In this document: positions 1 to 64,000 of the stretch, one piece after another
How positions within the stretch are numbered: position 1 is the first letter of the stretch
Layout of the letters: every line of letters begins with the position of its first letter
Assembly (NCBI GenBank): GCA_963662275.1
Contig: OY759316.1
Location: 3,264,001-3,328,000, forward strand
Length of the DNA: 64,000 nucleotides
DNA from: Candidatus Cloacimonadales bacterium
Lineage (GTDB): Bacteria > Cloacimonadota > Cloacimonadia > Cloacimonadales > DAONDQ01
Reading direction: 5' to 3'
Program-made: the position numbers and the translations under genes
Notes under the pieces: generated by a model
What the model saw: the letters and a program-made list of their open reading frames with translations, nothing else
Told to the model about the DNA's origin: nothing
Database searches by the model: none

Positions 1-56
1 CTTCGAACTTCCTATTTCTCTGCCTTCGCACTTCGCACTTCGTACTTCGTACTTCC

Positions 57-1079
57 TTAGCTGAATTGGCGTAAAAACCTTAAGTCGTTTTCAAATAATA
101 ACCGGATATCCGGTAAATTATACTTCAACATGGCTATACGGTCAATTCCTAAGCCAAAAGCGAAACCGGAATAACGCTCCGGATCGATTCCCAGCATTTC
201 AAAAACATTCGGGTCTACCATACCGGCACCACCCATTTCCAACCATCCGCTACCCTTACATATTCGGCAACCTCTACCTCCGCAACTGACACAACTGATA
301 TCCATTTCAGCACTAGGTTCCGTGAAGGGAAAGAAATGCGGTCTGAACCGTGATTTGGTTCCTGCACCGAACATCTTTGTTGCAAATTGATTGAGAGTAT
401 CCCTTAGATCGGCAAATGTGATATCTTCATCGACAACTAATGCTTCCACCTGGTGAAAAACTGGTGAATGGGAAGCATCGAGTTTATCATTACGGTAACA
501 TCTACCCGGTGATATGATACGAATCGGAGGCTTATGACTCTCCATTGTCCGCACCTGCACTGTGGAAGTTTGAGTCCGCAAGAGTGTATTCTCCGTGATG
601 AAAAATGTATCTGCCAAATTACGGGAAGGGTGATCCTTGGGTGTATTCAGAGCATCAAAATTATGGAACTGATCTTCAATATCGAAACCTTCAGCGATTT
701 CGAAACCGAGACTAATGAAATTATCCTCGATCTCGCGCCATACTTGAGTCAGGGGATGCAAAGCACCTCTTTCATTCCGGCGACCGGGAAGCGTCAGGTC
801 AAGCCTGGATGCTTCCTGTCTGCGGATATACTCCTGTTCAACCATGACTTTTTCCTGAACATTGATCAGTTCTTCCAATTCCCGTTTAGCATCATTAATG
901 ATTGCACCAAAGGCTGGACGTTCCTCCTGGGGAATCTCACGCAAGCGCTTTAGGAAATCCGTTACCTGGCTGTTTTTACCTAAATAACGGGATTTCAGGT
1001 TCGCTAATTCTGCGGGATTCGAAGCAGAACGAATCTCATCACGAGCTATTTGAACGATTTGCTCTAGTTGATTTCTCAC
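57..1079 (-). CDS. pheS: Phenylalanine--tRNA ligase alpha subunit
   Basis: HPL, NFDALN, LLRTQTS, PGRCYR, HSPVFHQVE, RFRPHFFPFTEPS and GFAFGLGIDRIAML motifs; follows rplT. Confidence 0.98.
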   Translation of the reverse strand: MRNQLEQIVQIARDEIRSASNPAELANLKSRYLGKNSQVTDFLKRLREIPQEERPAFGAIINDAKRELEELINVQEKVMVEQEYIRRQEASRLDLTLPGRRNERGALHPLTQVWREIEDNFISLGFEIAEGFDIEDQFHNFDALNTPKDHPSRNLADTFFITENTLLRTQTSTVQVRTMESHKPPIRIISPGRCYRNDKLDASHSPVFHQVEALVVDEDITFADLRDTLNQFATKMFGAGTKSRFRPHFFPFTEPSAEMDISCVSCGGRGCRICKGSGWLEMGGAGMVDPNVFEMLGIDPERYSGFAFGLGIDRIAMLKYNLPDIRLLFENDLRFLRQFS

Positions 1080-1081
1080 GA

Positions 1082-1438
1082 TTAAGCAAGAGCTCCCTTA
1101 GCAAGGGTCACTAATTGTGCAAAAGCTTCTGGATCATGCCAGGCTAAATGTGCCAATACCTTGCGGTTGATGTCGATGTTAGCTTTATGTAAACCGTTAA
1201 TAAATTTACTATAGCTCATGTCATTAATATGGCAGCCTGCATTGATACGTACAATCCAAAGACGGCGAAAGTCTCTTTTTTTAGCTTTACGGTCACGGAA
1301 GGCATATCCCCAACCTTTTTCAACAGTCTGACGAGCGGTAACGTATAAGCGATGGCGAGCACCGAAATAGCCTTTCGCAGCTTTCAAATATTTCTTTCTT
1401 CTCGCGTGGGAAGCTACATTATTGGTTGATCTTGGCAT
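1082..1438 (-). CDS. rplT: 50S ribosomal protein L20
   Basis: MPR...ARRKK..KAAKGYFG, RDRKAKKRDFRRLWIVRINA, INRKVLA. Confidence 0.98.
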   Translation of the reverse strand: MPRSTNNVASHARRKKYLKAAKGYFGARHRLYVTARQTVEKGWGYAFRDRKAKKRDFRRLWIVRINAGCHINDMSYSKFINGLHKANIDINRKVLAHLAWHDPEAFAQLVTLAKGALA

Positions 1439-1452
1439 GTTATCTCTCCTTC

Positions 1453-1647
1453 TTAAACGTTCAGCAGTCTTCTGATTCTTGGAACATCGACTGCAGCGAC
1501 CATTTCGCCCTTTCGCAGATTACGTTTCAGAGTAGCAGACTTTTTTGTTTTAATGTGAGCTGCTTTGGCATGATGTCTTTTAATCTTGCCATTCGCCGTG
1601 ATTTTGAATCGTTTAGCCGTTGCTCTATGGGTTCTGATCTTCGGCAT
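1453..1647 (-). CDS. rpmI: 50S ribosomal protein L35
   Basis: MPKIRTHRATAKRFKITANGKIKR; start moved to the second ATG for spacing from the AGGAGG RBS. Confidence 0.96.
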   Translation of the reverse strand: MPKIRTHRATAKRFKITANGKIKRHHAKAAHIKTKKSATLKRNLRKGEMVAAVDVPRIRRLLNV

Positions 1648-1743
1648 TTCCATTTCCTCCTATATTACTTACATTTTGTTCTTTCTGGTTCCCCTCCCAT
1701 TTAGGGAGGGTTTGGGGAGAGCTAGTTCTTTCTTCTCCCTCTG

Positions 1744-1845
1744 ACCTGTTACCTGTTACCTGTTACCTGTTACCTGTTACCTGTTACCTGTCACCTGTCA
1801 CCTGTCACCTGTCACCTGTCACCTGTCACCTGTCACCTGTCACCT
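1744..1845. repeat. Heptamer tandem repeat (ACCTGTT)6(ACCTGTC)8
   Basis: Counted directly in the infC-rpmI intergenic region. Confidence 0.95.
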
Positions 1846-1891
1846 TCTGCTATGCTCTGCCAATTTTTAATTTTTAACTTTTAATTAAAAA

Positions 1892-2686
1892 TTACGCCTG
1901 GTCAGGATCTATTTCTTTAGTATTCGCTTTTTTCTTGGTCGTTTGTTTCTCAACTTTCAAGGCAGCAACTGCATCTTCAGATGTATCAACCTTCACTTTT
2001 GTGGTTTTTGCCTTAACGCTGACAGATGCTGTCTCCTCTTCTGAGGTTTCGGCATCCAAAGCTATTTCATTGGCTTCAATAGCGGAAATCTGTTCCGGTG
2101 TTGGTTCCGGTTCCATTTTGGAAATGATCTTATCAATCTCTTTCTTCGGGGATATGATCATCATGAGTAAGTTCTTTTCCGCTAAAGGCTGGGAATCAAC
2201 GTCAGCAATATAGGCTAAATCTGCTGCCAATCGTTCCAGGATGGAATAACCAAGTTCCTTGTGTGCCATCTGGCGACCACGGAATTTGACTGTGAATTTT
2301 ACCTTATTATGTTGTTTCAGGAAGCGAGTTGCATTATTCTTTTTAAAGTTGTAATCATGCTCCTCGGTACTCGGTCCGAACTTGATTTCCTTCACTTGAA
2401 TTTCATGCTGTTTCTTACGGGCTTCCTTCACTTTCTTTTCTTTTTGGTAGTAGTATTTGCTAAAATCCATGATGCGGCATACAGGTGGATCAGCAGTGGG
2501 TGATATTTCGACTAGATCAAGCTCTGCTTTCTCTGCCATTTTCATTGCTTCACTGGTTTTTACAATACCAACCTGTGTTCCGTCTGCATCAATTAAACGC
2601 ACCTGATCACATGTGATCTGGCGATTTGAGCGTTCTTTTGGCACGACTTCCTTCATCTTTGCCTTGCCTTTGCGAATCCGGATTAT
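1892..2686 (-). CDS. infC: Translation initiation factor IF-3, probable AUA start, long charged C-terminal extension
   Basis: VRLIDADG..GIV, LDLVEISP..DPPVCRIMDF, VKEIKF, FRGRQ; AAGGAGG-N5-ATA lies in frame 10 codons upstream of the ATG at 2656. Confidence 0.95.
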   Translation of the reverse strand: MIRIRKGKAKMKEVVPKERSNRQITCDQVRLIDADGTQVGIVKTSEAMKMAEKAELDLVEISPTADPPVCRIMDFSKYYYQKEKKVKEARKKQHEIQVKEIKFGPSTEEHDYNFKKNNATRFLKQHNKVKFTVKFRGRQMAHKELGYSILERLAADLAYIADVDSQPLAEKNLLMMIISPKKEIDKIISKMEPEPTPEQISAIEANEIALDAETSEEETASVSVKAKTTKVKVDTSEDAVAALKVEKQTTKKKANTKEIDPDQA

Positions 2687-2713
2687 AGTGGCCTCCTTAT
2701 GGTTATCGTGAAC

Positions 2714-2830
2714 ATAAAAAAAGAGCGGATAAAATATCCGCCCGCTTTATAACTAAGTACATAAATCTCAATACATAGACCTTACTAATATCATCTGAAT
2801 CGTAAGGTAGAAGCGGACAGCCTCTTTACT
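2714..2830 (-). promoter_or_regulatory. L20-leader-like attenuator upstream of infC-rpmI-rplT
   Basis: Hairpins AGAGGC/GCTTCT and ACCTTAC/GTAAGGT; antiterminator CTGTCCGCTT/AAGCGGGCGG competes with terminator GCGGATA/TATCCGC followed by a T run. Confidence 0.75.
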
Positions 2831-3884
2831 CTATAACCAACTTCGTAGACTTCTGGAAATGCGTCAAGTGAATTCAGGAAATTTAACCACGAAACACACG
2901 AAATACACGAAAACAGATATTGTAAGGTAAGGATCAACGGATCAGAATCGTCTGGCATGTCGTAGAGTAGGACTCCGTTCCTGCTTCTGCTTTCGTTCTT
3001 CGCATTTCGCACTACGTATTTCGTACTTCGTACTTCCTTAGAATCCTTAGTATAGTTTAGAGCCTGAAACTTAATTAAACATTATTACGTGTCGATTTTC
3101 GACATCAAAAACGACATGAATAGCTTGTCTTTAAAAAGAATTAATAAAGCGTATTTTTAAATATCCTGTTCTTGTATAACCCCAAACAAAAAGGAGTTAA
3201 AGTGTGAAATCTGAAAATCTCTTATCACGTTTATCAGTCTGTTTTATCGATTTCCTTATTTGCTGGTAGCTGATAATTCTGAAAAACTCCACAGGAGTGA
3301 AATCCGATAACCTGACGTGTGAACGTCAGGATAGCTATGGGAAAAGAATGATAAAACGTTTCAACCCAACGCGGGTGACACTTTTACCGGAACGCTGTTT
3401 TCAAACGGCTATGCTCTGCAACTTCAAAAAGCCTCATAAATTAAGCATTCCATTAGCAATGTAGGGGTTTGCGGAAGTAAACCCATCTGCTGAATGTTGT
3501 GATATCAGTGAAGCAAGAAAAGCAGTAAGTTCATCTAAAATCGGATGCTCTAAATCTCAACTATCTTAACAGTTGAACAGTTCTGCTTTAAAGGGGTTGG
3601 GGGGTCTCTTTCTGTTCTACATTGAGTGGCACTTTGTTGTACGATGGGATTGGTTATCCCAGAGAAATGCAGATTCCGATAATACCATTATCGAATACAA
3701 CACATTACCAATGTATGTTACAACATTGGTGGTTACTCCTTGAGCTGTGTGGAAACTCCTTAAGGTGTTGGCTTCTCTTCTAAAAAGCAACGTAAACGAA
3801 GCTGCCACGATTCCTGAAGTAATCACCACACCAAAACAGCTTACAAAGCTATAGTACAGGTAAAAAGGTAAGAAACCTAAAAAA

Positions 3885-4829
3885 CTACTGGACTGCCCTG
3901 CAGAGACGGACACCCTGGACGAAGTAGCTGACGTACGGGTTGACGTAGTACCGATTCGAAACCCGACAGTCGTAGGCATCGTTGCCCCAGTAACTGCCGC
4001 GTAGCACACGGTTGGGTCCGCTAACTGCACCCTGTGGATTCGTCTGCGCATCAGAGCTATAGGTGCCATACCAGTCCCAGCACCACTCATACACGTTGCC
4101 GCTCATATCATAGATTCCCAGAGCATTGGGAGCCTTCGTACCGACAGGATGAGATGTGTCCCCGGAGTTTGGATGGTACCACGCCACGGCATTCACATCA
4201 TCGCTGCCGATGTATAGATAATCCGGTGTGGAAGTTCCGCCCCTTGCTGCAAATTCCCACTCCGCTTCCGTAGGTAACCTGTACCCATTGGCTGTCCAGT
4301 TGCTGATTGCTGCATCCCAGGTAGCGTCATTTCCAGAAGTGGGAACTGTGCCCCAAGCTGTGGGATTTGTAGAACCACTGATCGTATAGACCGGAGTAAG
4401 ACCTTCGTTCAGACTGCGCAGGTTGCAATACTTCAGGATATCATACCTGGATACATAGTACACAGGATAGTTGCTTCCTACTCCGTATGTTGTTCCAAAT
4501 CCAAATGGATCGCTATTCCATGCTCCCATCACAGCCTCCCATTCGCCCTGCGTCAGCTCATACTTGCCAATCATAAACGATGATAACGTCACGCTGTGCG
4601 TTGGCAATTCCCATTCGATTGCGCCACCGTGTGTATCACCCATGGTGAAAGTACCCCCCGGCACCAACACCATCTGCCCAGGAGTTGTACCCTGGCTAAA
4701 AGTTATATCCGTAATTTCGTTCAGATTAAATGTGGTTGTACCGTTTGTAGTGTGCACATTCAGTTGAGCCTGCGCAAATAGAAAAGAGGTAAAAAGGATA
4801 AGGCAGCTAATAAGTAATATTTTATACAT
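3885..4829 (-). CDS. Secreted FGE-sulfatase (SUMF1/CLec-fold) domain protein; possible DGR target
   Basis: Signal peptide; MVLVPGGTFTMG, GYRLPTEAEWEFAARGG, PNALGIYDMSGNVYEWCWDWY, RVLRGSYW...GVRLCR. Confidence 0.9.
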   Translation of the reverse strand: MYKILLISCLILFTSFLFAQAQLNVHTTNGTTTFNLNEITDITFSQGTTPGQMVLVPGGTFTMGDTHGGAIEWELPTHSVTLSSFMIGKYELTQGEWEAVMGAWNSDPFGFGTTYGVGSNYPVYYVSRYDILKYCNLRSLNEGLTPVYTISGSTNPTAWGTVPTSGNDATWDAAISNWTANGYRLPTEAEWEFAARGGTSTPDYLYIGSDDVNAVAWYHPNSGDTSHPVGTKAPNALGIYDMSGNVYEWCWDWYGTYSSDAQTNPQGAVSGPNRVLRGSYWGNDAYDCRVSNRYYVNPYVSYFVQGVRLCRAVQ

Positions 4830-4838
4830 AACATACTC

Positions 4839-5288
4839 CTATTTCAGCATCAGCATTTTATTGACTTTGATTTGGTCATCGCATTTAACCTTATAAATAT
4901 AAGGTCCCGAGGCACAGGTATTGCCGGATTCATTCAAGCCATTCCAGGTCAGTTCGTGTACACCTTTAGTCATGTTCTCTTTTGCAAGAACTTTCACCAG
5001 TTGTCCTCTGATGTTATAAATTGCGACTTCCGTCTGATACGATTCTGACAATTCAAATTTGATGATGGTTGAGGGATTAAAAGGATTGGGATAATTAGTT
5101 AAAAACTTAATGGGGACTTTGGGCAGAAACGTTACCCAATCATTATTAGAGACGTTATTAAATGTGATCTGCTGAATATCCTGCACCTGGAACTCCGTAG
5201 TTGTTCCATTGGATAAATGGACAATCATGACATCACAATACAGCAGAAACGGCGCTAAACAGAGGCAGACAAGAAAGATATATCTCAT
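4839..5288 (-). CDS. Small secreted protein, essentially a FlgD-Ig/Por-secretion-type C-terminal domain
   Basis: Signal peptide; NYPNPFNPST, IYNIRGQLVK, WNG, SG.YIYK, KMLMLK. Confidence 0.85.
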   Translation of the reverse strand: MRYIFLVCLCLAPFLLYCDVMIVHLSNGTTTEFQVQDIQQITFNNVSNNDWVTFLPKVPIKFLTNYPNPFNPSTIIKFELSESYQTEVAIYNIRGQLVKVLAKENMTKGVHELTWNGLNESGNTCASGPYIYKVKCDDQIKVNKMLMLK

Positions 5289-5861
5289 AGTTCCTCCCTG
5301 ATGATTTGGATTATTTTTTTGAATTCACTTTTAATTGAAATTAAAATGTTTGATAATTATCGGTCAAGTTTTATTCTCTATTGACGTTGAAACGCCTTGG
5401 TTTGATGAATCAAACCGAACAACGAATGAATTCGTTGCTACGGTTATTCGTTGTTACGGTTACTAGTTGCTACGGTTTATTCGTTGTTCTGGTGATATAG
5501 TGGCTAGGTTTCAAACCCAACCCCAAAACAGCTTATAAAGCTAATGATGACTGTAAGAGGTCAGACGCATGGGTCTATCCCTACAATCAGATGCATTTCA
5601 TGTTCCAGTATATTAGCTTCAGGGATAGCCATAAACAAGTTCTTCCGTCTTGAATTTACCGAAAAAGCCTTTGACTGCATGTCTAAATCTTACTTTCATT
5701 TCAACCTATTTTCAGATATTTTAACACGAACTCACCCTCTCTGAAACTGACACCTGGTACCTGAAACCTGTCACCTTCTTCATTGTGTTTCGTGGTTACA
5801 TTCTTCCTTTTTCTTCTTCCTCTTTCAATTTACTTATTTGAGTCAACTATCATACGGAAAA

Positions 5862-5970
5862 GATTATACCGGTTTCAATCCTGTTTCATACCAGTTTCAA
5901 TCCTGTTTCATTCCTGTTTCGCAAAACTGATATGGAACAGGTATAAACCTTGCTTGGACTTGGATTAAAT
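5862..5970. repeat. 11-bp-period fold-back array; inverted copy at 63421-63540
   Basis: GTTTC at 5872, 5883, 5894, 5905 and 5916, then a degenerate inverted arm. Confidence 0.85.
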
Positions 5971-6081
5971 TCAGTATCATATATTCGGTTCTTTGTTTGC
6001 CTGGAGGTAAGGTTGTCCCAACCTCGAAACGATAAGCATAAGGTGCTAGGTGCCAGACTCAGGGCGGAGCATCTGCAGAGT

Positions 6082-6127
6082 AGGCGAAAGGAATTCGCCT
6101 CGCACGCCGATAAGCAATCGGCGTTCC
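6082..6127. repeat. 46-bp twin-hairpin repeat; copy at 15323-15368
   Basis: AGGCGAA-loop-TTCGCCT CGC ACGCCGAT-loop-ATCGGCGT TCC. Confidence 0.9.
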
Positions 6128-6222
6128 AGATGGGTCTGCTGACGCAAACCCCTACTTTTTTCTTGCCTTTGATTTCAAACATATTTCCAATTGCTTTTTT
6201 TTGTGAAGAAGGAGGCAATCCT

Positions 6223-7146
6223 ATGGATAGCAAAGTCATTGACTGGTTATTAACCGGGGATGTATCGATCCAGTACCAGGTTTATCGGGATCTACTGCAT
6301 GAAGATCGGAAAGAACTGCAGCAAAGGATTCACAACGAAGGTTGGTGTAAACATTTCCTGGATCTACAGAAGGATGATGGACATTGGGCGTTGGGTTGGT
6401 ATCGACCAAAATGGACTTGCACTCACTACACTTTACTTACTTTGAAATACCTCTCACCCATTAAAGAAATCTCTTCGATCCAGGGAATCATAGAAAGCGG
6501 TTTGAAGAATAACTTCGCCAAGGATGGGGGCATTGGTTTCTGGGGTAATCACACTTACAGTGACGTTTGCGTGAATGGCATGTTCCTGAACTATGCAGCT
6601 TATTTTGTCAAGCCGGATGAGCGTTTTCATATTCTCATCGATTCGCTGCTGAAGATGCAGATGAAGGATGGAGGCTGGAATTGTCGTTTTCGTCATGGTG
6701 CAGTTCATAGCTCTTTTCATACTACTTTAGCCGTACTGGAAGGCTTGTGGGAATATCGGCAAAATGATGGTGTTTATCGATTGAACGAAATCACAAAAGC
6801 GGAGAATAGAGCCATCGAATTTCTCCTTGAACACAATCTATTCCTTTCACATCGCACAAAAGAGATCGTAGATCCTAAAATGACCATTATTTCTTATCCT
6901 CCGCATTGGAGATATAATATCCTGAGGTCTTTGTTGTACTTCGTAGAAAGAAAATTACCCTGGGATGACAGGCTGAAACCTGCAATTGACCTATTGCTAA
7001 AAAAAAGAACACCGGAAGGTTTCTGGCTGCTTGAACAACATCAACCGGGGAAAGTGCATTTCCGAATGGAAAAAGTAGGAAAACAGAGTTATTGGAATAC
7101 GCTCAGAGCACTGAAAGTGCTGTCAGAATTAAAAATTAAAAGTTAA
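6223..7146 (+). CDS. Conserved hypothetical protein with prenyltransferase/squalene-cyclase-like repeats
   Basis: AGGAGG RBS before MDSKVIDWLLTGDVSIQYQ; QxxDGxW repeats (QKDDGHW, QMKDGGWNC); YPPHWRYNILR; WNTLRALKVL. Confidence 0.8.
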   Translation: MDSKVIDWLLTGDVSIQYQVYRDLLHEDRKELQQRIHNEGWCKHFLDLQKDDGHWALGWYRPKWTCTHYTLLTLKYLSPIKEISSIQGIIESGLKNNFAKDGGIGFWGNHTYSDVCVNGMFLNYAAYFVKPDERFHILIDSLLKMQMKDGGWNCRFRHGAVHSSFHTTLAVLEGLWEYRQNDGVYRLNEITKAENRAIEFLLEHNLFLSHRTKEIVDPKMTIISYPPHWRYNILRSLLYFVERKLPWDDRLKPAIDLLLKKRTPEGFWLLEQHQPGKVHFRMEKVGKQSYWNTLRALKVLSELKIKS

Positions 7147-7282
7147 AAAATAAAAGTTGCAGAATTGCAGAAGGTACTAGGTGTCAGGAAGAAGATGAAC
7201 AGGTAATTACTTCCCTCCCTTTGGATAAGCAAGCATAGGAAATACGAAAGCAGACAGTAGGATCGGAATCCTACTCCACGAC

Positions 7283-7388
7283 AAAACGGGCTACTCGGTG
7301 TGAGCAGCCCGTTTGTATTATGTTTCTTTTAGCTCAAGTTTCATAACGCACGGGGTGCGTTATGCCACCTCACGGGGTGAGGCGTTCC
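7283..7388. repeat. 106-bp structured direct repeat, left copy
   Basis: Ungapped similarity to 12725-12830. Confidence 0.9.
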
Positions 7389-7440
7389 CCCTGTACACTG
7401 TTACCCTGTATGCTGTTCGCTGTACGCAGTACGCTTCTGC

Positions 7441-9888
7441 CTATCTCACCAGCATCATTTTCTTCATATCTGTATAGTCTTTCGTTACCATACGATAGAA
7501 GTAAATTCCGCTAGCTACGGCTTTACCATTGGCATCCGTGCCATCCCAATTGGCTGTATAGGAACCGGCTGCCTTATTATTATCTATATAACTCCGAATA
7601 AGCTGACCTTTTACGTTATAGATATCAATCCTGACATCCTGCGCATCTTTCAAATCATACCGAAGAGATGTGCTTTCCTTGAATGGATTGGGATATGCAT
7701 TCAAGAGACATGTGAAGGCAGGAATAACCGAAGGAGTATCAGGATTAGAGCCGGCAGATGCCATCAGTGGACCGAAGTATTCGGTGGAACCACTCTGGGA
7801 GACGCTTTCCAGCCAGAAGTAATAAGGACTGTCCATCGCTTCATCCTGGTAAGCGAAGTTATAGGTGGTTTGCGTACCTGCACTGACACCATTGGATATG
7901 AGTGAAGTATTCAATTTTGTGGCAGAGCTTAAGTTGTTCATAGCTGAGCGCAGGACGTTAAAGCCCATGTGATTCGTTTCAGATTGGGTGATCCACTGCA
8001 GGCTGACATAATAGGATGAAGTTACCGCTGCTGTGAAGGAAGACAGTTCTACAGGCAACTCTACCTCTGCCCTATTATTGAAGACAACTTCAAAATCACC
8101 ATTCGCTTTGACAGCAGGGACTGTGAATGTGCATTGTGTATTCGTCCAGGTTCCGTCATTCGGATTGAATATTGTTGTAAATCCATTGGGAATGAAGCGA
8201 TAGGAGATTGAGCCGGGAGTAAAGCCCAGATTATGGGTAAAGGTAATAACTGCTCCGGAAAGAGAGCCGGAAGAAACATTGAGAACCAATGAAAGCCCTG
8301 AATTATTCAATAACGGATCAGGAGTTGTCCAGTACAGAGTGGCATTCACGGTCGGATCACCGGTTATATTAGTGATATGCAGATCGGTATCCAGCTCAAG
8401 ACCGGTGGTTGTATCATAGATAGGAGATGGATTCAGATCAACAACACCGCCGTTTGCATCTCCGGAAGAAGTCACTTTATCGTCACCATTCATCGTAATA
8501 CGGAAGTTATCGATATAAACATCTACTGTAGTTTCGAAGAAGTACATAAAGATATAATTATCAGATACAGATGGTGTAAAAACATATCTGCTAAGTGCGT
8601 AATCTGTATTGGTGACCATCGTGTGAAAACCACCACACAAACCTCGATTTCCAGTATCAAAACCATTATATCTAAGAATAAATACCTCGTCTGATGGGGG
8701 CATTGGCTGAGAGACACGGTAATTGTATTTGATTTCATATGTATTTCCTGCTATTAATCGAAACACGGGGCTCAGGATAATATTGTAACTATTATTGTAA
8801 TCTATGTCACCAGCCATCTTCATAGCATAGTTAGCCTCGCCATCGGGACAACGAAGACCCAAATGCATACCTGCTCTGTTGGGACTTTTCTGTGACACAG
8901 TAAAGATATTTTCAAGGGTTTCAGTATCCAAACCTCCTGCTGCTTTCTTTCCAGCAATATAAGATAGATTGTTCCATGTTAAATCCTCTACTTCGAAGTC
9001 TGCAAGATATGGGAAATCAACTATTTCATTTGTGAGTAATAAACCTCGTGTTCTGAATTTATAGACTTGGGAATTGACAGAATGTCCTAAATTATCCTCA
9101 AAATTGACATACCAGTAATAGGTTGTTTCATTTGCCAAAGGTTCTGCAGGAACAAACTGAGCATTAGTCCCATGATAGAGTAAACTGTAATTCAAGCTAT
9201 CTGTGCTGATATACACTGAAGAAGTGTATGACAAATTATAAAGATACCAGGAGAATTGTGTATCTATCTGAACATCTGTAGCGTTATTGCTCGGTGTAAT
9301 ATATAGTAACGGCGGACCTGCAGTGATACGGAAATTATCAAAATTTAAACTCGCTTGCTCAGTGCCACTCGCTACTCCTCCATAGTAGAAATATTTGGAT
9401 GAGCCACCCAAGAAACCAAGATTAATTGTACTCTCACTCCATCGATTTCCATTCCACTCACCATCAACTGCCAGATTCAATGTTTCGAGTTCCTGAGCCG
9501 TATAATAACCTGAGTTATCAGTACCCATCAATACTCGCAACCAAGTAGCATCATGGGTAAAATATGCATATCCGGAATAAGTAACTCGATAGAATTCTGA
9601 TCCTGCGGGGAAATCAACTCTTGGACTCGTCAGGTATGCAGTGTGATTTGCTGCTAAATTTACCCAGTTATTACCATCTGCAGCACCTGGTACAGAAGGA
9701 TTTGTTTGTTCAACAGAACCAAGTGAAAAAACATTACCAGATGGGGCAGTCCATCCAGCTGGTGGGAATGTTGGACCTTCGAAGCTTTCCTGATAAGGGA
9801 AGGTATTGACTACCGGTTCGACAGCAAAAAGCTGACTTAGGATGCCACAGGTAAAAATCAAAATGATTAGAAAGATAATCTGTTTCAT
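7441..9888 (-). CDS. Secreted multidomain surface protein (adhesin-like beta-sandwiches, FN3-like, LPVELSSF linker, FlgD-Ig/Por-type CTD), paralogue B
   Basis: Signal peptide after AGGAG RBS; FPYQESFEG.TFPPAGW; ETTYYW; AYPNPF...IYNVKGQLIR...WDG...SGIYFYR. Confidence 0.85.
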   Translation of the reverse strand: MKQIIFLIILIFTCGILSQLFAVEPVVNTFPYQESFEGPTFPPAGWTAPSGNVFSLGSVEQTNPSVPGAADGNNWVNLAANHTAYLTSPRVDFPAGSEFYRVTYSGYAYFTHDATWLRVLMGTDNSGYYTAQELETLNLAVDGEWNGNRWSESTINLGFLGGSSKYFYYGGVASGTEQASLNFDNFRITAGPPLLYITPSNNATDVQIDTQFSWYLYNLSYTSSVYISTDSLNYSLLYHGTNAQFVPAEPLANETTYYWYVNFEDNLGHSVNSQVYKFRTRGLLLTNEIVDFPYLADFEVEDLTWNNLSYIAGKKAAGGLDTETLENIFTVSQKSPNRAGMHLGLRCPDGEANYAMKMAGDIDYNNSYNIILSPVFRLIAGNTYEIKYNYRVSQPMPPSDEVFILRYNGFDTGNRGLCGGFHTMVTNTDYALSRYVFTPSVSDNYIFMYFFETTVDVYIDNFRITMNGDDKVTSSGDANGGVVDLNPSPIYDTTTGLELDTDLHITNITGDPTVNATLYWTTPDPLLNNSGLSLVLNVSSGSLSGAVITFTHNLGFTPGSISYRFIPNGFTTIFNPNDGTWTNTQCTFTVPAVKANGDFEVVFNNRAEVELPVELSSFTAAVTSSYYVSLQWITQSETNHMGFNVLRSAMNNLSSATKLNTSLISNGVSAGTQTTYNFAYQDEAMDSPYYFWLESVSQSGSTEYFGPLMASAGSNPDTPSVIPAFTCLLNAYPNPFKESTSLRYDLKDAQDVRIDIYNVKGQLIRSYIDNNKAAGSYTANWDGTDANGKAVASGIYFYRMVTKDYTDMKKMMLVR

Positions 9889-10068
9889 TTGTTTACTCCT
9901 TTTTTTGATATTCATTTTAATCTAGAGAAAAGAAGACCAGAACTAGCTCTCCCCTAAAATGTTCAACCCCCCTTAATCCCCCCTCGGGGAGGGGGGTAAA
10001 TGGGAGGGGAATCAGACAAGTCTTCTCTGCTCTGCAATTCTTAATTTTTAATTTTTAATTCTTAATTC

Positions 10069-12504
10069 CTATCTCACCAGCATCATCTTCTTCATATCAG
10101 TATAATCTTTAGTTACCATACGATAGAAGTAGATTCCACTGGCTAAGGCTTTGCCATTAGTATCTGTCCCGTCCCAGGTGGCTGTATAGGTACCGGCTGC
10201 CTTATTATTATCTATATAACTCCGAATAAGCTGACCTTTGACATTATAAATATCGATCCTGACATTCTGCGCATCCTTCAAATCGTAACGAAGAGATGTG
10301 CTTTCCTTGAAAGGATTGGGATATGCATTCAAGAGACATGTGAAGGCAGGAATAACAGAAGGTGTATCTGGATTTGAGCCGGCTGATGCCATCAGTGGAC
10401 CGAAGTATTCGGTGGAACCACTCTGGGATACACTTTCCAGCCAGAAGTAATAAGGACTGTCCATCGCTTCATCCTGGTAAGCAAAGTTATAGGTGGTTTG
10501 CGTACCTGCACTGACTCCATTGGAAATGAGTGATGTATTCAATTTTGTGGCTGAGCTTAAGTTGTTCATGGCTGAGCGCAGAACATTAAAACCCATATGA
10601 TTAGTTTCAGACTGCGTTACCCACTGCAGGCTGACATAATAGGATGAAGTTACCGCTGCTGTGAAGGAAGACAGTTCTACAGGCAACTCTACCTCTGCCC
10701 TATTATTGAAGACAACTTCAAAATCACCATTCGCTTTGACAGCAGGGACTGTGAATGTGCATTGTGTATTCGTCCAGGTTCCGTCATTCGGATTGAATAT
10801 TGTTGTAAATCCATTGGGAATGAAACGATAGGAGATTGAACCGGGTGTAAAGCCCAGGTTATGGGTAAAGGTGATGATCGCTCCTGAAAGAGAACCGGCA
10901 GAGACATTGAGTACCAATGAAAGCCCGGAGTTGTTCAATAACGGATCAGGAGTTGTCCAGTAAAGAGTGGCATTCACTGTCGGATCACCTGTAATATTGG
11001 TGATTTGCAGTTCGGTATCCAGCTCAAGACCGGTGGTTGAATCATAGATTGGAGCCGGATTCAGATCAACAACGCCACCGTTTGCATCTCCGGAAGCTGT
11101 CACTTTATCTTCACCATTCATCGAAATACGGAAGTTATCAATGTAAATATCAACAGATGAATAGTAATAAAAGAAAAAGAGATAATCATCCGTTCTAGTT
11201 GGAGTAATGATCACTCTCGAAAGTGCATAATCCGTATTCGTGATCATAAAATATGTATTCATCATCTCTTCGGTACTTCCAGGGGCTTGATAGAAAGCAA
11301 ATAAACCCCCACCCTCATTTCCCATAGGTTGGGAAACACGATAATTGAACTTAACTTCATACGTTGTACCTGCAACCAAGCGAACAAATGGAGAAAAGAG
11401 AATACCCAATACACCATTCTGCGCGGATGGCATCTTCATTGCATAATTAACTCCACCATCAAGACAACGTTCAGCATATTGCACCTGTTCTCTCGTTGAG
11501 CCCTTCTTAATACCGAATATTTTTTTTCCCAGAGCATCCATATCCTGAGCTTCTGGTATACTTTTCCCAACATTTAAGTTCGCTGTATTATTCCATGATA
11601 AGTCATCTACCTGGAAGTCATCCAAGTAAGGAAAGTCAACTATTTCGCCCGGCATGGGTGTGTTTCCTCTTGTTGTGAAAGAACATACAGGGGTATTGAC
11701 TGAGTGTCCCAAATTATCTTGAATCTGGACATACCAGTAATAGGTTGTTTCAATATTGAGAGGATTGTCAGGGGTATTCTGATTGCTTGTTCCAGTATAG
11801 AGTAAATTGTAATTCAAGCTATCAGTGCTTATATAGACTGAATAAGTATATGCCGAATTGGAAATGCCCCACCAAAATGCTGTAGTTGGACGAATATCAA
11901 CAGCATGATTAGCAGGTGTAACTTCGAGAACAGGAGGTCCGGCAGTTATCCGGAAATCATCAAAATTCAAATCTGCACCCCAAGCTTGACCACCTATAAA
12001 GAAATACTTTGCAGAACCATCCATAAAACCTAGATGATCTGTAAGCGTTCTCCAGCGACTTCCATTCCATTCAGCATCATTCCCCATATTCCATACATCA
12101 ACTTGCTCACTCGAATTAGGATTAGTATCAGATCCCATCCTTACTCTAAATATCATAGAGGAAGGTGAAAAACAATATCCAGAAATACTTAACTGATAGA
12201 ATTCAGATCCGGAAGGAAACTCAAATTTAGGACTGGTAATCAATCCATCGTTTCCAGCTGCCATATTTACCCAGTTATTGCCATCTATAGCACCTGGTAC
12301 GACAGGATTTGTTTGTTCAGCAGAGTTAAGTGAAAAAATGCCTGGAGCAAACATCGGGTTTACTGACCATCCCGCTGGCGGGAAGGTGCTGCCTTCAAAG
12401 CTTTCCTGATAAGGGAAAGTATTGATGGCAACTGCTTCAGCAAAAAGCTGGCTAAGGATGCAACAGGTGAAAGCTAAGATGACAAGAATGAGTATTTTTT
12501 TCAT
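10069..12504 (-). CDS. Secreted multidomain surface protein with FlgD-Ig/Por-type CTD, paralogue A
   Basis: Same architecture as 7441-9888; C-terminal ~355 aa nearly identical. Confidence 0.85.
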   Translation of the reverse strand: MKKILILVILAFTCCILSQLFAEAVAINTFPYQESFEGSTFPPAGWSVNPMFAPGIFSLNSAEQTNPVVPGAIDGNNWVNMAAGNDGLITSPKFEFPSGSEFYQLSISGYCFSPSSMIFRVRMGSDTNPNSSEQVDVWNMGNDAEWNGSRWRTLTDHLGFMDGSAKYFFIGGQAWGADLNFDDFRITAGPPVLEVTPANHAVDIRPTTAFWWGISNSAYTYSVYISTDSLNYNLLYTGTSNQNTPDNPLNIETTYYWYVQIQDNLGHSVNTPVCSFTTRGNTPMPGEIVDFPYLDDFQVDDLSWNNTANLNVGKSIPEAQDMDALGKKIFGIKKGSTREQVQYAERCLDGGVNYAMKMPSAQNGVLGILFSPFVRLVAGTTYEVKFNYRVSQPMGNEGGGLFAFYQAPGSTEEMMNTYFMITNTDYALSRVIITPTRTDDYLFFFYYYSSVDIYIDNFRISMNGEDKVTASGDANGGVVDLNPAPIYDSTTGLELDTELQITNITGDPTVNATLYWTTPDPLLNNSGLSLVLNVSAGSLSGAIITFTHNLGFTPGSISYRFIPNGFTTIFNPNDGTWTNTQCTFTVPAVKANGDFEVVFNNRAEVELPVELSSFTAAVTSSYYVSLQWVTQSETNHMGFNVLRSAMNNLSSATKLNTSLISNGVSAGTQTTYNFAYQDEAMDSPYYFWLESVSQSGSTEYFGPLMASAGSNPDTPSVIPAFTCLLNAYPNPFKESTSLRYDLKDAQNVRIDIYNVKGQLIRSYIDNNKAAGTYTATWDGTDTNGKALASGIYFYRMVTKDYTDMKKMMLVR

Positions 12505-12724
12505 GTTTTACTCCTTGTTTTGATTTTGATTATTCTTATTAAAACTTACTAATGATTCATAATCATGGAATTTATATGCCAAATAAATATTTATCAGTTT
12601 ATTGCGTAAGCCATTGCAGTTGTTAACTATAGAGTGGTTTGTCAAAATCGTGTTTTCCTGATTCTTTCAAAACATACTGAAATTCAGTGAAAGTGAAATT
12701 TCAGATGAAATTATTTGAGATAAA

Positions 12725-12830
12725 AAAACGGGCTAGTCGTTGTGAGTAGCCCATTAGTATTATTTTTCTTTTGGCACAGGGTTCAGAACGCACGGGGTGC
12801 GTTCTGCCACCTCACGGGGTGAGGCGTTCC
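12725..12830. repeat. 106-bp structured direct repeat, right copy
   Basis: Matches 7283-7388 with compensatory stem changes. Confidence 0.9.
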
Positions 12831-12862
12831 TCCCATTCTGCAATGCATTTGTTAATTCTCTT

Positions 12863-13360
12863 TCACCTTCCAACGGCAAGAGAGAGGGCAGTAGCCAGTT
12901 TCACCACGTTTTTATCAGTATTATCCAATCTACCGGACATCACAGTGGCAATATTCTTCATCACTAAAAAAGCCGTTTCCAAGTCATGTATCGCAATTTT
13001 ATCAAAGTCCTGCTTCGTCAGTTGCAGCATTTTGCACTTAGTAAGAGCTTGTACGTTAGCATTACGTGTACCATTTCCGACAAGACCGTTTTCACCGAAG
13101 AAAGGTAATATATCCGCTTTCAGAGTCGCTAATTTCTTATCTTCACTGCTATAGCCTTCAAAATCCATAATGAGTTTTTTAGTCACTTTCACAGTTCCTT
13201 CATAAAGAATGTATAGTGTATCTCCTGTTGTGTTCTCATGAACGATATAATCATTCTCGGCAAAAGAGATTTCCTTTAAAAAACCTGTGACCAGGATAAG
13301 CTGTTTTTCATTCAGTCCCTTAAACAATTGAACCTGGCTTAATTTGGATATATCATGCAT
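12863..13360 (-). CDS. Stand-alone cyclic-nucleotide-binding domain protein
   Basis: LFKGL, GDTLYILYEG.VKV, FFGENGL..NGTRNANVQA; no HTH visible; start at MHDISK assumed. Confidence 0.85.
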   Translation of the reverse strand: MHDISKLSQVQLFKGLNEKQLILVTGFLKEISFAENDYIVHENTTGDTLYILYEGTVKVTKKLIMDFEGYSSEDKKLATLKADILPFFGENGLVGNGTRNANVQALTKCKMLQLTKQDFDKIAIHDLETAFLVMKNIATVMSGRLDNTDKNVVKLATALSLAVGR

Positions 13361-13377
13361 CCTGAATTCCTTTTTTT

Positions 13378-14547
13378 TTAACAAATGATCAGAGCTTTAT
13401 CATTGGGGCGAATTATATAATCCTTCGGAGGATTAATCTGAATATTGCTTCTCATTTCAGGGGATAAGGAGTTAGATTTCTCCAGTGATAGCCGAATAAA
13501 ACTATCGATTCCTGATTCATCATCAGAAAAAATATCCTGTAATCCCAGTTTGGGCTGTTCCGTAAAGATTCCTATCATCAGTGATCCCTGGTGTTGATAC
13601 ATATATTCGAATAACTCAGCATAGGTTCTTTCGAAAAACATGGAAGGTATGACAACAGTCCTAATCATATTGTCTTTATTGCGAAGAAGGTTTTCAAAGA
13701 AATTCAGTGAATTTTTATCTAAAGCATTATTCGCTAATAGATAACCACCCATTTCTTCATAAATGAGAATATTTTCAATACCAAGCCTGAGCAGCAGATT
13801 CTTATTCGAACCGTTCATCAGTTGAACCGTCATGCGTTGATGTTCTCCTGCCAGGTAATGAACAGCATTCGCAACAATAACTACTCGGTCATCAGCTACT
13901 TGTTCATCCGCTTGTGTATCAGCAAGAATAAAAATATGATCAGCAGTCATCACATTGGCTCGGCGTAATACTTCTTCCTGGGTAGTTTCACCTCGAACGA
14001 ATTTGAGATTAATCTCCGGATATTTAGATTGCAGTGATTCATAAAAATCAACTGAATAATTACCAACCAGAACGACCGAAGTATCTTTTTTCAGACGATC
14101 TGATAACGCCTTCAGCATATTTCCGGCAACATTATTCCAACCGCAAATAACAATATGATGATTTTCAGTTATGTTCTTCAATCCTTTGGCTCCTTTCATG
14201 CGATCTTCCACAAAAACGGAAGCGATCAAACCGGCAAAAATCGGCATCACGCTCAATTCACAGAGTATTAAAATAATTGCTATCACACGACCAGCAGTTG
14301 TCGCTGGTGTCTTATCCCCATACCCCACAGTTCCGAAGGTGACAACCGCCCAATAAATTCCTTCAAATACAGAATGGATGATAGAACCACCCTCTCCATG
14401 ATGTTCAATAAAATATAAGGATACAGCAGAACTGATGATCAGTAGAAAAATAACGGAGATAAGAATGAACAATAAACGAATGAACCAGCGATATTCACTA
14501 TAACCGGTACTCCATATACTAATTAGATTCTTTAAGTTACTAAACAT
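13378..14547 (-). CDS. Two-TM potassium channel with RCK/TrkA-N domain
   Basis: YWAVVTFGTVGYGD selectivity filter; HHIVICGWN Rossmann motif. Confidence 0.92.
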   Translation of the reverse strand: MFSNLKNLISIWSTGYSEYRWFIRLLFILISVIFLLIISSAVSLYFIEHHGEGGSIIHSVFEGIYWAVVTFGTVGYGDKTPATTAGRVIAIILILCELSVMPIFAGLIASVFVEDRMKGAKGLKNITENHHIVICGWNNVAGNMLKALSDRLKKDTSVVLVGNYSVDFYESLQSKYPEINLKFVRGETTQEEVLRRANVMTADHIFILADTQADEQVADDRVVIVANAVHYLAGEHQRMTVQLMNGSNKNLLLRLGIENILIYEEMGGYLLANNALDKNSLNFFENLLRNKDNMIRTVVIPSMFFERTYAELFEYMYQHQGSLMIGIFTEQPKLGLQDIFSDDESGIDSFIRLSLEKSNSLSPEMRSNIQINPPKDYIIRPNDKALIIC

Positions 14548-14718
14548 TCGTTATTTAAACCTTCTGCTGTTTCTTTTAAAAGTGATTGGATATAAATTAA
14601 CTCCACCATTTAAGAAGTCAATGATTCATCGAGTGTGATAAGTAATAACTAATTTTATTTGTCAATGTACATTGTCTAAGATACTTGGTCAAGGTTTTTT
14701 GTAGATCAACTTTGGTAG

Positions 14719-14982
14719 CTACTGCTTCAGAAGTGGTAGAAACTCCTTCAGGGGATTTCCATACAGCCTAAAAGTGTAACCACCGATGGTTTTAACATAA
14801 TTTGGTAAATTGTTGTATTCGATAATGGTATTGTCGAATTCTTCCTGCATCAAACAGAAGCTTTGCATATCAGACAGCAAATACCTATAGGATGCTGATG
14901 CATATATCTGGATTGTTGTATGGGTTCTGGGGCAGGGGATGAAGACTTGAAAGAAATTAAGAATGAAGAACATATAAACCAC
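14719..14982 (-). pseudogene. Possible gene remnant or small hypothetical ORF; degraded homologue at ~3675-3790 (+)
   Basis: DNTIIEYNNLPNYVKTIGGY matches the frameshifted copy DNTIIEYNTLPMYVT..IGGY. Confidence 0.45.
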
Positions 14983-15375
14983 TTTGAAAACAAGGAAAAA
15001 AGTACCTCAACATAACCACAATACAACCAAAACACGACCGCCCATAGGAGCGGTTGTCCTGCGGTAGTGTAGCGGTGGTACTGCGGTGCTGCAGCGGTTG
15101 TTTTTAATGAGGCATTTCGACTCCGCTCAATGACCATCAATTCACTCGGAGAACTTAGCTTTCATCCTCGGTAGCGAAAACCTGTTTTCAGGGAAGTTCA
15201 AATTCGATATTTTCACAAGTATAACAAGAACGGAGACTTGCTCTACAGAGTATTGGAGAAAGAAGGCAGTAGTTAATAGGGTGTAGGAAGTAGAAAAGTA
15301 CACTATCAAAGCAGATTAAGAGAGGCGAAAAGAATTCGCCTCGCACGCCGATAAGAAATCGGCGTTCCTTCCTAC

Positions 15376-15422
15376 AAAAAAAACGGATGATCAGGAATCT
15401 TGTTCCTGTACCATCCGTTTTC
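15376..15422 (-). terminator. Intrinsic terminator downstream of the bat operon or of a candidate sRNA
   Basis: AAAACGGATG..CAGGAA-loop-TTCCTG..CATCCG followed by T8. Confidence 0.75.
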
Positions 15423-15531
15423 TCAACGTAAGAGGGGTCTAAAACCCTCGCACTATATCATCACCGCATCTCAGCGGAATTACAAACATAATATTCCATT
15501 AAGAGTGAAAAGCAAATAATTTCTGAATTCT

Positions 15532-16293
15532 CTAAGGATTAATTCGTACTGAGCTGGAAGCAGGGATCCAACCGCCTAAGCCATTCGGTAATTTGACTTG
15601 GCTCCAGGAATCTTCTTCCTTCTCAATCGAGAATATCATTCCTTCATGAATAGTGAAAACGCGAGTGAAATCACTGCCAGGTCCGCTATATCCAACTTCC
15701 GAAGGAATCACCAGTACCGCTGTTTTGTGGCTTGCATACTGATGATATTTCACAATTCCAATAATTGTGCTGAAAAGCAGGAAAGAAAGGAAAATGATCA
15801 GGATAAATACCGGCAGGTATCTTTCTTCACCAGAATGCCAAAACCAAATATAGTAGAGTGTACCAATGCTCATGATCAGGAAAAGGAGAACCATGATGGC
15901 AATCCGGTTCAGTGTGAGAATATTCATAAGATTAACGATCACATTTCCAATAAAACCACCCTGCGCCTGGTATTGCTGGTCACGTGTGAGAGAGAGGGCG
16001 AGCTGCAGGTTTCGCTGTGCTGAAGTATGAGCAGAATTGAACCGCAATGCCCTTTTGTAGTATAGTATGGAGGCTCCCAATTTCTGCAAACGATAATAGC
16101 AGTTACCCATATTGTAATAGAGGTCTGCATTTTGGATGCCTTGAGCTTCCATTTTACCGTAGAAAGTCAGAGCTTCAGAGAATTGTTTCTTTGTATAGGC
16201 AGCATTTGCCTGCTGAGCCAAGTTATTTTTGGTGGCACTGAAGAGCTGCAGAGATAGAATCAAGAGAAGAATGAGTAGAGATATCTTCCTCAT
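15532..16293 (-). CDS. batE: BatE-like TPR plus SH3b protein
   Basis: LYYNMGNCYYRL TPR, two TM segments, IHEG...WSQVKLPNGLGGWIP; last gene of the bat cluster. Confidence 0.85.
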   Translation of the reverse strand: MRKISLLILLLILSLQLFSATKNNLAQQANAAYTKKQFSEALTFYGKMEAQGIQNADLYYNMGNCYYRLQKLGASILYYKRALRFNSAHTSAQRNLQLALSLTRDQQYQAQGGFIGNVIVNLMNILTLNRIAIMVLLFLIMSIGTLYYIWFWHSGEERYLPVFILIIFLSFLLFSTIIGIVKYHQYASHKTAVLVIPSEVGYSGPGSDFTRVFTIHEGMIFSIEKEEDSWSQVKLPNGLGGWIPASSSVRINP

Positions 16294-18125
16294 AACCAAC
16301 CGCCCTGACGCTTTTTCTTGGAATGACTGAATTCCGTAACGATATTCCGTAAAATTTGAAAGTCTGCTGAAATCTGCTGTTCAGAGAACCCCCCAGGCAT
16401 GAAACGAGCTTCATTGCATCTTGTGAAGAATGTTCCCAAAGCTTCCAACAATTCAGCAGGGCATCCCTTATCCTTCAGATCTGTCATAAGCTCTTCCGTA
16501 GAAGCGCCTTTGGAAATGCGCAGTTTATCACTGATAAATTGAACCAGACCATTCTGTGCTGAAGAATAAAATAAGGGATTGTTCGTATTGGAGTACAAGG
16601 TAGCTTTTTTCAGATACTTAGATAGAATTTTATTAGCAAGTTTCTGGCGTGAATATTCAGGATTCAGGGATAGTTTTTTCTGTTCTTTGCTCATCCTGAA
16701 TGCGAAAGGTAAAGTCATTAGGAACAGAATCAGAAGCAGCCAATACCAGGTTTGATTAAATATGGGTGTCTGAAGACTGAAATTTTTATCATCGCTGATA
16801 AAATCTATATCCTTATTTTCCTGTTTGACTGCAGTCTGTAACAATCCTGCCTGCATGGGATAAGATTCTCCTTCCAATACTTCCAGGTGATGACCGGAAG
16901 ATAGAATCGTTACATAAACGCCTTTGCTGTTATCAAAGTAAGAGAAAGAATATGGAGGAATATCGTAACTTCCCTTTTCCTGGGCAAGAACCAGATACTT
17001 GATTGTTTTGACACCTTCCACGCCGTTCTTCACCTGGTTATTCACTTCCGGTGTCATGAACCTCAGATTCGGAATCTCCGCTAAGGCTGGAACCGTAAAT
17101 TGATTAATATTCCCTGAACCTGAGATTGTTATCGTATATACAAGAGATTCTCCTGCTTTGATTTGCGTTTTATCAATGGATGAACTAATAGAATATCTAC
17201 CAATAGCACCAGTAAAATCAGCCGGGTTACCCTGTTCAGGTAAAGGAAGCACCCTGATTGATTGAGGTTTGCTTTGTAAATTCAAGCGATCTGTCATCCC
17301 AAAGCCAAAGAATCCGCCATTGGTTCTTTGCGCATCTGCAACAACAGTCATCAGGGGAATTGTGATCGTTCCTGTTTTATTGGGGGTAAGGACAACTGTC
17401 TGCAATAATATGGAACCATATGTTTTGCCATTATAGGTTGCATTCTCTAAGCGGAGTTGCGATGCAGTATATACCAATTCCTTGCCGTATCCGGCATAGT
17501 CTTTAATCTCTCCCAGATTCACACCTGTTAATCGTTGCTGAGTATATAAACGGTAATTCACAAGTACGGGTTCACCCTTATAGACTTTAGTTTTGGAAGG
17601 AGTACCCACAATGAATGTTGCATCAGCATAATTTTGCTGCGGTGTGTTATCTTGATCAGGTTCATCAAAGAAAGAGGGAAACCCAAACGGAGATTGCAGC
17701 TGCTGAGCACGAGGCTGCTGCCTTTGGGTCGAACCTTTTACAACCTGTATTTGGATCGGTGCTGACTGGTAGGTTTTTCCCTTAAATGCAATCGAAATCG
17801 ACGGAATGGGAAAAGTTCCTACACGCTTAGGTGAAAGCGAATAACGATAAGTTTTACTGACACTCTGATTCATGACACCATTCACAATAGAAATAGAAGA
17901 TTGGGATGAGGTTGATACTCCCAGATTCACAAATTCCATTTTCGGTAACAGGGGAGCTTGAATCTTATCAGCTTCTTTACCGGAGATTGTAACCATCAAA
18001 GAAAATTCTTCCGACTGTCCGACCGTTGTTCTATCAACACTGGCAGAAATTGAAATTTCCTGTGAACTCAGTAAAGAGAAGAGGAAAAGGAAAAAGCATG
18101 TCAGAAATGCAATTTTATTCATCAC
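16290..18125 (-). CDS. batD: BatD family protein
   Basis: ASVDRTTV, SSQSSISIVNG, VYKGEPVLVNYRLY, FTGAIGRY, EARFMP. Confidence 0.88.
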   Translation of the reverse strand: MMNKIAFLTCFFLFLFSLLSSQEISISASVDRTTVGQSEEFSLMVTISGKEADKIQAPLLPKMEFVNLGVSTSSQSSISIVNGVMNQSVSKTYRYSLSPKRVGTFPIPSISIAFKGKTYQSAPIQIQVVKGSTQRQQPRAQQLQSPFGFPSFFDEPDQDNTPQQNYADATFIVGTPSKTKVYKGEPVLVNYRLYTQQRLTGVNLGEIKDYAGYGKELVYTASQLRLENATYNGKTYGSILLQTVVLTPNKTGTITIPLMTVVADAQRTNGGFFGFGMTDRLNLQSKPQSIRVLPLPEQGNPADFTGAIGRYSISSSIDKTQIKAGESLVYTITISGSGNINQFTVPALAEIPNLRFMTPEVNNQVKNGVEGVKTIKYLVLAQEKGSYDIPPYSFSYFDNSKGVYVTILSSGHHLEVLEGESYPMQAGLLQTAVKQENKDIDFISDDKNFSLQTPIFNQTWYWLLLILFLMTLPFAFRMSKEQKKLSLNPEYSRQKLANKILSKYLKKATLYSNTNNPLFYSSAQNGLVQFISDKLRISKGASTEELMTDLKDKGCPAELLEALGTFFTRCNEARFMPGGFSEQQISADFQILRNIVTEFSHSKKKRQGGWL

Positions 18126-18134
18126 CTATTCCGT

Positions 18135-18788
18135 TTACCAGTATTTTGCATTTTTAGGTCTTTTTGCCGGAACTTGCTGTTTCTTTTTCATATCATTCCT
18201 CTCATTTTCCATCAAAGCTTTCAATAATTGATCTGCATCTTTTTTCTTTTGATCCTGTTGAGTCTGCGGAGTGCTTTTTTGTTGTTCTTTCTTTTGCTCT
18301 TTTTTCTGATCCTGTTTCTGATCCTGCTTCTGTTTCTGCTTTTGCTGCTGCTGTTGAATCAAGGCTTTTTTTGCCATTTCATAATTATATCGTGCTTCCT
18401 GATTCTTCGGTGAATCAATGACAGCTTTTTTATAATTGTCAAGTGCCTGCTCATATTCTTTTTTATTATAATGTATATTCCCCATGTTCTGATAGGCTTT
18501 GCTCTGATCCTTAAAATTTTTATCGGTAAGCGCTTTCTGATATGAAGTGAGCGCATCATCCACCTTACCCAGCTTATAATTCGTATTGCCGGAATTGTAT
18601 TGAAGGCGTCCATCTTTCGGATGGTTAACAGCATTCTTATCAAAAGTCTTACCAGCCTCAGTATATTTCTTTTTCTCGTATTGCTTCTTGCCTTTCGCAT
18701 TCTGATATGATTTATCGAAATTGATATCGATAGCAGAAAGGGCAGAGAACAGGAACATGGCAATCAGTAATATAGATATTTTCTTCAT
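18135..18788 (-). CDS. batC: BatC-like TPR protein with Q/K-rich linker
   Basis: TPRs, ARYNYEMA, QQQQQKQKQ tail, A.QLL.AL..NE, terminal W. Confidence 0.85.
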   Translation of the reverse strand: MKKISILLIAMFLFSALSAIDINFDKSYQNAKGKKQYEKKKYTEAGKTFDKNAVNHPKDGRLQYNSGNTNYKLGKVDDALTSYQKALTDKNFKDQSKAYQNMGNIHYNKKEYEQALDNYKKAVIDSPKNQEARYNYEMAKKALIQQQQQKQKQKQDQKQDQKKEQKKEQQKSTPQTQQDQKKKDADQLLKALMENERNDMKKKQQVPAKRPKNAKYW

Positions 18789-18795
18789 TTTACAC

Positions 18796-19812
18796 CTATG
18801 ACAAAAATCTTTTTGGTTCCGTGTTTCGTTTGAAAGTCAAGACAGAAGCAATCAGGAATAGGAATAAAGAAAATCCTGCGAACCAGGTGTATTGTTCCTT
18901 GTATCGGTCATAATACTTGGAAGAGTACTTATTCTTTTCAAATCCTTCTATCGATTTCATGATCGCATAGATTTCGGATTGCTGGGGAGTTACCAGGTAG
19001 AACCTGCCGCCTGTTGCTGATGATATTTCATTCAGTGTTCTGCTATCCAGTTTGGATACGACAAAATTACCTGATTCATCAAGAGCATTATGGACATTTC
19101 CATTTTCATCCTTGATCGGAATGGAACTGCCACCGGATGACCCTACTCCCAGTGTGTATACGGTAATTTTCTTGTTCGACATTTTTCGTGCCTGGGCAAT
19201 CACATTTCCTTCCAGGTTTTCACCATCACTGATTAGAACCACAACCCGATTCTTTGTATTTTCAGGAAATACACTTTCTGCTTTTGATAAAGCGGCTGTG
19301 ATATCTGTTCCGAATATTGGAACTGAATCCGTATTCAAATTGCCTAAAAAGAGTTTAGCAGCACCATAGTCATCCGTGAGCGGACATTGTACAAAGGCAG
19401 TACCTGCAAAAGCAACGATGGCTATGCGGTCACCTCGTAACTGATCAATAAATAATGATATCTGATCTTTTGCTCTTTCCAGACGACTGGGTTGGATATC
19501 TGTTGCATCCATGCTTTTAGATACATCAATGCAGACAACAATATCCAGTCCGTTTCTCTGCATCATCTGCATTTCCCTATCCCATTGGGGGCGAGCTAAA
19601 GCCAATACCAGGAAGAAAAAAGCGCCAAGTAGAAGAGCAGCTTTCAAATACCAATGAAAAATTGAAAGAGGCTGCAAATAAAAAGGCAGAAAACGGTTTT
19701 CAGCGAATTTCTCCATCCTGGAAGCACGCTTTCTTTTATCCTGTGACAGGTAAAATAGCCCCACTGGAATCAGAAGCAGGAGCAACAGAAAATATGGATT
19801 TCCCCAATGCAT
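18796..19812 (-). CDS. batB: BatB VWA-domain protein
   Basis: LARPQW, DVSKSM MIDAS, PSRLERAK, PLTDDY, LISDGE. Confidence 0.9.
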   Translation of the reverse strand: MHWGNPYFLLLLLLIPVGLFYLSQDKRKRASRMEKFAENRFLPFYLQPLSIFHWYLKAALLLGAFFFLVLALARPQWDREMQMMQRNGLDIVVCIDVSKSMDATDIQPSRLERAKDQISLFIDQLRGDRIAIVAFAGTAFVQCPLTDDYGAAKLFLGNLNTDSVPIFGTDITAALSKAESVFPENTKNRVVVLISDGENLEGNVIAQARKMSNKKITVYTLGVGSSGGSSIPIKDENGNVHNALDESGNFVVSKLDSRTLNEISSATGGRFYLVTPQQSEIYAIMKSIEGFEKNKYSSKYYDRYKEQYTWFAGFSLFLFLIASVLTFKRNTEPKRFLS

Positions 19813-19824
19813 TTCATCACTCCT

Positions 19825-20817
19825 TTAAGGTAATTCCCTACGCCAGACATACAGTAATACAAATTGCAGCAGCATCAGCAAGGCAGCAAAACCCAGCAAA
19901 TAGCTGAACAACTCACGATAAGTATAATAGTTATTCACTTTGTATTTCGTTTTTTCCAAGTTATCGATGTTTTTCACAATATCGCCTAATTCATTTGTGC
20001 TCGTAGCTAAACTAGCTTTTCCGGTACCAGTAATAGAAGCAATGCGATCCAAAGTAGCCATGTCCATATCTATCTTCACTTTTACATAACGTCTACCGAA
20101 TGTAGGATCATCCACAGGGAAATCGACAAGTCCATTACTCCCGACTCCGATCGGATACACTCTAATTTTGTATGTATTTGCCAAGTCAGCAGCAGTTGAA
20201 GGATCAATTTCACCGGTATTGTTATTACCATCAGTAATGAGAATGATCACCTTCGATTTTGCCTCAGAACTCTTCAACCTGGCGACCGCAGTAGCCAAAC
20301 CCATGCCAATGGCAGTAGAACTGGCTTCCTCATTGATTTTGATATTATCGAGAAGTTGTAATAAGATATTATAATCCAACGTCAAAGGACATTGAGTCAA
20401 TGCATATTCGGAAAAGACTACAAGTCCAATACGATCGTTTTGCCGATTGGAAATAAAGTCACGTGCCACTGTTTTGGCTGCTTCCAATCTGTTTGTTGGT
20501 TTGAAATCCACTGCCATCATGGAACCGCTGACATCCAAAGCAATGACTATATCGATACCCTTCCCCTGAACTTCAGAGTTCTTGAAACCAAGACGTGGAC
20601 GAACCAAGGTAAGAACCAGTGTTAAAATAATGAGACAGTTAATAGTTATTTGAACATACTTCCAAAGATGTTCCTTCTTCGCTATTTTCCTGATCAGGTT
20701 TAAACGGCTAAATGGAAGAAAGATACGTTTTTTAAAACCGATCTTCCATTCATAATAAAGGTAAGCTGGTATTAAGAGTAACCCAAGTAATAACCAGGGA
20801 TGGAGGAACTCAAGCAT
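19825..20817 (-). CDS. batA: BatA VWA-domain protein
   Basis: GIDIVIALDVSGSM, NRLEAAK, TAIGMGLATAVARL, ILITDGNNNTG. Confidence 0.92.
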   Translation of the reverse strand: MLEFLHPWLLLGLLLIPAYLYYEWKIGFKKRIFLPFSRLNLIRKIAKKEHLWKYVQITINCLIILTLVLTLVRPRLGFKNSEVQGKGIDIVIALDVSGSMMAVDFKPTNRLEAAKTVARDFISNRQNDRIGLVVFSEYALTQCPLTLDYNILLQLLDNIKINEEASSTAIGMGLATAVARLKSSEAKSKVIILITDGNNNTGEIDPSTAADLANTYKIRVYPIGVGSNGLVDFPVDDPTFGRRYVKVKIDMDMATLDRIASITGTGKASLATSTNELGDIVKNIDNLEKTKYKVNNYYTYRELFSYLLGFAALLMLLQFVLLYVWRRELP

Positions 20818-21724
20818 TGGGAGTCTCCTTTTCCACTGGTTTTTCTATTTGGCTGAAAGATTGCAGATACTGGTATAACCAGCGATAGGCTTCCTCAGAA
20901 TCACCGGGCGTAGGAATATGTTTGGCAAACTTCACTCTATCCGCTTCCTGCAAGTATTCCACAATTCCTGCTTTCCAGGTATAATCATTTGAGCTTAGTA
21001 TATCATGTATTTCAGAAGTTGTCATTTCCACGGCATTGAATCCGGCATAGTTTTCAATAAAACGACGCAGGATCATAGATAAGCCGAAATGGTAATCCAG
21101 GAACTCACCTTTATCCAAGAGTCGTTGAGATTGCAGTAAAACCAATTCGTCCAAGGCAATCTGCCAAGCGGGACGTGAATCGACAGGTTTTCCAATGGGT
21201 ATGATTTGTTTCTTCCTGAAATGCAGATAATGGATGATTAGATAAGTAATACCCGCAATGAGAACTAAAGCCAAGAGAATAACGATGTAATTCCAAATTG
21301 TCCAGGGAACATTCAGTGCATCTGCAATATCCTTGAGTTTAGGCTCTCCTTTTGGGGGAAGAACAGATCTTACGGTTAGGTTAAACGGAATGATGGCTGC
21401 ACTATCAGCGGTTGTCTTTTTATATACTTCAATTTTGAGAGCAGGAAACTGGAGATTTCCTACTTCAAAAGCAGCAGCTTTGATAATGAATTCATTCTTT
21501 CCTTTTTCTGTTGATCTCTTCTGTTCCAGTATTTGAAAATTAGGCAGAGAATCGGGAATAACCACATTGAGACTATCCGTTCCTTGAGGCAGGGAAAGAT
21601 GAATATAGAATGGAATCCCAATATATAGTGTATCAGGTATTTCATTTTTTTGTGTTAACGTCATAGCATGAGCCAGGCTCAGTGATAAAAAGAGGATAAG
21701 GAGTAATATTAGTTTTCGATTCAT
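20810..21724 (-). CDS. Bat-cluster membrane protein (BatD-like Ig domain plus TM)
   Basis: Signal peptide, LKDI, TM, AVEMTTSEI, ADRVKFAK; sits between DUF58 and batA. Confidence 0.75.
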   Translation of the reverse strand: MNRKLILLLILFLSLSLAHAMTLTQKNEIPDTLYIGIPFYIHLSLPQGTDSLNVVIPDSLPNFQILEQKRSTEKGKNEFIIKAAAFEVGNLQFPALKIEVYKKTTADSAAIIPFNLTVRSVLPPKGEPKLKDIADALNVPWTIWNYIVILLALVLIAGITYLIIHYLHFRKKQIIPIGKPVDSRPAWQIALDELVLLQSQRLLDKGEFLDYHFGLSMILRRFIENYAGFNAVEMTTSEIHDILSSNDYTWKAGIVEYLQEADRVKFAKHIPTPGDSEEAYRWLYQYLQSFSQIEKPVEKETPNA

Positions 21725-21725
21725 A

Positions 21726-22610
21726 TTATGATTTTACTCTTTTCCGTATTCTTGTTTTAAAGAACTTCTGCAATTCAGTAACATATGATTGATCTGTTTT
21801 CAGATTAACCAGGTCGACTTGCATCTTCTTAAAACGTGATTGAAGGTCATTTTCCCAATCCTGGGATTGTTTATTATACTGCTTTCTAATAGCGCTGTTC
21901 ATTGAATTCACTGTGAAAGTATCTCCCGTTTCAGGGTCTTGCAGATGAAGAATACCGGCTTTGGGTAATTCCAATTCAGCCTGGTCAATGACACGCAGTG
22001 CCACAACATCATGCTTCTTTCCCAGGAGTTGAAGACTTCTTTCATATCCTTTATCATAGAAATCAGATACAATGAAGAAGATACTGCGTTTCTTTACTAA
22101 ATGTGAGATATATTCAACTGCCTGGCGTATATTTGTACCTTTCCCTTTCGGTTCATAGAACAGGATATCTCTCAGGATTTGCAAGGCAGCCTTCTTTCCT
22201 TTGCGAGGTGGAACATACTTTTCTATTTTATCAGAAAAAAGTAATAATCCAACTTTATCCTGGTTGGAAAGGGCAGAAAATGAAAGAACAGCCGTTACTT
22301 CTGTGATATACTCTGATTTCAGGTATTGCCTTGTTCCAAAGACATTGGAAGCGCTGCAATCAACCAGGAAGATGACATTCAATTCGCGGGTTTCTTCGAA
22401 CTTCTTAATGTAAGGATGACCCATACGGGCAGATACATTCCAATCGATATCCCGATAGCTATCACCTATCTGGTATTCGCGTACTTCAGCGAATTCCAGT
22501 CCCTGTCCACGGAATACGCTATGGTATTCCCCGGAAAAGACTTCCTGCACCATGTTTTTGGTAGTGATTTCAATTCGTCTGATACGTTTCAGAATATCGG
22601 ATGTATCCAT
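21726..22610 (-). CDS. DUF58 domain protein
   Basis: GEYHSVFRGQGLEFAEVREYQIGD..RDIDWNVSAR. Confidence 0.93.
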   Translation of the reverse strand: MDTSDILKRIRRIEITTKNMVQEVFSGEYHSVFRGQGLEFAEVREYQIGDSYRDIDWNVSARMGHPYIKKFEETRELNVIFLVDCSASNVFGTRQYLKSEYITEVTAVLSFSALSNQDKVGLLLFSDKIEKYVPPRKGKKAALQILRDILFYEPKGKGTNIRQAVEYISHLVKKRSIFFIVSDFYDKGYERSLQLLGKKHDVVALRVIDQAELELPKAGILHLQDPETGDTFTVNSMNSAIRKQYNKQSQDWENDLQSRFKKMQVDLVNLKTDQSYVTELQKFFKTRIRKRVKS

Positions 22611-22613
22611 AAA

Positions 22614-23600
22614 TTATGGAACCTCTATCTCATCGAATATCTTACTGATAATCTGTTCCTGGGTAACTTGTTCCGCTTCCGCTTCATAGGTCAGAATGAC
22701 ACGATGACGCAAGACATCCCTTCCAATTGCTTTAATATCATCAGGAATCACATAACCGCGATGTTCCAGGAAAGCATGAGCTTTGGCAGCACGAGCAAGA
22801 TAAATTGATGCACGGGGAGAAGCACCACATTCGATCATATTGTTCAAACTTTGGAGATTGCGGAAGTCAGAGGGATTACGGGTTGCAAAGACTAAATCCA
22901 GGATATATTCCTTCAATTTGTCTTCCATGTAGATTTCCTTGATGACTTCACGCATCTTCATAATCTGGGATGGTTCCAAGACAGGAGTAACCAGTATGGC
23001 TTCATCTGGAACCATACGGTTCATAATTTGTCTTTCTTCATCACGATTCGGATAATCAATTCTTAATTTCAGCATAAAACGGTCAACTTGAGCTTCCGGT
23101 AAAGGATATGTACCTTCCTGTTCCAATGGATTCTGGGTTGCCATGACTAAAAAAGGTGTAGGCAGGGAATAGGTTGTATCACCGATAGTAACCTGTCTTT
23201 CCTGCATTGCTTCTAACAGGGCAGACTGTACTTTCGACGGTGCTCTGTTGATTTCATCGGCAAGGATGAAATTGGCAAATATTGGTCCATGTTTCACTAT
23301 AAAATCAGATGTCTTCTGGTTGTAGATTAGTGTTCCTGTCACATCAGCAGGTAGTAAGTCTGGTGTGAATTGAATCCTATGAAATGAACTCTTGATAGTT
23401 TGAGCAATGGTGGAAATCGTCAACGTTTTAGCAAGACCGGGTACACCTTCCAGCAGGAGATGTCCATTTGCTAAAAGCCCAACGAGAATACGTTTCACCA
23501 TGTAGTTCTGCCCGACAATGACTTTCTGGACTTCCTTGATCACATCGTCTAAAACAACACTACTTTCAAGCACCTTGCGATGAATTTCCTCTATCATCAT
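22614..23600 (-). CDS. moxR: MoxR-family AAA+ ATPase
   Basis: LLEGVPGLAKT, RIQFTPDLLPAD, ADEINRAPSKVQSALLEAMQE; AGGAGG before ATG 23600. Confidence 0.95.
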   Translation of the reverse strand: MMIEEIHRKVLESSVVLDDVIKEVQKVIVGQNYMVKRILVGLLANGHLLLEGVPGLAKTLTISTIAQTIKSSFHRIQFTPDLLPADVTGTLIYNQKTSDFIVKHGPIFANFILADEINRAPSKVQSALLEAMQERQVTIGDTTYSLPTPFLVMATQNPLEQEGTYPLPEAQVDRFMLKLRIDYPNRDEERQIMNRMVPDEAILVTPVLEPSQIMKMREVIKEIYMEDKLKEYILDLVFATRNPSDFRNLQSLNNMIECGASPRASIYLARAAKAHAFLEHRGYVIPDDIKAIGRDVLRHRVILTYEAEAEQVTQEQIISKIFDEIEVP

Positions 23601-23622
23601 AATTCCTCCTAAAACAAATATA

Positions 23623-24132
23623 TCATTTATGCCAATCGGCACGAGTAAATGTCTGCTGTTCGAATACCTGACCGTTCAGGTCTTTCCAATCCAGGTTCAT
23701 TTTCTCTTTATCAAGCGTGATCATCAGATAGGAAGCATGATGATTACGATGATGAGAGCTTTTTAAATGTCCCGGGTTGGCATATAATATGCCTTTTCGA
23801 AATTGGTAAGAAGGATGATGCGTATGACCAAATAAAACCACATCATCCGGTGGTGTAATATATTCAATATCTTCCTGTCTATGCACTAGCTGAAATCTCC
23901 AATTTTCAACAGTGATATGCTGTATCATGGGTACGGCTTCATCCTGGCTAAGATTATTCATGAGACCTGGCACTTTAAACACTTTCTTGGTATCTGTCAA
24001 ATCAGAGTTATTGTCCAAATCTGAATAATCATCACCTAAATGAAAAAAAACATCGAACTTTTCAGAAAGACACACTTCTCGTAAATACGGTTGATTTCCA
24101 TGTGTGTCAGACATCACAAGAATACGTTTCAC
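23623..24132 (-). CDS. YfcE/YsnB-type metallophosphoesterase
   Basis: SDTHGN, HLGD, FGHTHHP, NPG. Confidence 0.88.
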   Translation of the reverse strand: MKRILVMSDTHGNQPYLREVCLSEKFDVFFHLGDDYSDLDNNSDLTDTKKVFKVPGLMNNLSQDEAVPMIQHITVENWRFQLVHRQEDIEYITPPDDVVLFGHTHHPSYQFRKGILYANPGHLKSSHHRNHHASYLMITLDKEKMNLDWKDLNGQVFEQQTFTRADWHK

Positions 24133-24163
24133 TTATGCACCTATAATTCCGTAAATTCAAATT

Positions 24164-25816
24164 CTACATTTTTTCAGGAGCTGATATCCCCATCAGTTTG
24201 AAACTTACCGCCAGTACATTCTTCACTGCCATGATCAGGTATAAGCGCCCCATGGATAAGACAAGCGACTTCTTGTTCACAATCACGTACTTAGAATAGT
24301 AACGGTGGAACATACCCGCAAGTTCGTAGGCATAAGCAGCCAAACGATGCGGTTCTCTACTATCCGCTATTGAGACAAGCACAGACGGAAATTCCAGCAT
24401 TTTTTTTATAATTGTAATTTCTTCCGGTTTTGTTAATTTCTTAAGCATCTCGGGATTAAGTTCTTTGAGACTTATCTTATCTTTCTTTGCTTTTTTCAGG
24501 ATGCTGCATATACGTGCATGAGCATACTGGCAATAAAAGACAGGATTTTCATTCGACTTTTTCTTTGCTAGTTCTATATCAAAATTTAAATGAGAATTTG
24601 GTCTTCTATCCAAAAAGAAATATCTTGTAGCGTCTGTACCAACATAATCCACCAATTCATCCATAGTAACAATAGTGCCTAAACGTTTAGACATCTTGAC
24701 CTTTTCACCACTATCGAATAAATTTACCTGTTGCAGGAATATGATCTCCAATTTCTCTTCGGGATATTTTAAAGCGTGAATAGCAGCTTTCAAGCGGGGA
24801 ACATAACCATGGTGATCAGGACCCAGAACATCGATCATAACATCGAAAGAACGCTGATACTTGGTTAAGTGATAAGCCAGGTCAGGTACAAAATAAGTAA
24901 TCGAACCGTCAGCTTTCATCAAAACACGGTCTTTATCATCACCAAACTTACTGGAGCAGAACCAGATGGCGTCTTCTTTTTCATATGTGCAATCCGCTTC
25001 TGCCAGGTAGCTCAATACTTCTTCCACAACACCTTGCTGGCGTAACGTCTTTTCAGATACCCAACTATCAAAGAATACATCAAATTTCTCCAGGCTTTTC
25101 ACCTGCATCTCATGAATTTGCTCTAAAGCAAAATCCTTGAGGTGTTCTGTTCTTTCCCGATCAGCTAAGAGTAAAACTCTTGTGCCTTCCAGAGTATTCA
25201 ACCTATGGGCAAGATCTTTCACATACTCTCCATGATATGCTTCAAAAGGAAATTCACCGATGTTTTCACCATGCATTTCACGAAGCCTCAACTCAAGAGA
25301 TTCTGCTAAAATATCAACTTGATTGCCTGCATCATTAATATAGAATTCTCGCATGGCATCGTAACCTACAAATTTCATCACACGGCAAAGTGAATCGCCA
25401 AATGCTGCAGCACGGGCACTTACTATGTTCAAAGGACCTGTGGGATTAGCACTGACGAATTCCAACAAAATACGCTTGCCTATTCCTGCTTCTGAAGCTC
25501 CCCACATCTCATTCTTCTCAATGATATCCTTAAGAAGCTTCTGATAAACAGAGATGTTCAGTGTCATATTAAGAAAGCCGGGACCTGCAATCTCACATTT
25601 CTTGTAATCCTTGTTCTTACTCAATTCAGCACAGATTTTCTCCGCTAATTCATACGGTTTCATTCTATTCAGCTTGCTTAAGACCATTGCCAGGTTTGAT
25701 GAATAATCTCCGAATTCTTCGTTCGCTTGCGTTTCGATAACAAACTTATCATTCGTTTTCAGATTCAGGTTTTTCAGGCATAGATTTAAATCATTGGTAA
25801 TCTTAAATTTTATCAT
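24164..25816 (-). CDS. argS: Arginine--tRNA ligase
   Basis: GDYSSN, AGPGFLN, EFVSANPTGPL, GPDHHGY, KMSKR, YCQYAHARI. Confidence 0.97.
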   Translation of the reverse strand: MIKFKITNDLNLCLKNLNLKTNDKFVIETQANEEFGDYSSNLAMVLSKLNRMKPYELAEKICAELSKNKDYKKCEIAGPGFLNMTLNISVYQKLLKDIIEKNEMWGASEAGIGKRILLEFVSANPTGPLNIVSARAAAFGDSLCRVMKFVGYDAMREFYINDAGNQVDILAESLELRLREMHGENIGEFPFEAYHGEYVKDLAHRLNTLEGTRVLLLADRERTEHLKDFALEQIHEMQVKSLEKFDVFFDSWVSEKTLRQQGVVEEVLSYLAEADCTYEKEDAIWFCSSKFGDDKDRVLMKADGSITYFVPDLAYHLTKYQRSFDVMIDVLGPDHHGYVPRLKAAIHALKYPEEKLEIIFLQQVNLFDSGEKVKMSKRLGTIVTMDELVDYVGTDATRYFFLDRRPNSHLNFDIELAKKKSNENPVFYCQYAHARICSILKKAKKDKISLKELNPEMLKKLTKPEEITIIKKMLEFPSVLVSIADSREPHRLAAYAYELAGMFHRYYSKYVIVNKKSLVLSMGRLYLIMAVKNVLAVSFKLMGISAPEKM

Positions 25817-26171
25817 TAGAAATCGCTTCCTGTATTGGTTTTGTTTCTAAACTTTCAAAGAGCTGATCTATTTTGAAATTCTCACGTATTGCAGGTAAAA
25901 AGATATGAACGATAATATCTGACATGTCGATTAATACCCACTGCCCATTATCCAAACCTTCGCTTCCCAAGGTTGTATATTTGATTTCTTTTGCCTTATC
26001 CTTGATGAAGCTTGCAATCGCTCTTAAATGAAGTGATGAATTGCCTTCACATACGATCACATAATCAGTGTAAGATGTCTTCCCGAGAAGATCAAATGTT
26101 CTTATATTTTCAGCTTTTCTTTCTTCAGCCCATTGGACAATCAGATTAACCATTTCTTTAGTCGTTGGCAT
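25803..26171 (-). CDS. rsfS: Ribosome silencing factor
   Basis: KAENI, TDYVIVCEG, WVLIDMSDIIVHIF. Confidence 0.92.
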   Translation of the reverse strand: MPTTKEMVNLIVQWAEERKAENIRTFDLLGKTSYTDYVIVCEGNSSLHLRAIASFIKDKAKEIKYTTLGSEGLDNGQWVLIDMSDIIVHIFLPAIRENFKIDQLFESLETKPIQEAISNDKI

Positions 26172-26178
26172 ATCACTC

Positions 26179-26631
26179 CTATTCCTTTTTCTGGCTTTGT
26201 ATCAATTCTTCATAATCTTTACCGATGACAATAACGAAGGGAGCGACCGCATAATCACTCTCAGCGAGTGTCCATTGTTGAATTCCCGTCATTTTCATCA
26301 ATCTTAGTAAATCATCTCGATCCATCTTCTTAACTACAATGATCGTCTTATTATAGATAAATTTCTCTGCATTCCCGGTAGTAACAATATCAATATTCTT
26401 ATCTGCCAGATACTCAGTCATATCCGTGGCTGCACCTTCAAATCCACATCCATTCTTTAGACTTATCTTGATAGATGGAAGTGTTGCCTCTAAGGATGCC
26501 TTCTTCTGCATGGTTTTATGCTTATAGACAAAATATCCTGCGATACATGCGATAACAAATACTATTACAATTACCAGTATCAGCCATCTTCTGCTTTTCG
26601 TAGGCGTCAAATTATTTGTGGGTATGCTCAT
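26179..26631 (-). CDS. LytR C-terminal domain membrane protein
   Basis: Single TM; NGCGFEGAA, GNA, VIVIGKDY. Confidence 0.8.
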   Translation of the reverse strand: MSIPTNNLTPTKSRRWLILVIVIVFVIACIAGYFVYKHKTMQKKASLEATLPSIKISLKNGCGFEGAATDMTEYLADKNIDIVTTGNAEKFIYNKTIIVVKKMDRDDLLRLMKMTGIQQWTLAESDYAVAPFVIVIGKDYEELIQSQKKE

Positions 26632-27115
26632 TGTCAAACTGTTCCTGTAATAGGGTGAAGGTCTTCTCAAAGGCTTCCGGAATTACTCGGATGCCACCAA
26701 TGACCGACATAAAATTGCAATCTCCAGACCAACGAGGTACTAAATGCACATGAAGATGTTCATCAATGCCTGCTCCAGCAGCTTTTCCCAAGTTCATTCC
26801 AATATTTATTCCATCTGGATGGTAGGCATTCCGAAGCACTTTTTCTGTCAGTTGAACGGTCTCGAACAAATCGTTTATTTCCTCAGAGTATAATTCTATT
26901 AATGAAGAAACATGACGAAAAGGAACAACCATAACGTGTCCATTATTATATGGATAGAGGTTGATAATAACAAAACTGTGAACACTTCGATATACAATCA
27001 GGTGTTTAGCATCATCTGATGCTTGAGGTTTATGACAAAAAATACATTCCTGATCTTTTTTGGATAGTATGTATTCCAATCTCCATGGCGAATAGATAAA
27101 TTTCTTATCTTTCAT
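26612..27115 (-). CDS. HIT-family hydrolase
   Basis: SPWRLEYI, CIFC, NLYPYNNGH, AGAGIDEHLHVHLVPRW. Confidence 0.92.
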   Translation of the reverse strand: MKDKKFIYSPWRLEYILSKKDQECIFCHKPQASDDAKHLIVYRSVHSFVIINLYPYNNGHVMVVPFRHVSSLIELYSEEINDLFETVQLTEKVLRNAYHPDGINIGMNLGKAAGAGIDEHLHVHLVPRWSGDCNFMSVIGGIRVIPEAFEKTFTLLQEQFDNEHTHK

Positions 27116-28646
27116 CTTCAAGTACCATTTCACCTAAAGAGAGCTTATCACCTGTTTCGATTATCGTTCCCATGACTATGTTATACCCTTGTAAAATCAC
27201 TTTATCTTCAAGGATTGCTTCATTTAGATAAGAATTACATCCAATACGGCAATTGCTGCCAATCTTTGTTTCACCTTTCATGATACAATTAGCTTCGATC
27301 ATAGTATCATGTCCGATTATCACATCCTCACCGATAATAACGGAACATGGATTTTCTATGACGACTCCATTATTTAGCCAATGAGACTTGATTTCAGAAT
27401 AATACGCTACTTCCAAGTCAGCTAATTGTTCCTGTGAATTAATACCGGATGCTTCAATAAAATTATCCAGTAGAACTGCAGATACGATTGCTCCCTGTGC
27501 ATTCAGAATTTCGAGGGTATCAGTAAGATAATACTCATGCTGCTTATTTTCATTTGTGATCAATTTCAAGGTCTTGAATAAAGTCTGAACATCAAAGCAA
27601 TAAATTCCGGTATTTATTTCACGAATAGTACGCTGTTCTTCTGTGGCATCCTTGTATTCAATGATCTTTTCTACATGCTGAGTGACAGGGTGACGTATGA
27701 TACGCCCATATAAAGAAGGATCATCCATGACACAGGTTAGAACCGTACAGGCAGAATTACTTTCCCGATGTTCCTTTAAAAGATTCTGTAGTGTTTCAGC
27801 TTTTAGCAAAGGAACATCACCACAGAGGATAAATACATCCCCGTGAAAATCCTGGAAAACTGTTTCTGTCACCATGACAGCATGACCTGTCCCATTTTGT
27901 TCTTTTTGCTCTACAAAACTGATTCGATCATTCTCTTCGAGAGATTCAATGACTGATTCTTTCTGATATCCAATAACCACGCAAATGATCTCACTTTCAA
28001 GTTTTGAAGCTGTATCAACCACTCTTTGCAGGAGTGTTTTCCCCGCTAATTCAAAAGTAACTTTTGCTTTTTCAGATTTCATTCTTGTGCCTTTCCCGGC
28101 TGCAAGAATAATAGTTGAGACCTGTTTCATATCAGATATCTCCTTCAATTCGACTTGGTTATTATGTTCATTCACAGGAATCACGATTCCCATGAATTCG
28201 TCATATAGCTGTTTCATTGTTTTCCCTGATACAGGATGAATAAACGCAGAAGCAATTTCCACCATGGGTTTCAGGACAAATTCCCGATGCGATACTCCCG
28301 GGTGAGGAATGGTTATCATTTCATTTTCAATAATCTCCTGGTCAAAAAACAATATATCAAGATCAATGATACGGGGTCCCCATTTTTTTGTATCAAACCT
28401 GCCTAAAAGAATTTCAATTTTCTTTAATTGTTTCAACAAATCATGAGGTTCCAGCCCTGTCATAATCTTTACGACTTGGTTCAGGAAATCAGGCTGATCC
28501 GTTACACCAAAAGGTTTTGTTTCAATTACGGAACTTTCTTCAAGAATAATGACATCAGGGATATTGGATATTGCTTCCAAGGCTCTGCGTAAACTGCTTT
28601 CCCTGTCTCCAAGATTTGAACCTAGTCCAATAAATGTTAATTTCAT
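27105..28646 (-). CDS. FolK (HPPK) fused to a GlmU-type nucleotidyltransferase with a short left-handed beta-helix
   Basis: N-half GLGSNLGDR, WGPRIIDLDIL, PHP; C-half ILAAGKGTRMKS, GTGHAV, GDVPL, EINTGIY, EYYLTD, then a few hexapeptide repeats. Confidence 0.9.
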   Translation of the reverse strand: MKLTFIGLGSNLGDRESSLRRALEAISNIPDVIILEESSVIETKPFGVTDQPDFLNQVVKIMTGLEPHDLLKQLKKIEILLGRFDTKKWGPRIIDLDILFFDQEIIENEMITIPHPGVSHREFVLKPMVEIASAFIHPVSGKTMKQLYDEFMGIVIPVNEHNNQVELKEISDMKQVSTIILAAGKGTRMKSEKAKVTFELAGKTLLQRVVDTASKLESEIICVVIGYQKESVIESLEENDRISFVEQKEQNGTGHAVMVTETVFQDFHGDVFILCGDVPLLKAETLQNLLKEHRESNSACTVLTCVMDDPSLYGRIIRHPVTQHVEKIIEYKDATEEQRTIREINTGIYCFDVQTLFKTLKLITNENKQHEYYLTDTLEILNAQGAIVSAVLLDNFIEASGINSQEQLADLEVAYYSEIKSHWLNNGVVIENPCSVIIGEDVIIGHDTMIEANCIMKGETKIGSNCRIGCNSYLNEAILEDKVILQGYNIVMGTIIETGDKLSLGEMVLEDER

Positions 28647-28999
28647 CGATTGCGTACCATCTCCACTTCAACATATTCCAAAGTTCCCTGGATAGGGACA
28701 GAAGGTTTTTTGATACTGACCATTGCCTGCATAATTTCCGGAAAAGATTCGAGTGTTATATCCAATATTCTATTCGCACAATTTTCCAGAAGATGAAATT
28801 GCTGCTGTTCCATGATATCCTTAATAGCATCATAGACTTTCGTATAATCCAGAGTATCATCCAGATTGTGAATCTTAGCATCATTTAATGGATCTGTCAT
28901 CGCTGTATAAGAAACAACAAATCGTTGCCCTAATTTACGTTCAGCATCATGGACACCATGAAAACCATAAAACACCATATCATGCAGTTGTATCTTCAT
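28643..28999 (-). CDS. folB: Dihydroneopterin aldolase
   Basis: FYGFHGV..AERKLGQRF, TLDY, FHLLE, KKPSVPI. Confidence 0.93.
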   Translation of the reverse strand: MKIQLHDMVFYGFHGVHDAERKLGQRFVVSYTAMTDPLNDAKIHNLDDTLDYTKVYDAIKDIMEQQQFHLLENCANRILDITLESFPEIMQAMVSIKKPSVPIQGTLEYVEVEMVRNR

Positions 29000-29438
29000 T
29001 ATTCTCTTCTTCTTTTAAAATCCCATCTGTTGGAATAATATTTATTGATATCTTCTTCCCATAATAATGGTCTATGATTTTTACAACAAAAAAACTGAGT
29101 CCAAGACCTAGAATAGAAAACAGAACAGAGGTGCTTTCTTTAAATGCAAAAACGAATCGCCCTAACACAAAGCCTAATATCATGAAGATGATTGGCAGAA
29201 GAAAGAGCACGAGAGATGAAACGACTTCTGAACCACCCTGGATCTGTAATGTGACTTTATCTCCAATTTTCAAGGGTAAATCTGTTTCCAAAGTAAAATA
29301 CTTGTTTTTATTACCCATTCCACATGCACCGCTCATGTTGCAGGAAGAACATCCTTCTGTTGGACATACTTCTAATGTGACTTTCTTACCGTCAATAGCA
29401 ACAACCGTACTGATATCTTCTTTCGTCATTTCTTGCAT
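28980..29438 (-). CDS. RseC/MucC-family membrane protein
   Basis: GCSSC...GACG Cys cluster, GDKV, two C-terminal TM helices. Confidence 0.8.
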   Translation of the reverse strand: MQEMTKEDISTVVAIDGKKVTLEVCPTEGCSSCNMSGACGMGNKNKYFTLETDLPLKIGDKVTLQIQGGSEVVSSLVLFLLPIIFMILGFVLGRFVFAFKESTSVLFSILGLGLSFFVVKIIDHYYGKKISINIIPTDGILKEEENNEDTTA

Positions 29439-29454
29439 TTATTAGCCTCTTTTC

Positions 29455-29961
29455 TTATTTTTCATTACAAATTTCACTTCGGAAAACGTCGAGTATCTTC
29501 TCTATTGTATCTGTTGTAGAAAAACCTTCACGATAAAGCAGGCTTTTGACGCTGCCCCCATTAGCAATTACGATATCGGAACCCACTATGTTCTCCGGTA
29601 ACCAATCTCCACCTTTCACGAGGACATTTGGTTTGAGCAAGTTGATTAGATGATAAGGAGTATCTTCGTCAAAAATGACAATATACTCTACTGATGCAAG
29701 CCCCCCTAAAACATAAGCTCGATCCTGCTGGTTATTGATTGGTCTTAGTTCTCCTTTAATACGATGGATCGATGCATCGCTGTTTAATCCTACAGTTAAT
29801 ACATCTCCGTATTCACAGGCATCATGCAAATATGCAACATGACCAGCATGAAGAATATCAAAACAACCATTCGTAAAAACGATCCGCTTATGCTGTTCAT
29901 GAAGCGACTGAGCTATTCTGGCTATTTCGTCCCAAGTCTTGATCTTATGTTCCGGATTCAT
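29455..29961 (-). CDS. rfaE2: Heptose 1-phosphate adenylyltransferase (RfaE domain II)
   Basis: VFTNGCFDILHAGH, GLNSDAS, VKGGDW, STT. Confidence 0.92.
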   Translation of the reverse strand: MNPEHKIKTWDEIARIAQSLHEQHKRIVFTNGCFDILHAGHVAYLHDACEYGDVLTVGLNSDASIHRIKGELRPINNQQDRAYVLGGLASVEYIVIFDEDTPYHLINLLKPNVLVKGGDWLPENIVGSDIVIANGGSVKSLLYREGFSTTDTIEKILDVFRSEICNEK

Positions 29962-30957
29962 TCAGCCTTCTTTTCTTAGTGTATTCTGCATTGAATCAAT
30001 GATTTCCTGCGGATACGCTACTGAAGTTCCCATTTTCCCACAGACAACTCCCGCTGCATGGTTAGCAATTGTGGCAGCGGTTTCAATATCACAACCTGCT
30101 ATCAAACCTAAAGTTAAAGTACTGATTACTGTATCGCCTGCACCGGAGACATCATAGATTTCACGGGCAAATGTGGGAATTGAAATCATATCATTCTCAT
30201 TGGAAAAGATATTGAGCCCTTTCTCACCACGCGTGATGACTAGATATTTAGCTTCAATCTTATTCTGTAAAGCTGAAACAGCCTGTTGAAATTGCTCTTC
30301 TGATTCAATCAAAACACCTAAGTTCTTCTGTAATTCAGCAAAGTTGGGTTTGAATATTGAACAATTCCTGTAATCAAAGAAGTTCTTGAACTTCGGATCC
30401 ACGGCAATAAGTTTGCCAGCTTCATTTCCAAAGCATATGATACTTTCAATCAATTGCTTTGTCAGTAAGCCTTTATTATAATCTTCTATGATGATCGCAT
30501 CTACTTCCGGCAGATGATATTTCACGATTTCCAGTACCTGGTTTTCCAGCTCTTCTGAAATATCAGAATGCTCCTCTTTATCGATGCGAACGATTTGCTG
30601 CTGATGTGCAATGATGCGTGTCTTCAGCGTCGTGGGTCTCGTTTCAGAAGTAAGAATACCCGTCGTATCAATACCTTTCGCCTGGAGCAGCTTCATTATC
30701 TCATCACCGGCACTATCAGCGCCAACAAGCCCGATGATCTTAACAGAAGCACCCAAAGACCTCAAATTGTCAGCCACATTTCCAGAACCACCTAAACGGT
30801 ATTCTTCTTTGTTTACTTCCAGCACAGGAACAGGAGCTTCAGGTGATATCCGGTCAACACTGCCATAGATATAGTGATCAAGCATGATATCACCAATGAC
30901 CATTACCTTTTTCTCTTTGAAAGTCATCAATATCGATCTCAAATTCTTAATTTCCAT
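29962..30957 (-). CDS. rfaE1: Heptose 7-phosphate kinase (RfaE domain I)
   Basis: GDIMLDHY.YG.VDRISPEAPVP, DYNKG, VDPK, DVSGAGDTV. Confidence 0.93.
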   Translation of the reverse strand: MEIKNLRSILMTFKEKKVMVIGDIMLDHYIYGSVDRISPEAPVPVLEVNKEEYRLGGSGNVADNLRSLGASVKIIGLVGADSAGDEIMKLLQAKGIDTTGILTSETRPTTLKTRIIAHQQQIVRIDKEEHSDISEELENQVLEIVKYHLPEVDAIIIEDYNKGLLTKQLIESIICFGNEAGKLIAVDPKFKNFFDYRNCSIFKPNFAELQKNLGVLIESEEQFQQAVSALQNKIEAKYLVITRGEKGLNIFSNENDMISIPTFAREIYDVSGAGDTVISTLTLGLIAGCDIETAATIANHAAGVVCGKMGTSVAYPQEIIDSMQNTLRKEG

Positions 30958-30964
30958 GTCTCCC

Positions 30965-32329
30965 TCATTTCACTGGGTATTTACCATCAAAACACGCATA
31001 ACAATAATAATCCGGTTCAGATACACAGCTTCTTAAATCTTCTAAGGAAATATATTTTAATGAATCAGCATCACAATGTAATTTGATTTCTTCCAGGTTC
31101 TTTTGGTTAGCAATCAATTTTGTCTCATCAGGAGTATCGATTCCATAAAAACATGAGTACTTAACCTGCGGAGAACCGATACGTAAATGAACTTCTGCTG
31201 CACCAGCATCCTTGAGCATTTTTACTATTTTGCGGATTGTCGTCCCTCGAACAATGGAATCATCTACAAGCACGACTTTCTTACCGGGAAAGAAATTTGG
31301 CAATGGATTGAATTTCTGTCTCACACTTTCATCCCGAATTGTCTGTTCAGGTTTGATGAAAGTCCTGCCGACATAATGGTTTCGTATCAATCCCAAACCG
31401 AAAGGAAGATGCTTGCCATTGGCATATCCCAATCCGATAAAATTCGAAGAATCAGGCACAGGTATCGCATGATCAGGATGACACTCCTCATCTTTTTCAG
31501 CCAGCTTCAGACCTATCTTTTCCCTGATAGAATAGACATTCTCACCGAAATGAAAGCTATCCGGGCGCGAAAAATAGATCTGTTCAAAAATACAGTGCTT
31601 TTCATGCTCAGTGACTCTATATTGACGAGGTGAATTTTCGATGGTCTGAATTCCCTGCTCAGTGACCATAATAATGCCGGCTGATGGTACTTCAAACCTT
31701 TCAACAACACCGAGTATATCAAGAGCACAACTTTCTGAAGCAACTACGACAGTTCCATCACTTCGTTTTCCCCACACCATCGGGCGGATGGCATAAGGAT
31801 CACGAAACATGATCAACTCCTGCCTGGTTGCCATTACAGTTGAAAAGGCTCCTTTCACACGATGCATCATAAGTTTGATCGCATCGACAATCGTCATACT
31901 CTCTTTTTCAACGTGATAGGCAATGTACTTGAGTATCAATTCACCATCATTTTCACTGGCAAAATATACTCCCTTTCCTTCCAATTCTGTCCTGACATCC
32001 TGGTAATTAATGATGTCTCCATTACTGGCAAGAGCATAAGCCGGACCAGCTAGGGTTTCTACGATATGCGGCTGGGTATTATATTCTGTTGCAGAACCTT
32101 TGGTAGGATAACGAACATGCCCAATGGCAATTTTTCCTACCAGTTTCTCTATCAACCCAGGTATGAAAACATCCTTTACTAGTCCCATGCGTTTATGAAG
32201 CTTGAATATATGACCATCACTCACTGCCATTCCACAGCTTTCCTGTCCGCGATGCTGTTCCGCAAACATTCCTAAAGCTGCCAGGCTCGCTGCATTCTTG
32301 TGATTATATATCCCAATGATTCCGCACAT
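30965..32329 (-). CDS. purF: Amidophosphoribosyltransferase
   Basis: MCGIIG, QHRGQES, GHVRY, CIFEQIYFSRPDS, VDDSIVRGTT, CYACFDGKYP. Confidence 0.97.
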   Translation of the reverse strand: MCGIIGIYNHKNAASLAALGMFAEQHRGQESCGMAVSDGHIFKLHKRMGLVKDVFIPGLIEKLVGKIAIGHVRYPTKGSATEYNTQPHIVETLAGPAYALASNGDIINYQDVRTELEGKGVYFASENDGELILKYIAYHVEKESMTIVDAIKLMMHRVKGAFSTVMATRQELIMFRDPYAIRPMVWGKRSDGTVVVASESCALDILGVVERFEVPSAGIIMVTEQGIQTIENSPRQYRVTEHEKHCIFEQIYFSRPDSFHFGENVYSIREKIGLKLAEKDEECHPDHAIPVPDSSNFIGLGYANGKHLPFGLGLIRNHYVGRTFIKPEQTIRDESVRQKFNPLPNFFPGKKVVLVDDSIVRGTTIRKIVKMLKDAGAAEVHLRIGSPQVKYSCFYGIDTPDETKLIANQKNLEEIKLHCDADSLKYISLEDLRSCVSEPDYYCYACFDGKYPVK

Positions 32330-32367
32330 TTATTTATCCTCGTACCACCTATTTCAGGAGGCAATCA

Positions 32368-33015
32368 TTATTCCGGTTTCTTACGGAAAGAAAGCTGATT
32401 CTCTCTTCCTTCGCTCAATCTTCTAATATTCTCTTTATGCTTATAAATAACAAAACTTCCAATAATCAATATCAAACTTAGATTTGCAGCATCAGTAAAC
32501 TGGTTGATTACATTGATATATAGCTCAGAAAGCATTAATAGAATTACTCCGAAAATTGAACCAAGAGAAACATATTTAGTGATAGCTGTGACAACCAGAA
32601 AAGTAATAAAGGCAATGATTAAAGGCACTGGTGCTATCATGATGAAAACACCTGCTGCAGTAGCCACTCCTTTTCCGCCTTTGAAGCGTAGGAAAACAGA
32701 AAAAATATGACCAAAAATAACTGCAAATCCGACCAAGCTTAAAAAGACAGTAATCTCATTACTGCCAAATCTTTTCAGGAGTAACTCACCGACCATGATC
32801 GCTGCAACTCCTTTCAAAATATCAATGGCTAAGACGAGTAACGCAAGCTTCACTCCCAGTACCCTCATCGTATTTGTGGCACCTGTATTTCCACTACCTT
32901 TTTCTCGAATATCCTGCCCTTTGATCAATCTGACAAAAATATACCCAGTTGGAAAACTGCCAATGACATAGGCAATGATGATCGGTATGCTAATACTTAA
33001 TAATAGGGACATCAT
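32368..33015 (-). CDS. plsY: Glycerol-3-phosphate acyltransferase
   Basis: DIREKGSGNTGATN, FKGGKGVAT, HKENIRRL. Confidence 0.96.
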   Translation of the reverse strand: MMSLLLSISIPIIIAYVIGSFPTGYIFVRLIKGQDIREKGSGNTGATNTMRVLGVKLALLVLAIDILKGVAAIMVGELLLKRFGSNEITVFLSLVGFAVIFGHIFSVFLRFKGGKGVATAAGVFIMIAPVPLIIAFITFLVVTAITKYVSLGSIFGVILLMLSELYINVINQFTDAANLSLILIIGSFVIYKHKENIRRLSEGRENQLSFRKKPE

Positions 33016-33076
33016 AATCCTCTTTTATCGCTCAGTCTTCAGGCAATGTAACGCCGACGTTAACCTGTTCTTCCCT

Positions 33077-34417
33077 CTAATACTCAACATCGGGGTCATC
33101 TCCACCCTTGCCCTTAAAAATGATCCTGATCGTAGCTCCCTTAAAATGGAACTTTTCTCGAATCTGGTTATGAATATAGCGTTTATAGGCTTCCGAAAGA
33201 AGCTTGGGTGCATTACAGAAAATCAGGAATGTAGGTGGATGCATTTCCACTTGCGTCATATATTTCAGTTTAATATGCCTTCCCGTATGATGGGAAGGTG
33301 CATGTTTATTGATAATGTCTTCACGGAATTCGTTCAACTGAGCGGTAGGAATTCGAACATGGCTTGACTCATCCACTTCCAGCACCATATCGAGAATCTT
33401 TTGCACTCGTTGACCTGTTAAGGCGGAAATAAATAAGATTGGTGCATAATCGATGAAACTTAGCTCTTCTTTCACGGTTGTAACGAATTTCCCCACTGTG
33501 AAATTATCTTTATCTTCCGGTAAATCCCACTTATTCACGACGATGATAAGATCCTTGAATTTTCGTCTTGCATAGGATGCAATCCTCTGTTCCTGGTTGG
33601 ATATTTCTTCGTCTGCTGCTAATACTAGCACAACAACATCCGCCTTATCAACTGTCTCTAATGTCCGCATAGAACTGAAGTATTCCACACCATATTTGAC
33701 TTTTGCTTTCCGGCGTAAGCCAGCAGTATCAATGATAGTAAGTTTTTTCCCTTTAAATCTTAAATCAGTATCAATCGAATCACGTGTCGTTCCAGGAACT
33801 TCAGAAACGATGACCTGTTCACTTCCTAAGAGCTTATTGACGATTGATGATTTTCCCACATTCGGTTTACCTACAATCGCAATTTTAATTGTATCTTCTT
33901 CTTCCTCATTAATTTCCTGGGCTGGAATTAAATCCATCAGGACATCAAGAAATTTACCGGTATTCCGTCCCTGGCTGGCAGATATCGGAAAGGCATCTCC
34001 AAATCCAAGTTTGAGAAATTCATATAGATCAAATTCGTCTTTTTCATTATCAACCTTATTTACGACTAGCACGACATTATTCCTTCGGGGTAATAGCATC
34101 TTGCCTATCGCTGAATCAAGATCTGTTATACCTGTTTTAGCATCCACTACAAAAAGAATAAGATCTGCTTCTTCAATCGCTATAGCAGCCTGGTAACGAA
34201 TCAATTGATCCATGGACTCTGTGGAATCAGCAACGATTCCACCTGTATCGACAACGGAAAAGACTTTCCCGTTCCATTCGACATCTTCATATTTCCGGTC
34301 TCGTGTAATACCGGATTCAAAATCAACAATCGCACTGCGCTTCCGGCATAAACGATTAAAAAGGGTGGATTTCCCAACATTGGGACGCCCCACAATAGCG
34401 ACAACTTGCTTTCTCAT
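33077..34417 (-). CDS. der: Ribosome biogenesis GTPase Der (EngA)
   Basis: Two P-loops GRPNVGKS and GKPNVGKS, DTGG/DTAG, NKVD/NKWD. Confidence 0.98.
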   Translation of the reverse strand: MRKQVVAIVGRPNVGKSTLFNRLCRKRSAIVDFESGITRDRKYEDVEWNGKVFSVVDTGGIVADSTESMDQLIRYQAAIAIEEADLILFVVDAKTGITDLDSAIGKMLLPRRNNVVLVVNKVDNEKDEFDLYEFLKLGFGDAFPISASQGRNTGKFLDVLMDLIPAQEINEEEEDTIKIAIVGKPNVGKSSIVNKLLGSEQVIVSEVPGTTRDSIDTDLRFKGKKLTIIDTAGLRRKAKVKYGVEYFSSMRTLETVDKADVVVLVLAADEEISNQEQRIASYARRKFKDLIIVVNKWDLPEDKDNFTVGKFVTTVKEELSFIDYAPILFISALTGQRVQKILDMVLEVDESSHVRIPTAQLNEFREDIINKHAPSHHTGRHIKLKYMTQVEMHPPTFLIFCNAPKLLSEAYKRYIHNQIREKFHFKGATIRIIFKGKGGDDPDVEY

Positions 34418-34765
34418 TCATCTTTCCTTAGAATTGCCAAATCTTGTTATTTAGCAATACTAATTCTCTACTATAGGTGATTTTGTCAAAGAAAATGAGA
34501 ATAACACTCTCCTAGAGGGGGATACAAGAGGAATTATTGAGAGCCTCATCTGAACTTAATTGTAGCTCCCCCGTTCTACCTCCCCTTGAGAGGGGGGGTA
34601 AGGAACCAGGCTTTGGGAATGTGTATATACTTAAAAAAGCAATTTTGAAGAGGATCAGCTATTCCACATTTGGGAAAGAAAAGCTAATACCCCTTGGGAA
34701 GGAAATGCTAATCCCCCCTTGGGAAGGGGGGGAGGGGGGTCATTCTGAATCTGTTACCTGTCACC

Positions 34766-37333
34766 TTATTTGAGCAGTAGCATTTTCTTTGTCACAGTCT
34801 TATCGTTTGTATTCAGACGGTAGAAATAGACTCCACTCGTACATGATTTTCCACTATCATCTTTTCCATCCCACACGACCTTATGCAGTCCTATTGGCAT
34901 ATTCTCATTGATCAAATGCGCTACTTTCTGCCCCCTGATATTGAATATCTCCAGTTTCACTTTTTGCGGTGATTTCAGATGAAAAGACAGCGTTGCGCTG
35001 CTTTGAAAAGGATTCGGATATATTGATAATCCTTCCCTCGCTGCTGCTGTATTGTCTTGGTTGGCAACGGGTGTAATGATTGACATCCTGCGGATGCTAT
35101 CATAGCGATTTGCGTAACTGACGATGAGTGAGGGAGAAAATGTGCCGCCTTCTGTATAAACATAAGTGGGATTCTGCTCTTCAGAATCAAGGACGCCATC
35201 ACCATTGAAATCCCACGCCCAATGATCGGCATCACCAGTACTCATATCCGTAAAATGGACGGCAAGTGGAGCTGCACCACTGGTATCAGAGACAGCAAAA
35301 CCAGCCTGAATCTGACCCTGGTATTCATAAGCACCAATATCTATCCGGCTCTGTATCCCCAAACCATTCATAATTCTCGGATTGCCGAATAAGTCAAAAG
35401 GAGAGAGCGATAATCCTGTGGTATCAGTTGTTCCGGCATCTATCCCCGGAGATAGGGAAGTTATCATATAGGAGTTATCTCCCCACCCAAAGAATATCGG
35501 TTCTTCATCAATATTTCCCTCCTGCCAGTGCAGGAAATCGGAAGGATCACAAAATACACCATCCATGCCATTCCGAATGATATTATTGGATAGATACTCA
35601 TGATGATTATTTGGACTAGCCGGAGTATAAGGAAATAAGATTTCCTGGGATAATGCAGGATTCCAAAATATATTATTGGAAAGCATTGCATCACCATAGA
35701 TGGATAATAAAGAACTACCACCTGAATTATTGGCAAAAGTGCAGTTACTTATTTCTATGCCGTTATTTGCGTTAATTACTGCCATTGATGAACTAGCAGA
35801 TTGTGTGTTGTTAATAATATTCGAGTTTTTTATTTGAACATTAAGCCTGTCTGTTTCTACTGTTCTTCCAATGTAGAAAATCCCAGATCCATATTCAGAG
35901 TAATTATGATTTCCATTGAAAGTGCAACCATCAACTATTAATGTTCCATTTTGGGAGTAATTCAAACCATCACCTACAAATTCATTACTGCTGTTATTCT
36001 CTGAAACGCAATTAATTAAATAATTAATTCCTGAACAATCGGCAAAGGAGAATCCAGAATAGTATAATGATGCCATATTATTCCGAATGATTGTATTAGT
36101 AATCAAAAAATCTCTTCCTCCTCCGTTGCTAATGCCCACATTCGAACTCCCCAATCCATTTTCTACTATGACATTGTTTATTTCAGAATTTCTACTTCTT
36201 GTAGATTGGATGTTTTTTGGAGAATTTATACAGGTCAAATCCGAAATAACAACATGCTTACTCTGAATTGCAGGGAACAATAATTGATATGTAACTTCGC
36301 CATCAAGGATAGTATTTTCCCTGTTATCTCCTTTCAGATGAGTCCAGCTTTTCAGTGAAACACCGAATCTCTGTCCATTGCCTGAAACAGAATACGTTCC
36401 CTGGGCAAGATGAACAATTTTCGGATTCAAGCTGTCTGAAGCAATACGATACATTGCCTTATAAATTGAACGAAGAGGAGAAGACACTGATAATCCGGCA
36501 TTCTCATCATTGCCATTGGGAGAAACATACAAGTCATGATTAATTTCTGTCATATAGCCATGTTCAACATTGCAACTAATAGGGTTCTCAATGTTAGAAT
36601 CATCTGCAAATCCACTGATAAAAAAACCCAGAGGGTTTATGACTGTGCATGTATCGAGAACAACATTAACCTGGTTAAAATATGTGAATAGACAGTCTAA
36701 GCCTGCAACAGCATTATTATTATAGATTGAGCATTTATCCTGGGTATCGAAAGTAATAGTATTGGTATTCCCATAATTATAAAAGTACAAACCACCTCCA
36801 CCATAAGTTGCATTATTATTCCAGATGGTTGTTCCTTTTAAAATGAGATTAACTAAGGAACAATTAATGCCACCTCCATAATCCGAAGTATTATTTATTA
36901 TCCGACAATTGACAATTGTGAGAAGTCCTACATTCTCACAAAATATTCCTCCTCCATGATGCAGATGTGAAGAAGTAAAAAAATGTCCTATCCCATTTGT
37001 AATTAATAGACCTCTCATGATAGCAAATGATTCATTACTGTTTATGTATATGCAACTGCTTTGCTGATTACCGTCAATGATCGTGGAATCAATATAAGCA
37101 GGATTCCCAGTTGTCAGTTCCAAACTCGCAAGGGTTAGGCTATGCCCATTGAAATTGATATTCTCGAAGTATCTTCCCGGATATACTAAGACCGTGTCAC
37201 CGGTTGCAGAGGCATTAATGGCTGATTGGACAGCAGTAAACTGAGCAGAGCCATCCAGGTTAACGGTATGAGTAAGAGCGTAGAGTATTCCTGTTGAGAA
37301 TGCAAGCATTATCAATAACATAGTCTTTGACAT
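34766..37333 (-). CDS. Secreted right-handed beta-helix protein with PKD domain and FlgD-Ig/Por-type CTD
   Basis: GDTVLVYPGRYFENI, GGGI repeats, YVSPNGND, SPGIDAG, DIGAYEY, WDFNGDG PKD, YPNPF CTD. Confidence 0.88.
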   Translation of the reverse strand: MSKTMLLIMLAFSTGILYALTHTVNLDGSAQFTAVQSAINASATGDTVLVYPGRYFENINFNGHSLTLASLELTTGNPAYIDSTIIDGNQQSSCIYINSNESFAIMRGLLITNGIGHFFTSSHLHHGGGIFCENVGLLTIVNCRIINNTSDYGGGINCSLVNLILKGTTIWNNNATYGGGGLYFYNYGNTNTITFDTQDKCSIYNNNAVAGLDCLFTYFNQVNVVLDTCTVINPLGFFISGFADDSNIENPISCNVEHGYMTEINHDLYVSPNGNDENAGLSVSSPLRSIYKAMYRIASDSLNPKIVHLAQGTYSVSGNGQRFGVSLKSWTHLKGDNRENTILDGEVTYQLLFPAIQSKHVVISDLTCINSPKNIQSTRSRNSEINNVIVENGLGSSNVGISNGGGRDFLITNTIIRNNMASLYYSGFSFADCSGINYLINCVSENNSSNEFVGDGLNYSQNGTLIVDGCTFNGNHNYSEYGSGIFYIGRTVETDRLNVQIKNSNIINNTQSASSSMAVINANNGIEISNCTFANNSGGSSLLSIYGDAMLSNNIFWNPALSQEILFPYTPASPNNHHEYLSNNIIRNGMDGVFCDPSDFLHWQEGNIDEEPIFFGWGDNSYMITSLSPGIDAGTTDTTGLSLSPFDLFGNPRIMNGLGIQSRIDIGAYEYQGQIQAGFAVSDTSGAAPLAVHFTDMSTGDADHWAWDFNGDGVLDSEEQNPTYVYTEGGTFSPSLIVSYANRYDSIRRMSIITPVANQDNTAAAREGLSIYPNPFQSSATLSFHLKSPQKVKLEIFNIRGQKVAHLINENMPIGLHKVVWDGKDDSGKSCTSGVYFYRLNTNDKTVTKKMLLLK

Positions 37334-37367
37334 ATCTTCTCCAAGATTCTAATTGGAACGCAATCTT

Positions 37368-37789
37368 TAGACCCCCCTACCCCCCTTCTCAAGGGGGGAT
37401 TAAGGAGCCTTATCTGAACTTAATTTTAGTCTCACCTTTCTAATCCCCCCTTGAGAAGGGGGGTTAAGGAGCCTTATCTGAACTTAATTTTAGTCTCCAC
37501 TTTCTAATCCCCCCTTGAGAAGGGGGGTTAAGGAGCCTTATCTGAACTTAATTTTAGTCTCCACTTTCTAATCCCCCCTTGAGAAGGGGGGTTAAGGAGC
37601 CTTATCTGAACTTAATTTTAGTACCCTTTCTAATCCCCCCTTGAGAAGGGGGGTTAAGGAGCCTTATCTGAACTTAATTTTAGTACCCTTTCTAATCCCC
37701 CCTTGAGAAGGGGGGTTAAGGAGCCTTATCTGAACTTAATTTTAGTACCCTTTCTAATCCCCCCTTGAGAAGGGGGGTAGGGGGGTCTA
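37368..37789. repeat. Tandem array of six 62-64-bp palindromic units bounded by a perfect 35-bp inverted repeat
   Basis: Unit starts at 37401, 37465, 37529, 37593, 37655 and 37717; 37368-37402 is the exact reverse complement of 37755-37789. Confidence 0.95.
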
Positions 37790-37837
37790 TTTCTGAATCT
37801 GTGCAATATTTGAATGGATAGACACACGGGTCTATCC

Positions 37838-39391
37838 CTACTTTAGCAATACCATCTTCTTCGTCAGTTTGCATGCAGGTGTATCCAGACGATACAGGTA
37901 AATACCGGAGGCAGCTTTCCTTCCTGAATCATCTTTGCCATTCCAGGCTGTATCATGCCTGCCGGTCGTTGTGATACCATTGACAAGAGTACGTACCTTC
38001 TGACCTCTACAGTTATATATGGATAAATTGGCATGCATGTCTTTGGCGAGAGTGAAGGAGATATGAGTATCCGGATTGAAAGGATTTGGATAGTTTGCAT
38101 CTAATTCAGTCTCTAATGGAATTAAGGGAGTTCCTTCACCCGCTTTAAAAGAGAAATAGAGATAAGAATCAATATCCCTGAGATGAATTTTCCTTTTTTC
38201 AAAGACCATTTTATTCGGATTAAAGACTGTCCAGCTATTCTGCAACTTTGTACCACGATCTCCATAAGAGAATACGATTTCTATATCCGCTTCCGGATCA
38301 GACTTTGTTTCATCCAGTAAATATGCATTTATTTCAAGGGTGTCACTATCCACTTTTGCAGCCCCTTTACAAACTCCATCCACCATTATTCCAACTTCTA
38401 CAGGTACGTCCTGCGGATCTAACTCCACAAACACAGGCAGATAATCCAGCTTCTCCTTATAAGTGAAAATCTCAGCTTTCTCTCGTATTACAGGCGGACG
38501 GCTTGTTGACGGAATATTCCAGTACATTTGAGCAGGTGCATTGCTGAAAGCTTTCACAGCCACCATTTCACCACAGGATAAGGTGGGATGACCGACCGGA
38601 ATTCCCCAGGCAGCGCCGGGTTTGGGCATGATCCTGCGGGTTGCCCAGTTCCTGGTCTTAATCTCATACAGATAATCAAGATAAGTATGGGTCAAATCCC
38701 CGGGAATATGTTTCTTAAAAGCATCCATCAGATTTTGTGTCTGCTCCGGGAACCAGCCCAGCCAATATTCTCTGACTGTATTGGGATTGCTTGGAATTGT
38801 CAATGCCAGAGGAGTGGTATGAGCATCAGGATATAACCCGCTGATATGGAGACTATCAATATAGGGAGTACTAAATTGAACTTTAAAACCAATAGGGGCA
38901 AATGCTCTATAGCTTGCATTTAACCATTGGAACCCATCATTATAGACACTATTGAAAAATCCTCCGTAATTTGACTGGGCTGTAATGAGAGATGGAATAT
39001 TGCCCATATAACTTCCCAGCAATTTTCCAATTTCATTTTTATAATGACTTGCTATAAATGTTCTATCATCCAATACTGGAAAACTGCACCAGATAATACT
39101 GCTGCTTCCATCAGGATTTAGCTTGAAATAATCCCTTGTTTTATTCACATAAGGAGGAATATTCTGATCTGCACTCTCCGAATAAATGCTATCTCTGACT
39201 TCAACCAGTTGATTTTCTCTAACAGTAGAATCGAATATAACTGCCTGCCCGATTGTTTTAAAGGGGTAATCAAAGGAACCATCCTGTTGATTTAAGACGG
39301 TAGTCCCATCTACGTAAATTGTATGCACACCGTATAGGAAAGAAAAAGAAAGGCATAGAAATAGTAAAACAATTACATTTGATGTTTTTAT
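37838..39391 (-). CDS. Secreted protein with FlgD-Ig/Por-type CTD; ATA at the expected start; possibly degenerate
   Basis: AAGGAGG-N5-ATA then a signal peptide; DGSFDYPFKTI; NYPNPFNP CTD. Confidence 0.7.
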   Translation of the reverse strand: MKTSNVIVLLFLCLSFSFLYGVHTIYVDGTTVLNQQDGSFDYPFKTIGQAVIFDSTVRENQLVEVRDSIYSESADQNIPPYVNKTRDYFKLNPDGSSSIIWCSFPVLDDRTFIASHYKNEIGKLLGSYMGNIPSLITAQSNYGGFFNSVYNDGFQWLNASYRAFAPIGFKVQFSTPYIDSLHISGLYPDAHTTPLALTIPSNPNTVREYWLGWFPEQTQNLMDAFKKHIPGDLTHTYLDYLYEIKTRNWATRRIMPKPGAAWGIPVGHPTLSCGEMVAVKAFSNAPAQMYWNIPSTSRPPVIREKAEIFTYKEKLDYLPVFVELDPQDVPVEVGIMVDGVCKGAAKVDSDTLEINAYLLDETKSDPEADIEIVFSYGDRGTKLQNSWTVFNPNKMVFEKRKIHLRDIDSYLYFSFKAGEGTPLIPLETELDANYPNPFNPDTHISFTLAKDMHANLSIYNCRGQKVRTLVNGITTTGRHDTAWNGKDDSGRKAASGIYLYRLDTPACKLTKKMVLLK

Positions 39392-39594
39392 AATGACCTC
39401 CTTAATTAATAATAGGTTAAAAGCAGATGTTTCAATGTCAAGATAAATATTCAGCCCTAAGAGCATTACGGTAGCAATACGGTAGCATTACGGTAAAAAA
39501 CCGTATTGCTACCGTAATGATATAGTAATCATACCATATTTGAAAAAGCTGACAAGTAACAAGTAATAGCTAACGTGTTCAGAAAAGAACAGAA

Positions 39595-39700
39595 GTAGAG
39601 ACGCCCAAATTGGGCGTCTTGTACAATTCGCAGACAAGAAGAGACGCCCAAATTGGGCGTCTCTACAAGTGGAGGACAGACACGCGGGTCTGTCCCTACA
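39595..39700. repeat. Cluster of GTAG-type REP palindromes
   Basis: GTAGAGACGCCCAAATTGGGCGTCT...AGACGCCCAAATTGGGCGTCTCTAC; GGACAGACACGCGGGTCTGTCCCTAC. Confidence 0.85.
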
Positions 39701-39707
39701 AGATTTT

Positions 39708-41288
39708 TTATTTCAATAAGATCATTTTCGACTGGATCATTTTCCCTCTGCATTCCAGACGGGCAAAATACATACCACTGGATACATGTTGATTTTGATC
39801 GTTCCTGCCATCCCAACTGACTTGCTGGAGACCTGGCACTTGATGACCATTGAATAGTGTTTTAACTAATTGACCTTTGAGATTATATATACTGAGAGCT
39901 GCATCTCCCGGTTGCTTCACATCATAGCTGATCGATGTTGAGCCGATAAAGGGATTTGGATAATTTCGCAGGAAGACTGTTGGCGCAATTGGATCCGATG
40001 TAGCTGTACCTGTAGTTCTCACTACGATCCTTTTTGAATACCAGCTCTTAATACTATCTGAATCTACCGCTGCAACCTGGATTGCATAATAAGTTCCGGA
40101 AATCAAATCCGATATTGTGGCTGCTGCCCTGGCATCATTATTGATATTCATCGAATAAGGCAGAATCACTGCTAGAGTATCTGGTCCATAATTTACTTCG
40201 TAATGATCCACATTCGATTCTGGATTTTCAAGCCATTGAATTGAAACGACATTGTTTCCAATTACCGTAGAAACAAGTCCAAGCGGTGGAGTAAGTGGTG
40301 CTTCAATAACTGGGACATTAAGCCAGGGAGTAAAATTGACATCACCAATAATGGTATCTCCTAATCCACTAGGATTTACTGATACATGATAAGGACCGCT
40401 TGCTGCTCCCCACCAATTGTTTTGCACAGTTACCGGAGCTGCGTTATAGAGTTCCAGACCGGCATTATCATTGTCGGTAATATTGCTGTTTTGCAGGATG
40501 ACGCTTCCATCGTGAACAACTAGGATACCTTTGTAATTATCTGTAATTGTTGAAAGCGAAATAGTAGGATTACATACTTCTCCCAAGTGGATCGCAGCAG
40601 TTCCCCAAAAGCGATTTCTTGCTATTGTACAATGGTTTAATTGAAAATAGACTTGATATCTGCCATAGATACCGGCTGCATAGGAACCACCTGTAGAATA
40701 TAGCGTGTTATCTGCGATGACACAATTGTTAAAAGTTGGTGAAGACCCTGGATCGATATGAGCACCTCCACCAGAATATGCATTATTGTGAACGATGATC
40801 ACATTTTCCAGGAGAGGGCTTGCTTGATTGCAATATAGTCCTCCTCCTGCACCAACACCGGCTACAGAGACTGAGTTGAAGGAAATAATCAGATTGCGAA
40901 GAGTTGGAGCTGCATAAACGCAACAGATTCCTGCGCCATTCATTGAGCCATAACCATTGCGAATCGTGAAGCCGGATATGAGAGTAGCTCTGGAAATGAT
41001 ACGTGCGTCCCAAGATGAAATCATACCGATCACCCTGCTGAGATGATTGCCATCTATAATGGTGTTTTCCCGAGTACCAGAGCTGATCAGGGAAATACTG
41101 TCAACCTGGGGCCAATTAATATTCTCCAGGTATGTACCTGGGGCAACAAGAACTGTATCCATTTCGGTACTCGCATTTAAAGCAGCCTGGATGGTGGTAA
41201 ATTCACTCGGAACATGGCGAGTGACAGCCATCATCGAAGCCATGAAAAAAGACATCATTAGAATCAGAATAAAGATAGATAGTTTCAT
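39708..41288 (-). CDS. Secreted beta-helix plus FN3 protein with FlgD-Ig/Por-type CTD
   Basis: HVPSEFTTIQAA, DTVLVAPGTYLENI, GGGLYC repeats, NNWWG..SGP, NYPNPF CTD. Confidence 0.88.
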   Translation of the reverse strand: MKLSIFILILMMSFFMASMMAVTRHVPSEFTTIQAALNASTEMDTVLVAPGTYLENINWPQVDSISLISSGTRENTIIDGNHLSRVIGMISSWDARIISRATLISGFTIRNGYGSMNGAGICCVYAAPTLRNLIISFNSVSVAGVGAGGGLYCNQASPLLENVIIVHNNAYSGGGAHIDPGSSPTFNNCVIADNTLYSTGGSYAAGIYGRYQVYFQLNHCTIARNRFWGTAAIHLGEVCNPTISLSTITDNYKGILVVHDGSVILQNSNITDNDNAGLELYNAAPVTVQNNWWGAASGPYHVSVNPSGLGDTIIGDVNFTPWLNVPVIEAPLTPPLGLVSTVIGNNVVSIQWLENPESNVDHYEVNYGPDTLAVILPYSMNINNDARAAATISDLISGTYYAIQVAAVDSDSIKSWYSKRIVVRTTGTATSDPIAPTVFLRNYPNPFIGSTSISYDVKQPGDAALSIYNLKGQLVKTLFNGHQVPGLQQVSWDGRNDQNQHVSSGMYFARLECRGKMIQSKMILLK

Positions 41289-41448
41289 ACGAGCCTCCTT
41301 GTTTATATTAGGTACTAGGTACTAGGTGCTAGGTACTAGGGGCTAGGTGCAGAACAGACACGCTTCTTAAAAAGCGCAGTGAATCGGGAGGGTTTACTAC
41401 CGCAAAACCCTACTCTGCAATTTTTAATTCTTACTTTTTAATTCTTAA

Positions 41449-41949
41449 TTAGAATTTTAACTCCAGCCCTATCTTCTCATCCTCATATTTCAGATGGATT
41501 TCTTTCCGTTTCTTGTCAAAATTATAGAGATCAGCATCCACATAGGCATCGATAATTGATAAAAAAACAGTAGCTCCAATCCAAAAATAATCACTTTGTC
41601 TTCGATTATAATTAAGTTGATACTCACCCTGATAAAAGGAATAATTCCCGGATGCAGCATTATTCGCTTTATCATAATAATAATTTATCTGATTTGTATG
41701 ATAGATTGCCAAGCCTACAAAGGTTGCTTCCGATGCTAAAAAAACCGCAGATTTTACATAAGCATGATTGTAAAATTGCCCCCCCCCGGGAAGAGCGGCA
41801 GATAGCAATCCTGCTTTTAATGAACTGCGACCGGTATCGAAGGCAGACAGAGGGATAGAAAGAGTCATGAGCAGTATTAAAATAATGAGAATATGCAAAC
41901 CAGAAGATTGGAATCTTATGCCACGTATGAAAGCCAGAAAATAACGCAT
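41449..41949 (-). CDS. DUF5683-like membrane protein
   Basis: SAALPGGGQFYN, SIIDAYVDADL. Confidence 0.75.
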   Translation of the reverse strand: MRYFLAFIRGIRFQSSGLHILIILILLMTLSIPLSAFDTGRSSLKAGLLSAALPGGGQFYNHAYVKSAVFLASEATFVGLAIYHTNQINYYYDKANNAASGNYSFYQGEYQLNYNRRQSDYFWIGATVFLSIIDAYVDADLYNFDKKRKEIHLKYEDEKIGLELKF

Positions 41950-41950
41950 A

Positions 41951-42898
41951 TTAATTTACCTTCAGAAGTTCGCGTAAACTTAATAAAAAGAGTGGGATCA
42001 TAATCTCGTGATGCCCAACAAAATAATATCCTTTTCCTCCAGTCATCGTGGGACGATCAACAATATTCGTTTGTGGACGATATTGCATATTCATATCGAA
42101 AACTGCTGTATAAAAATCTTTTAATGGATAGCCCAAGTTCCTGGTCACGGTGATAGCTTTCAAAAATACTTCCGGCAGAATAACAGCAGAACCAAAATTG
42201 AGGAAAACACCTCCATCATTGAGCGCAATTAAAGAATTACAGAAAATACGGAAATCACGCAGGGAACAGTCACCAATTGCTTTTCCATTAGCTGAAGCAT
42301 GTTGGTGTATGATATCTGTGCCAATGGCAACATGAACAGTAAATGGAATTTGTTTTGAATACGCTGCCGATAATAAGGATAATTTTTTAAATGGAGCATT
42401 GGATTCACTGATGGCTTTTCCGACTGACTCTCCATAACCAAGCTCTTGTGCAGAACCATTCGAAATAATTGTATTAATGCCATCTCCTGTTTCGATAGAC
42501 ATACCAAATGATCCATCAGCCAAAGCAATGGCAACATCCTCAGATGTATTCCCAAAATTAGCAATTTCATAATCATGGATGACAACTGAATTGTTGGACG
42601 CAATTCCTTTGATAACTCCCATATTAATTAAGTCAATCAGCAGCGGGGCAAGCCCGCATTTGATAACATGCCCACCCACTCCTATGAGGATTGGTTTCCC
42701 TTTCTTTACGGCATTCACACAATGATCCAGTAATTCTTGCATGTCGGCAGCTTTGAGGATTTGGGGAACACATTTCCAGAATGAAGCTAAATCAGTATGA
42801 TAAACTTGAGCGAATTCTGCCTCATTCACTTTTGAGGTTCTATCCATGATAGAATATCTTTTTAAATGACTGAGATCTATCTCATTAAATTGACTCAT
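41951..42898 (-). CDS. Conserved hypothetical protein, deoxyhypusine-synthase-like fold
   Basis: GGHVIKCGL, TSEDV, G.FGM..ETG, GTDIIHQH, GSAVILPEVFLKA, GHHEIMIP. Confidence 0.7.
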   Translation of the reverse strand: MSQFNEIDLSHLKRYSIMDRTSKVNEAEFAQVYHTDLASFWKCVPQILKAADMQELLDHCVNAVKKGKPILIGVGGHVIKCGLAPLLIDLINMGVIKGIASNNSVVIHDYEIANFGNTSEDVAIALADGSFGMSIETGDGINTIISNGSAQELGYGESVGKAISESNAPFKKLSLLSAAYSKQIPFTVHVAIGTDIIHQHASANGKAIGDCSLRDFRIFCNSLIALNDGGVFLNFGSAVILPEVFLKAITVTRNLGYPLKDFYTAVFDMNMQYRPQTNIVDRPTMTGGKGYYFVGHHEIMIPLFLLSLRELLKVN

Positions 42899-43149
42899 TC
42901 AATATCCTTTTGCTATATATCATGTTAAAAAACTTTTTATATATTGCAGCAGGCTGTCAAGGATATTGTGTTGAACGCTATTTATTAGATAGACTATGCA
43001 CTCCTCCAGGTAATATCATGAAGAATCTATTACTGATCAAGTTACAAATCATAGCAATTCCTGTAAGGAATGGATAAAATAATACTTGCCAGAACAAAGG
43101 CTCCCTTTAGGTTGTCGCAAGTTTCTAAAAATATATAGATTAGGAGGTT

Positions 43150-43449
43150 ATGATGTCCGAGAAAAAGAAGAAAGATGAATGCGGTTGTGGACATGATCAT
43201 GGTGTAGAAGATATGCAAACGATCGTCATGACAAATGATGACGGTACGGAAATGGAGTTTGATATTCTTGGAACTTTAGAACATAAAGCCAAGAAATATA
43301 TTGCTCTTCTTCCTCGTAATTTCATGGTTTATGAATATAAAGATAAAGGTGAGGGCATGGAACTTATCGATATCGAAGATGAAAAGATCATGGAAGAAAT
43401 CGGGACTAAATTCGAAGCTATGTTATGTTGTGAAGAAGAAACTGAATAA
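43150..43449 (+). CDS. DUF1292-like acidic protein with N-terminal CGCGHDH motif
   Basis: AGGAGG RBS; DDGTEMEF, KYIALLP, LIDIEDE. Confidence 0.75.
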   Translation: MMSEKKKKDECGCGHDHGVEDMQTIVMTNDDGTEMEFDILGTLEHKAKKYIALLPRNFMVYEYKDKGEGMELIDIEDEKIMEEIGTKFEAMLCCEEETE

Positions 43450-43472
43450 TAAACCGCATACCTAAATAGATT

Positions 43473-43504
43473 AACCGCAACTCTCAAGGTTGCGGTTTTT
43501 TTTT
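43473..43504 (+). terminator. Intrinsic terminator between convergent genes
   Basis: AACCGCAAC-7nt-GTTGCGGTT plus T run. Confidence 0.85.
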
Positions 43505-43519
43505 GGGTGCATAAGTTGT

Positions 43520-45901
43520 TTATAATAAACTGACAGGATCTATATCGATTGCCATCTTAATGGAGGCAGGTAATTTCATCATTAGTCTCAAACGTTCTAC
43601 AGCTTCAGAAAGAATACTGACATTTTGTGCCTTCAAGATCAGGTGGTATCTGAATTTGTTCTGGAGTTTGGTGATGGGAGCAGGGACAGGACCTAAAATA
43701 AATAGTCGTTTATCCGGAAATCTCTTTTGCAGGCTGGAACTGATCTTTCGTATTAATTCCAGGTTCGTATGAAGAATCTGCTCATCTTCTCCAGTAAATA
43801 GTACTCTACCTAATCTATAATATGGCGGATAATGAAGTTGCTCCCTAAATCCAAGTTCTTTTTCTGCGAAAGCCCTGAAATTGTGATTCCTGGCATACTG
43901 AATGGCATAATTATCCGGATTAAATGTTTGGATAATTACTTCTCCTTCCTTATCTCCCCTACCCGATCGACCTGCAACTTGCGTCAGAATCTGGAAGGTT
44001 TTTTCACCTGCTCGGAAATCAGGAACACTCAAGGAAAGATCTGCAAGAATCACTCCCACTAGTGTCACATTCGGAAAGTCTAAACCTTTTGATATCATTT
44101 GAGTGCCGAATAATATATCTACTTCATTCAAGCGCATCGCATTGAACATATAAGAATAACTATCTTTTTTGGTGGTGGTATCAGAATCCATTCTTAAAAT
44201 ACGGGCAGTTGGAAAATATGTACGAAGCTGTTGCTCCACTTTCTGTGTTCCGGCAATACCAAAAGTGAATGTATGATTTCCACATTTTGGACATTTTCTC
44301 GGGAGAGCAGACTGGTATCCGCAATAGTGACAGAGGAGGTTTTCAGTATGCCTATGATAAAACAGGCTGACATCACAATCCGGGCATTCCAGCAATTCAC
44401 CGCATTTCTGGCATTGCACAAAGGAGGCATATCCCCTACGATTCTGTAATAAAATGACCTGTTCTTTCCTGTCTAACCGATCTTGTATCTTTTGTAGTAA
44501 TTGATCAGAAAACAATGCTTCCTTGGCTGAATCACGCATATCCACAATTTGGACTTTAGGTAAAATTGCTGTAATCGGTCTGTTTTCCAAAATAAGAAGT
44601 TTATATCTATTCTTCTGAACATTGTACCAGCTTTCCAGGGAAGGAGTAGCACTTCCCAAAACAACGACAGCATCATTGTATTTTGCTCTTAGTATAGCTA
44701 CATCCCGGGCATTATACCTTGGTGACTGTTCCTGCTTATAGCTATTTTCGTGCTCCTCATCTACGATGATCATCCCGACATCCGATAAAGGTGCAAATAC
44801 AGCGCTCCTGGCACCGATAACAATCCTGCTTTTCCCTGAATAAATATCCTTCCATTGTTCAAAACGTTCCCGTTCACTCAATTGACTATGGAGAATTGCA
44901 ATCTGTGCTCCAAAAGCCCGATAGAAACGATCAACCATCTGTGGTGTCAGTGATATCTCAGGAATCAGCATAAGCACATTTTTTTTCATTGTAAGGCATG
45001 TTTCTATGCAGCGAATGTAGACTTCTGTTTTACCGCTTCCAGTAATACCGAAGAGGAGATAAATCTCATTTGTTCCCAAGCTGGAGCGAATCGTCTCAAC
45101 TGCATTCTTTTGTTCATTTGAAAGATTAAGAACTAATCGAGGTTGTTTTTCTTTTGGCAGCAATTCATTTCTTATTTCCATCTCACGCGGTTCTATGTGA
45201 AGTAAACCCTTTTTCGCTAGAGCATGAATGATCGAATAACTAAAAGCATCTGCCACCTCCGCCATGGGAAAATCATTTCCAATTGAGTGAAAAAAGTTGT
45301 ATGCTTCTTCTTGCTTGCCAGTTAATGAAGGCATTTCATCAACATGTTCCAAGACAATATAGTTAGCTTTCTTGGGTTTAATGCGTTCATCATAATTTCT
45401 TTTTACCTGGATAATATTCTCATATTCTGCATCTTCCAATATCTTGAAAAAAGTATCACCCTTATAGCGATCATGAATTTCCGTCATTTTGAACCAATCA
45501 TCATGATCAAAGCAAAGCAGTAATTTGCTGTATTTAGGATTATGATCAATTTTATCCGTTTTTCGAATCCTGGTGATAATATCTAAATGAAGCGCTGCCG
45601 GTAAAAGAGCAAAGATCGCTTTACCTGGTTCACAATGATAGTATTTAGCCATCCAGATAGCTAGTTTGATCAAATCCGGTTTTAGAATAGGCTCATCATC
45701 GACGATTTCGGAAATGTATTTGTATTTTATTCTGGTATCAATTTCTGAAGCAGCTAATTCAATACCTACAATACCTGTTTTCAACATACGATTAAAATGA
45801 ACGATAACACGAATACCTGTCTTCAGTACATGTTCTGAAATATAGGTGTAGGGTTGATCAACATCTATATTTAAGAAAACCTGGTAATAGTATTTTTTCA
45901 T
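43520..45901 (-). CDS. priA: Primosomal protein N'
   Basis: GITGSGKTEVY, PEISLTPQ, DEEHE, NRRGYA, four CxxC, GTQMISKGLDFP, QVAGRSGR. Confidence 0.97.
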   Translation of the reverse strand: MKKYYYQVFLNIDVDQPYTYISEHVLKTGIRVIVHFNRMLKTGIVGIELAASEIDTRIKYKYISEIVDDEPILKPDLIKLAIWMAKYYHCEPGKAIFALLPAALHLDIITRIRKTDKIDHNPKYSKLLLCFDHDDWFKMTEIHDRYKGDTFFKILEDAEYENIIQVKRNYDERIKPKKANYIVLEHVDEMPSLTGKQEEAYNFFHSIGNDFPMAEVADAFSYSIIHALAKKGLLHIEPREMEIRNELLPKEKQPRLVLNLSNEQKNAVETIRSSLGTNEIYLLFGITGSGKTEVYIRCIETCLTMKKNVLMLIPEISLTPQMVDRFYRAFGAQIAILHSQLSERERFEQWKDIYSGKSRIVIGARSAVFAPLSDVGMIIVDEEHENSYKQEQSPRYNARDVAILRAKYNDAVVVLGSATPSLESWYNVQKNRYKLLILENRPITAILPKVQIVDMRDSAKEALFSDQLLQKIQDRLDRKEQVILLQNRRGYASFVQCQKCGELLECPDCDVSLFYHRHTENLLCHYCGYQSALPRKCPKCGNHTFTFGIAGTQKVEQQLRTYFPTARILRMDSDTTTKKDSYSYMFNAMRLNEVDILFGTQMISKGLDFPNVTLVGVILADLSLSVPDFRAGEKTFQILTQVAGRSGRGDKEGEVIIQTFNPDNYAIQYARNHNFRAFAEKELGFREQLHYPPYYRLGRVLFTGEDEQILHTNLELIRKISSSLQKRFPDKRLFILGPVPAPITKLQNKFRYHLILKAQNVSILSEAVERLRLMMKLPASIKMAIDIDPVSLL

Positions 45902-45908
45902 AAGATAT

Positions 45909-45935
45909 AAAAAAGCCCCCTATACAGGGGGCTTT
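45909..45935 (-). terminator. Intrinsic terminator closing the ExbBD/TPR operon
   Basis: Stem AAAGCCCCCT/AGGGGGCTTT with 4-nt loop, then a T run on the minus strand. Confidence 0.75.
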
Positions 45936-45948
45936 AAATCCCTTTTTA

Positions 45949-47430
45949 TCAATTCTTGATAAATTGATAACTGAAGATATAAGTAACTTGTTTATTAACC
46001 GGTATCTTCCACTTCATAATGACTGCTTGCGCCTTTTGCAGGAAAGAATCCGTAAAATAACTACCTGCTTTCGGTTTTATTTCAACACCGGCAATTGCAC
46101 CACCTTCATTGATATATATAGTGAATTCAAGAGCACCATACATATCACGAATCTGTGATTCTGTAATAAAAAGATTCTGAAGTTGCGGTTTGTAAGTAGA
46201 AACATAATTGCGTACATTGCCTAACTCAGCTTTAACAGCCGGTGAACTTGAGGCAATTTCTGTTTCCTTCACTGCTACAATACCAGCAGAAACGAATCGA
46301 CTGCGAACCGCACCAATCTGAGAACTTGAAACGATTCTCTGGGCTTGTATCTTTCCAGTCTTTCCACCAAGAGCAGATGCATCGATTTCTTTATAACCAC
46401 GCGCTCCGGCAACATTAATATTTCCTTTGAAGAGTTCTCCAACATTCTGTGCACTTCTGCTACCTGTGGGAGCTACATTGAAGGCAGAGGCTGCACGGCT
46501 TCCACCACCGGCAGTTCCTGGACCAGGACCAACGCCACCTTTTCCTTTTCCACCACCACCGCCACCGCCTAGACCTTGGGCAACAAGATCACGTTCTGTT
46601 GTGACAGCAATAACTCTGGCAGAGCGGGTTTCACCAGAAGATTGTGTGGCACCCGGATTAAAACCAAACTTGCTTTCAATAGCACCAGAATTGACGTCAG
46701 TACTTTTTGTTTGCTTACCCTGGGAAGCAGCATCCTTTTTTGCATTCGCAGCAGCTTCAGCGGCAGCTTTTGCAGCGGCTTCAGCAGCAGCTCCAGCATT
46801 CTCAGCTTCCGTACTCTTTTCTACCGTCTTCTGGACTTCTGCTGTAACATATTGTGCCATTTTCTGGGAAGCTTCTAAACGATTTTGCAGAGTGTTTTCA
46901 ATGACCTGGGGTTTGTAAAACATATTAAACAACAACATGCCAGCAACTGTAAAGATCACACCGGCAACTAAAAGGTTCCTGGAGAATCTTGCTTCTGCTG
47001 TCGTTTCAGTTTTATGAGAAAGCTGACTGATCACCTGCCTTTGTTCAGCAGTAAATTCTATTTTGTATGGTACTTGAAATTCATAGGCGATTTCCCAATT
47101 CTGTGAAAAGCTGATAGAACCTGTTGTATCTGGTGCTAATGTCAATTGACTTCCACTGATTAATTGAGCCTGCTTCAGTTTGCTGGAATCAAGGACTTGA
47201 TCACCTTTACGAACACTAACTTCCATACCTTGATGAAGATTTAGAACAAATTTATCATTTTCACATTGTACTAAAAGGAATTTATCTGGGAAATTTGGAT
47301 CTAGAATCTGCCAAAACAAGTTTTTATTACTTCCGATATAGAAGCTTTTCAAGAAGTCTCGTTTATATTTTGCAATATCGAGGTTCTTTCCCTTATAATT
47401 CAATTTGATGTTTAGAACTTTTTCTGCCAT
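45949..47430 (-). CDS. GltG/AgmX(PglI)-like energy transducer: cytoplasmic N-domain, single TM, Ala/Gly-rich linker, TonB-C-like domain
   Basis: TM near aa 150-170; AAAEAAAKAAAEAAA; GGGGGGGKGKGG; C-terminal G.LEFTIYINEGG.I..VEI...IMKWKIP. Confidence 0.65.
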   Translation of the reverse strand: MAEKVLNIKLNYKGKNLDIAKYKRDFLKSFYIGSNKNLFWQILDPNFPDKFLLVQCENDKFVLNLHQGMEVSVRKGDQVLDSSKLKQAQLISGSQLTLAPDTTGSISFSQNWEIAYEFQVPYKIEFTAEQRQVISQLSHKTETTAEARFSRNLLVAGVIFTVAGMLLFNMFYKPQVIENTLQNRLEASQKMAQYVTAEVQKTVEKSTEAENAGAAAEAAAKAAAEAAANAKKDAASQGKQTKSTDVNSGAIESKFGFNPGATQSSGETRSARVIAVTTERDLVAQGLGGGGGGGKGKGGVGPGPGTAGGGSRAASAFNVAPTGSRSAQNVGELFKGNINVAGARGYKEIDASALGGKTGKIQAQRIVSSSQIGAVRSRFVSAGIVAVKETEIASSSPAVKAELGNVRNYVSTYKPQLQNLFITESQIRDMYGALEFTIYINEGGAIAGVEIKPKAGSYFTDSFLQKAQAVIMKWKIPVNKQVTYIFSYQFIKN

Positions 47431-47438
47431 AGAACCCC

Positions 47439-47978
47439 CTACAGTTTCAAGACTTTGTCTTTGATGTCGCCTTTTAGAGTGGAGAAATAGATACTAGTAA
47501 AACGCGAGGCGACACTGACGTTAACGATTTCTGTAATATAGTTACACAGAACTGTATCATCTGCCTGTATCATTAATACAGGCACTGCTTTGGGATTATT
47601 AGCCATGATTTTTGATGCTTGATCAGTCAGGAATGACAATATATTCTGACGAGTCTTTTCATTGGTTATAAGATCTTCCAGACTCCCTACATTAATGTTA
47701 TCAGAACCAAGAAGAATTTTATCAGGATATACTTTCAAAATCACTGTATCAGCATCTTTCTGTAAATCTTCAACGTTCATAGTCGTAGGAAATTTCATAT
47801 TGGGAGGAACGGAAACCCTTTGAACTTCCATTGATACATTTTTTATTAGAAAGACCAGGAGAATAGTCAAAACATCCGTCAATGATGTGATATTCAATTT
47901 GGGTGCTTTTGCGACCTTTCTCCGGACTTTGCGGTTTGTATCATGTCTGTTAATTCGTTTTTTTGCAGTATAACTCAT
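47439..47978 (-). CDS. ExbD/TolR-family protein with conserved TM Asp
   Basis: LNITSLTDVLTILLVFLIK; IQAD. Confidence 0.85.
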   Translation of the reverse strand: MSYTAKKRINRHDTNRKVRRKVAKAPKLNITSLTDVLTILLVFLIKNVSMEVQRVSVPPNMKFPTTMNVEDLQKDADTVILKVYPDKILLGSDNINVGSLEDLITNEKTRQNILSFLTDQASKIMANNPKAVPVLMIQADDTVLCNYITEIVNVSVASRFTSIYFSTLKGDIKDKVLKL

Positions 47979-47987
47979 GACATCATC

Positions 47988-48500
47988 CTAGTTGGTTGCT
48001 TCGTAAAATCTTGTTTCAGGAGTTGAATATGTAACATTCGGAAATCCATCGATTTTACACACATCAATAGACCTGACTAATGTTTCATATGTTACGTCGG
48101 GGTATGGAACAACCTTGATATTAAATAAATTAGGATTCCTGTTCTTCAAACTTGTGATAGCTTCGTCCAATGCGATGAAATCATATTTCTTTTGTCCATT
48201 AACAACAGATGTCGGTATGGTAATTGAACCACTACCCTCTTCCTCAATGACAAACCTGTTGTTGTAGAGAACTACTTTTACCACTTTTATTTTCTCACCG
48301 CTTGATCCGGCACCTGTACCACCGCCACCACCACCTGAATTGCCAGTCAAGTTCAGTGAGATATAAGATAGCTGGACGGTTACAAGCATCGTCAGAAGCA
48401 TTGGAATAAGTACAATGAAAAGATTCATAATAGGGGTCATATCAAGTGGGTCCATCCCAGACATCTTAGTATTTCGACCTTTCGATGGGGAGAATGCCAT
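47988..48500 (-). CDS. ExbD/TolR-family protein with Asn at the TM Asp position
   Basis: LDMTPIMNLFIVLIPMLL; PDVTYETLVRSID..K..GFPNV. Confidence 0.82.
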   Translation of the reverse strand: MAFSPSKGRNTKMSGMDPLDMTPIMNLFIVLIPMLLTMLVTVQLSYISLNLTGNSGGGGGGTGAGSSGEKIKVVKVVLYNNRFVIEEEGSGSITIPTSVVNGQKKYDFIALDEAITSLKNRNPNLFNIKVVPYPDVTYETLVRSIDVCKIDGFPNVTYSTPETRFYEATN

Positions 48501-48503
48501 GAT

Positions 48504-49268
48504 TTAATCCTTAATCGTGTTATTGATTTGGTTGATCATTTTAACACTATATTCATCAATTCCATTGATTACTCTTTCTGCAGTACTTTGCAGATAAATA
48601 CGCAGGAATTGGATTGGTATTGCAACGATTAATCCGAGAGCTGTCGTTCCCATAGCAGTCTTGATACCCATGGTCAACAAACGTGACTGATCAACTGGTG
48701 CAGCCGTAGCTAATGCATTGAAAGAACCAATCAATCCCCAAACCGTTCCCAGAAGACCTAACAGCATAGCTATCTGGGCAAACAAATCGAGCCAGAACAA
48801 ACCTGAATCGATGCCAGGAATTGTTTGAAGAGAAGCTTCATCAAAGGCATTTTGTACAGAATCTCTCAATTCTTGTCCTTTCTTTCCTGCTTTGCGTGTA
48901 TCACGAAATATGGAGAATCCACTCCAGAAAATAAAACCTAAGGTAGTCTTTCTAAAACTGTCGCAAATCTTAATAGCTTCATCAATTTCATCATTTTTAA
49001 CATAGCCTTTCAATTTAAGATAGAGTTTTCCAGCATCTACCTTTTCCAGGACTAATATCCGCCGTACCTTAATAAATCCGAATACGATTGAGAGAGCTAA
49101 CATGCCTAAAATCAAGATTCCAAAGGTAAGACCGCTATCATGTATGACTCCCCAAATTGTAGTGCCGCCAGATGCCTGTTTGGCAGCTTCTTTTGCAGCT
49201 TCCTGGGCAAAGGCAAATCCTGCTGTTGCTAGCAGAGATATCATAAAACCGATTTTTTTAGTATTCAT
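48504..49268 (-). CDS. MotA/TolQ/ExbB-family protein
   Basis: IAMLLGLLGTVWGLIGSF, GIKTAMGTTALGLIVAIP. Confidence 0.92.
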   Translation of the reverse strand: MNTKKIGFMISLLATAGFAFAQEAAKEAAKQASGGTTIWGVIHDSGLTFGILILGMLALSIVFGFIKVRRILVLEKVDAGKLYLKLKGYVKNDEIDEAIKICDSFRKTTLGFIFWSGFSIFRDTRKAGKKGQELRDSVQNAFDEASLQTIPGIDSGLFWLDLFAQIAMLLGLLGTVWGLIGSFNALATAAPVDQSRLLTMGIKTAMGTTALGLIVAIPIQFLRIYLQSTAERVINGIDEYSVKMINQINNTIKD

Positions 49269-49289
49269 AATAACCTATTCCTCCATTGT

Positions 49290-49556
49290 TTATTTATATA
49301 GCATTTTATTGGATTTCACTAATTTCTCAAGTAGGAAGTTTTTAAAATCATCCGATACTTCCGTCTTTTTGCGACCCATATAAGCACTAGTATCTGGTAC
49401 TCTCATGGTTGCACGGACATCTTCTGTTGTTTCTTCCTTGAGTACTTTTACATTGTCTGCTTCAAATTTCTTCTTAACATCGGTTGCTTCCTGGCAGAAA
49501 ATGTATGTCATGGAAAAGCATAAAACCAAACTTAATAAAAAAGTTCTAATTTTCAT
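49290..49556 (-). CDS. Small exported protein (88 aa), GltF/CglF-like
   Basis: Signal peptide MKIRTFLLSLVLCFSMTYIFC; start overlaps the upstream TPR gene; V.A..R.P....M.RKKT core. Confidence 0.6.
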   Translation of the reverse strand: MKIRTFLLSLVLCFSMTYIFCQEATDVKKKFEADNVKVLKEETTEDVRATMRVPDTSAYMGRKKTEVSDDFKNFLLEKLVKSNKMLYK

Positions 49557-52500
49557 TATTCCCCGCCTTGTCTTCTTGTACCACCTCTTGGTTTGTTTCA
49601 GGTAGAGCACTGGTAGCTTGCTTTTCATAATAGATCTGCAGATTCTCAGCAAAATACTGATCCACATCTGATTCGTTCATTACTTTGATTTCAATCTTAT
49701 TAATCCCTTCAATCAGATTCTGATTATCTATCCTAATTAAAGAATGTGATATCTGAATTCCATTTACCAGAACTGTATCAATGACCTGAGGCTCACTATC
49801 TAAAGGCTGCATATTGATATTCACAAGTATAGCACTGCTTGAAGCTATATGCATATAAGCAATACTTGGAAGTGTCGCAGATTTAATATCCCTGGATATC
49901 GTGATTGACTGATGAGGGAAAATCTTGATGCAACCAAGAGTAAATTTACTGGTTGTAGTAATATTCGGTAAGATCTGAGACTTTGAAATTGGAAACGAAT
50001 CTGGACCAACTTCTGTGGTCATACGCCATGTATCGTCAAGTATATTTTCCACAATCTCATAAGATGGAAGCCGATTCAATTCTACTAACATACTTGTAGC
50101 TGCACCGATGTTAGAATCAGTATAACCCGTACTCTCTGAGAAAGTCCTAATCAGATATGTTAAGTAAAAAACTTCCGCATCTTGTAAACCTAAAACATTA
50201 TCAGATTTCGTAGTTCTAATCATCTGGACAACTGTATCATATGTTTCAGGAGTTCCTTTAAGCTCTAATATTTCACGAGCAGTTAAGATATACTTTTCAA
50301 GTTGAGTATCCATCACCTGGGCAGCATGCTCATATATCTTACCAATTAACAGAATTGCTTTTGTCCGTCTTTGGCTATCAAGATCATAGTCATTTGCTGT
50401 CCGAAGTAACTTTTCAACCTCACTTCTATTTCTATTGGCTTCATCAATAAGACCTTGAATTCTCTTATCGCCTCCGTTTAACTTCTGTTTCCATGTCGTC
50501 TTATCATTCACAACAAGTAAGGTTGATGGAGACATTTTAAGGAAACCATTTTCAAGACTTGCCAACTTGTCATCATACGTTTTCAGGAATTTCATATTTG
50601 CCATTTCCGCATCATAAACAGTTCTGTATGCAGAAAAATCTTCATAGACACTGGACAATGGTAGCTTTAATCCTTCTTTCTGATAACTAGTATCGAGTTG
50701 TTTAAACTCGTCTATTCTAAGGAAAGTAGTCGTCCAATCCTTTCTTCCAAAAGCAGCTACGGCTTCATCATATATCTTTCCTAACTCACCTTTAGCAAGA
50801 TCAGGCAGAAGTGTAGAGTTTGGATCTTTCTGATAAATTTCAAGAGCCATCTTATGATATTCAGCTTCGTTCCCTTTTTCTTTATACTTAGCAGCAGAAT
50901 ATTCCAATAAACCTAACGCTTTAGGATGGTTTGGGTATAATCTAGCAAAATTCCTACTAAGTTCAGCCACTTTTTGATCATATCCATTTTGTCGATATTG
51001 TTCAAGCGCTAACAAGTAGATATCTTCCTTGGGGTCGCTGCCAATATTGATTCTGCCTGCGACTGCATCATTATACAGATCCAAGTACATATTAGCGGCA
51101 CGATCTTTTGTTTCTGCACTTTTAGCAACTTCAGTGATCAATGTTAAACGTGTCTGATAGGCTTCAACAGATTTGGGATATTTGGTAACAAAGTTATTTT
51201 TCAACTGTTCTGACTGTACTTTATCCGTTAATAGACTATCTGCAATCGTCCATGCATTCACATAAAGGATATAGATATCATTTACGTTATCCTTATATTT
51301 GGCAACATCCAATAGCAGATCAATACTTTTCTGATACATACCGGCTTTGTTGTATAAATCTTGTGCTACTATTTTATAACCAATCACTCTAGTTTGATCA
51401 GTTTTATCAAACTCACTTGCAAGTTTCAGATATTCTTCAGCAGCCTTGGAATATTCATTCTTAGATTTGAGTAAATCAGCCTGGTTATTCATTTGAACAA
51501 GGTAATTGTCATGAATTGCCTGTTTGTCTTGGGCATTCAAAGCATACGACTCTGCTTCTTTATAGTAACTTGTTGCTTGATCAAAATTGCTTGCTTTTTC
51601 GCTGAGCTGTGCAAGTTCAGTATAAATTCCTCTTTTCTGACTAACAGGAAGATTATATTTCAAAATAGCAAGAAGATCTTGCGTCGCTCCATTATAATCA
51701 CCAACTTTTTGTCGAATTTGGCTTCTTCCATAGATAACATGAATTATTTCATCATCCTTATTAGTATCTGTATTCTTATCAGAAAGAAGAATGGCAAGAT
51801 ATCTTTCAACTCCCTGAAGATACAGTGTATCAACAGCAGCAGATGAAATAGTAAAAGTATACGTCGTATCAGAGTATGTACCATTTGTATATTTATCCTT
51901 CAATAATTCCTGAAGTTTCTCAATACAAATGAACGCTCTTCTTTCATTCTGAAAATAATTTGTATTCTCTGGGTTGTCCTGGTTAGATTGGTAAATTCTC
52001 TGATTCAACTCTAAGTATAATTTAGGATTGTTCTGATGTTCTGCTAAATCGTAATTCGCCAGGATAACCTTTTGAGCTTTATCTGTAATCCATCCTTGAT
52101 TGGTTGAATCCACCAGCTCTGGAGTGTTTTGAAAACGAGCTATCAAACCAGCATACTTTTGGAAAGCGAGTAATGACTTATTATTAAAGTACTCATTCCA
52201 GTAATAGGGTTCAAGGAAGAAATAGGACTCGCAAACTATTTTCATAGGTACTTTCAAATCATTAGATTTATTGGCGTTATACCAGGATGAACCAACGCTA
52301 TACGTGCTAATAATCTTCTCTTTTTCAGCTAAAATCACATCTTTCAAGTTCATGTTCGGGCGTAAACCATTCGCATTTGTCGAATAAATCACAATGATTG
52401 AATCTTCCAAAGAAGGGTTTTCCAATTCATTCGGGTAAAGAGTCATATAGGCGTTATAGAAATCAATCGCCTGCATAGGTGCATTCAGGCTTTTTTTAAT

Positions 52501-53406
52501 CTGAACTGCTTTTAGAAGTATCTTCTTCCCATATGAAACGCTTACTGTATTAGGAAGATGATTAATGGCATAAAGCGCTCCCTCTGAATTGGACACATAA
52601 TCATTTTTATCCAAGTTAACTAAGCTATATGCGACATTTTCAATTGATGAATCTTCATAATAAACTTGGAGTTTAAGACTTGGATTAGCCATCAGGGATA
52701 AGATACTACAAAAATCACTGAAAGATTTCTCATATAAACCGGAAGATAAGTTAGCCCAACCTCTTTGGAAAAGACCTATATACTGAAGATCATCATTTGA
52801 ACGGTTCGCCAGGATATTAAACAAATCAGATGCTTTTTGGTAATATTCAACAGGGCGTTCCGCGTCTAAACCTATCTGATAATAGTCAACAGCTAAACGA
52901 AAAATTGCTTCTGATCTATAGGTGGAAGTTGGGAAATCTCTAATTAATTCACCATATGCGTCGATCGCCGGTTGCATATCCTTTATCGTTACCTTTAAAG
53001 AATCCACATTATTGGTGATCTCCTCAGCGTTACGATTTACGGCGCGGATACGTTTATCATTGACTTTATTCATGGCTGACTGGGAAACATAGAATCCAAT
53101 ATTGTACAATATTCTGTCTTTTTCTCTGAAATTCGGATCATTGATTAATACTTGCTGATAATAATAGAGCGTAATCTCTGGATGCTGTAGATTGATAGCT
53201 CCACTGAGTTCAGCTAAATTAGAATAGAGGGAAGCATTGTTAGGTAAATTTGGATTTTCTTGTATAAAATTCAGAGTTTGTTGAAAAACTTGTCTTTTTA
53301 ATACAAGATTCTTTTCCAATTGTATTTGTAATTGTTCGTCAGTTACAGCAACAGCCATTGAAACGATAAGTAACAAAACTGTAAATATGAAAATACCCTT
53401 ATTCAT
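49546..53406 (-). CDS. Large exported TPR protein (1286 aa), GltD-like position
   Basis: Signal peptide; TPR motifs such as ILYNIGF, AYGELIRDFPTS..SEAIFRLA.YY, FARLYPNHP. Confidence 0.75.
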   Translation of the reverse strand: MNKGIFIFTVLLLIVSMAVAVTDEQLQIQLEKNLVLKRQVFQQTLNFIQENPNLPNNASLYSNLAELSGAINLQHPEITLYYYQQVLINDPNFREKDRILYNIGFYVSQSAMNKVNDKRIRAVNRNAEEITNNVDSLKVTIKDMQPAIDAYGELIRDFPTSTYRSEAIFRLAVDYYQIGLDAERPVEYYQKASDLFNILANRSNDDLQYIGLFQRGWANLSSGLYEKSFSDFCSILSLMANPSLKLQVYYEDSSIENVAYSLVNLDKNDYVSNSEGALYAINHLPNTVSVSYGKKILLKAVQIKKSLNAPMQAIDFYNAYMTLYPNELENPSLEDSIIVIYSTNANGLRPNMNLKDVILAEKEKIISTYSVGSSWYNANKSNDLKVPMKIVCESYFFLEPYYWNEYFNNKSLLAFQKYAGLIARFQNTPELVDSTNQGWITDKAQKVILANYDLAEHQNNPKLYLELNQRIYQSNQDNPENTNYFQNERRAFICIEKLQELLKDKYTNGTYSDTTYTFTISSAAVDTLYLQGVERYLAILLSDKNTDTNKDDEIIHVIYGRSQIRQKVGDYNGATQDLLAILKYNLPVSQKRGIYTELAQLSEKASNFDQATSYYKEAESYALNAQDKQAIHDNYLVQMNNQADLLKSKNEYSKAAEEYLKLASEFDKTDQTRVIGYKIVAQDLYNKAGMYQKSIDLLLDVAKYKDNVNDIYILYVNAWTIADSLLTDKVQSEQLKNNFVTKYPKSVEAYQTRLTLITEVAKSAETKDRAANMYLDLYNDAVAGRINIGSDPKEDIYLLALEQYRQNGYDQKVAELSRNFARLYPNHPKALGLLEYSAAKYKEKGNEAEYHKMALEIYQKDPNSTLLPDLAKGELGKIYDEAVAAFGRKDWTTTFLRIDEFKQLDTSYQKEGLKLPLSSVYEDFSAYRTVYDAEMANMKFLKTYDDKLASLENGFLKMSPSTLLVVNDKTTWKQKLNGGDKRIQGLIDEANRNRSEVEKLLRTANDYDLDSQRRTKAILLIGKIYEHAAQVMDTQLEKYILTAREILELKGTPETYDTVVQMIRTTKSDNVLGLQDAEVFYLTYLIRTFSESTGYTDSNIGAATSMLVELNRLPSYEIVENILDDTWRMTTEVGPDSFPISKSQILPNITTTSKFTLGCIKIFPHQSITISRDIKSATLPSIAYMHIASSSAILVNINMQPLDSEPQVIDTVLVNGIQISHSLIRIDNQNLIEGINKIEIKVMNESDVDQYFAENLQIYYEKQATSALPETNQEVVQEDKAGNNEN

Positions 53407-55424
53407 CGACTACCTGTCCCCTGATCCTGTTGATCAGTTCGTTCCGATTCTTTTTGCAGAAGTTTATCATTATTCAAAGTTTTGATGTAGCTTAATTCTA
53501 AGAGAGTATACTCAAATTGTTTATTCATCTCGTTAACCTGTTGATTCAAACTCTCAAATTGTTGACCATAAACCTTGAATATCTCATCAAACTGACCAAT
53601 ACGAGTTTTTGCATCACGAAGAAGCTTACCTGCTAATTTGCGATTAAAGTTTTTCGAAACATCCTCTCTTATCACAATCAAGGAATCTCTGGTATTCATT
53701 ATGTCCTGCAAAGTACTCCGTATCGCTTGTTCCTTTTCAGGATTGGTATTATAATTCCCAAAAAAGTGATTTGCAGCTAATTCCAGATTAGCTATGTCTT
53801 CTGCGAGAGAATTATAGGTTGCATAGGCTTTATCAGCCAATGCTGTGTTTCCAGATTTTTTTGCCTGGTCACCAACCTGTTTCCAATTGAGCAATGCTTT
53901 TCTCTCTTCCCAAATTTCCCTGGAAATGAGTTGCGCATTTTCATATTTTGTAGCGGACACTTCAGGCAAATTGGCTATTAGATTATACGCAAATGCTTTT
54001 ACATAAGTAGAATCAAGATCAGCAATATGCTTATCGATAAGTGCTGTTTCATCAACATTTGGCTTATTAACCAGTTGTTTAATCTTGAGCACTTCCTGAG
54101 TCAGCAAATTTTGATATGTGATGTACTTATCTTCAATATTTTGTATCTTCTTTAATTCAACGGGATTGATACCGTACGACTGATTTGTTAATTGAAGATC
54201 AATATCAGAAATTTGCTGTTCTAAAACACTCATTTCGTTCACTATAGCTAGATTTGTTTCCTTACTATTACTACTGATAAATTGATCTCTTAAGTCTCTT
54301 AATCTATAAATAGCATGGTGTTTTTCATTGATTAACTGAAGAAAGTTATCATTCAGTTTTTCTGAATTATCCACTACGTTCCTTGCTCCTTCTTCATCAC
54401 CTTGTATGCTTTTCATATAGACTATCATATAAACTGAAGAAGTATAGAATTCGGTAGCTTTCGGATCGTTGAGGATCTGGTTTAATAGAGTTTCCGCTTG
54501 TCCAAACTTTCCTGAATTCTTCAAGGCAATTGCCATTTCATATTTGATTTCACTCGCTGAAGTATTGGCATTCACCTGAGAATATTGAGAATAGTATGTC
54601 AATGCCTCATCAAGATTTCCCAATTCGGCATACAATCGTGCTATACATAGCAAAATGAAATCATAATAGGGTGCTTCCGGAGAATAATCATCTTTGATTT
54701 TCATGAATTGTTCAAGGGCAGCATCAGGTGAGACCGAACTGACTACAATCAAAGCAAGCATCGCTTTTGATCTAAGTCCTAAAGTTTTATCACCCGTTAT
54801 TGACATAAAACTTTCATAAGAATTGTCATATTGCCCCAGATTATAATACGCTTGCCCCAATGCATAAATTTGTTCATTCGTCTTAGCAGTCGTTATCGTT
54901 GAATCCAGAGCTATCAGTTTGATATCCTGATTTGTCGCTATATAGATTTTTTCTAGAAGTGATATGCCAGCATTGTATTTGATAGAATTGGGATAATACT
55001 TAATGAAGTCTTCCAAGGCAACTTGCGCTGATTCATAATACTTATTATTAAAATCTATGAGAGCCTTGTCATAAAGAATCCGATCCTGAACAGAAGGAAT
55101 ATCTTTATAAATCATTTTCATTTCAACCAATTTATCAGAAGCAGCTTCCAAACTCTGATTTTTCATAATATCAATCAGTTGTTTTTCTTCTACCTCAAAA
55201 CTTTGCATAAGAGCCGACATATTTCCGGCGTTATACTGCTTCTGCACTTCTAATCTCTTAGTTGCCACAGAGGCTAATCTATCTATTTGGGCTCGGAGTT
55301 CATTGTACTTATTCAGTTCTGAAGTAACGATAGAACGTAAAGAATCTTCAGAAACATTCTGCGCAATCAGAATATTTCCAAAAACAAAGAACATTACGAG
55401 TAACAAGAAAGATTTAGCTTTCAT
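53403..55424 (-). CDS. Exported TPR/coiled-coil protein (673 aa), GltC-like position
   Basis: Signal peptide; FIKYYPNS, YALGQAYYNLGQYD, ARLYAELGNLDEA; helical C-half. Confidence 0.75.
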   Translation of the reverse strand: MKAKSFLLLVMFFVFGNILIAQNVSEDSLRSIVTSELNKYNELRAQIDRLASVATKRLEVQKQYNAGNMSALMQSFEVEEKQLIDIMKNQSLEAASDKLVEMKMIYKDIPSVQDRILYDKALIDFNNKYYESAQVALEDFIKYYPNSIKYNAGISLLEKIYIATNQDIKLIALDSTITTAKTNEQIYALGQAYYNLGQYDNSYESFMSITGDKTLGLRSKAMLALIVVSSVSPDAALEQFMKIKDDYSPEAPYYDFILLCIARLYAELGNLDEALTYYSQYSQVNANTSASEIKYEMAIALKNSGKFGQAETLLNQILNDPKATEFYTSSVYMIVYMKSIQGDEEGARNVVDNSEKLNDNFLQLINEKHHAIYRLRDLRDQFISSNSKETNLAIVNEMSVLEQQISDIDLQLTNQSYGINPVELKKIQNIEDKYITYQNLLTQEVLKIKQLVNKPNVDETALIDKHIADLDSTYVKAFAYNLIANLPEVSATKYENAQLISREIWEERKALLNWKQVGDQAKKSGNTALADKAYATYNSLAEDIANLELAANHFFGNYNTNPEKEQAIRSTLQDIMNTRDSLIVIREDVSKNFNRKLAGKLLRDAKTRIGQFDEIFKVYGQQFESLNQQVNEMNKQFEYTLLELSYIKTLNNDKLLQKESERTDQQDQGTGSR

Positions 55425-55436
55425 ATTATCCTGCTT

Positions 55437-56411
55437 TTATTGTTGGTCTTGGAGTATTTTTTTAATTTCTCCTAATTCCTTCTCTGCCTGTTCTCTCTTT
55501 TCACGAATCAACCTCAATTCATCCAGTAATTCATTCCCTTGTTTAATTTCTTCAGGTTTAGTTACTGTTCTGCGTCCGGCGAATTCCTGCTGACCACCTT
55601 CAAGTCCAAAAAGTACATTAGGTCTCTTGGTCGTAACATATTTATCAAAAGTATAGCCTACATTCATACCAAAACGCAAACTCTGAAACTGTTCAAGCTC
55701 CATCATTGTAAGTTGCCCGCTAAAATTCTTATAGGTAATTTTACCTGCAGCATTTAGATTGAAACCATCCATCTCCGCAATGACAGACCACATCGGTGTT
55801 GGTTTTACTTCCAAGCCGACAAACACCCCATCAATCTTATGCGAGAGCTCGTTTTGACCTCTAAAACGATTTGTTCCAGCACCTATGGTAATTATGGTCT
55901 CCAAATAATTGATAAAACCTAAACCACGAACGACACTTGACTTGGTAATTGCAGCATATAGGGAATTTCTTTCGTACATACAAGGTTCTACGATATTTTC
56001 CCATCTGGCAGCATTTGGTGCTTCCTTAGGTACTTTGGAGAACAGATTATCTGCTCCGATCGTGATCGCAGGTAATCTAACTGTTTCTTCTAATATTTTT
56101 AATTTAGCATTACCACAATAAACACCGTGTTCGGCTGCCACAAAGCCTAATTCTCCACGATTCATGATACCGACATTAATCATTCCATCCCAAGTATATT
56201 GGTATTTATGACTTTGAAGATAAGTAATATTGTTGTAGTTCGGACTATGCCAATCATTTGCAGAAAAATAATTAACATATGACACAGTCACCATATTACC
56301 TGGCATAACATATGCATTGGGAACTCTAATATTCCCCAAGTTTCCGATCGGAATCGCTTGAAGAATGCAGAGTACAGACACAAGGATAGAAAAGACCACG
56401 TATTTTTTCAT
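55437..56411 (-). CDS. YjbH-domain-like outer-membrane beta-strand protein with C-terminal coiled coil
   Basis: Signal peptide; GNIRVPNAYV, KLKILEET.RLPAITIG..NL, amphipathic strands, helical tail. Confidence 0.65.
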   Translation of the reverse strand: MKKYVVFSILVSVLCILQAIPIGNLGNIRVPNAYVMPGNMVTVSYVNYFSANDWHSPNYNNITYLQSHKYQYTWDGMINVGIMNRGELGFVAAEHGVYCGNAKLKILEETVRLPAITIGADNLFSKVPKEAPNAARWENIVEPCMYERNSLYAAITKSSVVRGLGFINYLETIITIGAGTNRFRGQNELSHKIDGVFVGLEVKPTPMWSVIAEMDGFNLNAAGKITYKNFSGQLTMMELEQFQSLRFGMNVGYTFDKYVTTKRPNVLFGLEGGQQEFAGRRTVTKPEEIKQGNELLDELRLIREKREQAEKELGEIKKILQDQQ

Positions 56412-56463
56412 ATTCCCCCCACATTATCTTAATGTTGTTTTTTTTTGATTCATCTACATAGCA

Positions 56464-56492
56464 TTTATAATGTATTGACATGTATTAGTCAA
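56464..56492 (-). promoter_or_regulatory. Sigma70-type promoter for the YjbH-TPR-ExbBD operon
   Basis: TTGACT-N17-TATAAA on the minus strand; overlaps a divergent TTGACA at 56475-56480. Confidence 0.6.
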
Positions 56493-56508
56493 GTTTTATT
56501 TTATATAA

Positions 56509-56892
56509 ATGAAAAATGAAAACCCTTTAGCCTTGGCAAAAAATGGTGAAGATTTAGCTGCATCCATACTCTCCCAAAAGGGTTATACTATACTACAGAT
56601 GAATTTTCACAGTCGTTTTGGCGAAATTGATATTATCGCCAAATCACCTTCGCACATCATTTTTACTGAAGTAAAAACTCGTTCTTTTTTAAACAGAGAC
56701 CTTGCTTTAGAAGCTGTCTCATTAAAAAAACAAAAACGCATTCTCAAGACAGCTTTGCATTTTCTTCAGCAGCATCAGGAATACAATGAATTCATGATCC
56801 GCTTTGACATTATACTCGTCTTTTATCACCACGCAACAGAAAACTTCAGCATTGAACATATTGAAGATGCTTTTTCATTCAGTGGGGTATGA
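56509..56892 (+). CDS. yraN: YraN-family (UPF0102) protein
   Basis: GEDLA, GEIDIIA, FTEVKTR, RFDI, HIEDAF. Confidence 0.9.
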   Translation: MKNENPLALAKNGEDLAASILSQKGYTILQMNFHSRFGEIDIIAKSPSHIIFTEVKTRSFLNRDLALEAVSLKKQKRILKTALHFLQQHQEYNEFMIRFDIILVFYHHATENFSIEHIEDAFSFSGV

Positions 56893-58230
56893 AGAATCCT
56901 TCTCCAAATCCTCTTCTTGAAAATTTTTCCCTAAATAGCGCTGCCAATCAGCTTGTGAATTCTCTTTTTCATCATTTTTAGCATAGATCATTTTATAATT
57001 ACCATTCATTTGTATATCAATAAAAACATAGCTTCTGCCACTTTTTGTGTACTTCCAAATCTGATAATCCTTTTGTACAAACTTTGTATCATCGGAAGTT
57101 ACCCGTTTACTGATATCATCAGGCACACCCATTCGGATATAAATCCTACCCATGTCAGATTCCCAACCCGGTTTGAAATGTGAGTAAAATTTATTTGCAT
57201 AACTGATTCGATTCTTAATCAATGTCGTCCATTGCAGGACAGGCTGATTTTCTTCCGCTGCAAGAGAAATCCATAATTGAGTTGTCATGCGTTTTTTCCC
57301 ATCATTCGAAAGTACATCCAGGGAGGATAGTTTCGATTTTGGATAAAAATACTTCAGTAATGAAATCTCCTCTGCTATCTTCGGTAAGATACTGATAAAA
57401 TCTTCTTTTATTTCTCCCAGGGAGAAGAAAGTAGTAACGGTATCCGGTTTTGATCCTGATTTCCTAATGATCTTTAAATCCAGTAAACCATAAGGAAGAT
57501 CTTTCAAAGAAATACATGTTTGTATATTTGTTAAGGAGGATGTTGATTGGGTACTCGTTTCCCATGAACGAAGAATAGTTTTATCCTTGAGTAACCGATA
57601 TTCCATTTCGAAAGAAATACTGCCACCAGTTCCATTGGTAGGTCCAAACATTTGATAATAGATATACATACTATCCTGTAAGGCTGGATAAAAAACATGG
57701 GAAGGTTCAACCAAATATATTTTGTTATTTCTTCGGAATTTCTCCATATATCTTGTGGTATCTGCAGTGGCAATAGATTTGCTTAATTCAATATCACTGA
57801 GAGACCTATCAACTGGTAATTCGATAAGATCCTTGACCCAGGTTTTCGAATTAGTAGACTTCGGATCTGTAAATGTAATCCTGATTTTGTAACTCTTACC
57901 ACTCAAAACCAGGCTAATCTTATCCATAAAGGATTTTTGTTCTGACTCTGCATCATTCTGACTCGAGACCCCGATTTTATTGGTGAATTCCTTTTGAGTA
58001 ATGACGGAATCACTTTTTAGAATTTCGATTTTTACAGTTAGATCAGCAAAATAACCTTTTTGAAATCCGACAAAACTCAAATTGTTGTATTTGACTTGGT
58101 AGTTAATCTCAAATTTGGTTTGATGTTTCTCATTAAAGAAGCGATTCATATCGATGTTCACAGGTAAATTAGCTGCCCAACACGCGAAAAAGGTAAAAGT
58201 GAATAGTAGTGTTGCTAATATTTTATTCAT
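56875..58230 (-). CDS. GWxTD-domain exported protein
   Basis: Signal peptide; RISYANKFY...GWESDMGRIYIRMGVPD; YVFID. Confidence 0.85.
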   Translation of the reverse strand: MNKILATLLFTFTFFACWAANLPVNIDMNRFFNEKHQTKFEINYQVKYNNLSFVGFQKGYFADLTVKIEILKSDSVITQKEFTNKIGVSSQNDAESEQKSFMDKISLVLSGKSYKIRITFTDPKSTNSKTWVKDLIELPVDRSLSDIELSKSIATADTTRYMEKFRRNNKIYLVEPSHVFYPALQDSMYIYYQMFGPTNGTGGSISFEMEYRLLKDKTILRSWETSTQSTSSLTNIQTCISLKDLPYGLLDLKIIRKSGSKPDTVTTFFSLGEIKEDFISILPKIAEEISLLKYFYPKSKLSSLDVLSNDGKKRMTTQLWISLAAEENQPVLQWTTLIKNRISYANKFYSHFKPGWESDMGRIYIRMGVPDDISKRVTSDDTKFVQKDYQIWKYTKSGRSYVFIDIQMNGNYKMIYAKNDEKENSQADWQRYLGKNFQEEDLEKDSSYPTE

Positions 58231-59344
58231 CGGATACCGATCCTAGTTGGTAATTCCCCCAACTGTTAAAATCATAAAATTGGAAGATTTTGTTTTCAGA
58301 ATAATAGTACCATATAATGTATGGTGGTCTATCCAAGGGATATGGATCAGATACCACTTCATCAGGAGTACCGTATTTAATAAAAATTCTACCTCTGTCA
58401 GATTTCCAACCTGGTCGATAGTTGCGAATCGAATAATTCCGATCCGCCTCTAATACTCGGGCTTCAAAGGTATCTCTGAATTCATTGCGGTTCGTACCAG
58501 GAGTGGGATCCTTCATCTTCCAGAAATCTTCGATTGCCTGTTTATCTTTTTCATGTTTGATTGACCTGAAATATTGTAGTTCATTTTGATTCATAATATA
58601 TTTCAATTGCAGCACCTGATCCTCAATCGAATAGCGTTCGCTGAAACCGCTTGTGGAATTAAACGAAAGTACTTCTTTCGTATATTTCACTTTTTGTGCA
58701 AAGACCTGCAATTTTATTACAGGATGTTCCAAACCGGCAAGAATTGATTTCATATCTACATGGATAACTTGTCCAGCAGAAATATTAATTATTTTAATTT
58801 TATCCTCTTCTGCTATGGAGATCTTGACACTATCCGGTATGATTCCCAGGTTCGTCTGTAAAAGCAATGAATCAACTTTTGAAGACAGATTATCAAGCTC
58901 ATGAACTAAAAAATAGTTATTCCCCATTTTACCAATTAAAAATAAAGTTCCAATTTTTTTCCCATTACTTGGAATTATCAATGGAAATTTCTGCTCATTT
59001 TTATCACCTAGATCAAGGTTATTTACCTGCATGTATAACATATAATTCCCGGGAGGAAGCTTGATATTGCGAAAAATAGGATAGTCTTCTGTATCCATGG
59101 AATCAGGTTTTGTAAATTTTAACGGCTCAAATTCATGGTAAACATTTTTTTTATTCGTATCTAATATATCCACTTTCAATTCATAGTCACAAATTCTGGT
59201 TTGAAGATTAGGATGAAATCCGGAATACGGGAGAAGTAGTAATAGTATTGTAGTATCGCCAACTTTTTCAGATCTTAATTGCTGACCGATGAGAAACGTT
59301 TGGAGACTTATTAGGAGAATAACTAATCCTATGATTTTATACAT
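58223..59344 (-). CDS. GWxTD-domain exported protein
   Basis: FWKMKDPTPGT.RNE, GWKSDRGRIFIKYGTPD, IWYY. Confidence 0.88.
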   Translation of the reverse strand: MYKIIGLVILLISLQTFLIGQQLRSEKVGDTTILLLLLPYSGFHPNLQTRICDYELKVDILDTNKKNVYHEFEPLKFTKPDSMDTEDYPIFRNIKLPPGNYMLYMQVNNLDLGDKNEQKFPLIIPSNGKKIGTLFLIGKMGNNYFLVHELDNLSSKVDSLLLQTNLGIIPDSVKISIAEEDKIKIINISAGQVIHVDMKSILAGLEHPVIKLQVFAQKVKYTKEVLSFNSTSGFSERYSIEDQVLQLKYIMNQNELQYFRSIKHEKDKQAIEDFWKMKDPTPGTNRNEFRDTFEARVLEADRNYSIRNYRPGWKSDRGRIFIKYGTPDEVVSDPYPLDRPPYIIWYYYSENKIFQFYDFNSWGNYQLGSVSDE

Positions 59345-62300
59345 AATTTATCGTCTTTACAAAGACCTTGAACCCTTTCCCTTGTAATGCACTGATTAAT
59401 TTTACATCAGGATAGATCTTCAGCGTGTTTGAATGAAGAACCATCTGTTTAAAACGTTCTGATTTAATCATAAATGATACATGGAATTGTCCTTTTTCTC
59501 CCTCGGACATCTTCCTTACTTCATGTGCCAAATCTATGTTTGCATCTTTTTCATCCAACTGGATGAACACATCTCCAGTCAGGTGATTACGTAATTCAGA
59601 AATCGGAAACAGCATTTTTGGAACGATCCGCAACAAACTCTCATCCCCATTTGAATAGGCAGATTTCTTGCCGAATATGAATAAAAATTTTCCTGTTTCT
59701 ATCTTATCAATGAACTGATGATAATCCTTATCAAATAAGGTTAGCTCGAATCTACCTTCCATATCTTCACAAATGACAAATGCCATCATCTTCCCGTTTT
59801 TATTTTTTTTCTTCCTAATTTCCGTCACAATACCAACTAACCGGAGATCACTTTGTATCTGTTCCTGTTCTGGTGAAGTCTGACTATTCGCATTAGAGAA
59901 TAGATCCAACACCGGTTTGTATTCAAATAAAGGATGACCGGAAACATAGAATCCCAAGACACTTTTTTCCATTTCCAGTTTTTTATTAAAGTTCCAATCA
60001 ATCGCTTCCGGTAATTTTGGGAAATATGTATTCTCTTCCTGTGTGTCATCCAAGATATCAAAGAGAGTCATCTGCCCTCGTTTCTTTTCTCGATGATGGC
60101 TGGCTGCAAATTCAATGACAGATTCTACTGCTTCCCACTTTTGTGCTCGTGTACCTTCCAGATTATCCATGGCTCCTGCTGCGGTTAAGCTTTCGAGTAC
60201 AGTTTTGTTCACTGCCATGGGATCAACCCTGCTGCAAAGATCATAAATACTTTTGTAGGTACCGTTTTTATCTCTTTCTTCAATTAAAGCTTGAATGGCA
60301 GCATCACCCACATTCTTCACACCTCGCAAACCAAATAGTATGGAATCACCATGCACGGCAAAAACATCATGGCTTTGATTAATATCCGGGGGTATGACCT
60401 TGATACCCATTGCCATGCATTCTTCCATGAAATATGGTATCTTTACGGGATCATCTTCCAAGGATAGGAGAGCAGCCATGAATTCAACAGGATAGTGTGA
60501 TTTCAGAAAAGCTGTCTGGAATGCCACTAAAGCATAACAGGCTGCATGACTTTTATTAAATGCATATTCTGCAAATTTTTTCATTTCCTCCCAGATTTTA
60601 TCAGAGATCTGGTAAGCAACACCATTTTTGAAGGCATTCTCTTTGAATGTCTTTTCGTATTTTTCCATCATAGACAGTTTCTTCTTACCCATGGCTTTGC
60701 GAAGTGAATCTGCTTCTCCCCTGGTGAAATTACCCATCTCTCGGGAAATTTGCATCACCTGCTCCTGGTAAACAATCACTCCATATGTATCCCGCAATGC
60801 AGCTTCTGATAAAGGATGTGAATATTGAACTTCTTCCTCTCCGTGCTTTCTGCGGATATAATTGCTGATAAATTGCATTGGACCTGGACGATAAAGAGCA
60901 ACCATAGCAATCAGGTCATCAAACTGGTTGGGTTTCAATTCCATCAGGTTCTTTTTCATACCGGGAGATTCAAACTGGAAAATACCGTCAGTCTGACCTT
61001 TCGCTAACAACTCATAACTTGAGGCATCGGTTAGATCAAGATTTTCTATATCTATATTAATATCCTGGGATGATTTGACGATCTCAATAGTTCTTTGAAT
61101 CAATGTCAGGGTTTTTAAGCCCAGGAAATCTATTTTTAGAAGCTTCAGATCTTCCAGGCATCGTCCTTCATATTGGGTGACGGCTGAATTCTCCTGTCCC
61201 TTTTGGCTTGTACTTGCCAGGGGTACATAATCGCTGAGATCTCCGGGTCCAATCAGAACACCAGCAGCATGCACTCCAACCTGTCTGACTAAACCCTCCA
61301 AAACTAAACTATGCTTTAGGATTGTGGCATAGACGGCATTATTCTCCATTAACATGCGAAATTCAGGAGACTCTCTCAGACATTCTTTTAGAGTGATTTT
61401 GGGTTTACTGGGCATAATTTTCGTAATTAGATTTGAATCTACGGCAGATACACCCATGACACGCGCAACGTCCTTGATGACAGATTTCGCACCAAGAGTT
61501 CCGAAAGTAACGATTTGCGCTACACTGTCACGTCCATATTTTTCAATTACATAATCAATAACTCTTGATCTTCCCTGGGCACAAAAATCGATGTCTATAT
61601 CCGGCATACTGATACGATCCGGATTCAGAAAACGCTCAAAAAGCAGATCATATTTCAAAGGATTGATGCGGGTAATATCCAATAAATAGGAAACGATACT
61701 ACCTGCAGCAGAACCTCTACCAGGACCTACAGGAATATCCATAGCTCGCGCGGCATCAATAAAATCCTTTACCACAAGAAAATAACGTTCAAAACCAGTA
61801 CCTTTGATCACTCCCAGTTCATAATCGATCCGTTCTTGAATCTCGTCTGTTATTTCTCCATATTTTTGAGGAACGGCACTTAAACAGAGATTCCTAAGAT
61901 ATTCAGTATAATTGGTATCACCGTCAGGTAAATCGAAACGTGGTAACAAAAATTCATCATAATCTAATACTAAATCTATTTGATTCGCGATCTTCTGCGT
62001 ATTCTCGTAGGCTTCATCCAATTCAGGAAACAACAGGCGCATCTCCTGTTCGTTCTTAAAATATAACTCATTGGTATTGTAATGCATCCGATTCGTATCT
62101 TCCAGCGTTTTACCTGTTTGAATGCAGAGCAGGATATCATGAGCTTCAGCATCTTCTTCCAGGAGATAATGGCAATCATTTGTCACGACCATTGGAGTAT
62201 CAGTGTCCTGCGCTAATTTAATCAGCTTGGGTATGATCAGTTTTTCATCTGGTAGATTATGGTCTTGCAATTCGATATAAAATCTGCCGGGGAATGTTTC

Positions 62301-62783
62301 CTTGTAGAACTTTAGAGCTTCCTCAGCTCCTTTTTCATTATCATTCAGTAATAGATTGGGAATTTCTCCCTGCAAACAAGCAGATAAGCAAATCAGACCT
62401 TCATTGTATTGTTTTAAAAGGGATTTACTGATCCTGGGTTTGTAGTAGAAACCATCCATAAAGGATTTGGAAGTCAGTTTCATGAGGTTTTTATAACCTT
62501 TCAGGTTTTGAGCAAGCAGGACAAGATGATAGCGATGATCAGGACGGGATTCAATCTGATCAATCTCGCCATTGATTAAATAGGTTTCAATACCAATAAT
62601 GGGCTTGAGTTCCAGTTTCTTGGCTGCATTGTAAAACTCGATTGCCCCGAACATATTTCCATGATCGGTAATGGCAACGGCATTCATTCCGAACTCTACC
62701 GCAAGATGCAACATTTTATCAATACGGCAGGCACCGTCAAGAAGACTGAATTGAGTATGATTGTGTAGATGAACAAACGCCAT
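59337..62783 (-). CDS. dnaE: DNA polymerase III alpha subunit
   Basis: FVHLHNHTQFSLLDGA, GPGRGSAAGS, MPDIDIDF, ALYRPGP, YAFNKSHA. Confidence 0.98.
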   Translation of the reverse strand: MAFVHLHNHTQFSLLDGACRIDKMLHLAVEFGMNAVAITDHGNMFGAIEFYNAAKKLELKPIIGIETYLINGEIDQIESRPDHRYHLVLLAQNLKGYKNLMKLTSKSFMDGFYYKPRISKSLLKQYNEGLICLSACLQGEIPNLLLNDNEKGAEEALKFYKETFPGRFYIELQDHNLPDEKLIIPKLIKLAQDTDTPMVVTNDCHYLLEEDAEAHDILLCIQTGKTLEDTNRMHYNTNELYFKNEQEMRLLFPELDEAYENTQKIANQIDLVLDYDEFLLPRFDLPDGDTNYTEYLRNLCLSAVPQKYGEITDEIQERIDYELGVIKGTGFERYFLVVKDFIDAARAMDIPVGPGRGSAAGSIVSYLLDITRINPLKYDLLFERFLNPDRISMPDIDIDFCAQGRSRVIDYVIEKYGRDSVAQIVTFGTLGAKSVIKDVARVMGVSAVDSNLITKIMPSKPKITLKECLRESPEFRMLMENNAVYATILKHSLVLEGLVRQVGVHAAGVLIGPGDLSDYVPLASTSQKGQENSAVTQYEGRCLEDLKLLKIDFLGLKTLTLIQRTIEIVKSSQDINIDIENLDLTDASSYELLAKGQTDGIFQFESPGMKKNLMELKPNQFDDLIAMVALYRPGPMQFISNYIRRKHGEEEVQYSHPLSEAALRDTYGVIVYQEQVMQISREMGNFTRGEADSLRKAMGKKKLSMMEKYEKTFKENAFKNGVAYQISDKIWEEMKKFAEYAFNKSHAACYALVAFQTAFLKSHYPVEFMAALLSLEDDPVKIPYFMEECMAMGIKVIPPDINQSHDVFAVHGDSILFGLRGVKNVGDAAIQALIEERDKNGTYKSIYDLCSRVDPMAVNKTVLESLTAAGAMDNLEGTRAQKWEAVESVIEFAASHHREKKRGQMTLFDILDDTQEENTYFPKLPEAIDWNFNKKLEMEKSVLGFYVSGHPLFEYKPVLDLFSNANSQTSPEQEQIQSDLRLVGIVTEIRKKKNKNGKMMAFVICEDMEGRFELTLFDKDYHQFIDKIETGKFLFIFGKKSAYSNGDESLLRIVPKMLFPISELRNHLTGDVFIQLDEKDANIDLAHEVRKMSEGEKGQFHVSFMIKSERFKQMVLHSNTLKIYPDVKLISALQGKGFKVFVKTINYV

Positions 62784-62977
62784 TTATTTTACTTCCTCTT
62801 CGAATTTCCAATGGTTATTATTACGAAAGAGGATAAATCTGTCAAAGGATTTACTAAATATTTATTCAAAACCATAACCGCATTATTTTCAATAAGATAT
62901 GACCGTCAATCATTTCGCTTGCATATTTTTATTTGTTCTTATAATTTGTTCTTATATAAGAAATAAAGGAAGTTACT

Positions 62978-63322
62978 ATGAGCAACGATTTTTCTTGGTT
63001 CGACTCCGTTTCTGCTGCCATGACTGTCTGTGATCTCGAGGGTATCATCATCGCTATGAATGAAAAAGCCAGCATCTCCTTTGCCAAAGATGGCGGGAAA
63101 GATTTGATCGGTAAAAGCCTCCTGGATTGTCATAATCCTCATTCTCAGAAGATGATCAAAGAAATGATGACTACCGGAAATGTGAACGCTTATACGATTG
63201 AGAAAAAAGGGATTAAAAAGCTGATTTACCAGGCTCCCTGGTACAAGGATGGAACTATCGCTGGTCTTGTGGAAATATCCATGGAAATACCCGCTGAAAT
63301 GCCCCATTTTGTCAGATCGTAG
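62978..63322 (+). CDS. Stand-alone PAS-domain protein
   Basis: TVCDLEG.I..MN, LIGKSLLDCH, NAYTIEKKG.KKLIYQAPWY; AAGGA RBS. Confidence 0.82.
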   Translation: MSNDFSWFDSVSAAMTVCDLEGIIIAMNEKASISFAKDGGKDLIGKSLLDCHNPHSQKMIKEMMTTGNVNAYTIEKKGIKKLIYQAPWYKDGTIAGLVEISMEIPAEMPHFVRS

Positions 63323-63420
63323 AGACGACCTATAAGGGCGACTCTATTTGAAAAAGGAGGAGAATCAGGCGTGCAAGGTGCATGCCTCTATTATTCATAT
63401 CTGTCTTTAATTCCACGTAA

Positions 63421-63540
63421 TTTATACCAAGTTCAATCAAAGTTCAATCCTGTTTCATACCAATCCCTTTCCAATTTCTCGAAACAGGAATGAAACAGGA
63501 ATGAAACTGGTATGAAACAGGATTGAAACTGGTATAATCC
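63421..63540. repeat. 11-bp-period fold-back array; inverted copy of 5862-5970
   Basis: GAAAC at 63481, 63492, 63503, 63514 and 63525. Confidence 0.85.
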
Positions 63541-63645
63541 TTGAGGAATGAAGCCTTATCAATAGATAGGTTTTAAATCTGATTATCTTGTTACATTTAC
63601 CAAAGATAAGGAGTTTGCTCCCTACGAACTCACTGGAAAGCCGGC

Positions 63646-64000
63646 TTATTGCACTGTGAAGGTATATTCATGAGATTCAGAACCGATGTTCATATTCAAT
63701 CCTGAGTCCCAATCAAAGGCATCCACACGCCACTTGAACGTTTGATTTGTAAATAACTGACCAGTATAGTAGATATTGTAAGTATTCTCACTCACGCTCA
63801 GGATATCTGATGACCAAAGCAATTCATGTGATTCATCAAAGAGTAATACCCGATACTTCATTGAGGTTCCACTTGTATCAAATTCAAATGAAAGACCATT
63901 CATTGATTCCAGCGTGGCATTGTTTTGAGGAGAATGGAGCATCTGCTTATCCAAGAGTCGATAGGATACAGTATCTGAAGTAGTACTGTTCCCCATCTGA
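63646..64000 (-). CDS. 3' end of a hypothetical beta-rich protein, probably truncated by the window edge
   Basis: Open frame running to the edge; SPQNNA, YRVLLFD, FKWRVDAF. Confidence 0.6.
   Translation of the reverse strand, partial: QMGNSTTSDTVSYRLLDKQMLHSPQNNATLESMNGLSFEFDTSGTSMKYRVLLFDESHELLWSSDILSVSENTYNIYYTGQLFTNQTFKWRVDAFDWDSGLNMNIGSESHEYTFTVQ

Follow-up and report, generated by a model that had tools for sequence, protein, structure and literature searches.

The 64,000-nt window analyzed here, a stretch of a complete Candidatus Cloacimonadales genome (contig OY759316.1, positions 3,264,001 to 3,328,000 of the forward strand), carries on its minus strand two adjoining ORFs of 149 aa (5288..4839) and 314 aa (4829..3885), which we call the carrier and the cargo. 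As an earlier note on this DNA had stated, the two genes lie 9 nt apart (4830-4838). An AGGAG Shine-Dalgarno sequence overlaps the TAG stop of the carrier, 6-7 nt 5' of the cargo ATG, and together with the gap occupies 4830..4840. A promoter and terminator scan of positions 3300-5800 returned sites no more numerous than in shuffles.

The carrier comprises a putative signal peptide, a motif of ~25 aa, a short linker and a type-A C-terminal domain (CTD) of a type IX secretion system (T9SS), and nothing else, in agreement with its earlier description as a shared motif joined to a secretion-type CTD. The hydrophobic N-terminus is a predicted signal peptide (aa 1-19, 5232..5288, with MRYIFLVCLCLAPFLLYC before and D after the putative cleavage site), modeled by AF2 as a helix at 2-15. 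The motif follows (aa 20-45, 5154..5231, VMIVHLSNGTTTEFQVQDIQQITFNN) in a region that reads ...LLYCDVMIVHLSNGTTTEFQVQDIQQITFNN...; it is matched by the motif profile, and AF2 models this single copy as a hairpin only, with strands at 20-24 and 30-34 (pLDDT about 76-78). In the linker (aa 46-65, 5094..5153), a short helix at 48-57 is modeled at low confidence (pLDDT about 50-53). Motif and linker account for the ~45 residues between signal peptide and CTD, which hold no passenger domain. Pfam and NCBIfam scans returned no family for this stretch or for the motif itself, and an ESM Atlas look-up with three tandem motifs gave no usable match.

The CTD (aa 66-149, 4842..5093) is directly followed by the stop codon (4839-4841). 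TIGR04183 from NCBIfam matches residues 66-145 of 149 with 38.9 bits (cut-off 23), and Pfam places Por_Secre_tail at 66-145 (PF18962, 30.4 bits, cut-off 27) and FlgD_ig at 76-136 (PF13860, 43.7 bits), with PF13585 also matching. The AF2 model shows a beta-sandwich with seven strands in 74-148 (pLDDT about 90). Foldseek matched it to PorZ (5m11) and PorU (6za2) with E 4e-4, to the CTDs of RemZ (8gl8_D, TMt 0.63) and NucA (8glk_D, TMt 0.62) and to FlgD; a relative's carrier model aligned with VIA to the PorU CTD (Z 9.3) and to FlgD (Z 10.0), the CTD dominating the matches of both models. Lys144 is invariant across 25 carriers, like the Lys near the C-terminus of type-A CTDs in the available part of PMC10994853. 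A homologue search from the carrier retrieved 27 proteins, named only "hypothetical protein" or by a generic T9SS sorting-domain label.

The cargo begins with its own predicted signal peptide (aa 1-21, 4767..4829, ending in SFLFAQA before a putative cleavage site followed by Q). Its motif (aa 22-48, 4686..4766, QLNVHTTNGTTTFNLNEITDITFSQGT), in a region reading ...FAQAQLNVHTTNGTTTFNLNEITDITFSQ..., is again matched by the motif profile, and codons 1-50 evolve under constraint among paralogs (dN/dS 0.05-0.11). An FGE-sulfatase/C-type-lectin-like (CLec) domain fills the remainder (aa 52-310, 3900..4676; PF03781, 160.7 bits against a cut-off of 23.3, E 6.6e-47, profile positions 4-254 of 255) and includes a hypervariable C-terminal cassette (aa ~277-311, 3897..4001, RGSYW...GVRLCR) recognized in paralog alignments. 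The protein ends 4 aa past the domain; Pfam found no CTD in it, and the best NCBIfam matches were all far under their cut-offs. The cargo is, as had been described, the same motif placed before a ligand-binding fold without a CTD.

A shared motif in a recurring gene pair

The motif stands at the mature N-terminus in carriers and cargos alike. As it is short, comparing one class with the other gives only borderline E-values, at 0.03-0.2 genome-wide (13,930 ORFs) and 0.07-0.9 for single sequences. In two profile and two single-sequence searches, the top match outside the query's own class was the partner class every time, and a joint motif profile picked out no more than 11 ORFs of the 4.38-Mb genome, every one within these cassettes. 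These comparisons and the common position of the motif argue against chance as the source of the likeness between carrier and cargo motifs.

Five carrier-cargo cassettes are found in this genome, in identical order, all with the 9-nt gap, in unrelated neighborhoods and all under purifying selection. Although the copies diverged long ago (dS 0.3-1.2), dN/dS is 0.06-0.12 over whole carriers, and 0.04-0.14 over the motif plus linker of the five carrier paralogs. No third gene is conserved in the flanks of the cassettes; a PorV-like gene lies ~1 kb downstream of one of them.

The motif occurs in 26/203 genomes of the order and 27/232 of the phylum (this genome included), and is absent from the 99% complete genome G001 of the same genus. 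Twenty-three further genomes of the phylum also contain the pair. The earlier note had suggested asking, with an HMM of the motif, whether genes with and without a CTD are repeatedly adjacent, and they are: in the other genomes, 24 tail-less motif genes sit directly behind a small gene for motif plus CTD, at distances of 9-97 nt, and one more is separated from its carrier by a single gene, making 25 of the 34 readable cases. Counted from the carrier, a motif-bearing cargo gene follows in 30/30 readable cases (5 in this genome and 25 elsewhere), directly in 29, and points in the same direction. The motif is kept while the fold behind it changes: the cargo folds include FGE, CHB_HEX_C+FGE, Laminin_G_3, CpeT, DOMON, Cthe_2159, PD40/DUF5050, Big_1-like and beta-propeller.

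The case named beforehand as speaking against a pair, motif genes without a CTD-bearing partner, does exist as a minority. Solo motif genes with no adjoining carrier make up 9/34 in the other genomes and 1/6 in this one; the nine comprise five DUF4886 proteins, one FGE protein, two others and one gene behind a CTD protein of 816+ aa. Two genomes (80% and 90% complete) have solo forms only. Some role of the motif is thus independent of a neighboring carrier, and the solo genes weaken the idea of obligate pairing.

We further searched 1.84 billion proteins with the motif profile and obtained 212 matches, the best 150 of which were scanned with Pfam. Among these 150, the 17 CTD proteins are all 149-211 aa long with no other domain, and none of the 65 proteins with a non-CTD domain has a CTD; a local CTD profile concurs, confining real CTDs to motif proteins of at most 211 aa. 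The first motif copy begins at residues 15-29 in 129/149 of the same best-scoring set, and the motif precedes at least 15 different folds. CTDs found solely on small proteins free of cargo are a prediction of a piggy-back or trans-anchor system.

A LamG alignment scanned against genome contigs served as a control, with 78/79 loci lacking the motif. Among the 74 LamG homologues with intact 5' ends, a single one, in the Bacteroidota MAG L136, carries the motif; it lacks a CTD in cis, and 31 nt upstream of it lies a CTD gene of 154 aa. A small upstream CTD gene accompanies 0/73 of the motif-less homologues, and 9/73 of these have a CTD in cis. Altogether, the view that carrier and cargo genes form a conserved functional unit is supported.

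The number of motif copies is flexible. By a local profile, proteins have 1-3 tandem copies, with 10 matched stretches in one 965-aa protein, and in the AF2 model of a relative's carrier the two motifs in tandem form six strands in a row (pLDDT about 80-87). Each pair totals 2 to 3 copies (1-2 in the carrier, 1-2 in the cargo), and this variation makes a fold of fixed stoichiometry unlikely. Motif identity within pairs (0.331) does not exceed that between pairs (0.327; permutation p 0.37), and there is thus no sign of pair-specific co-evolution.

Possible routes of the cargo to the cell surface

T9SS core genes are present in this genome. PorU scores 582 bits (cut-off 420) and SprA 282.6 bits, or 456 bits with neighboring matches (cut-off 200); a PorV-like protein scores 152 bits, under the cut-off of 250. 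By a local profile, 262 ORFs end in a CTD. Since the motif is shared and the pair recurs in many relatives, the carrier probably lends its export and anchoring tail to its neighbor, and we consider it somewhat probable that the CTD is provided in trans, as a carrier or an anchor. The piggy-back display proposed in the earlier note thus gains from the conserved unit and from the fact that the CTD is never found on motif-bearing cargo, and loses ground to the minority of solo motif genes.

A fuller version of this reading can be put forward more tentatively, with slightly less than even confidence: type IX secretion would take trans-CTD cargo, with a ~45-residue carrier using strand pairing between motifs to dock onto any protein in the periplasm that starts with the same motif, carrying it through SprA and holding it on the surface through its N-terminus. 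In the main reading, carrier and cargo would both reach the periplasm via Sec, where their motifs, each a small beta meander, may associate. The carrier CTD would then engage PorV/SprA and the folded passenger would cross the outer membrane alongside; alternatively, a carrier already exported could capture the passenger at the surface. After processing of the CTD by PorU, or retention by a PorV-like barrel, the carrier would hold the N-terminus of the cargo at the surface, its CTD being cleavable or retained.

The FGE proteins suggest why the tail might be provided in trans. None of the 32 FGE ORFs of this genome has a CTD, and nearly all of them have the FGE domain at the C-terminus, which provides a motive for such an arrangement. 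We propose that the cargo lacks a CTD of its own because its variable tip must remain at the free C-terminus, and leaving the C-terminus free in binding proteins of the CLec/DGR type (DGR, diversity-generating retroelement) may be part of why the trans-CTD system arose.

To our knowledge, every described T9SS substrate has its sorting domain in cis, and our literature search on the T9SS found no paper describing export of a CTD-less partner or a trans-acting CTD. In the available part of PMC10994853, the T9SS recognizes only the CTD inside SprA/PorV, and the model substrates, resolved bound to the translocon, are mCherry-CTD fusions.

The carrier could instead be a surface anchor only, exported alone by the T9SS, with motif-bearing cargo arriving by vesicles, lysis or an unknown exporter and being captured via the motif. 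We regard this as unlikely, though it accommodates several observations: solo motif proteins exist, so that the motif may work without a neighboring carrier, and pairs show no specific motif co-variation. A CTD-less enzyme is likewise reported to be abundant extracellularly in Bacteroidetes, with vesicles suggested as its route in the available part of PMC6247017. In a variant of the same idea, both motifs would bind a third component (a glycan, the S-layer or a PorV/PorQ-like barrel) and not each other; the PorV-like gene ~1 kb downstream of one cassette is consistent with this, whereas the cassettes as a group have no conserved third flanking gene. No alternative exporter was identified, and capture at the surface leaves unexplained why all 30 readable carriers precede a co-directional motif cargo, 29 of them adjacent to it at 9-97 nt.

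A further explanation, which we judge improbable, is that these are independent proteins sharing a generic N-terminal module for stalk formation, oligomerization or folding. The carrier would then be a minimal T9SS substrate with a role of its own, for instance as a surface peptide, and adjacency would reflect co-regulation only. A module found in one to three tandem copies (ten stretches in one protein) before at least 15 folds, with borderline E-values between the two classes, would fit such a description. It does not account for the strict exclusivity among the best-scoring matches, where a CTD occurs in 0/65 cargo-domain proteins and a cargo domain in 0/17 CTD proteins, nor for a gene order fixed with the carrier first or for the absence of small upstream CTD genes from the 73 motif-less LamG loci, and a separate function is difficult to ascribe to a ~45-residue mature product without any other domain.

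The variable tip of the cargo

The last ~35 codons of the FGE cargo are hypervariable between paralogs in a DGR-like pattern, and the FGE/CLec fold is a classic DGR target fold. We compared the three closest paralogs, which lie elsewhere in the genome, the window's copy being left out: over their last ~31 codons, 17/23 variable codons differ only at positions 1-2, as against 21/148 in the rest of these genes. An NNY-type codon pattern is seen among the FGE paralogs, and across those of the five cassettes dN/dS is 0.38-3.9 in the tip vs 0.07-0.19 in the core.

These features would be expected if the tip were being rewritten by an active DGR, the pair existing to display it. We consider this very improbable, and for this genome it is already largely refuted. 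No DGR-type reverse transcriptase (RT) was found among its 18 RVT_1 matches, of which 17 belong to multi-copy ORFs of the group II intron type, and the remaining one lies within an 893-aa protein whose C-terminal part appears Cas1-like by eye. One RT that had looked single-copy was rejected as a DGR RT, being a group II intron copy.

Neither was a template found in the genome. An adenine-bias BLAST yielded no pair with such a bias in its mismatches, the best being two coding FGE genes (69% identity) with an adenine fraction of 0.51, and in an exhaustive scan of both strands for matches plus adenine mismatches with six variable regions no genome window reached 108/120. Self-BLAST of the loci of 12 relatives revealed no template beside their FGE partners within the flanks examined. 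Two truncated FGE fragments (genome positions 615351-615692 and about 1701075-1701368) were considered as DGR templates and rejected; we read them as disrupted genes because they lie beside identical 425-aa ORFs resembling an insertion-sequence transposase.

Contigs of three public runs from two studies moreover show the same tip, in a comparison at contig level in which rare variants would be hidden. The X1 and X3 contigs, one from each study, show 0 differences over 3801-4824, and the X5 contig shows 0 differences over 3743-3956, covering the tip only in part. Such contigs break at paralogous parts, and X4 and X5 do not cover 3985-4041. Most cargo types, including LamG and CpeT, are moreover not DGR folds. 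The hypervariable tip described in the earlier note thus holds as a DGR-like difference between paralogs, and the scans of the genome found neither the RT nor the template that would renew it.

Chance resemblance or decaying gene fragments, for which the shortness of the motif and the single-sequence E-values of 0.07-0.9 could be cited, have a negligible probability and are refuted by five intact paralogous cassettes under purifying selection, by recurrence of the pair in 23 other genomes of the phylum and one Bacteroidota MAG, and by the placement of the motif at the mature N-terminus in nearly all of the 212 proteins found among 1.84 billion.

Relation to known systems and implications

Canonical type-A T9SS cargo, such as RemZ and RemA of Flavobacterium johnsoniae or RgpB of Porphyromonas gingivalis, bears its CTD in cis and relies on the PorV shuttle, the SprA translocon and the PorU sortase. 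The carrier resembles such cargo in its predicted Sec signal and in its C-terminal Ig-like sandwich of ~85 aa matching TIGR04183/PF18962. It differs in having no passenger, the binding protein being a separate CTD-less chain with nothing but the N-terminal motif in common. Type-B CTD cargo is encoded alongside a cognate PorP/SprF-like protein, as in SprB-SprF. There too, an adjoining cargo-specific helper gene is implicated in T9SS passage of a surface protein; however, SprF-like helpers are outer-membrane barrels and their cargo keeps its CTD, whereas here a soluble mini-protein bears it.

The arrangement we propose would also resemble hitchhiker export, in which the targeting signal resides on one subunit and a folded, signal-less partner travels with it, as the available part of PMC9251779 describes for hydrogenase subunits of the Tat pathway and for peroxisomal piggy-back import. 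One chain would likewise have the targeting tail and its partner none, but membrane, machinery and signal all differ, and we found no T9SS case in the literature. DGR variable proteins with the C-type-lectin/FGE fold include Treponema TvpA and Mtd of a Bordetella phage. The cargo shares with these its FGE-sulfatase/CLec fold and a hypervariable cassette at the extreme C-terminus; unlike them, it comes from a genome in which neither RT nor template repeat was found, and its cassette does not vary across contigs of three runs from two studies. By analogy only, the small conserved module on many domains, together with an anchor bearing a matching module, recalls cohesin-dockerin, which is unrelated in sequence and fold; carrier and cargo bear the same kind of ~25-aa unit, and their pairing is putative.

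If the trans-CTD reading is true, a class of surface proteins would escape secretome predictions that rely on the CTD in the Fibrobacteres-Chlorobi-Bacteroidetes (FCB) group. The arrival at the surface of binding proteins whose C-terminus is functionally constrained, such as CLec/FGE tips and DGR-type cassettes, would be explained, and carrier and cargo would constitute a natural docking pair of very small size for use in surface display. More broadly, the motif and its carriers would represent a natural, modular tag-and-carrier system that serves at least 15 folds of cargo across Cloacimonadota and Bacteroidota; going by Fib_succ_major cargo, it would probably extend to Fibrobacterota-like lineages.

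A short proposed carrier and a tail-less cargo

The earlier note had described two adjacent genes whose products begin with the same motif, and ORF calls together with Pfam and NCBIfam matches bear out all the features it reported, namely the anatomy of both proteins, the common N-terminal motif and the 9-nt gap. The pair lies on the minus strand of the window, G000:C1:3264001-3328000, which is part of a complete genome (4.38 Mb, 39% G+C; G000 throughout). The 149-aa carrier ORF (5288..4839) encodes a hydrophobic N-terminus, then VMIVHLSNGTTTEFQVQDIQQITFNN, and a domain at the C-terminus that in Pfam matches FlgD_ig, Por_Secre_tail and CHU_C and that also matches TIGR04183, the type-A sorting domain of the type IX secretion (T9SS) machinery, with a score of 38.9 bits where 23 is the cut-off. 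The 314-aa cargo ORF (4829..3885) starts 9 nt downstream and encodes a hydrophobic N-terminus, then QLNVHTTNGTTTFNLNEITDITFSQ; Pfam places an FGE-sulfatase domain at residues 52-310 and detects no C-terminal sorting domain (CTD). An AGGAG in the intergenic sequence overlaps the TAG stop of the carrier gene, and the ATG of the cargo gene follows 6-7 nt further on.

AF2 models the carrier (mean pLDDT 77.9) as a signal helix, a beta hairpin (strands 20-24 and 30-34, pLDDT ~76-78), a linker of low confidence that includes a short helix, and a confident seven-strand sandwich (74-148). In Foldseek, this model matches the CTDs of PorZ, PorU, RemZ and NucA, and also FlgD. A two-motif carrier from a relative (mean pLDDT 74.2) shows six consecutive strands (22-71, pLDDT ~80-87), then a disordered linker and a CTD whose VIA Z is 10.0 against FlgD and 9.3 against that of PorU. 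As the earlier note had proposed, the carrier and cargo chains may pair.

A joint motif profile finds exactly 11 ORFs in G000, five small proteins (149-150 aa) and six FGE proteins (295-314 aa). They make up five cassettes of identical order, with 9 nt between the two genes each time; the remaining FGE gene stands alone. Each cassette lies in a neighbourhood unrelated to the others. Between cassettes, the carrier gene and the initial ~150 nt of the FGE gene share ~85% DNA identity and the FGE domain is more diverged. With dS of 0.3-1.2 and dN/dS of 0.06-0.12 for the carrier, 0.04-0.14 for motif plus linker, 0.03-0.07 for the CTD and 0.05-0.11 for the first 50 codons of the FGE gene, the copies are old but constrained. 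Of the five cassettes, D alone has a gene for a 317-aa PorV-like barrel (G000:C1:4327457-4328410, outside the window) ~1 kb downstream; this gene does not recur at the other four.

The window also holds several repeats. Paralogous genes for CTD proteins of 824 and 811 aa stand in tandem at 7441-9915 and 10069-12504 (minus strand); their 3' 300 nt are 91% identical, and three repeating segments upstream are 70-76% identical. A 109-nt repeat (88%) lies at 7283-7391 and 12725-12833. An intergenic array of ~7 units of 62-64 nt (GAGCCTTATCTGAACTTAATTTTAG...CCCCCCTTGAGAAGGGGGG...) spans 37381-37787, with a diverged extra copy of the unit 2.9 kb away (34541-34607). Units of 7 nt (CCTGTTA / CCTGTCA) run at 14-nt spacing over 1724-1856, upstream of an infC-like gene. 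A weaker copy lies at 5739-5787, a short way upstream of the region with the carrier gene. Finally, two intergenic copies of a 46-nt repeat, 96% identical and with a hairpin-like AGGCGAA..TTCGCCT core, occur 9.2 kb apart (6082-6127 and 15323-15368).

Gene pairing and cargo variety beyond the window

By motif profile (A3, then A4), 26 of the 203 genomes in the order contain the motif, as do 27 of the 232 in the phylum, G000 being counted in both; the profiles did not find the motif in G001, the sole same-genus genome (99% complete). The earlier note had proposed testing whether CTD-plus and CTD-minus motif genes are repeatedly adjacent. Such pairing holds for 25 of the 34 tail-less motif genes of other genomes with readable upstream DNA, a count that omits three contig-end loci (L064, L076, L079) and two weak spurious matches (L087, L088), but not for the other nine. 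In 24 cases a small same-strand gene lies directly upstream, at gaps of 9-97 nt, and encodes one or two motif copies and a CTD (149-233 aa as called); in the further paired case, locus L089, an M23-peptidase-CTD gene intervenes. From the carrier side, the DNA downstream can be read for 30 small motif+CTD genes (five in G000, 25 elsewhere), and every one of them precedes a tail-less motif gene, 29 directly. Of the nine solo genes, five encode DUF4886 proteins and one an FGE protein; two more have products of 399-407 aa, and the last, for a protein of 160 aa, starts 4 nt after a gene for a CTD protein of 816+ aa.

At L089 (G183:C35), a 296-nt repeat, 97.6% identical, lies at 155-450 and 2183-2478, in the CTD-encoding 3' end region of the carrier gene and of the M23-peptidase-CTD gene. 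Its position at both CTD-encoding ends suggests that the latter gene was inserted by recombination at the CTD.

The cargo domain changes from pair to pair. The pairs carry FGE-sulfatase, CHB_HEX_C + FGE, Laminin_G_3, CpeT/CpcT, DOMON, Cthe_2159, a PD40/DUF5050 propeller, a Big_1-like domain, a weak polysaccharide-lyase-like match or no match. When 1.84 billion representative proteins were searched with motif profile A5, built from 57 sequences, 212 matched at E <= 0.001. Among the best 150 of these, Pfam finds a CTD in 17, all of 149-211 aa and with no second domain, and a non-CTD domain in 65 (30 Laminin_G_3, nine Fib_succ_major, four FGE, three LTD, two Kelch, two Cthe_2159 and single others), none of which has a CTD. 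In the other 68, many of them short fragments, Pfam matches nothing. Our local CTD profile agrees with this split, confining real CTDs to motif proteins of <=211 aa. Certain carriers have a 'VYPNP...' type CTD, judged by eye to be typical of Bacteroidota.

Proposed sorting in trans and its alternatives

G000 encodes PorU (582 bits) and SprA, both above cut-off, and a PorV-like barrel under cut-off (152 bits). By the local profile, 262 of its ORFs end in a CTD (median length ~720 aa); just 13 have a length of <=220 aa, and the carriers account for five of the 13. On balance, we lean towards a model in which the small protein would provide its T9SS sorting and anchoring CTD in trans to whichever protein bears a matching motif. 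The fixed gene order and tight spacing fit this model, as do the strict complementarity between cargo-less CTD proteins and CTD-less cargo, the constancy of the motif while the cargo fold varies, its place at the mature N-terminus of carrier and cargo alike, and the lack of a cis CTD in all 32 FGE-domain ORFs of G000. It is also compatible with the published T9SS mechanism: in PMC10994853, recognition concerns the CTD only, within the pore of SprA and on the loops of PorV, and fusions of mCherry to a CTD serve as model substrates. The T9SS literature that we searched yielded no description of a CTD acting in trans.

Motif copy numbers differ between pairs, and we found no pair-specific co-variation of carrier and cargo motifs. 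That the small protein acts as a surface anchor only, or that both chains meet a common third partner, is a less likely variant. A lower probability goes to independent proteins that have a generic module in common. The solo motif proteins, notably all five DUF4886, show that a motif gene need not have a carrier as its neighbour. As a control, a profile search of genome contigs with a LamG-class alignment gave 79 loci from many phyla, including 74 LamG homologues with intact 5' ends. A single homologue, at L136 in a Bacteroidota MAG, has the motif; it lacks a cis CTD, and 31 nt upstream lies a 154-aa CTD gene whose product has a mature N-terminus that is motif-like by eye and scores under the profile threshold. 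None of the 73 motif-less homologues has a small CTD gene upstream, and nine have a CTD in cis.

An active display system diversified by a diversity-generating retroelement (DGR) is very improbable. The earlier note's hypervariable tip does vary between paralogs: identity among the six FGE proteins falls to ~0.4 over the final 40 columns, and dN/dS is 0.38-3.9 in the tip versus 0.07-0.19 in the FGE core. When the three closest paralogs are compared over their last 31 codons, change is confined to positions 1-2 and spares the third base in 17 of 23 variable codons, compared with 21 of 148 elsewhere in these genes, a pattern that adenine-directed (AAY to NNY) mutagenesis would leave. However, RVT_1 matches in G000 are group II intron copies and one reverse transcriptase (RT) in an 893-aa protein, with no sign of a DGR, no DGR template repeat was found in G000, and contigs from public sequencing runs are identical to the window, with 0 differences over 3801-4824 (X1 and X3, two studies) and over 3743-3956 (X5). 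We read the tip as a fossil of past diversification or a product of ordinary positive selection, not as an active system. The group II intron-type RTs number 17 copies in two or three families; the 893-aa ORF (G000:C1:3092718-3095399, outside the window) has a central RT match and a C-terminal part that is Cas1-like by eye only (RT-Cas1-type fusion).

Chance resemblance we dismiss. Genome-wide cross-searches between carrier and cargo classes (profile or single-sequence; 13,930 ORFs, 2.05 million residues) give only borderline E-values of 0.03-0.9 because the motif is ~25 residues long, but the top matches beyond the query's own class are the partner class every time. In 129 of 149 motif proteins, the motif, or its first copy, begins within residues 15-29, right after the signal peptide.

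FGE proteins of G000

The FGE domain ends <=17 residues from the C-terminus in 29 of the 32 FGE ORFs, and the two multi-domain FGE proteins likewise end in it by coordinates. For this fold, the N-terminus seems to be the usual site of anchoring. In place of a CTD, several FGE proteins have, by eye, lipoprotein-like signals at their start (e.g. ...LLTSCMKERK, ...LVSCDKKTTEP).

Outside the window, G000 has another arrangement of this kind that differs from the first (G000:C1:3036192-3037691, 3211592-3213122, 4247351-4249257 and 3545260-3548665). Four CTD-less FGE proteins of 362-644 aa have an N-terminal Ig-like 'PVV.N.TA.QRTDG' region, and upstream of each gene, at a spacing of -32 to 22 nt, lies a gene for a CTD protein (131, 134, 255 or 482 aa); these CTD proteins have their own common N-terminal stretch, ALTGF/ALTSF... 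With this second arrangement, supply of the CTD in trans may be a wider theme for the FGE proteins of G000.

Follow-up and report, generated by a model that had tools for sequence, protein, structure and literature searches.

A probable DGR-type variable region at the end of a TvpA-like gene, with no template repeat or reverse transcriptase in a 64-kb window of Cloacimonadales DNA

We analysed a stretch of 64,000 nucleotides from a Cloacimonadales bacterium (the whole of this stretch is called the window throughout) and find that the 3' end of one of its genes is very probably a variable region (VR) written by a DGR. The reading is well supported: it draws on the codon signature of the segment, on the kinship of the gene product with TvpA of Treponema denticola, on a match to the VRs of relatives that have a template, and on the hypervariation of the same tail across the protein family. 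Neither a template repeat (TR), nor a reverse transcriptase (RT), nor Avd lies beside the gene, which makes it a non-adjacent DGR target. An earlier note on this DNA had called it "a remote or orphaned DGR target". The common part of that description, a DGR-type VR in a TvpA-like FGE/CLec protein with no DGR core in the window, is well supported; remote and orphaned, on the other hand, are two alternatives that our analysis does not separate. Whether a distant DGR in the same genome, presumably still present, continues to serve the gene is in our judgement evenly balanced.

Table 1. Features of the TvpA-like gene and its probable variable region (positions in the window)
Feature	Position	Strand	Remarks
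TvpA-like protein gene	3885..4829	(-)	intact ORF of 314 codons; product (314 aa) with FGE-type C-type-lectin fold
N-terminal signal peptide (predicted), residues 1-22, MYKILLISCLILFTSFLFAQAQ	4764..4829	(-)	read from the translation; cleavage site putative
Whole variable-region-like segment	3885..4010	(-)	A-poor scaffold codons and, as far as the stop codon, a G+C-rich 3' end
Putative mutagenised core, codons S279 to V307	3909..3995	(-)	contains 20 of the 22 non-scaffold codons, nearly every one NNC or NNT

Results

The gene product resembles TvpA in sequence and fold

The class against which we compared the gene is that of DGR variable proteins of the FGE-sulfatase/CLec1 type (TvpA type; category b of Wu et al. 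2018). Three features of that class are found here: an FGE-type fold, a C-terminal VR set on the conserved scaffold and occupying positions variable in proven targets, and the nucleotide signature of A mutagenesis. As to the first, residues 52-310 match the Pfam family FGE-sulfatase (PF03781) with an E-value of 6.6e-47. They follow a hydrophobic leader, MYKILLISCLILFTSFLFAQAQ, and a short motif, NGTTTFNLNEITDITF. The best solved relative by sequence is variable protein 1 of T. denticola, TvpA (PDB 2y3c; E 4e-44 over residues 77-309), with true formylglycine-generating enzymes (FGEs) 26 orders of magnitude behind at about 1e-17. A model computed with AlphaFold from an alignment of 67 sequences (mean pLDDT 77.1, pTM 0.76), in which residues 2-17 of the signal peptide form a helix, leads to the same structure: its top Foldseek match is again 2y3c (E 1.7e-20, TM 0.70/0.78), and FGEs come next at about 1e-13. 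Going by sequence and model, the gene product is best described as a non-enzymatic protein of the TvpA class, predicted to be secreted and to bind a ligand.

The last codons carry a signature of adenine mutagenesis

The last codons of the gene encode the tail RVLRGSYWGNDAYDCRVSNRYYVNPYVSYFVQGVRLCRAVQ. Those quoted in the earlier note are indeed found here, as the reverse complement of 3906-4010 at the 3' end of ORF 3885-4829 (-); on their 3' side stand seven more codons including the stop, CTC TGC AGG GCA GTC CAG TAG, which reach to 3885. Divided by conservation in the family, the tail comprises 19 scaffold codons and 22 non-scaffold codons. The claim that the latter are nearly all NNC holds in numbers: C is the last base of 17 among the 22, where 4.5 would be expected, and not one of 20,000 simulations that encoded the same residues with the codon usage of the window reached 17. 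Taking scaffold and non-scaffold codons together, C occupies the third position in 22 of the last 41 codons; elsewhere in the gene its share is 24%, and over 41 other ORFs it is 17%. When we slid a 41-codon window along 42 other ORFs, none of the 15,833 positions reached 18 C-ending codons (maximum 17, mean 6.9).

The same bias emerges when only Tyr, Asn, Asp, Phe, His and Cys codons are considered: 11 of 14 in the tail end in C, where the background count is 998 of 4062 (binomial p 3e-5) and that of the rest of the gene 24 of 66 (Fisher p 0.0045). For Tyr alone, TAC is used six times out of six in the tail, 184 times out of 773 in the background, and 5 times out of 17 in the body of the same gene, so that the preference is local to the tail and not gene-wide. 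The scaffold codons, for their part, are poor in adenine, with 3 A in 57 bases where 8.1 would be expected (P 0.026), and Arg is encoded by CGN in five of six cases, the commonest Arg codon of the background being AGA. Across the last 135 nt of the gene, 60-nt windows have a G+C content of 57-62% (39.3% for the 64-kb window), and the DNA 3' of the stop codon is AT-rich.

Two near-invariant scaffold residues are altered in the tail, G279S (codon AGT) and F307V (codon GTC). As the earlier note had remarked, GSYW and GVR thus replace the usual motifs, which in the family read GG.W in 114 of 119 proteins and GFR in 102 of 119. These substitutions could be point mutations that an abandoned variable region acquired after it was last written. 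A template with AGT or AAT at the first of these codons and ATC at the second would yield them too.

Relatives with a template share the scaffold and the variable positions

A search of genome contigs found at least 76 loci with relatives of 33-50% identity, those listed being relatives outside the window's own genome and outside the group of 60-69% identical Cloacimonadota relatives known as proteins. We compared each listed locus with itself, looking for repeats whose mismatches fall on the adenines of one copy, and obtained three TR/VR pairs: one in L031 (Bacteroidales, OY781043.1), one in L034 (Saprospiraceae) and one in L051 (Singulisphaera). An ungapped, A-tolerant scan of the 96-nt tail against its own locus picked out these three and no others among the matches listed: they show no non-A mismatches and 14-19 A mismatches, whereas the other 72 of the 75 scored tails have at least 18 non-A mismatches. 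The three templates encode R.LRGG.W NNN A.N CR...R NNNN P ....NNN. GFR, which is the scaffold of the window's tail, and their Asn codons correspond to Y, V, N, D, F and S in that tail. The codons of the putative mutagenised core coincide with the A-mismatch positions of the three pairs, as they do with the high-entropy columns of the protein family. In L031 the template (10917-11050) lies 210 nt past the VR (10574-10707), and 18 of 19 mismatches are at adenines; no RT ORF occurs within 10 kb on either side. The template of L031 is followed by a dnaX-like gene, and the locus holds a second, tandem FGE-domain gene (8519-9613) with a tail that is not VR-like and has no template match.

A G+C-rich, IMH-like 3' end of the VR together with a downstream hairpin is reportedly a feature of DGR targets, from work on phage BPP-1. 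At the window's VR, a hairpin search returned only a 4-bp stem (CTGC/GCAG), inside the 3' end of the VR itself, and no strong hairpin within 100 nt downstream. Downstream of the VRs of L034 and L051 there are G+C stems of 5 bp and 12 bp; L031 is without an obvious one.

We also asked how many of the relatives' tails carry the codon signature in its own right, defined as a C3 excess of at least 0.2 and an A deficit of at least 0.08 relative to the gene body. This screen left out 15 of the 76 listed loci, one for want of a usable match and fourteen because no tail of 37-48 codons follows the matched domain. Among the matches listed, 12 tails are positive, and 11 of these have no template in the flanks examined, which for seven of them extend about 10 kb on the 3' side. 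These eleven (L002, L004, L005, L007, L009, L012, L020, L044, L053, L063 and L068) come from Treponema, Bacteroidales, Prevotellaceae and others, and they fit remote targets and leftovers equally well. The screen picks up one of the three proven VRs and is therefore specific rather than sensitive: L034 is missed in a G+C-rich gene, and L051 falls short of the A criterion by 0.01.

The tail is hypervariable across the protein family

The best 120 family proteins are mostly from Cloacimonadota by name. In their tails, the columns with high entropy, where Y, S, N, G, D and F prevail, are the positions of the window's non-scaffold codons. Over 7,021 pairs among these proteins, mean identity is 65% in the body and 45% in the tail. 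Close relatives make the disparity plainer. P0061, P0069, P0085 and P0101 share 100% of some 225 body residues, with tails at 66-80%; P0020 and P0120 share 99.5% of the body and 73% of the tail; for P0044 and P0073 the figures are 98.7% and 56%. Variation concentrated in the tail segment, which the earlier note had put forward as something to look for, is thus borne out at the level of the family, where bodies of 98.7-100% identity go with tails of 56-80%. The four proteins with identical bodies are lipoproteins, and their tails also differ in length, through inserted stretches that include RYSYA and YTYSGLSVN, an outcome not expected of simple DGR homing.

The TvpA-like protein of the window has less close company. 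Its nearest relatives among the best 120 listed are 69% identical, and the protein collection contains no near-identical copy of the gene with another tail. A search with the tail only (residues 262-314) recovered just the protein itself among proteins of 172-550 aa and nothing among those of 30-171 aa; that is, no other protein of 30-550 aa has three 5-residue words in common with it, a negative that is weak because three common words were required. One of the 69% identical relatives, P0003, is apparently a paralogue encoded by the same genome. The differences between the two tails extend to scaffold positions, so that a template common to both genes is not evident.

No template, RT or Avd in the window

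The earlier note had seen no RT or template nearby, and this is true of the whole 64 kb by blastn, A-tolerant scan, Pfam and tblastn alike. A blastn search of the window with the last 260 nt of the gene (word size 7) found no second copy, only the segment itself. The A-tolerant scan of both strands found no template repeat in the window: its best non-self match has 32 non-A mismatches in 129 positions, where in such scans true templates have none and noise starts at 18. No RT family of Pfam is present in the 43 window ORFs of at least 150 aa that were scanned, and tblastn of the two RTs and two Avd proteins of L034 and L051 against the window gave nothing below an E-value of 0.8 for either RT or Avd. 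The top match in that search was the VR itself, hit by the end of the L051 RT reading frame that overlaps the template. Nor does the 1.2-kb ORF-free spacer on the 3' side of the gene (2657-3884) hold any remnant of a decayed DGR cassette. Template, RT and Avd are thus missing from the 3.9 kb 3' and the 59 kb 5' of the gene.

Genomic surroundings

The window is ordinary chromosome. It includes pheS, rplT, rpmI, infC, argS, der, priA and dnaE, a BatA-D/MoxR cluster, and many genes with T9SS sorting tails. These T9SS-tail genes, together with the names given to related proteins, speak for a Cloacimonadota-like host. The BatA-D/MoxR genes (16290-23642, (-)) are arranged BatD / TPR / BatA-like VWA / VWA / DUF58 / MoxR-type AAA ATPase, a cluster of the aerotolerance-operon type. 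Just 10 nt upstream of the TvpA-like gene lies a gene (4839-5288, (-)) whose 149-aa product carries a C-terminal sorting domain of the T9SS type. The two proteins have in common a leader and the N-terminal motif NGTTT.F.(L/V)..I..ITF (BLASTP E 4e-5), which in the window occurs only in these two reading frames, 4839-5288 and 3885-4829, and is found again in P0002, P0003 and P0015. The 149-aa protein is a possible surface-tethering partner of the TvpA-like protein.

Some further observations concern the vicinity. At 2711-2833 (-), immediately upstream of infC (1892-2656), which belongs to the infC-rpmI-rplT cluster, there is a sub-threshold match to the Rfam L20 leader over the full length of the model (47.3 bits against a gathering score of 58.7, E 1.8e-7), with a terminator-like hairpin at 2743-2723. 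An Acido-Lenti-1 sRNA match at 3285-3330 (-), likewise sub-threshold (34.8 bits against 37, E 1.9e-5), falls within the spacer 2657-3884, which is free of ORFs and separates the TvpA-like gene from infC. Between T9SS-tail genes, an ORF of 398 aa (5950-7146, (+)) has no Pfam family and a weak match to a squalene-cyclase-like repeat, far below the NCBIfam cut-off at E 3.5e-4.

Discussion

How might such a tail have come about? We suggest the following scenario. An A-rich template repeat, consisting mostly of AAC and AAT codons, would be copied into RNA; the template RNA would be reverse-transcribed with misincorporation at adenines; and the mutagenised cDNA would replace the variable region at the 3' end of the TvpA-like gene. 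The outcome would be NNC and NNT codons amid scaffold codons free of adenine, and the C-terminal binding loops, about 90 nt between 3909 and 3995, would be the part written by the DGR. Most likely, in our view, a DGR located elsewhere on the chromosome services the gene in trans, or did so until a time that is short when measured by synonymous change. The reading frame is unbroken, and the NNC bias shows no relaxation towards the 25% of C-ending codons that the genome uses. On the scale of synonymous change, a bias so little relaxed in an AT-rich genome probably places the last writing of the VR in recent time. The freshness of the signature does not distinguish between a DGR that is active now and one lost not long ago. 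As for reach, we consider it rather unlikely that a DGR acts in trans on this gene across at least 59 kb, and possibly megabases, with non-adjacent targets the rule in this family.

Two alternatives we hold to be improbable. One is that the gene product is a catalytically active FGE or belongs with the EgtB, PvdO or GldK/PorK-type proteins. It does have the Pfam FGE-sulfatase domain, and NCBIfam gives weak matches to PvdO, GldK and EgtB; the scores, however, are all far below the respective cut-offs (PvdO 73.5 against 500, GldK 72.4 against 350, EgtB 67.1 against 360, GldJ 43.5 against 458). Aligned by phmmer to 6muj, a Streptomyces FGE, the TvpA-like protein moreover has G282 and D287 opposite the two Cys of the enzyme's SYLCHDSYC. 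We take these two Cys to be the catalytic, active-site pair of FGE. With TvpA the best match by both sequence and fold, the FGE cysteines unmatched and the NCBIfam scores below their cut-offs, a TvpA-type binding protein is indicated rather than an enzyme, and the enzyme reading strikes us as very improbable. TvpA is not only a far better match but is itself reported to be without FGE activity (PMC5758913). The Cys mismatch speaks against membership among catalytic FGEs, and the sub-cut-off scores against membership in GldK/PorK, GldJ, EgtB or PvdO. The other alternative is that this is an ordinary member of the FGE-sulfatase superfamily, unrelated to any DGR, with loops that diverged in the normal way and a codon bias that is a local accident or the product of some other constraint. 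The R..RGG.W...CR...R scaffold does, after all, occur in many FGE-family tails that have no DGR, and 72 of the 75 scored loci among the matches listed have no template in the flanks examined. If this were so, however, we would not expect the C3 bias of the tail to be the most extreme in the window (22, where none of the 15,833 control windows reaches 18), nor would we expect it to be limited to the positions where the templates of L031, L034 and L051 have adenines, the scaffold codons to avoid A, or the best solved relative to be a DGR target, TvpA, 26 orders of magnitude in E-value ahead of the FGEs. We regard this explanation as improbable.

A more serious contender accepts that a DGR wrote the tail and differs about its present state. 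Imagine that the VR was written in an ancestor, or that the gene was transferred without its DGR. Template and RT would then be gone, the tail would be frozen, and the protein would be a binder of fixed specificity. Much of what argues against a DGR still serving the gene is what such a leftover would look like: there is no template, RT or Avd in 64 kb; the substitutions G279S and F307V sit at near-invariant scaffold positions; no clear or convincing hairpin follows the VR; and the protein collection holds no tail variants of the gene. The tail of the paralogue P0003 is a further point against continued service, and the G+C content of the gene body, about 50% where the window has 39%, could reflect acquisition from elsewhere. 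Leftovers of this kind are documented, too, in T. denticola isolates (PMC4891356). Against the leftover explanation stand the intact ORF and an NNC signature that is near complete (17 of 22, TAC 6 of 6) in a genome where 76% of Tyr codons are TAT. As the signature is still near complete, any loss of the DGR must have been recent on the scale of synonymous change. On this evidence, we hold a leftover to be a real possibility, somewhat short of an even chance.

What would follow if the gene is served by a distant DGR? A Cloacimonadota-like, free-living chromosome would join the few cases of long-range targeting, and if non-adjacent targets were moreover the rule in this family, surveys that require RT and VR on one contig would miss most targets of the FGE/TvpA class. 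In either case, recognising a VR by its own codon signature, without a template, offers a way to find remote DGR targets. The gene probably marks a secreted protein whose binding specificity is, or formerly was, evolvable, beside a putative T9SS-sorted partner.

Comparison with known systems

Targets at a distance from their DGR have precedents. In a survey of 372 DGRs, FGE-sulfatase/CLec1 targets form the largest target class, with 71 DGRs; 45 DGRs have non-adjacent targets, 73 in all, and for 10 DGRs, with 29 targets, the distance exceeds 100 kb (PMC5758913). The same source describes a Treponema DGR with seven remote targets, which can lie far from RT and TR (PMC5758913). Metagenome DGR surveys themselves state that targets away from the RT are missed (PMC8144416), and DGRs are reported to occur in Cloacimonadota (PMC11661182).

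The closest counterpart is TvpA (2y3c). Both proteins have an FGE-type C-type-lectin fold and carry their VR at the extreme C-terminus on the same scaffold (TvpA residues 254-290 align with the window's tail), and both are exported, the one considered here by prediction. The two differ in sequence, at about 33% identity in the structural alignment, and in context, as no cognate TR or RT was found within the 64-kb window. T. denticola targets, moreover, mostly have a lipoprotein signal (PMC4891356), whereas the present protein has a leader of the signal-peptidase-I type and an NGTTT..F motif; a lipobox is present in many other members of its family.

Of the relatives with templates, L031, L034 and L051 have a homologous domain of 40-41% identity with the same scaffold and variable positions. 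Their TR lies 0.2-1.6 kb downstream, unlike the situation in the window, and L034 and L051, again unlike the window, have Avd and RT. T. denticola isolates that lack RT and TR keep their target genes, with VRs that differ from known TRs mostly at adenines (PMC4891356). These leftovers resemble the present gene in combining a signature of A mutagenesis in the VR with no DGR core nearby; there, however, the TR of sister strains showed the A-specific differences (PMC4891356), whereas the window's VR is judged from its codon signature and from the templates of more distant relatives. The prototype, Mtd of Bordetella phage BPP-1, similarly has a C-terminal VR on a C-type-lectin fold, diversified via AAC codons (PMC11661182). 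It differs in being a phage tail-fibre protein outside the FGE subclass, with the DGR cassette immediately adjacent. The type of element proposed here and both of its candidate states, remote target and leftover, are thus already described in other bacteria.

Follow-up and report, generated by a model that had tools for sequence, protein, structure and literature searches.

An eight-gene operon next to priA

The window analysed here is a 64,000-nt stretch of a Cloacimonadota genome, which is 99.97% complete and assembled in one contig. Close homologues carry source names from this phylum, in agreement with the original prediction. Eight densely spaced ORFs are located on its minus strand between positions 56411 and 45949, where the original prediction had placed a packed, co-oriented operon between a promoter and a terminator, and all of them were re-found at the same coordinates. 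The spacing within the operon ranges from a 21-nt spacer at most down to an 11-nt overlap. Both flanking elements are present as well. The promoter-like sequence TTGACT-N17-TATAAA (TTGACT at 56492-56487 and TATAAA at 56469-56464, minus strand), which was read directly, lies 52 nt upstream of the first ATG, and an intrinsic-terminator-like hairpin (45912..45935, minus strand), composed of a 10-bp GC-rich stem and a T-run, lies directly 3' of the last gene. It should be noted that promoter-like sites are not enriched in this region (40 observed versus 40.5 expected from shuffles), and therefore the former element is a consensus match only.

The operon is flanked downstream by priA, and upstream by yraN on the opposite strand together with two GWxTD-domain genes (56875..59344, minus strand), whose products of 451 and 373 aa match TIGR04514 with 68 and 99 bits, respectively. 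Based on the NCBIfam and Pfam annotation of the neighbors in the window, no TonB-dependent receptor, TolB or Pal adjoins the operon, in agreement with the original prediction. Conservation of the gene order had been proposed as a check, and the order indeed recurs in all eight loci sampled from other genomes of the phylum; consequently, it is far from a chance arrangement. The GWxTD pair adjoins the operon in five of these eight loci, and it is uncertain whether these genes are part of the system; a literature search on GWxTD returned nothing. The operon locus is single-copy, widely kept and adjoins priA. Of 151 genomes of the phylum, 116 were positive in a profile search for its last gene, termed GltG-like below, as were 107 of the 139 that are of high quality.

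The first gene (55437..56411, minus strand) encodes an exported outer-membrane protein of 324 aa, which consists of a 12-stranded beta-barrel (~41-255) followed by a long C-terminal periplasmic helix (286-323). Of its earlier description as a YjbH-like outer-membrane protein, the barrel stands, while the YjbH label is less secure: the window protein itself has no Pfam match, and PF06082 (YjbH/GfcD) is matched by 16 of 28 members of the barrel family at E<=1, with a best value of 4.6e-5. Profile-profile comparison with the 431-aa barrel of L029, a deltaproteobacterial reference locus described below, detected no relation (0.84%).

Motor subunits and transducer

The presence of one ExbB-type and two different ExbD-type genes was confirmed by Pfam matches and alignments. 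The former, in an AglR-like position, encodes a TolQ/ExbB-type proton-channel subunit of 254 aa (48504..49268, minus strand) that matches MotA_ExbB (PF01618) with 75.6 bits. It scores higher with TolQ (TIGR02796, 71.8 bits, cut-off 221) than with ExbB (36.3 bits), and in a PDB search TolQ (2.4e-8) was likewise found ahead of ExbB (3.3e-6). The two ExbD/TolR-type proteins, subunit a (170 aa, 47988..48500, minus strand) and subunit b (179 aa, 47439..47978, minus strand), match PF02472 with 30.3 and 36.9 bits, respectively, and sequence searches of solved structures with both of them gave no real match. Subunit a has a Gly-rich linker behind its helix. In subunit b, the membrane Asp (D35) is conserved without exception across 11 sequences, and the membrane Asp position of subunit a is occupied by N in 10/10 Cloacimonadota-type sequences and by D in 2/2 deltaproteobacterial homologues.

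An ExbB phylogeny had also been proposed as a check. In the tree, the window clade is split from a true TolQ and from the ExbB of ExbB-TonB clusters with 98/97 support, and joins two deltaproteobacterial clusters that each contain an ExbB and two long ExbDs (L039 and L040, from a Glt-bearing deltaproteobacterium). Subunit a matches the first ExbD of L039, and the second ExbD of L039 as well as that of L040 is matched by subunit b; therefore, the gene order of the ExbDs is the same. However, the tree has long branches, is rooted at the midpoint only and is built without named AglR, AglQ and AglS sequences, so that the motor resembles the Agl make-up and is at most a putative Agl orthologue. The combination of one ExbB with two ExbDs is not diagnostic in itself, since two further clusters of the same genome share it.

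The last gene (45949..47430, minus strand) encodes a transducer of 493 aa with a cytoplasmic FHA-fold domain (1-121), a membrane helix (~145-171), a linker extending to ~368 that is first helical and then disordered and Ala/Gly-rich, and a TonB-type C-terminal domain (372-490). The succession of FHA domain, membrane helix, disordered linker and TonB-type C-terminal domain is the architecture reported for GltG in Table 1 of PMC3169522 and in PMC11761067. The family profile was searched against 1.84 billion representatives, which yielded 223 matches at E<=0.001, and 22 of the weaker ones were scanned against NCBIfam. Among these, proteins of ~440-470 aa (e.g., P0099, P0146, P0150, P0152, P0157 and P0166) match NF033760 (gliding_GltG) with 72.8-202.7 bits over ~200-650 of the 650 model positions, all below the 650-bit cut-off, and pass the cut-off of NF033768. 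Comparison of the 493-aa family with ten such GltG-like relatives by hhalign gave 99.85% (E 1.6e-30), a value that is partly circular, because the GltG-like set was recruited with the profile of the 493-aa family. The independent evidence for the putative link to GltG is thus provided by the NF033760 matches of the recruited relatives. The window protein itself reaches 19 bits with NF033768 (cut-off 40). A comparison with the AgmX/PglI C-terminal model had been proposed as a check; the weak match (19 bits) proved unspecific and was rejected as evidence, as higher scores are reached by other TonB-like genes of the genome and eight of 14 control genomes also match. The 319-aa protein of a paralogous cluster (L007) gave 0.07% with the 493-aa family.

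Could the operon then be a conventional TonB-ExbBD system energising TonB-dependent uptake? Such a system would account for the MotA_ExbB and ExbD domains and for a C-terminal domain with the TonB fold, and 10 of the 18 members of the 493-aa family give a weak match to Pfam TonB_C (best E 1.9e-4). However, the window protein has no TonB_C (PF03544) match at E<=0.01, the transducer contains an FHA domain and lacks a Pro-rich rod, no TonB-dependent receptor adjoins the operon, and the transducer is conserved together with a barrel and two giant exported TPR proteins. In addition, a canonical receptor-ExbB-ExbD-ExbD-TonB cluster (TonB_C 65 bits) is present elsewhere in the genome, and the window ExbB and the ExbB of ExbB-TonB clusters are on opposite sides of the 98/97 split. 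We consider this role very improbable.

TPR scaffold and probable relation to the Agl/Glt core complex

The second gene (53403..55424, minus strand) encodes an exported protein of 673 aa with TPRs (Pfam TPR_2, TPR_14 and TPR_6) and coiled coils. By hhalign, its family matches a 12-sequence GltC-like family at 97.1% (E 6.5e-11), but the alignment is limited to 224 of 676 columns, and this TPR region also aligns with the GltD family at 87.3%; the value for the GltE-like protein of L029 is 0.84%. The third gene (49546..53406, minus strand) encodes an exported helical/TPR scaffold of 1286 aa with a beta-rich C-terminal part, whose family matches a 12-sequence GltD-type family (Myxococcaceae, Anaeromyxobacter) at 98.9% (E 1.6e-17) over 717 columns, whereas the controls are low (12.8% for the GltC family and 0.83% for the GltE-like protein of L029). 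The GltD identity of this reference family is inferred from gene position, length and source taxa; no curated GltD model surfaced in the NCBIfam scans of the window and L029, and a protein atlas search with the 1286-aa protein retrieved unnamed TPR clusters only. In three of the eight loci of the phylum, the GltC-like and GltD-like proteins of the window both match one single ORF, and an ORF of 1953 aa is present at a fourth of the eight loci.

The small exported protein of 88 aa (49290..49556, minus strand) starts at an internal Met of a 125-aa ORF. In its family alignments, one Pro is invariant and an SNKxLY motif is conserved at the C-terminus, and it was recovered by blastp in six of the eight loci. 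Its position and size correspond to GltF, which has 89 aa with a signal peptide according to Table 1 of PMC3169522. Nevertheless, hhalign with the 79-aa protein in the GltF position of L029 gave 0.84%, and therefore homology to GltF is not detectable; the GltF counterpart of the original prediction agrees in size and position alone. No GltE-type counterpart was found in the operon either, by hhalign with the GltE-like protein of L029 (0.84% and 0.83% as above) or as an NF033758 match at E<=0.01.

Comparable arrangements are present at further loci. In L029, from a deltaproteobacterial MAG and the sole locus recovered with a three-sequence GltG-like alignment, a GltC-like protein (NF033756, 85.7 bits), a 1186-aa TPR protein, a GltE-like protein (NF033758, 91.5 bits) and a GltG-like protein (146.7 bits) are encoded consecutively. 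In L030, a metagenome contig, a protein with the GltG signature (NF033760, 84.7 bits; NF033768, 64.8 bits versus the cut-off of 40) is encoded at the end of an operon ordered as in the window. In both L030 and L031, one TolQ-type and two TolR-type genes are clustered with glt-type genes, as in the window.

Two proteins of the operon thus have remote homology to GltG- and GltD-type families, and a third putatively to the GltC type. The original prediction of an Agl-Glt-type relation is supported by these hhalign links, while the curated GltG (NF033760) and GltC (NF033756) models did not match the window's genes in a whole-genome search. Judged from sequence, the operon probably represents a divergent form, of Cloacimonadota type, of the Agl/Glt core complex, i.e., a machine that is driven by protons and transmits force through the cell envelope. 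Its description as a very divergent relative of the core complex that gave rise to the Myxococcus gliding and spore-coat machines therefore appears largely right. The core complex outside myxobacteria, including one case in Fibrobacteres, was described in 2011 (PMC3169522), so a non-myxobacterial occurrence is not new in itself.

In the classification given by Luciano et al. (2011, PMC3169522), Group B comprises gltC, gltD, gltE, gltG, aglR, aglQ and aglS, clustered together with a single additional gene, and occurs in Gamma- and Betaproteobacteria, Geobacter and Fibrobacter succinogenes. Compared with Group B as described there, the window operon similarly joins TolQ-like, two TolR-like, GltG-type FHA/TonB-like, GltD-type and putative GltC-type TPR genes, includes an extra gene absent from Myxococcales and is found in hosts not known to glide. 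However, it is missed by the curated Myxococcus models, is without a GltE-type protein, includes a 12-stranded outer-membrane barrel of its own that bears a periplasmic helix, shows a GltC-like/GltD-like fusion in some relatives, has Asn for the membrane Asp in subunit a (10/10 sequences), and is spread through most of one phylum rather than sporadic.

The predicted logic also resembles the M. xanthus Agl-Glt model outlined in PMC11761067, with a pentameric channel, a heterodimeric plug of which one subunit has a long linker, an FHA domain beside the transducer membrane helix, a disordered segment of sufficient length to span the wall, and, by analogy, a TonB-type end on a GltD scaffold with GltC beneath outer-membrane barrels. 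Both systems include a small exported protein (88-89 aa), which in the window is encoded directly downstream of the GltD-type gene, while M. xanthus gltF sits after gltE and before gltG. On the other hand, the window transducer has a single FHA domain, compared with two in M. xanthus GltG, and is shorter (493 versus 640 aa), and the adhesin CglB was not found in the window's genome.

The homology to the GltG, GltD and GltC types and the Agl-like motor make-up might be taken to mean a Myxococcus-like gliding or spore-coat machine, in which a track guides the movement of either the cell or a surface polymer. Since the curated Myxococcus models miss the window's genes and CglB (NF033757) has no match in the genome at E<=10, the operon is not regarded as a gliding machine, and the operon also has no GltE-like protein; we therefore give this role little credence.

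If TolQR-TolA and the published AglR5QS-GltG model are taken as analogies, the divergent core complex might work as follows. Five TolQ-like subunits would form an inner-membrane channel, and the two unlike TolR-type subunits would be its heterodimeric plug, in which subunit b only would provide the proton-carrying Asp. Proton flow would be converted into conformational work on the 493-aa transducer, whose membrane helix and adjoining degenerate FHA domain would dock on the channel. The long disordered linker would span the peptidoglycan, and the TonB-type end could engage the periplasmic GltD-like/GltC-like scaffold, one fused protein in some relatives, with possible assistance from the 88-aa protein at this contact. 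The 12-stranded barrel and its periplasmic helix would hold the scaffold beneath the outer membrane.

Possible roles at the outer membrane

Most likely, the operon acts at the outer membrane by moving, tethering or assembling something there, in envelope upkeep or in building a surface layer, rather than propelling the cell. A more specific role would be that of the phylum's Tol-Pal substitute, with motor and transducer tethering or constricting the outer membrane for integrity and division. This role is compatible with an ancestry in the Glt core, but assigns it a specific job. Like Tol-Pal, the operon has a TolQ-like channel, whose 254-aa subunit lies closer to the solved structures of TolQ than to those of ExbB. 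Its transducer likewise combines a membrane helix with a long linker and an end of TonB/TolA type, and YbgF/CpoB-like TPRs are matched by the 673-aa protein with 33 bits and by the homologue of the 1286-aa protein in L030 with 63 bits. In the genome, no TolB exceeds the cut-off (the best match, 63 bits versus a cut-off of 343, is in 1000-aa propeller proteins), and the single-copy, widely kept locus beside priA would also suit such a role. Unlike Tol-Pal, however, the TolQ score of the window (71.8) is far from the cut-off of 221, the two TolR-type subunits are unlike each other, TolB and a Pal-type partner are absent from the operon, the transducer has a cytoplasmic FHA domain that TolA does not have, and the scaffold consists of giant TPR proteins. 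Furthermore, the profile search did not find the GltG-like gene in 35 of the 151 genomes, including the whole families f7 (0/6) and f12 (0/6) and nearly all of f13 (1/13), which is unlike the expectation for an essential envelope system. A role as Tol-Pal substitute is therefore rather unlikely.

A broader picture, which we put forward with considerable reserve, is that an old, vertically kept Glt core could be the main Tol-like machine of Cloacimonadota, in which a single-Asp heterodimeric stator and an FHA-gated transducer would pull a fused GltC/GltD scaffold on a dedicated 12-stranded barrel, thereby holding or remodelling the outer membrane or a GWxTD-built surface layer. If so, this would reveal the primary role, long sought, of the core complex that later gave rise to gliding. 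The role of the Glt core complex in non-gliding bacteria has been a question since 2011, and a compact, phylum-wide version could help to answer it. The simple outer-membrane partner, the natural GltC-GltD fusions and the one-Asp stator make the operon a small system for structural and biochemical work, which suits the study of how TolQR-type motors transmit force through the wall. The family range is extended to an uncultured anaerobic phylum; in our literature searches, no mention of a GltG-type system in Cloacimonas or Cloacimonadota was found.

The original prediction had further suggested that the operon energises the export of the many CTD-tagged proteins nearby, i.e., that it powers type IX secretion in place of a missing PorLM/GldLM motor. 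The genome does contain SprA (282.6 bits, ~10 kb past the window end), a PorV-like gene and at least 150 Por_Secre_tail matches. These matches are no local feature, as they are spread genome-wide, with three in the window among the 150 matches listed, and the CTD genes are not clustered around the operon. The check for gld/por genes agreed with the suggestion in that GldM (TIGR03517, PF12081) and GldL (TIGR03513) are unmatched in the genome, although this does not prove their absence, because TIGR03517 and TIGR03513 match no control genome either. The literature found on type IX secretion made no mention of Cloacimonadota or Fibrobacterota. SprA is present in 6/6 genomes of f7 and 13/13 of f13, whereas the GltG-like gene was found in only 0/6 and 1/13; consequently, powering of type IX secretion by this operon is disfavoured and hardly to be expected. 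Another ExbB-ExbD-ExbD-TonB cluster of the genome adjoins the PorV-like gene.

Organization and conservation of the operon

As had been claimed in the original prediction, eight co-oriented ORFs are tightly packed on the minus strand of the window, from 56411 to 45949. They encode, in order, proteins of 324, 673, 1286, 88, 254, 170, 179 and 493 aa, where the 88-aa product corresponds to a start at an internal Met of a 125-aa ORF, and neighbouring genes are at most 21 nt apart and overlap by up to 11 nt. A GC-rich hairpin of 10 bp followed by a T-run (45935–45912, minus strand) is located directly 3' of the last gene. The proposed promoter TTGACT-N17-TATAAA is present upstream of the operon (56492–56464, minus strand), although only as a consensus match, since the region shows no excess of sites of this kind over shuffles (40 vs. 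40.5 expected). In the Pfam and NCBIfam searches, TPR repeats were identified in the 673-aa protein, while the Pfam models MotA_ExbB (75.6 bits) and ExbD (30.3 and 36.9 bits) match the 254-, 170- and 179-aa proteins, respectively; the 324-, 1286-, 88- and 493-aa proteins have no significant match. The operon is flanked by priA downstream, and by yraN (on the opposite strand) and two GWxTD-domain genes upstream; as stated in the original prediction, there is no adjacent TonB-dependent receptor, TolB or Pal. The GWxTD gene pair (56875–59344, minus strand) precedes the operon here as well as in five of the eight other loci compared, and no mention of GWxTD was found in the literature searched.

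The genome is a single contig of 4.38 Mb (99.97% complete), and close relatives of its 493-aa and 324-aa proteins are labelled Candidatus Cloacimonadota by their sources. The 493-aa protein was found in 115 of 151 genomes of the phylum by single-sequence search, and in 116 of 151 with the family profile (107/139 of the high-quality ones). Eight loci from six families, one of them from another order, were compared, and the gene order is kept in all of them, in agreement with the synteny expected. The 1286-aa, ExbB-type, first ExbD (ExbD a) and 493-aa proteins have BLAST matches in 8/8 loci, the 324-aa barrel and the second ExbD (ExbD b) in 7/8, the 88-aa protein in 6/8, the upstream GWxTD pair in 5/8 and the downstream priA in 4/8.

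It had also been suggested that the operon could energise export of the many CTD-tagged proteins nearby, and this was considered as a role in type IX secretion. The genome does contain SprA (G000:C1:3338092–3343338, about 10 kb past the window's end) and at least 150 CTD matches, and neither GldM (TIGR03517, PF12081) nor GldL (TIGR03513) has a match in it, both TIGR models being silent in all the control genomes too. However, just 3 of the 150 CTD matches listed fall in the window, and SprA occurs in all genomes of two Cloacimonadota families, f7 (6/6) and f13 (13/13), yet the phylum genome search found the 493-aa gene in 0/6 and just 1/13 of them, respectively (and in 0/6 of a third family, f12). 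This reading is regarded as unlikely.

Resemblance to the Glt core complex

The operon is probably a divergent form of the core complex, which the literature searched does not mention in Cloacimonadota. As described by Luciano et al. in 2011, the core complex comprises gltC, D, E, G, aglR, Q, S and one extra gene, and it was found in Proteobacteria and one Fibrobacteres, with function unknown (PMC3169522). Cloacimonas is not mentioned in the main text of that paper, no link between Cloacimonas and GltG was found in the literature searched, and the titles and abstracts of the listed papers on TonB, gliding or ExbB in Cloacimonadota/Cloacimonetes hold nothing bearing on the operon.

The AlphaFold model of the 493-aa protein, built from 18 sequences, displays a confident all-beta domain (residues 1–121, pLDDT about 88), a membrane helix (145–171), further helices followed by an Ala/Gly-rich disordered segment reaching to about 368, and a confident C-terminal alpha/beta domain (372–490). 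This is the same architecture of FHA domain, membrane helix, disordered linker and TonB C-terminal domain that has been published for GltG/PglI (PMC3169522, Table 1; PMC11761067). With the family profile, only 223 proteins were obtained at E<=0.001 among 1.84 billion representatives, and 22 of the weaker matches were scanned against NCBIfam. Some of these, about 440–470 aa long, align with the curated GltG model NF033760 (gliding_GltG) at model positions of about 200–650 of 650; the scores of P0099, P0146, P0150, P0152, P0157 and P0166 are 72.8–202.7 bits, which is below the 650-bit equivalog cut-off. They exceed the cut-off of NF033768, the AgmX/PglI C-terminal model. When the 493-aa family was compared by hhalign with ten of these proteins, the probability was 99.85% (E 1.6e-30), and the 416 aligned columns take in FHA domain, membrane helix and C-terminal domain alike. 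Since these ten were recruited by the query's own profile, it is their similarity to the GltG model that counts as independent evidence. The match of the window protein itself to NF033768 (19 bits) was discarded as unspecific, because the genome has other TonB-like genes with higher scores and 8 of 14 control genomes match as well.

A Myxococcus-type gliding machine is very unlikely, since the curated GltG and GltC models, searched across the whole genome, miss the operon, and CglB was not found in the genome search. Elsewhere, the GltG model matches only a group of canonical FHA-domain proteins at G000:C1:128909–134002.

Two further loci were compared with the operon. The first is L030, regarded as a bridging locus, a 12-kb metagenome contig with GC content of 32%, whose 469-aa protein matches NF033760 (84.7 bits) and NF033768 (64.8 bits, cut-off 40) and is preceded by proteins of 1489 aa, 103 aa, ExbB-type, ExbD-type and ExbD-type, an order identical to that of the window. 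Next after the L030 operon comes a gene for a PAS-GGDEF diguanylate cyclase (L030:8752–10056). The second, L029, from a deltaproteobacterial MAG, contains in a row GltC-like (NF033756, 85.7 bits), 1186-aa TPR, GltE-like (NF033758, 91.5 bits), 79-aa exported and GltG-like (146.7 bits) proteins. The 1186-aa protein shares 41–52% identity with eleven aligned proteins of 1079–1218 aa, six of which have source names of Myxococcaceae, Anaeromyxobacter, Myxococcota or Deltaproteobacteria; GltD of M. xanthus has 1191 aa (PMC3169522).

Apart from the GltG-like protein, the predicted similarity to Glt proteins was recovered for GltD and, in part, for GltC, and was not found for GltE or GltF. In profile-profile comparison, the 1286-aa protein matches the GltD-type family with 98.9% (E 1.6e-17, 717 columns), the GltC-like family with 12.8% (E 0.0022, 86 columns) and the GltE-like protein with 0.83% (E 0.067, 162 columns); therefore, its pairing as GltD-type is good. 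For the 673-aa protein, the corresponding values are 97.1% with the GltC-like family (E 6.5e-11, 224 columns), 87.3% with the GltD-type family (E 3.7e-6, 239 columns) and 0.84% with the GltE-like protein (E 0.066, 112 columns), so GltC-type is the best available assignment, though a partial one. Neither would be a GltE counterpart by comparison with the GltE-like protein of L029. The 88-aa protein resembles GltF (89 aa) in size, signal peptide and gene position; in comparison with the protein in the GltF position of L029, no homology was detected (0.84%). Both large proteins match one and the same ORF in three of the eight loci, namely L022, L024 and L025. The lengths of these three ORFs are, from longest to shortest, 2149, 2148 and 1739 aa, and a fourth locus, L021, has a 1953-aa ORF of this kind. 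Such fused ORFs are Rosetta-stone evidence that the 673-aa and 1286-aa proteins work together.

Besides, P0075, obtained in the same search of representatives (660 aa), has a PknB-like Ser/Thr kinase domain in place of FHA, before the helix, linker and TonB-type end (E 7.2e-63 with the 493-aa family profile), so that the cytoplasmic end of the transducer may be linked to phospho-signalling. Short proteins (about 130–200 aa) whose similarity to the family is confined to the C-terminal TonB-type domain (E 1e-16 to 1e-24) occur in many Cloacimonadota genomes as well, for example at G003:C1:1820681–1820986.

Motor subunits and proposed mechanism

The combination of one ExbB and two ExbD proteins, which had been taken as characteristic of the machine, is not diagnostic alone, since two other clusters of the genome, which has five MotA/ExbB-family genes, have the same make-up. 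With the TolQ model, whose cut-off is 221, the ExbB-type protein scores 71.8 bits, and with the ExbB model 36.3, and among solved structures TolQ chains (2.4e-8) rank ahead of ExbB chains (3.3e-6). The operon is not considered a canonical Ton system, as a receptor-ExbB-ExbD-ExbD-TonB cluster sits elsewhere in the genome, or a canonical Tol system, as no TolB above cut-off was found in the genome.

In a tree of 19 ExbB-type proteins, with long branches and a midpoint root only, a 98/97 split places the window's clade, including L030, together with another cluster of the same genome and with two ExbB + two-long-ExbD clusters from the deltaproteobacterium that bears Glt genes. On the opposite side of the split are the true TolQ of that deltaproteobacterium (223 bits, adjoining TolR, TolA and TolB), its other clusters and the ExbB-TonB clusters of the window's genome. 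Orthology of the motor to Agl is putative. Of the two deltaproteobacterial clusters just named, L039 is matched by both ExbD subunits of the window (its first ExbD by ExbD a, its second by ExbD b), and L040 by ExbD b, again at its second ExbD; therefore, the gene order is the same as in these clusters.

ExbD a (47988–48500, minus strand) has Asn at the position of the proton-carrying membrane Asp in 10/10 Cloacimonadota-type sequences, whereas its deltaproteobacterial homologues have Asp (2/2); in ExbD b the Asp is kept in 11/11 sequences. ExbD a of the window also has a Gly-rich linker after the membrane helix. Two unlike ExbD subunits, one with such a linker, resemble the published AglR5QS model, in which the plug is heterodimeric with one long-linker subunit (PMC11761067). 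In the core-complex variant proposed here, a proton channel of TolQR type, plugged by a heterodimer with a single Asp, would act on the GltG-like transducer, whose linker would span the wall and whose TonB-type end may engage the GltD/GltC-like scaffold beneath the barrel.

A second cluster of the genome, L007 (G000:C1:2038320–2043702), consists of a 254-aa protein, ExbB, ExbD, ExbD, and proteins of 319 and 643 aa. Its ExbB lies on the window's side of the tree; its three flanking proteins have no family match, and the 319-aa one, considered as a relative of the 493-aa family, proved unrelated. At L008 (G000:C1:254816–256582), a weak MotA_ExbB domain is present in a 588-aa protein, which adjoins three proteins without family matches and an 866-aa protein ending in an FlgD_ig-type domain.
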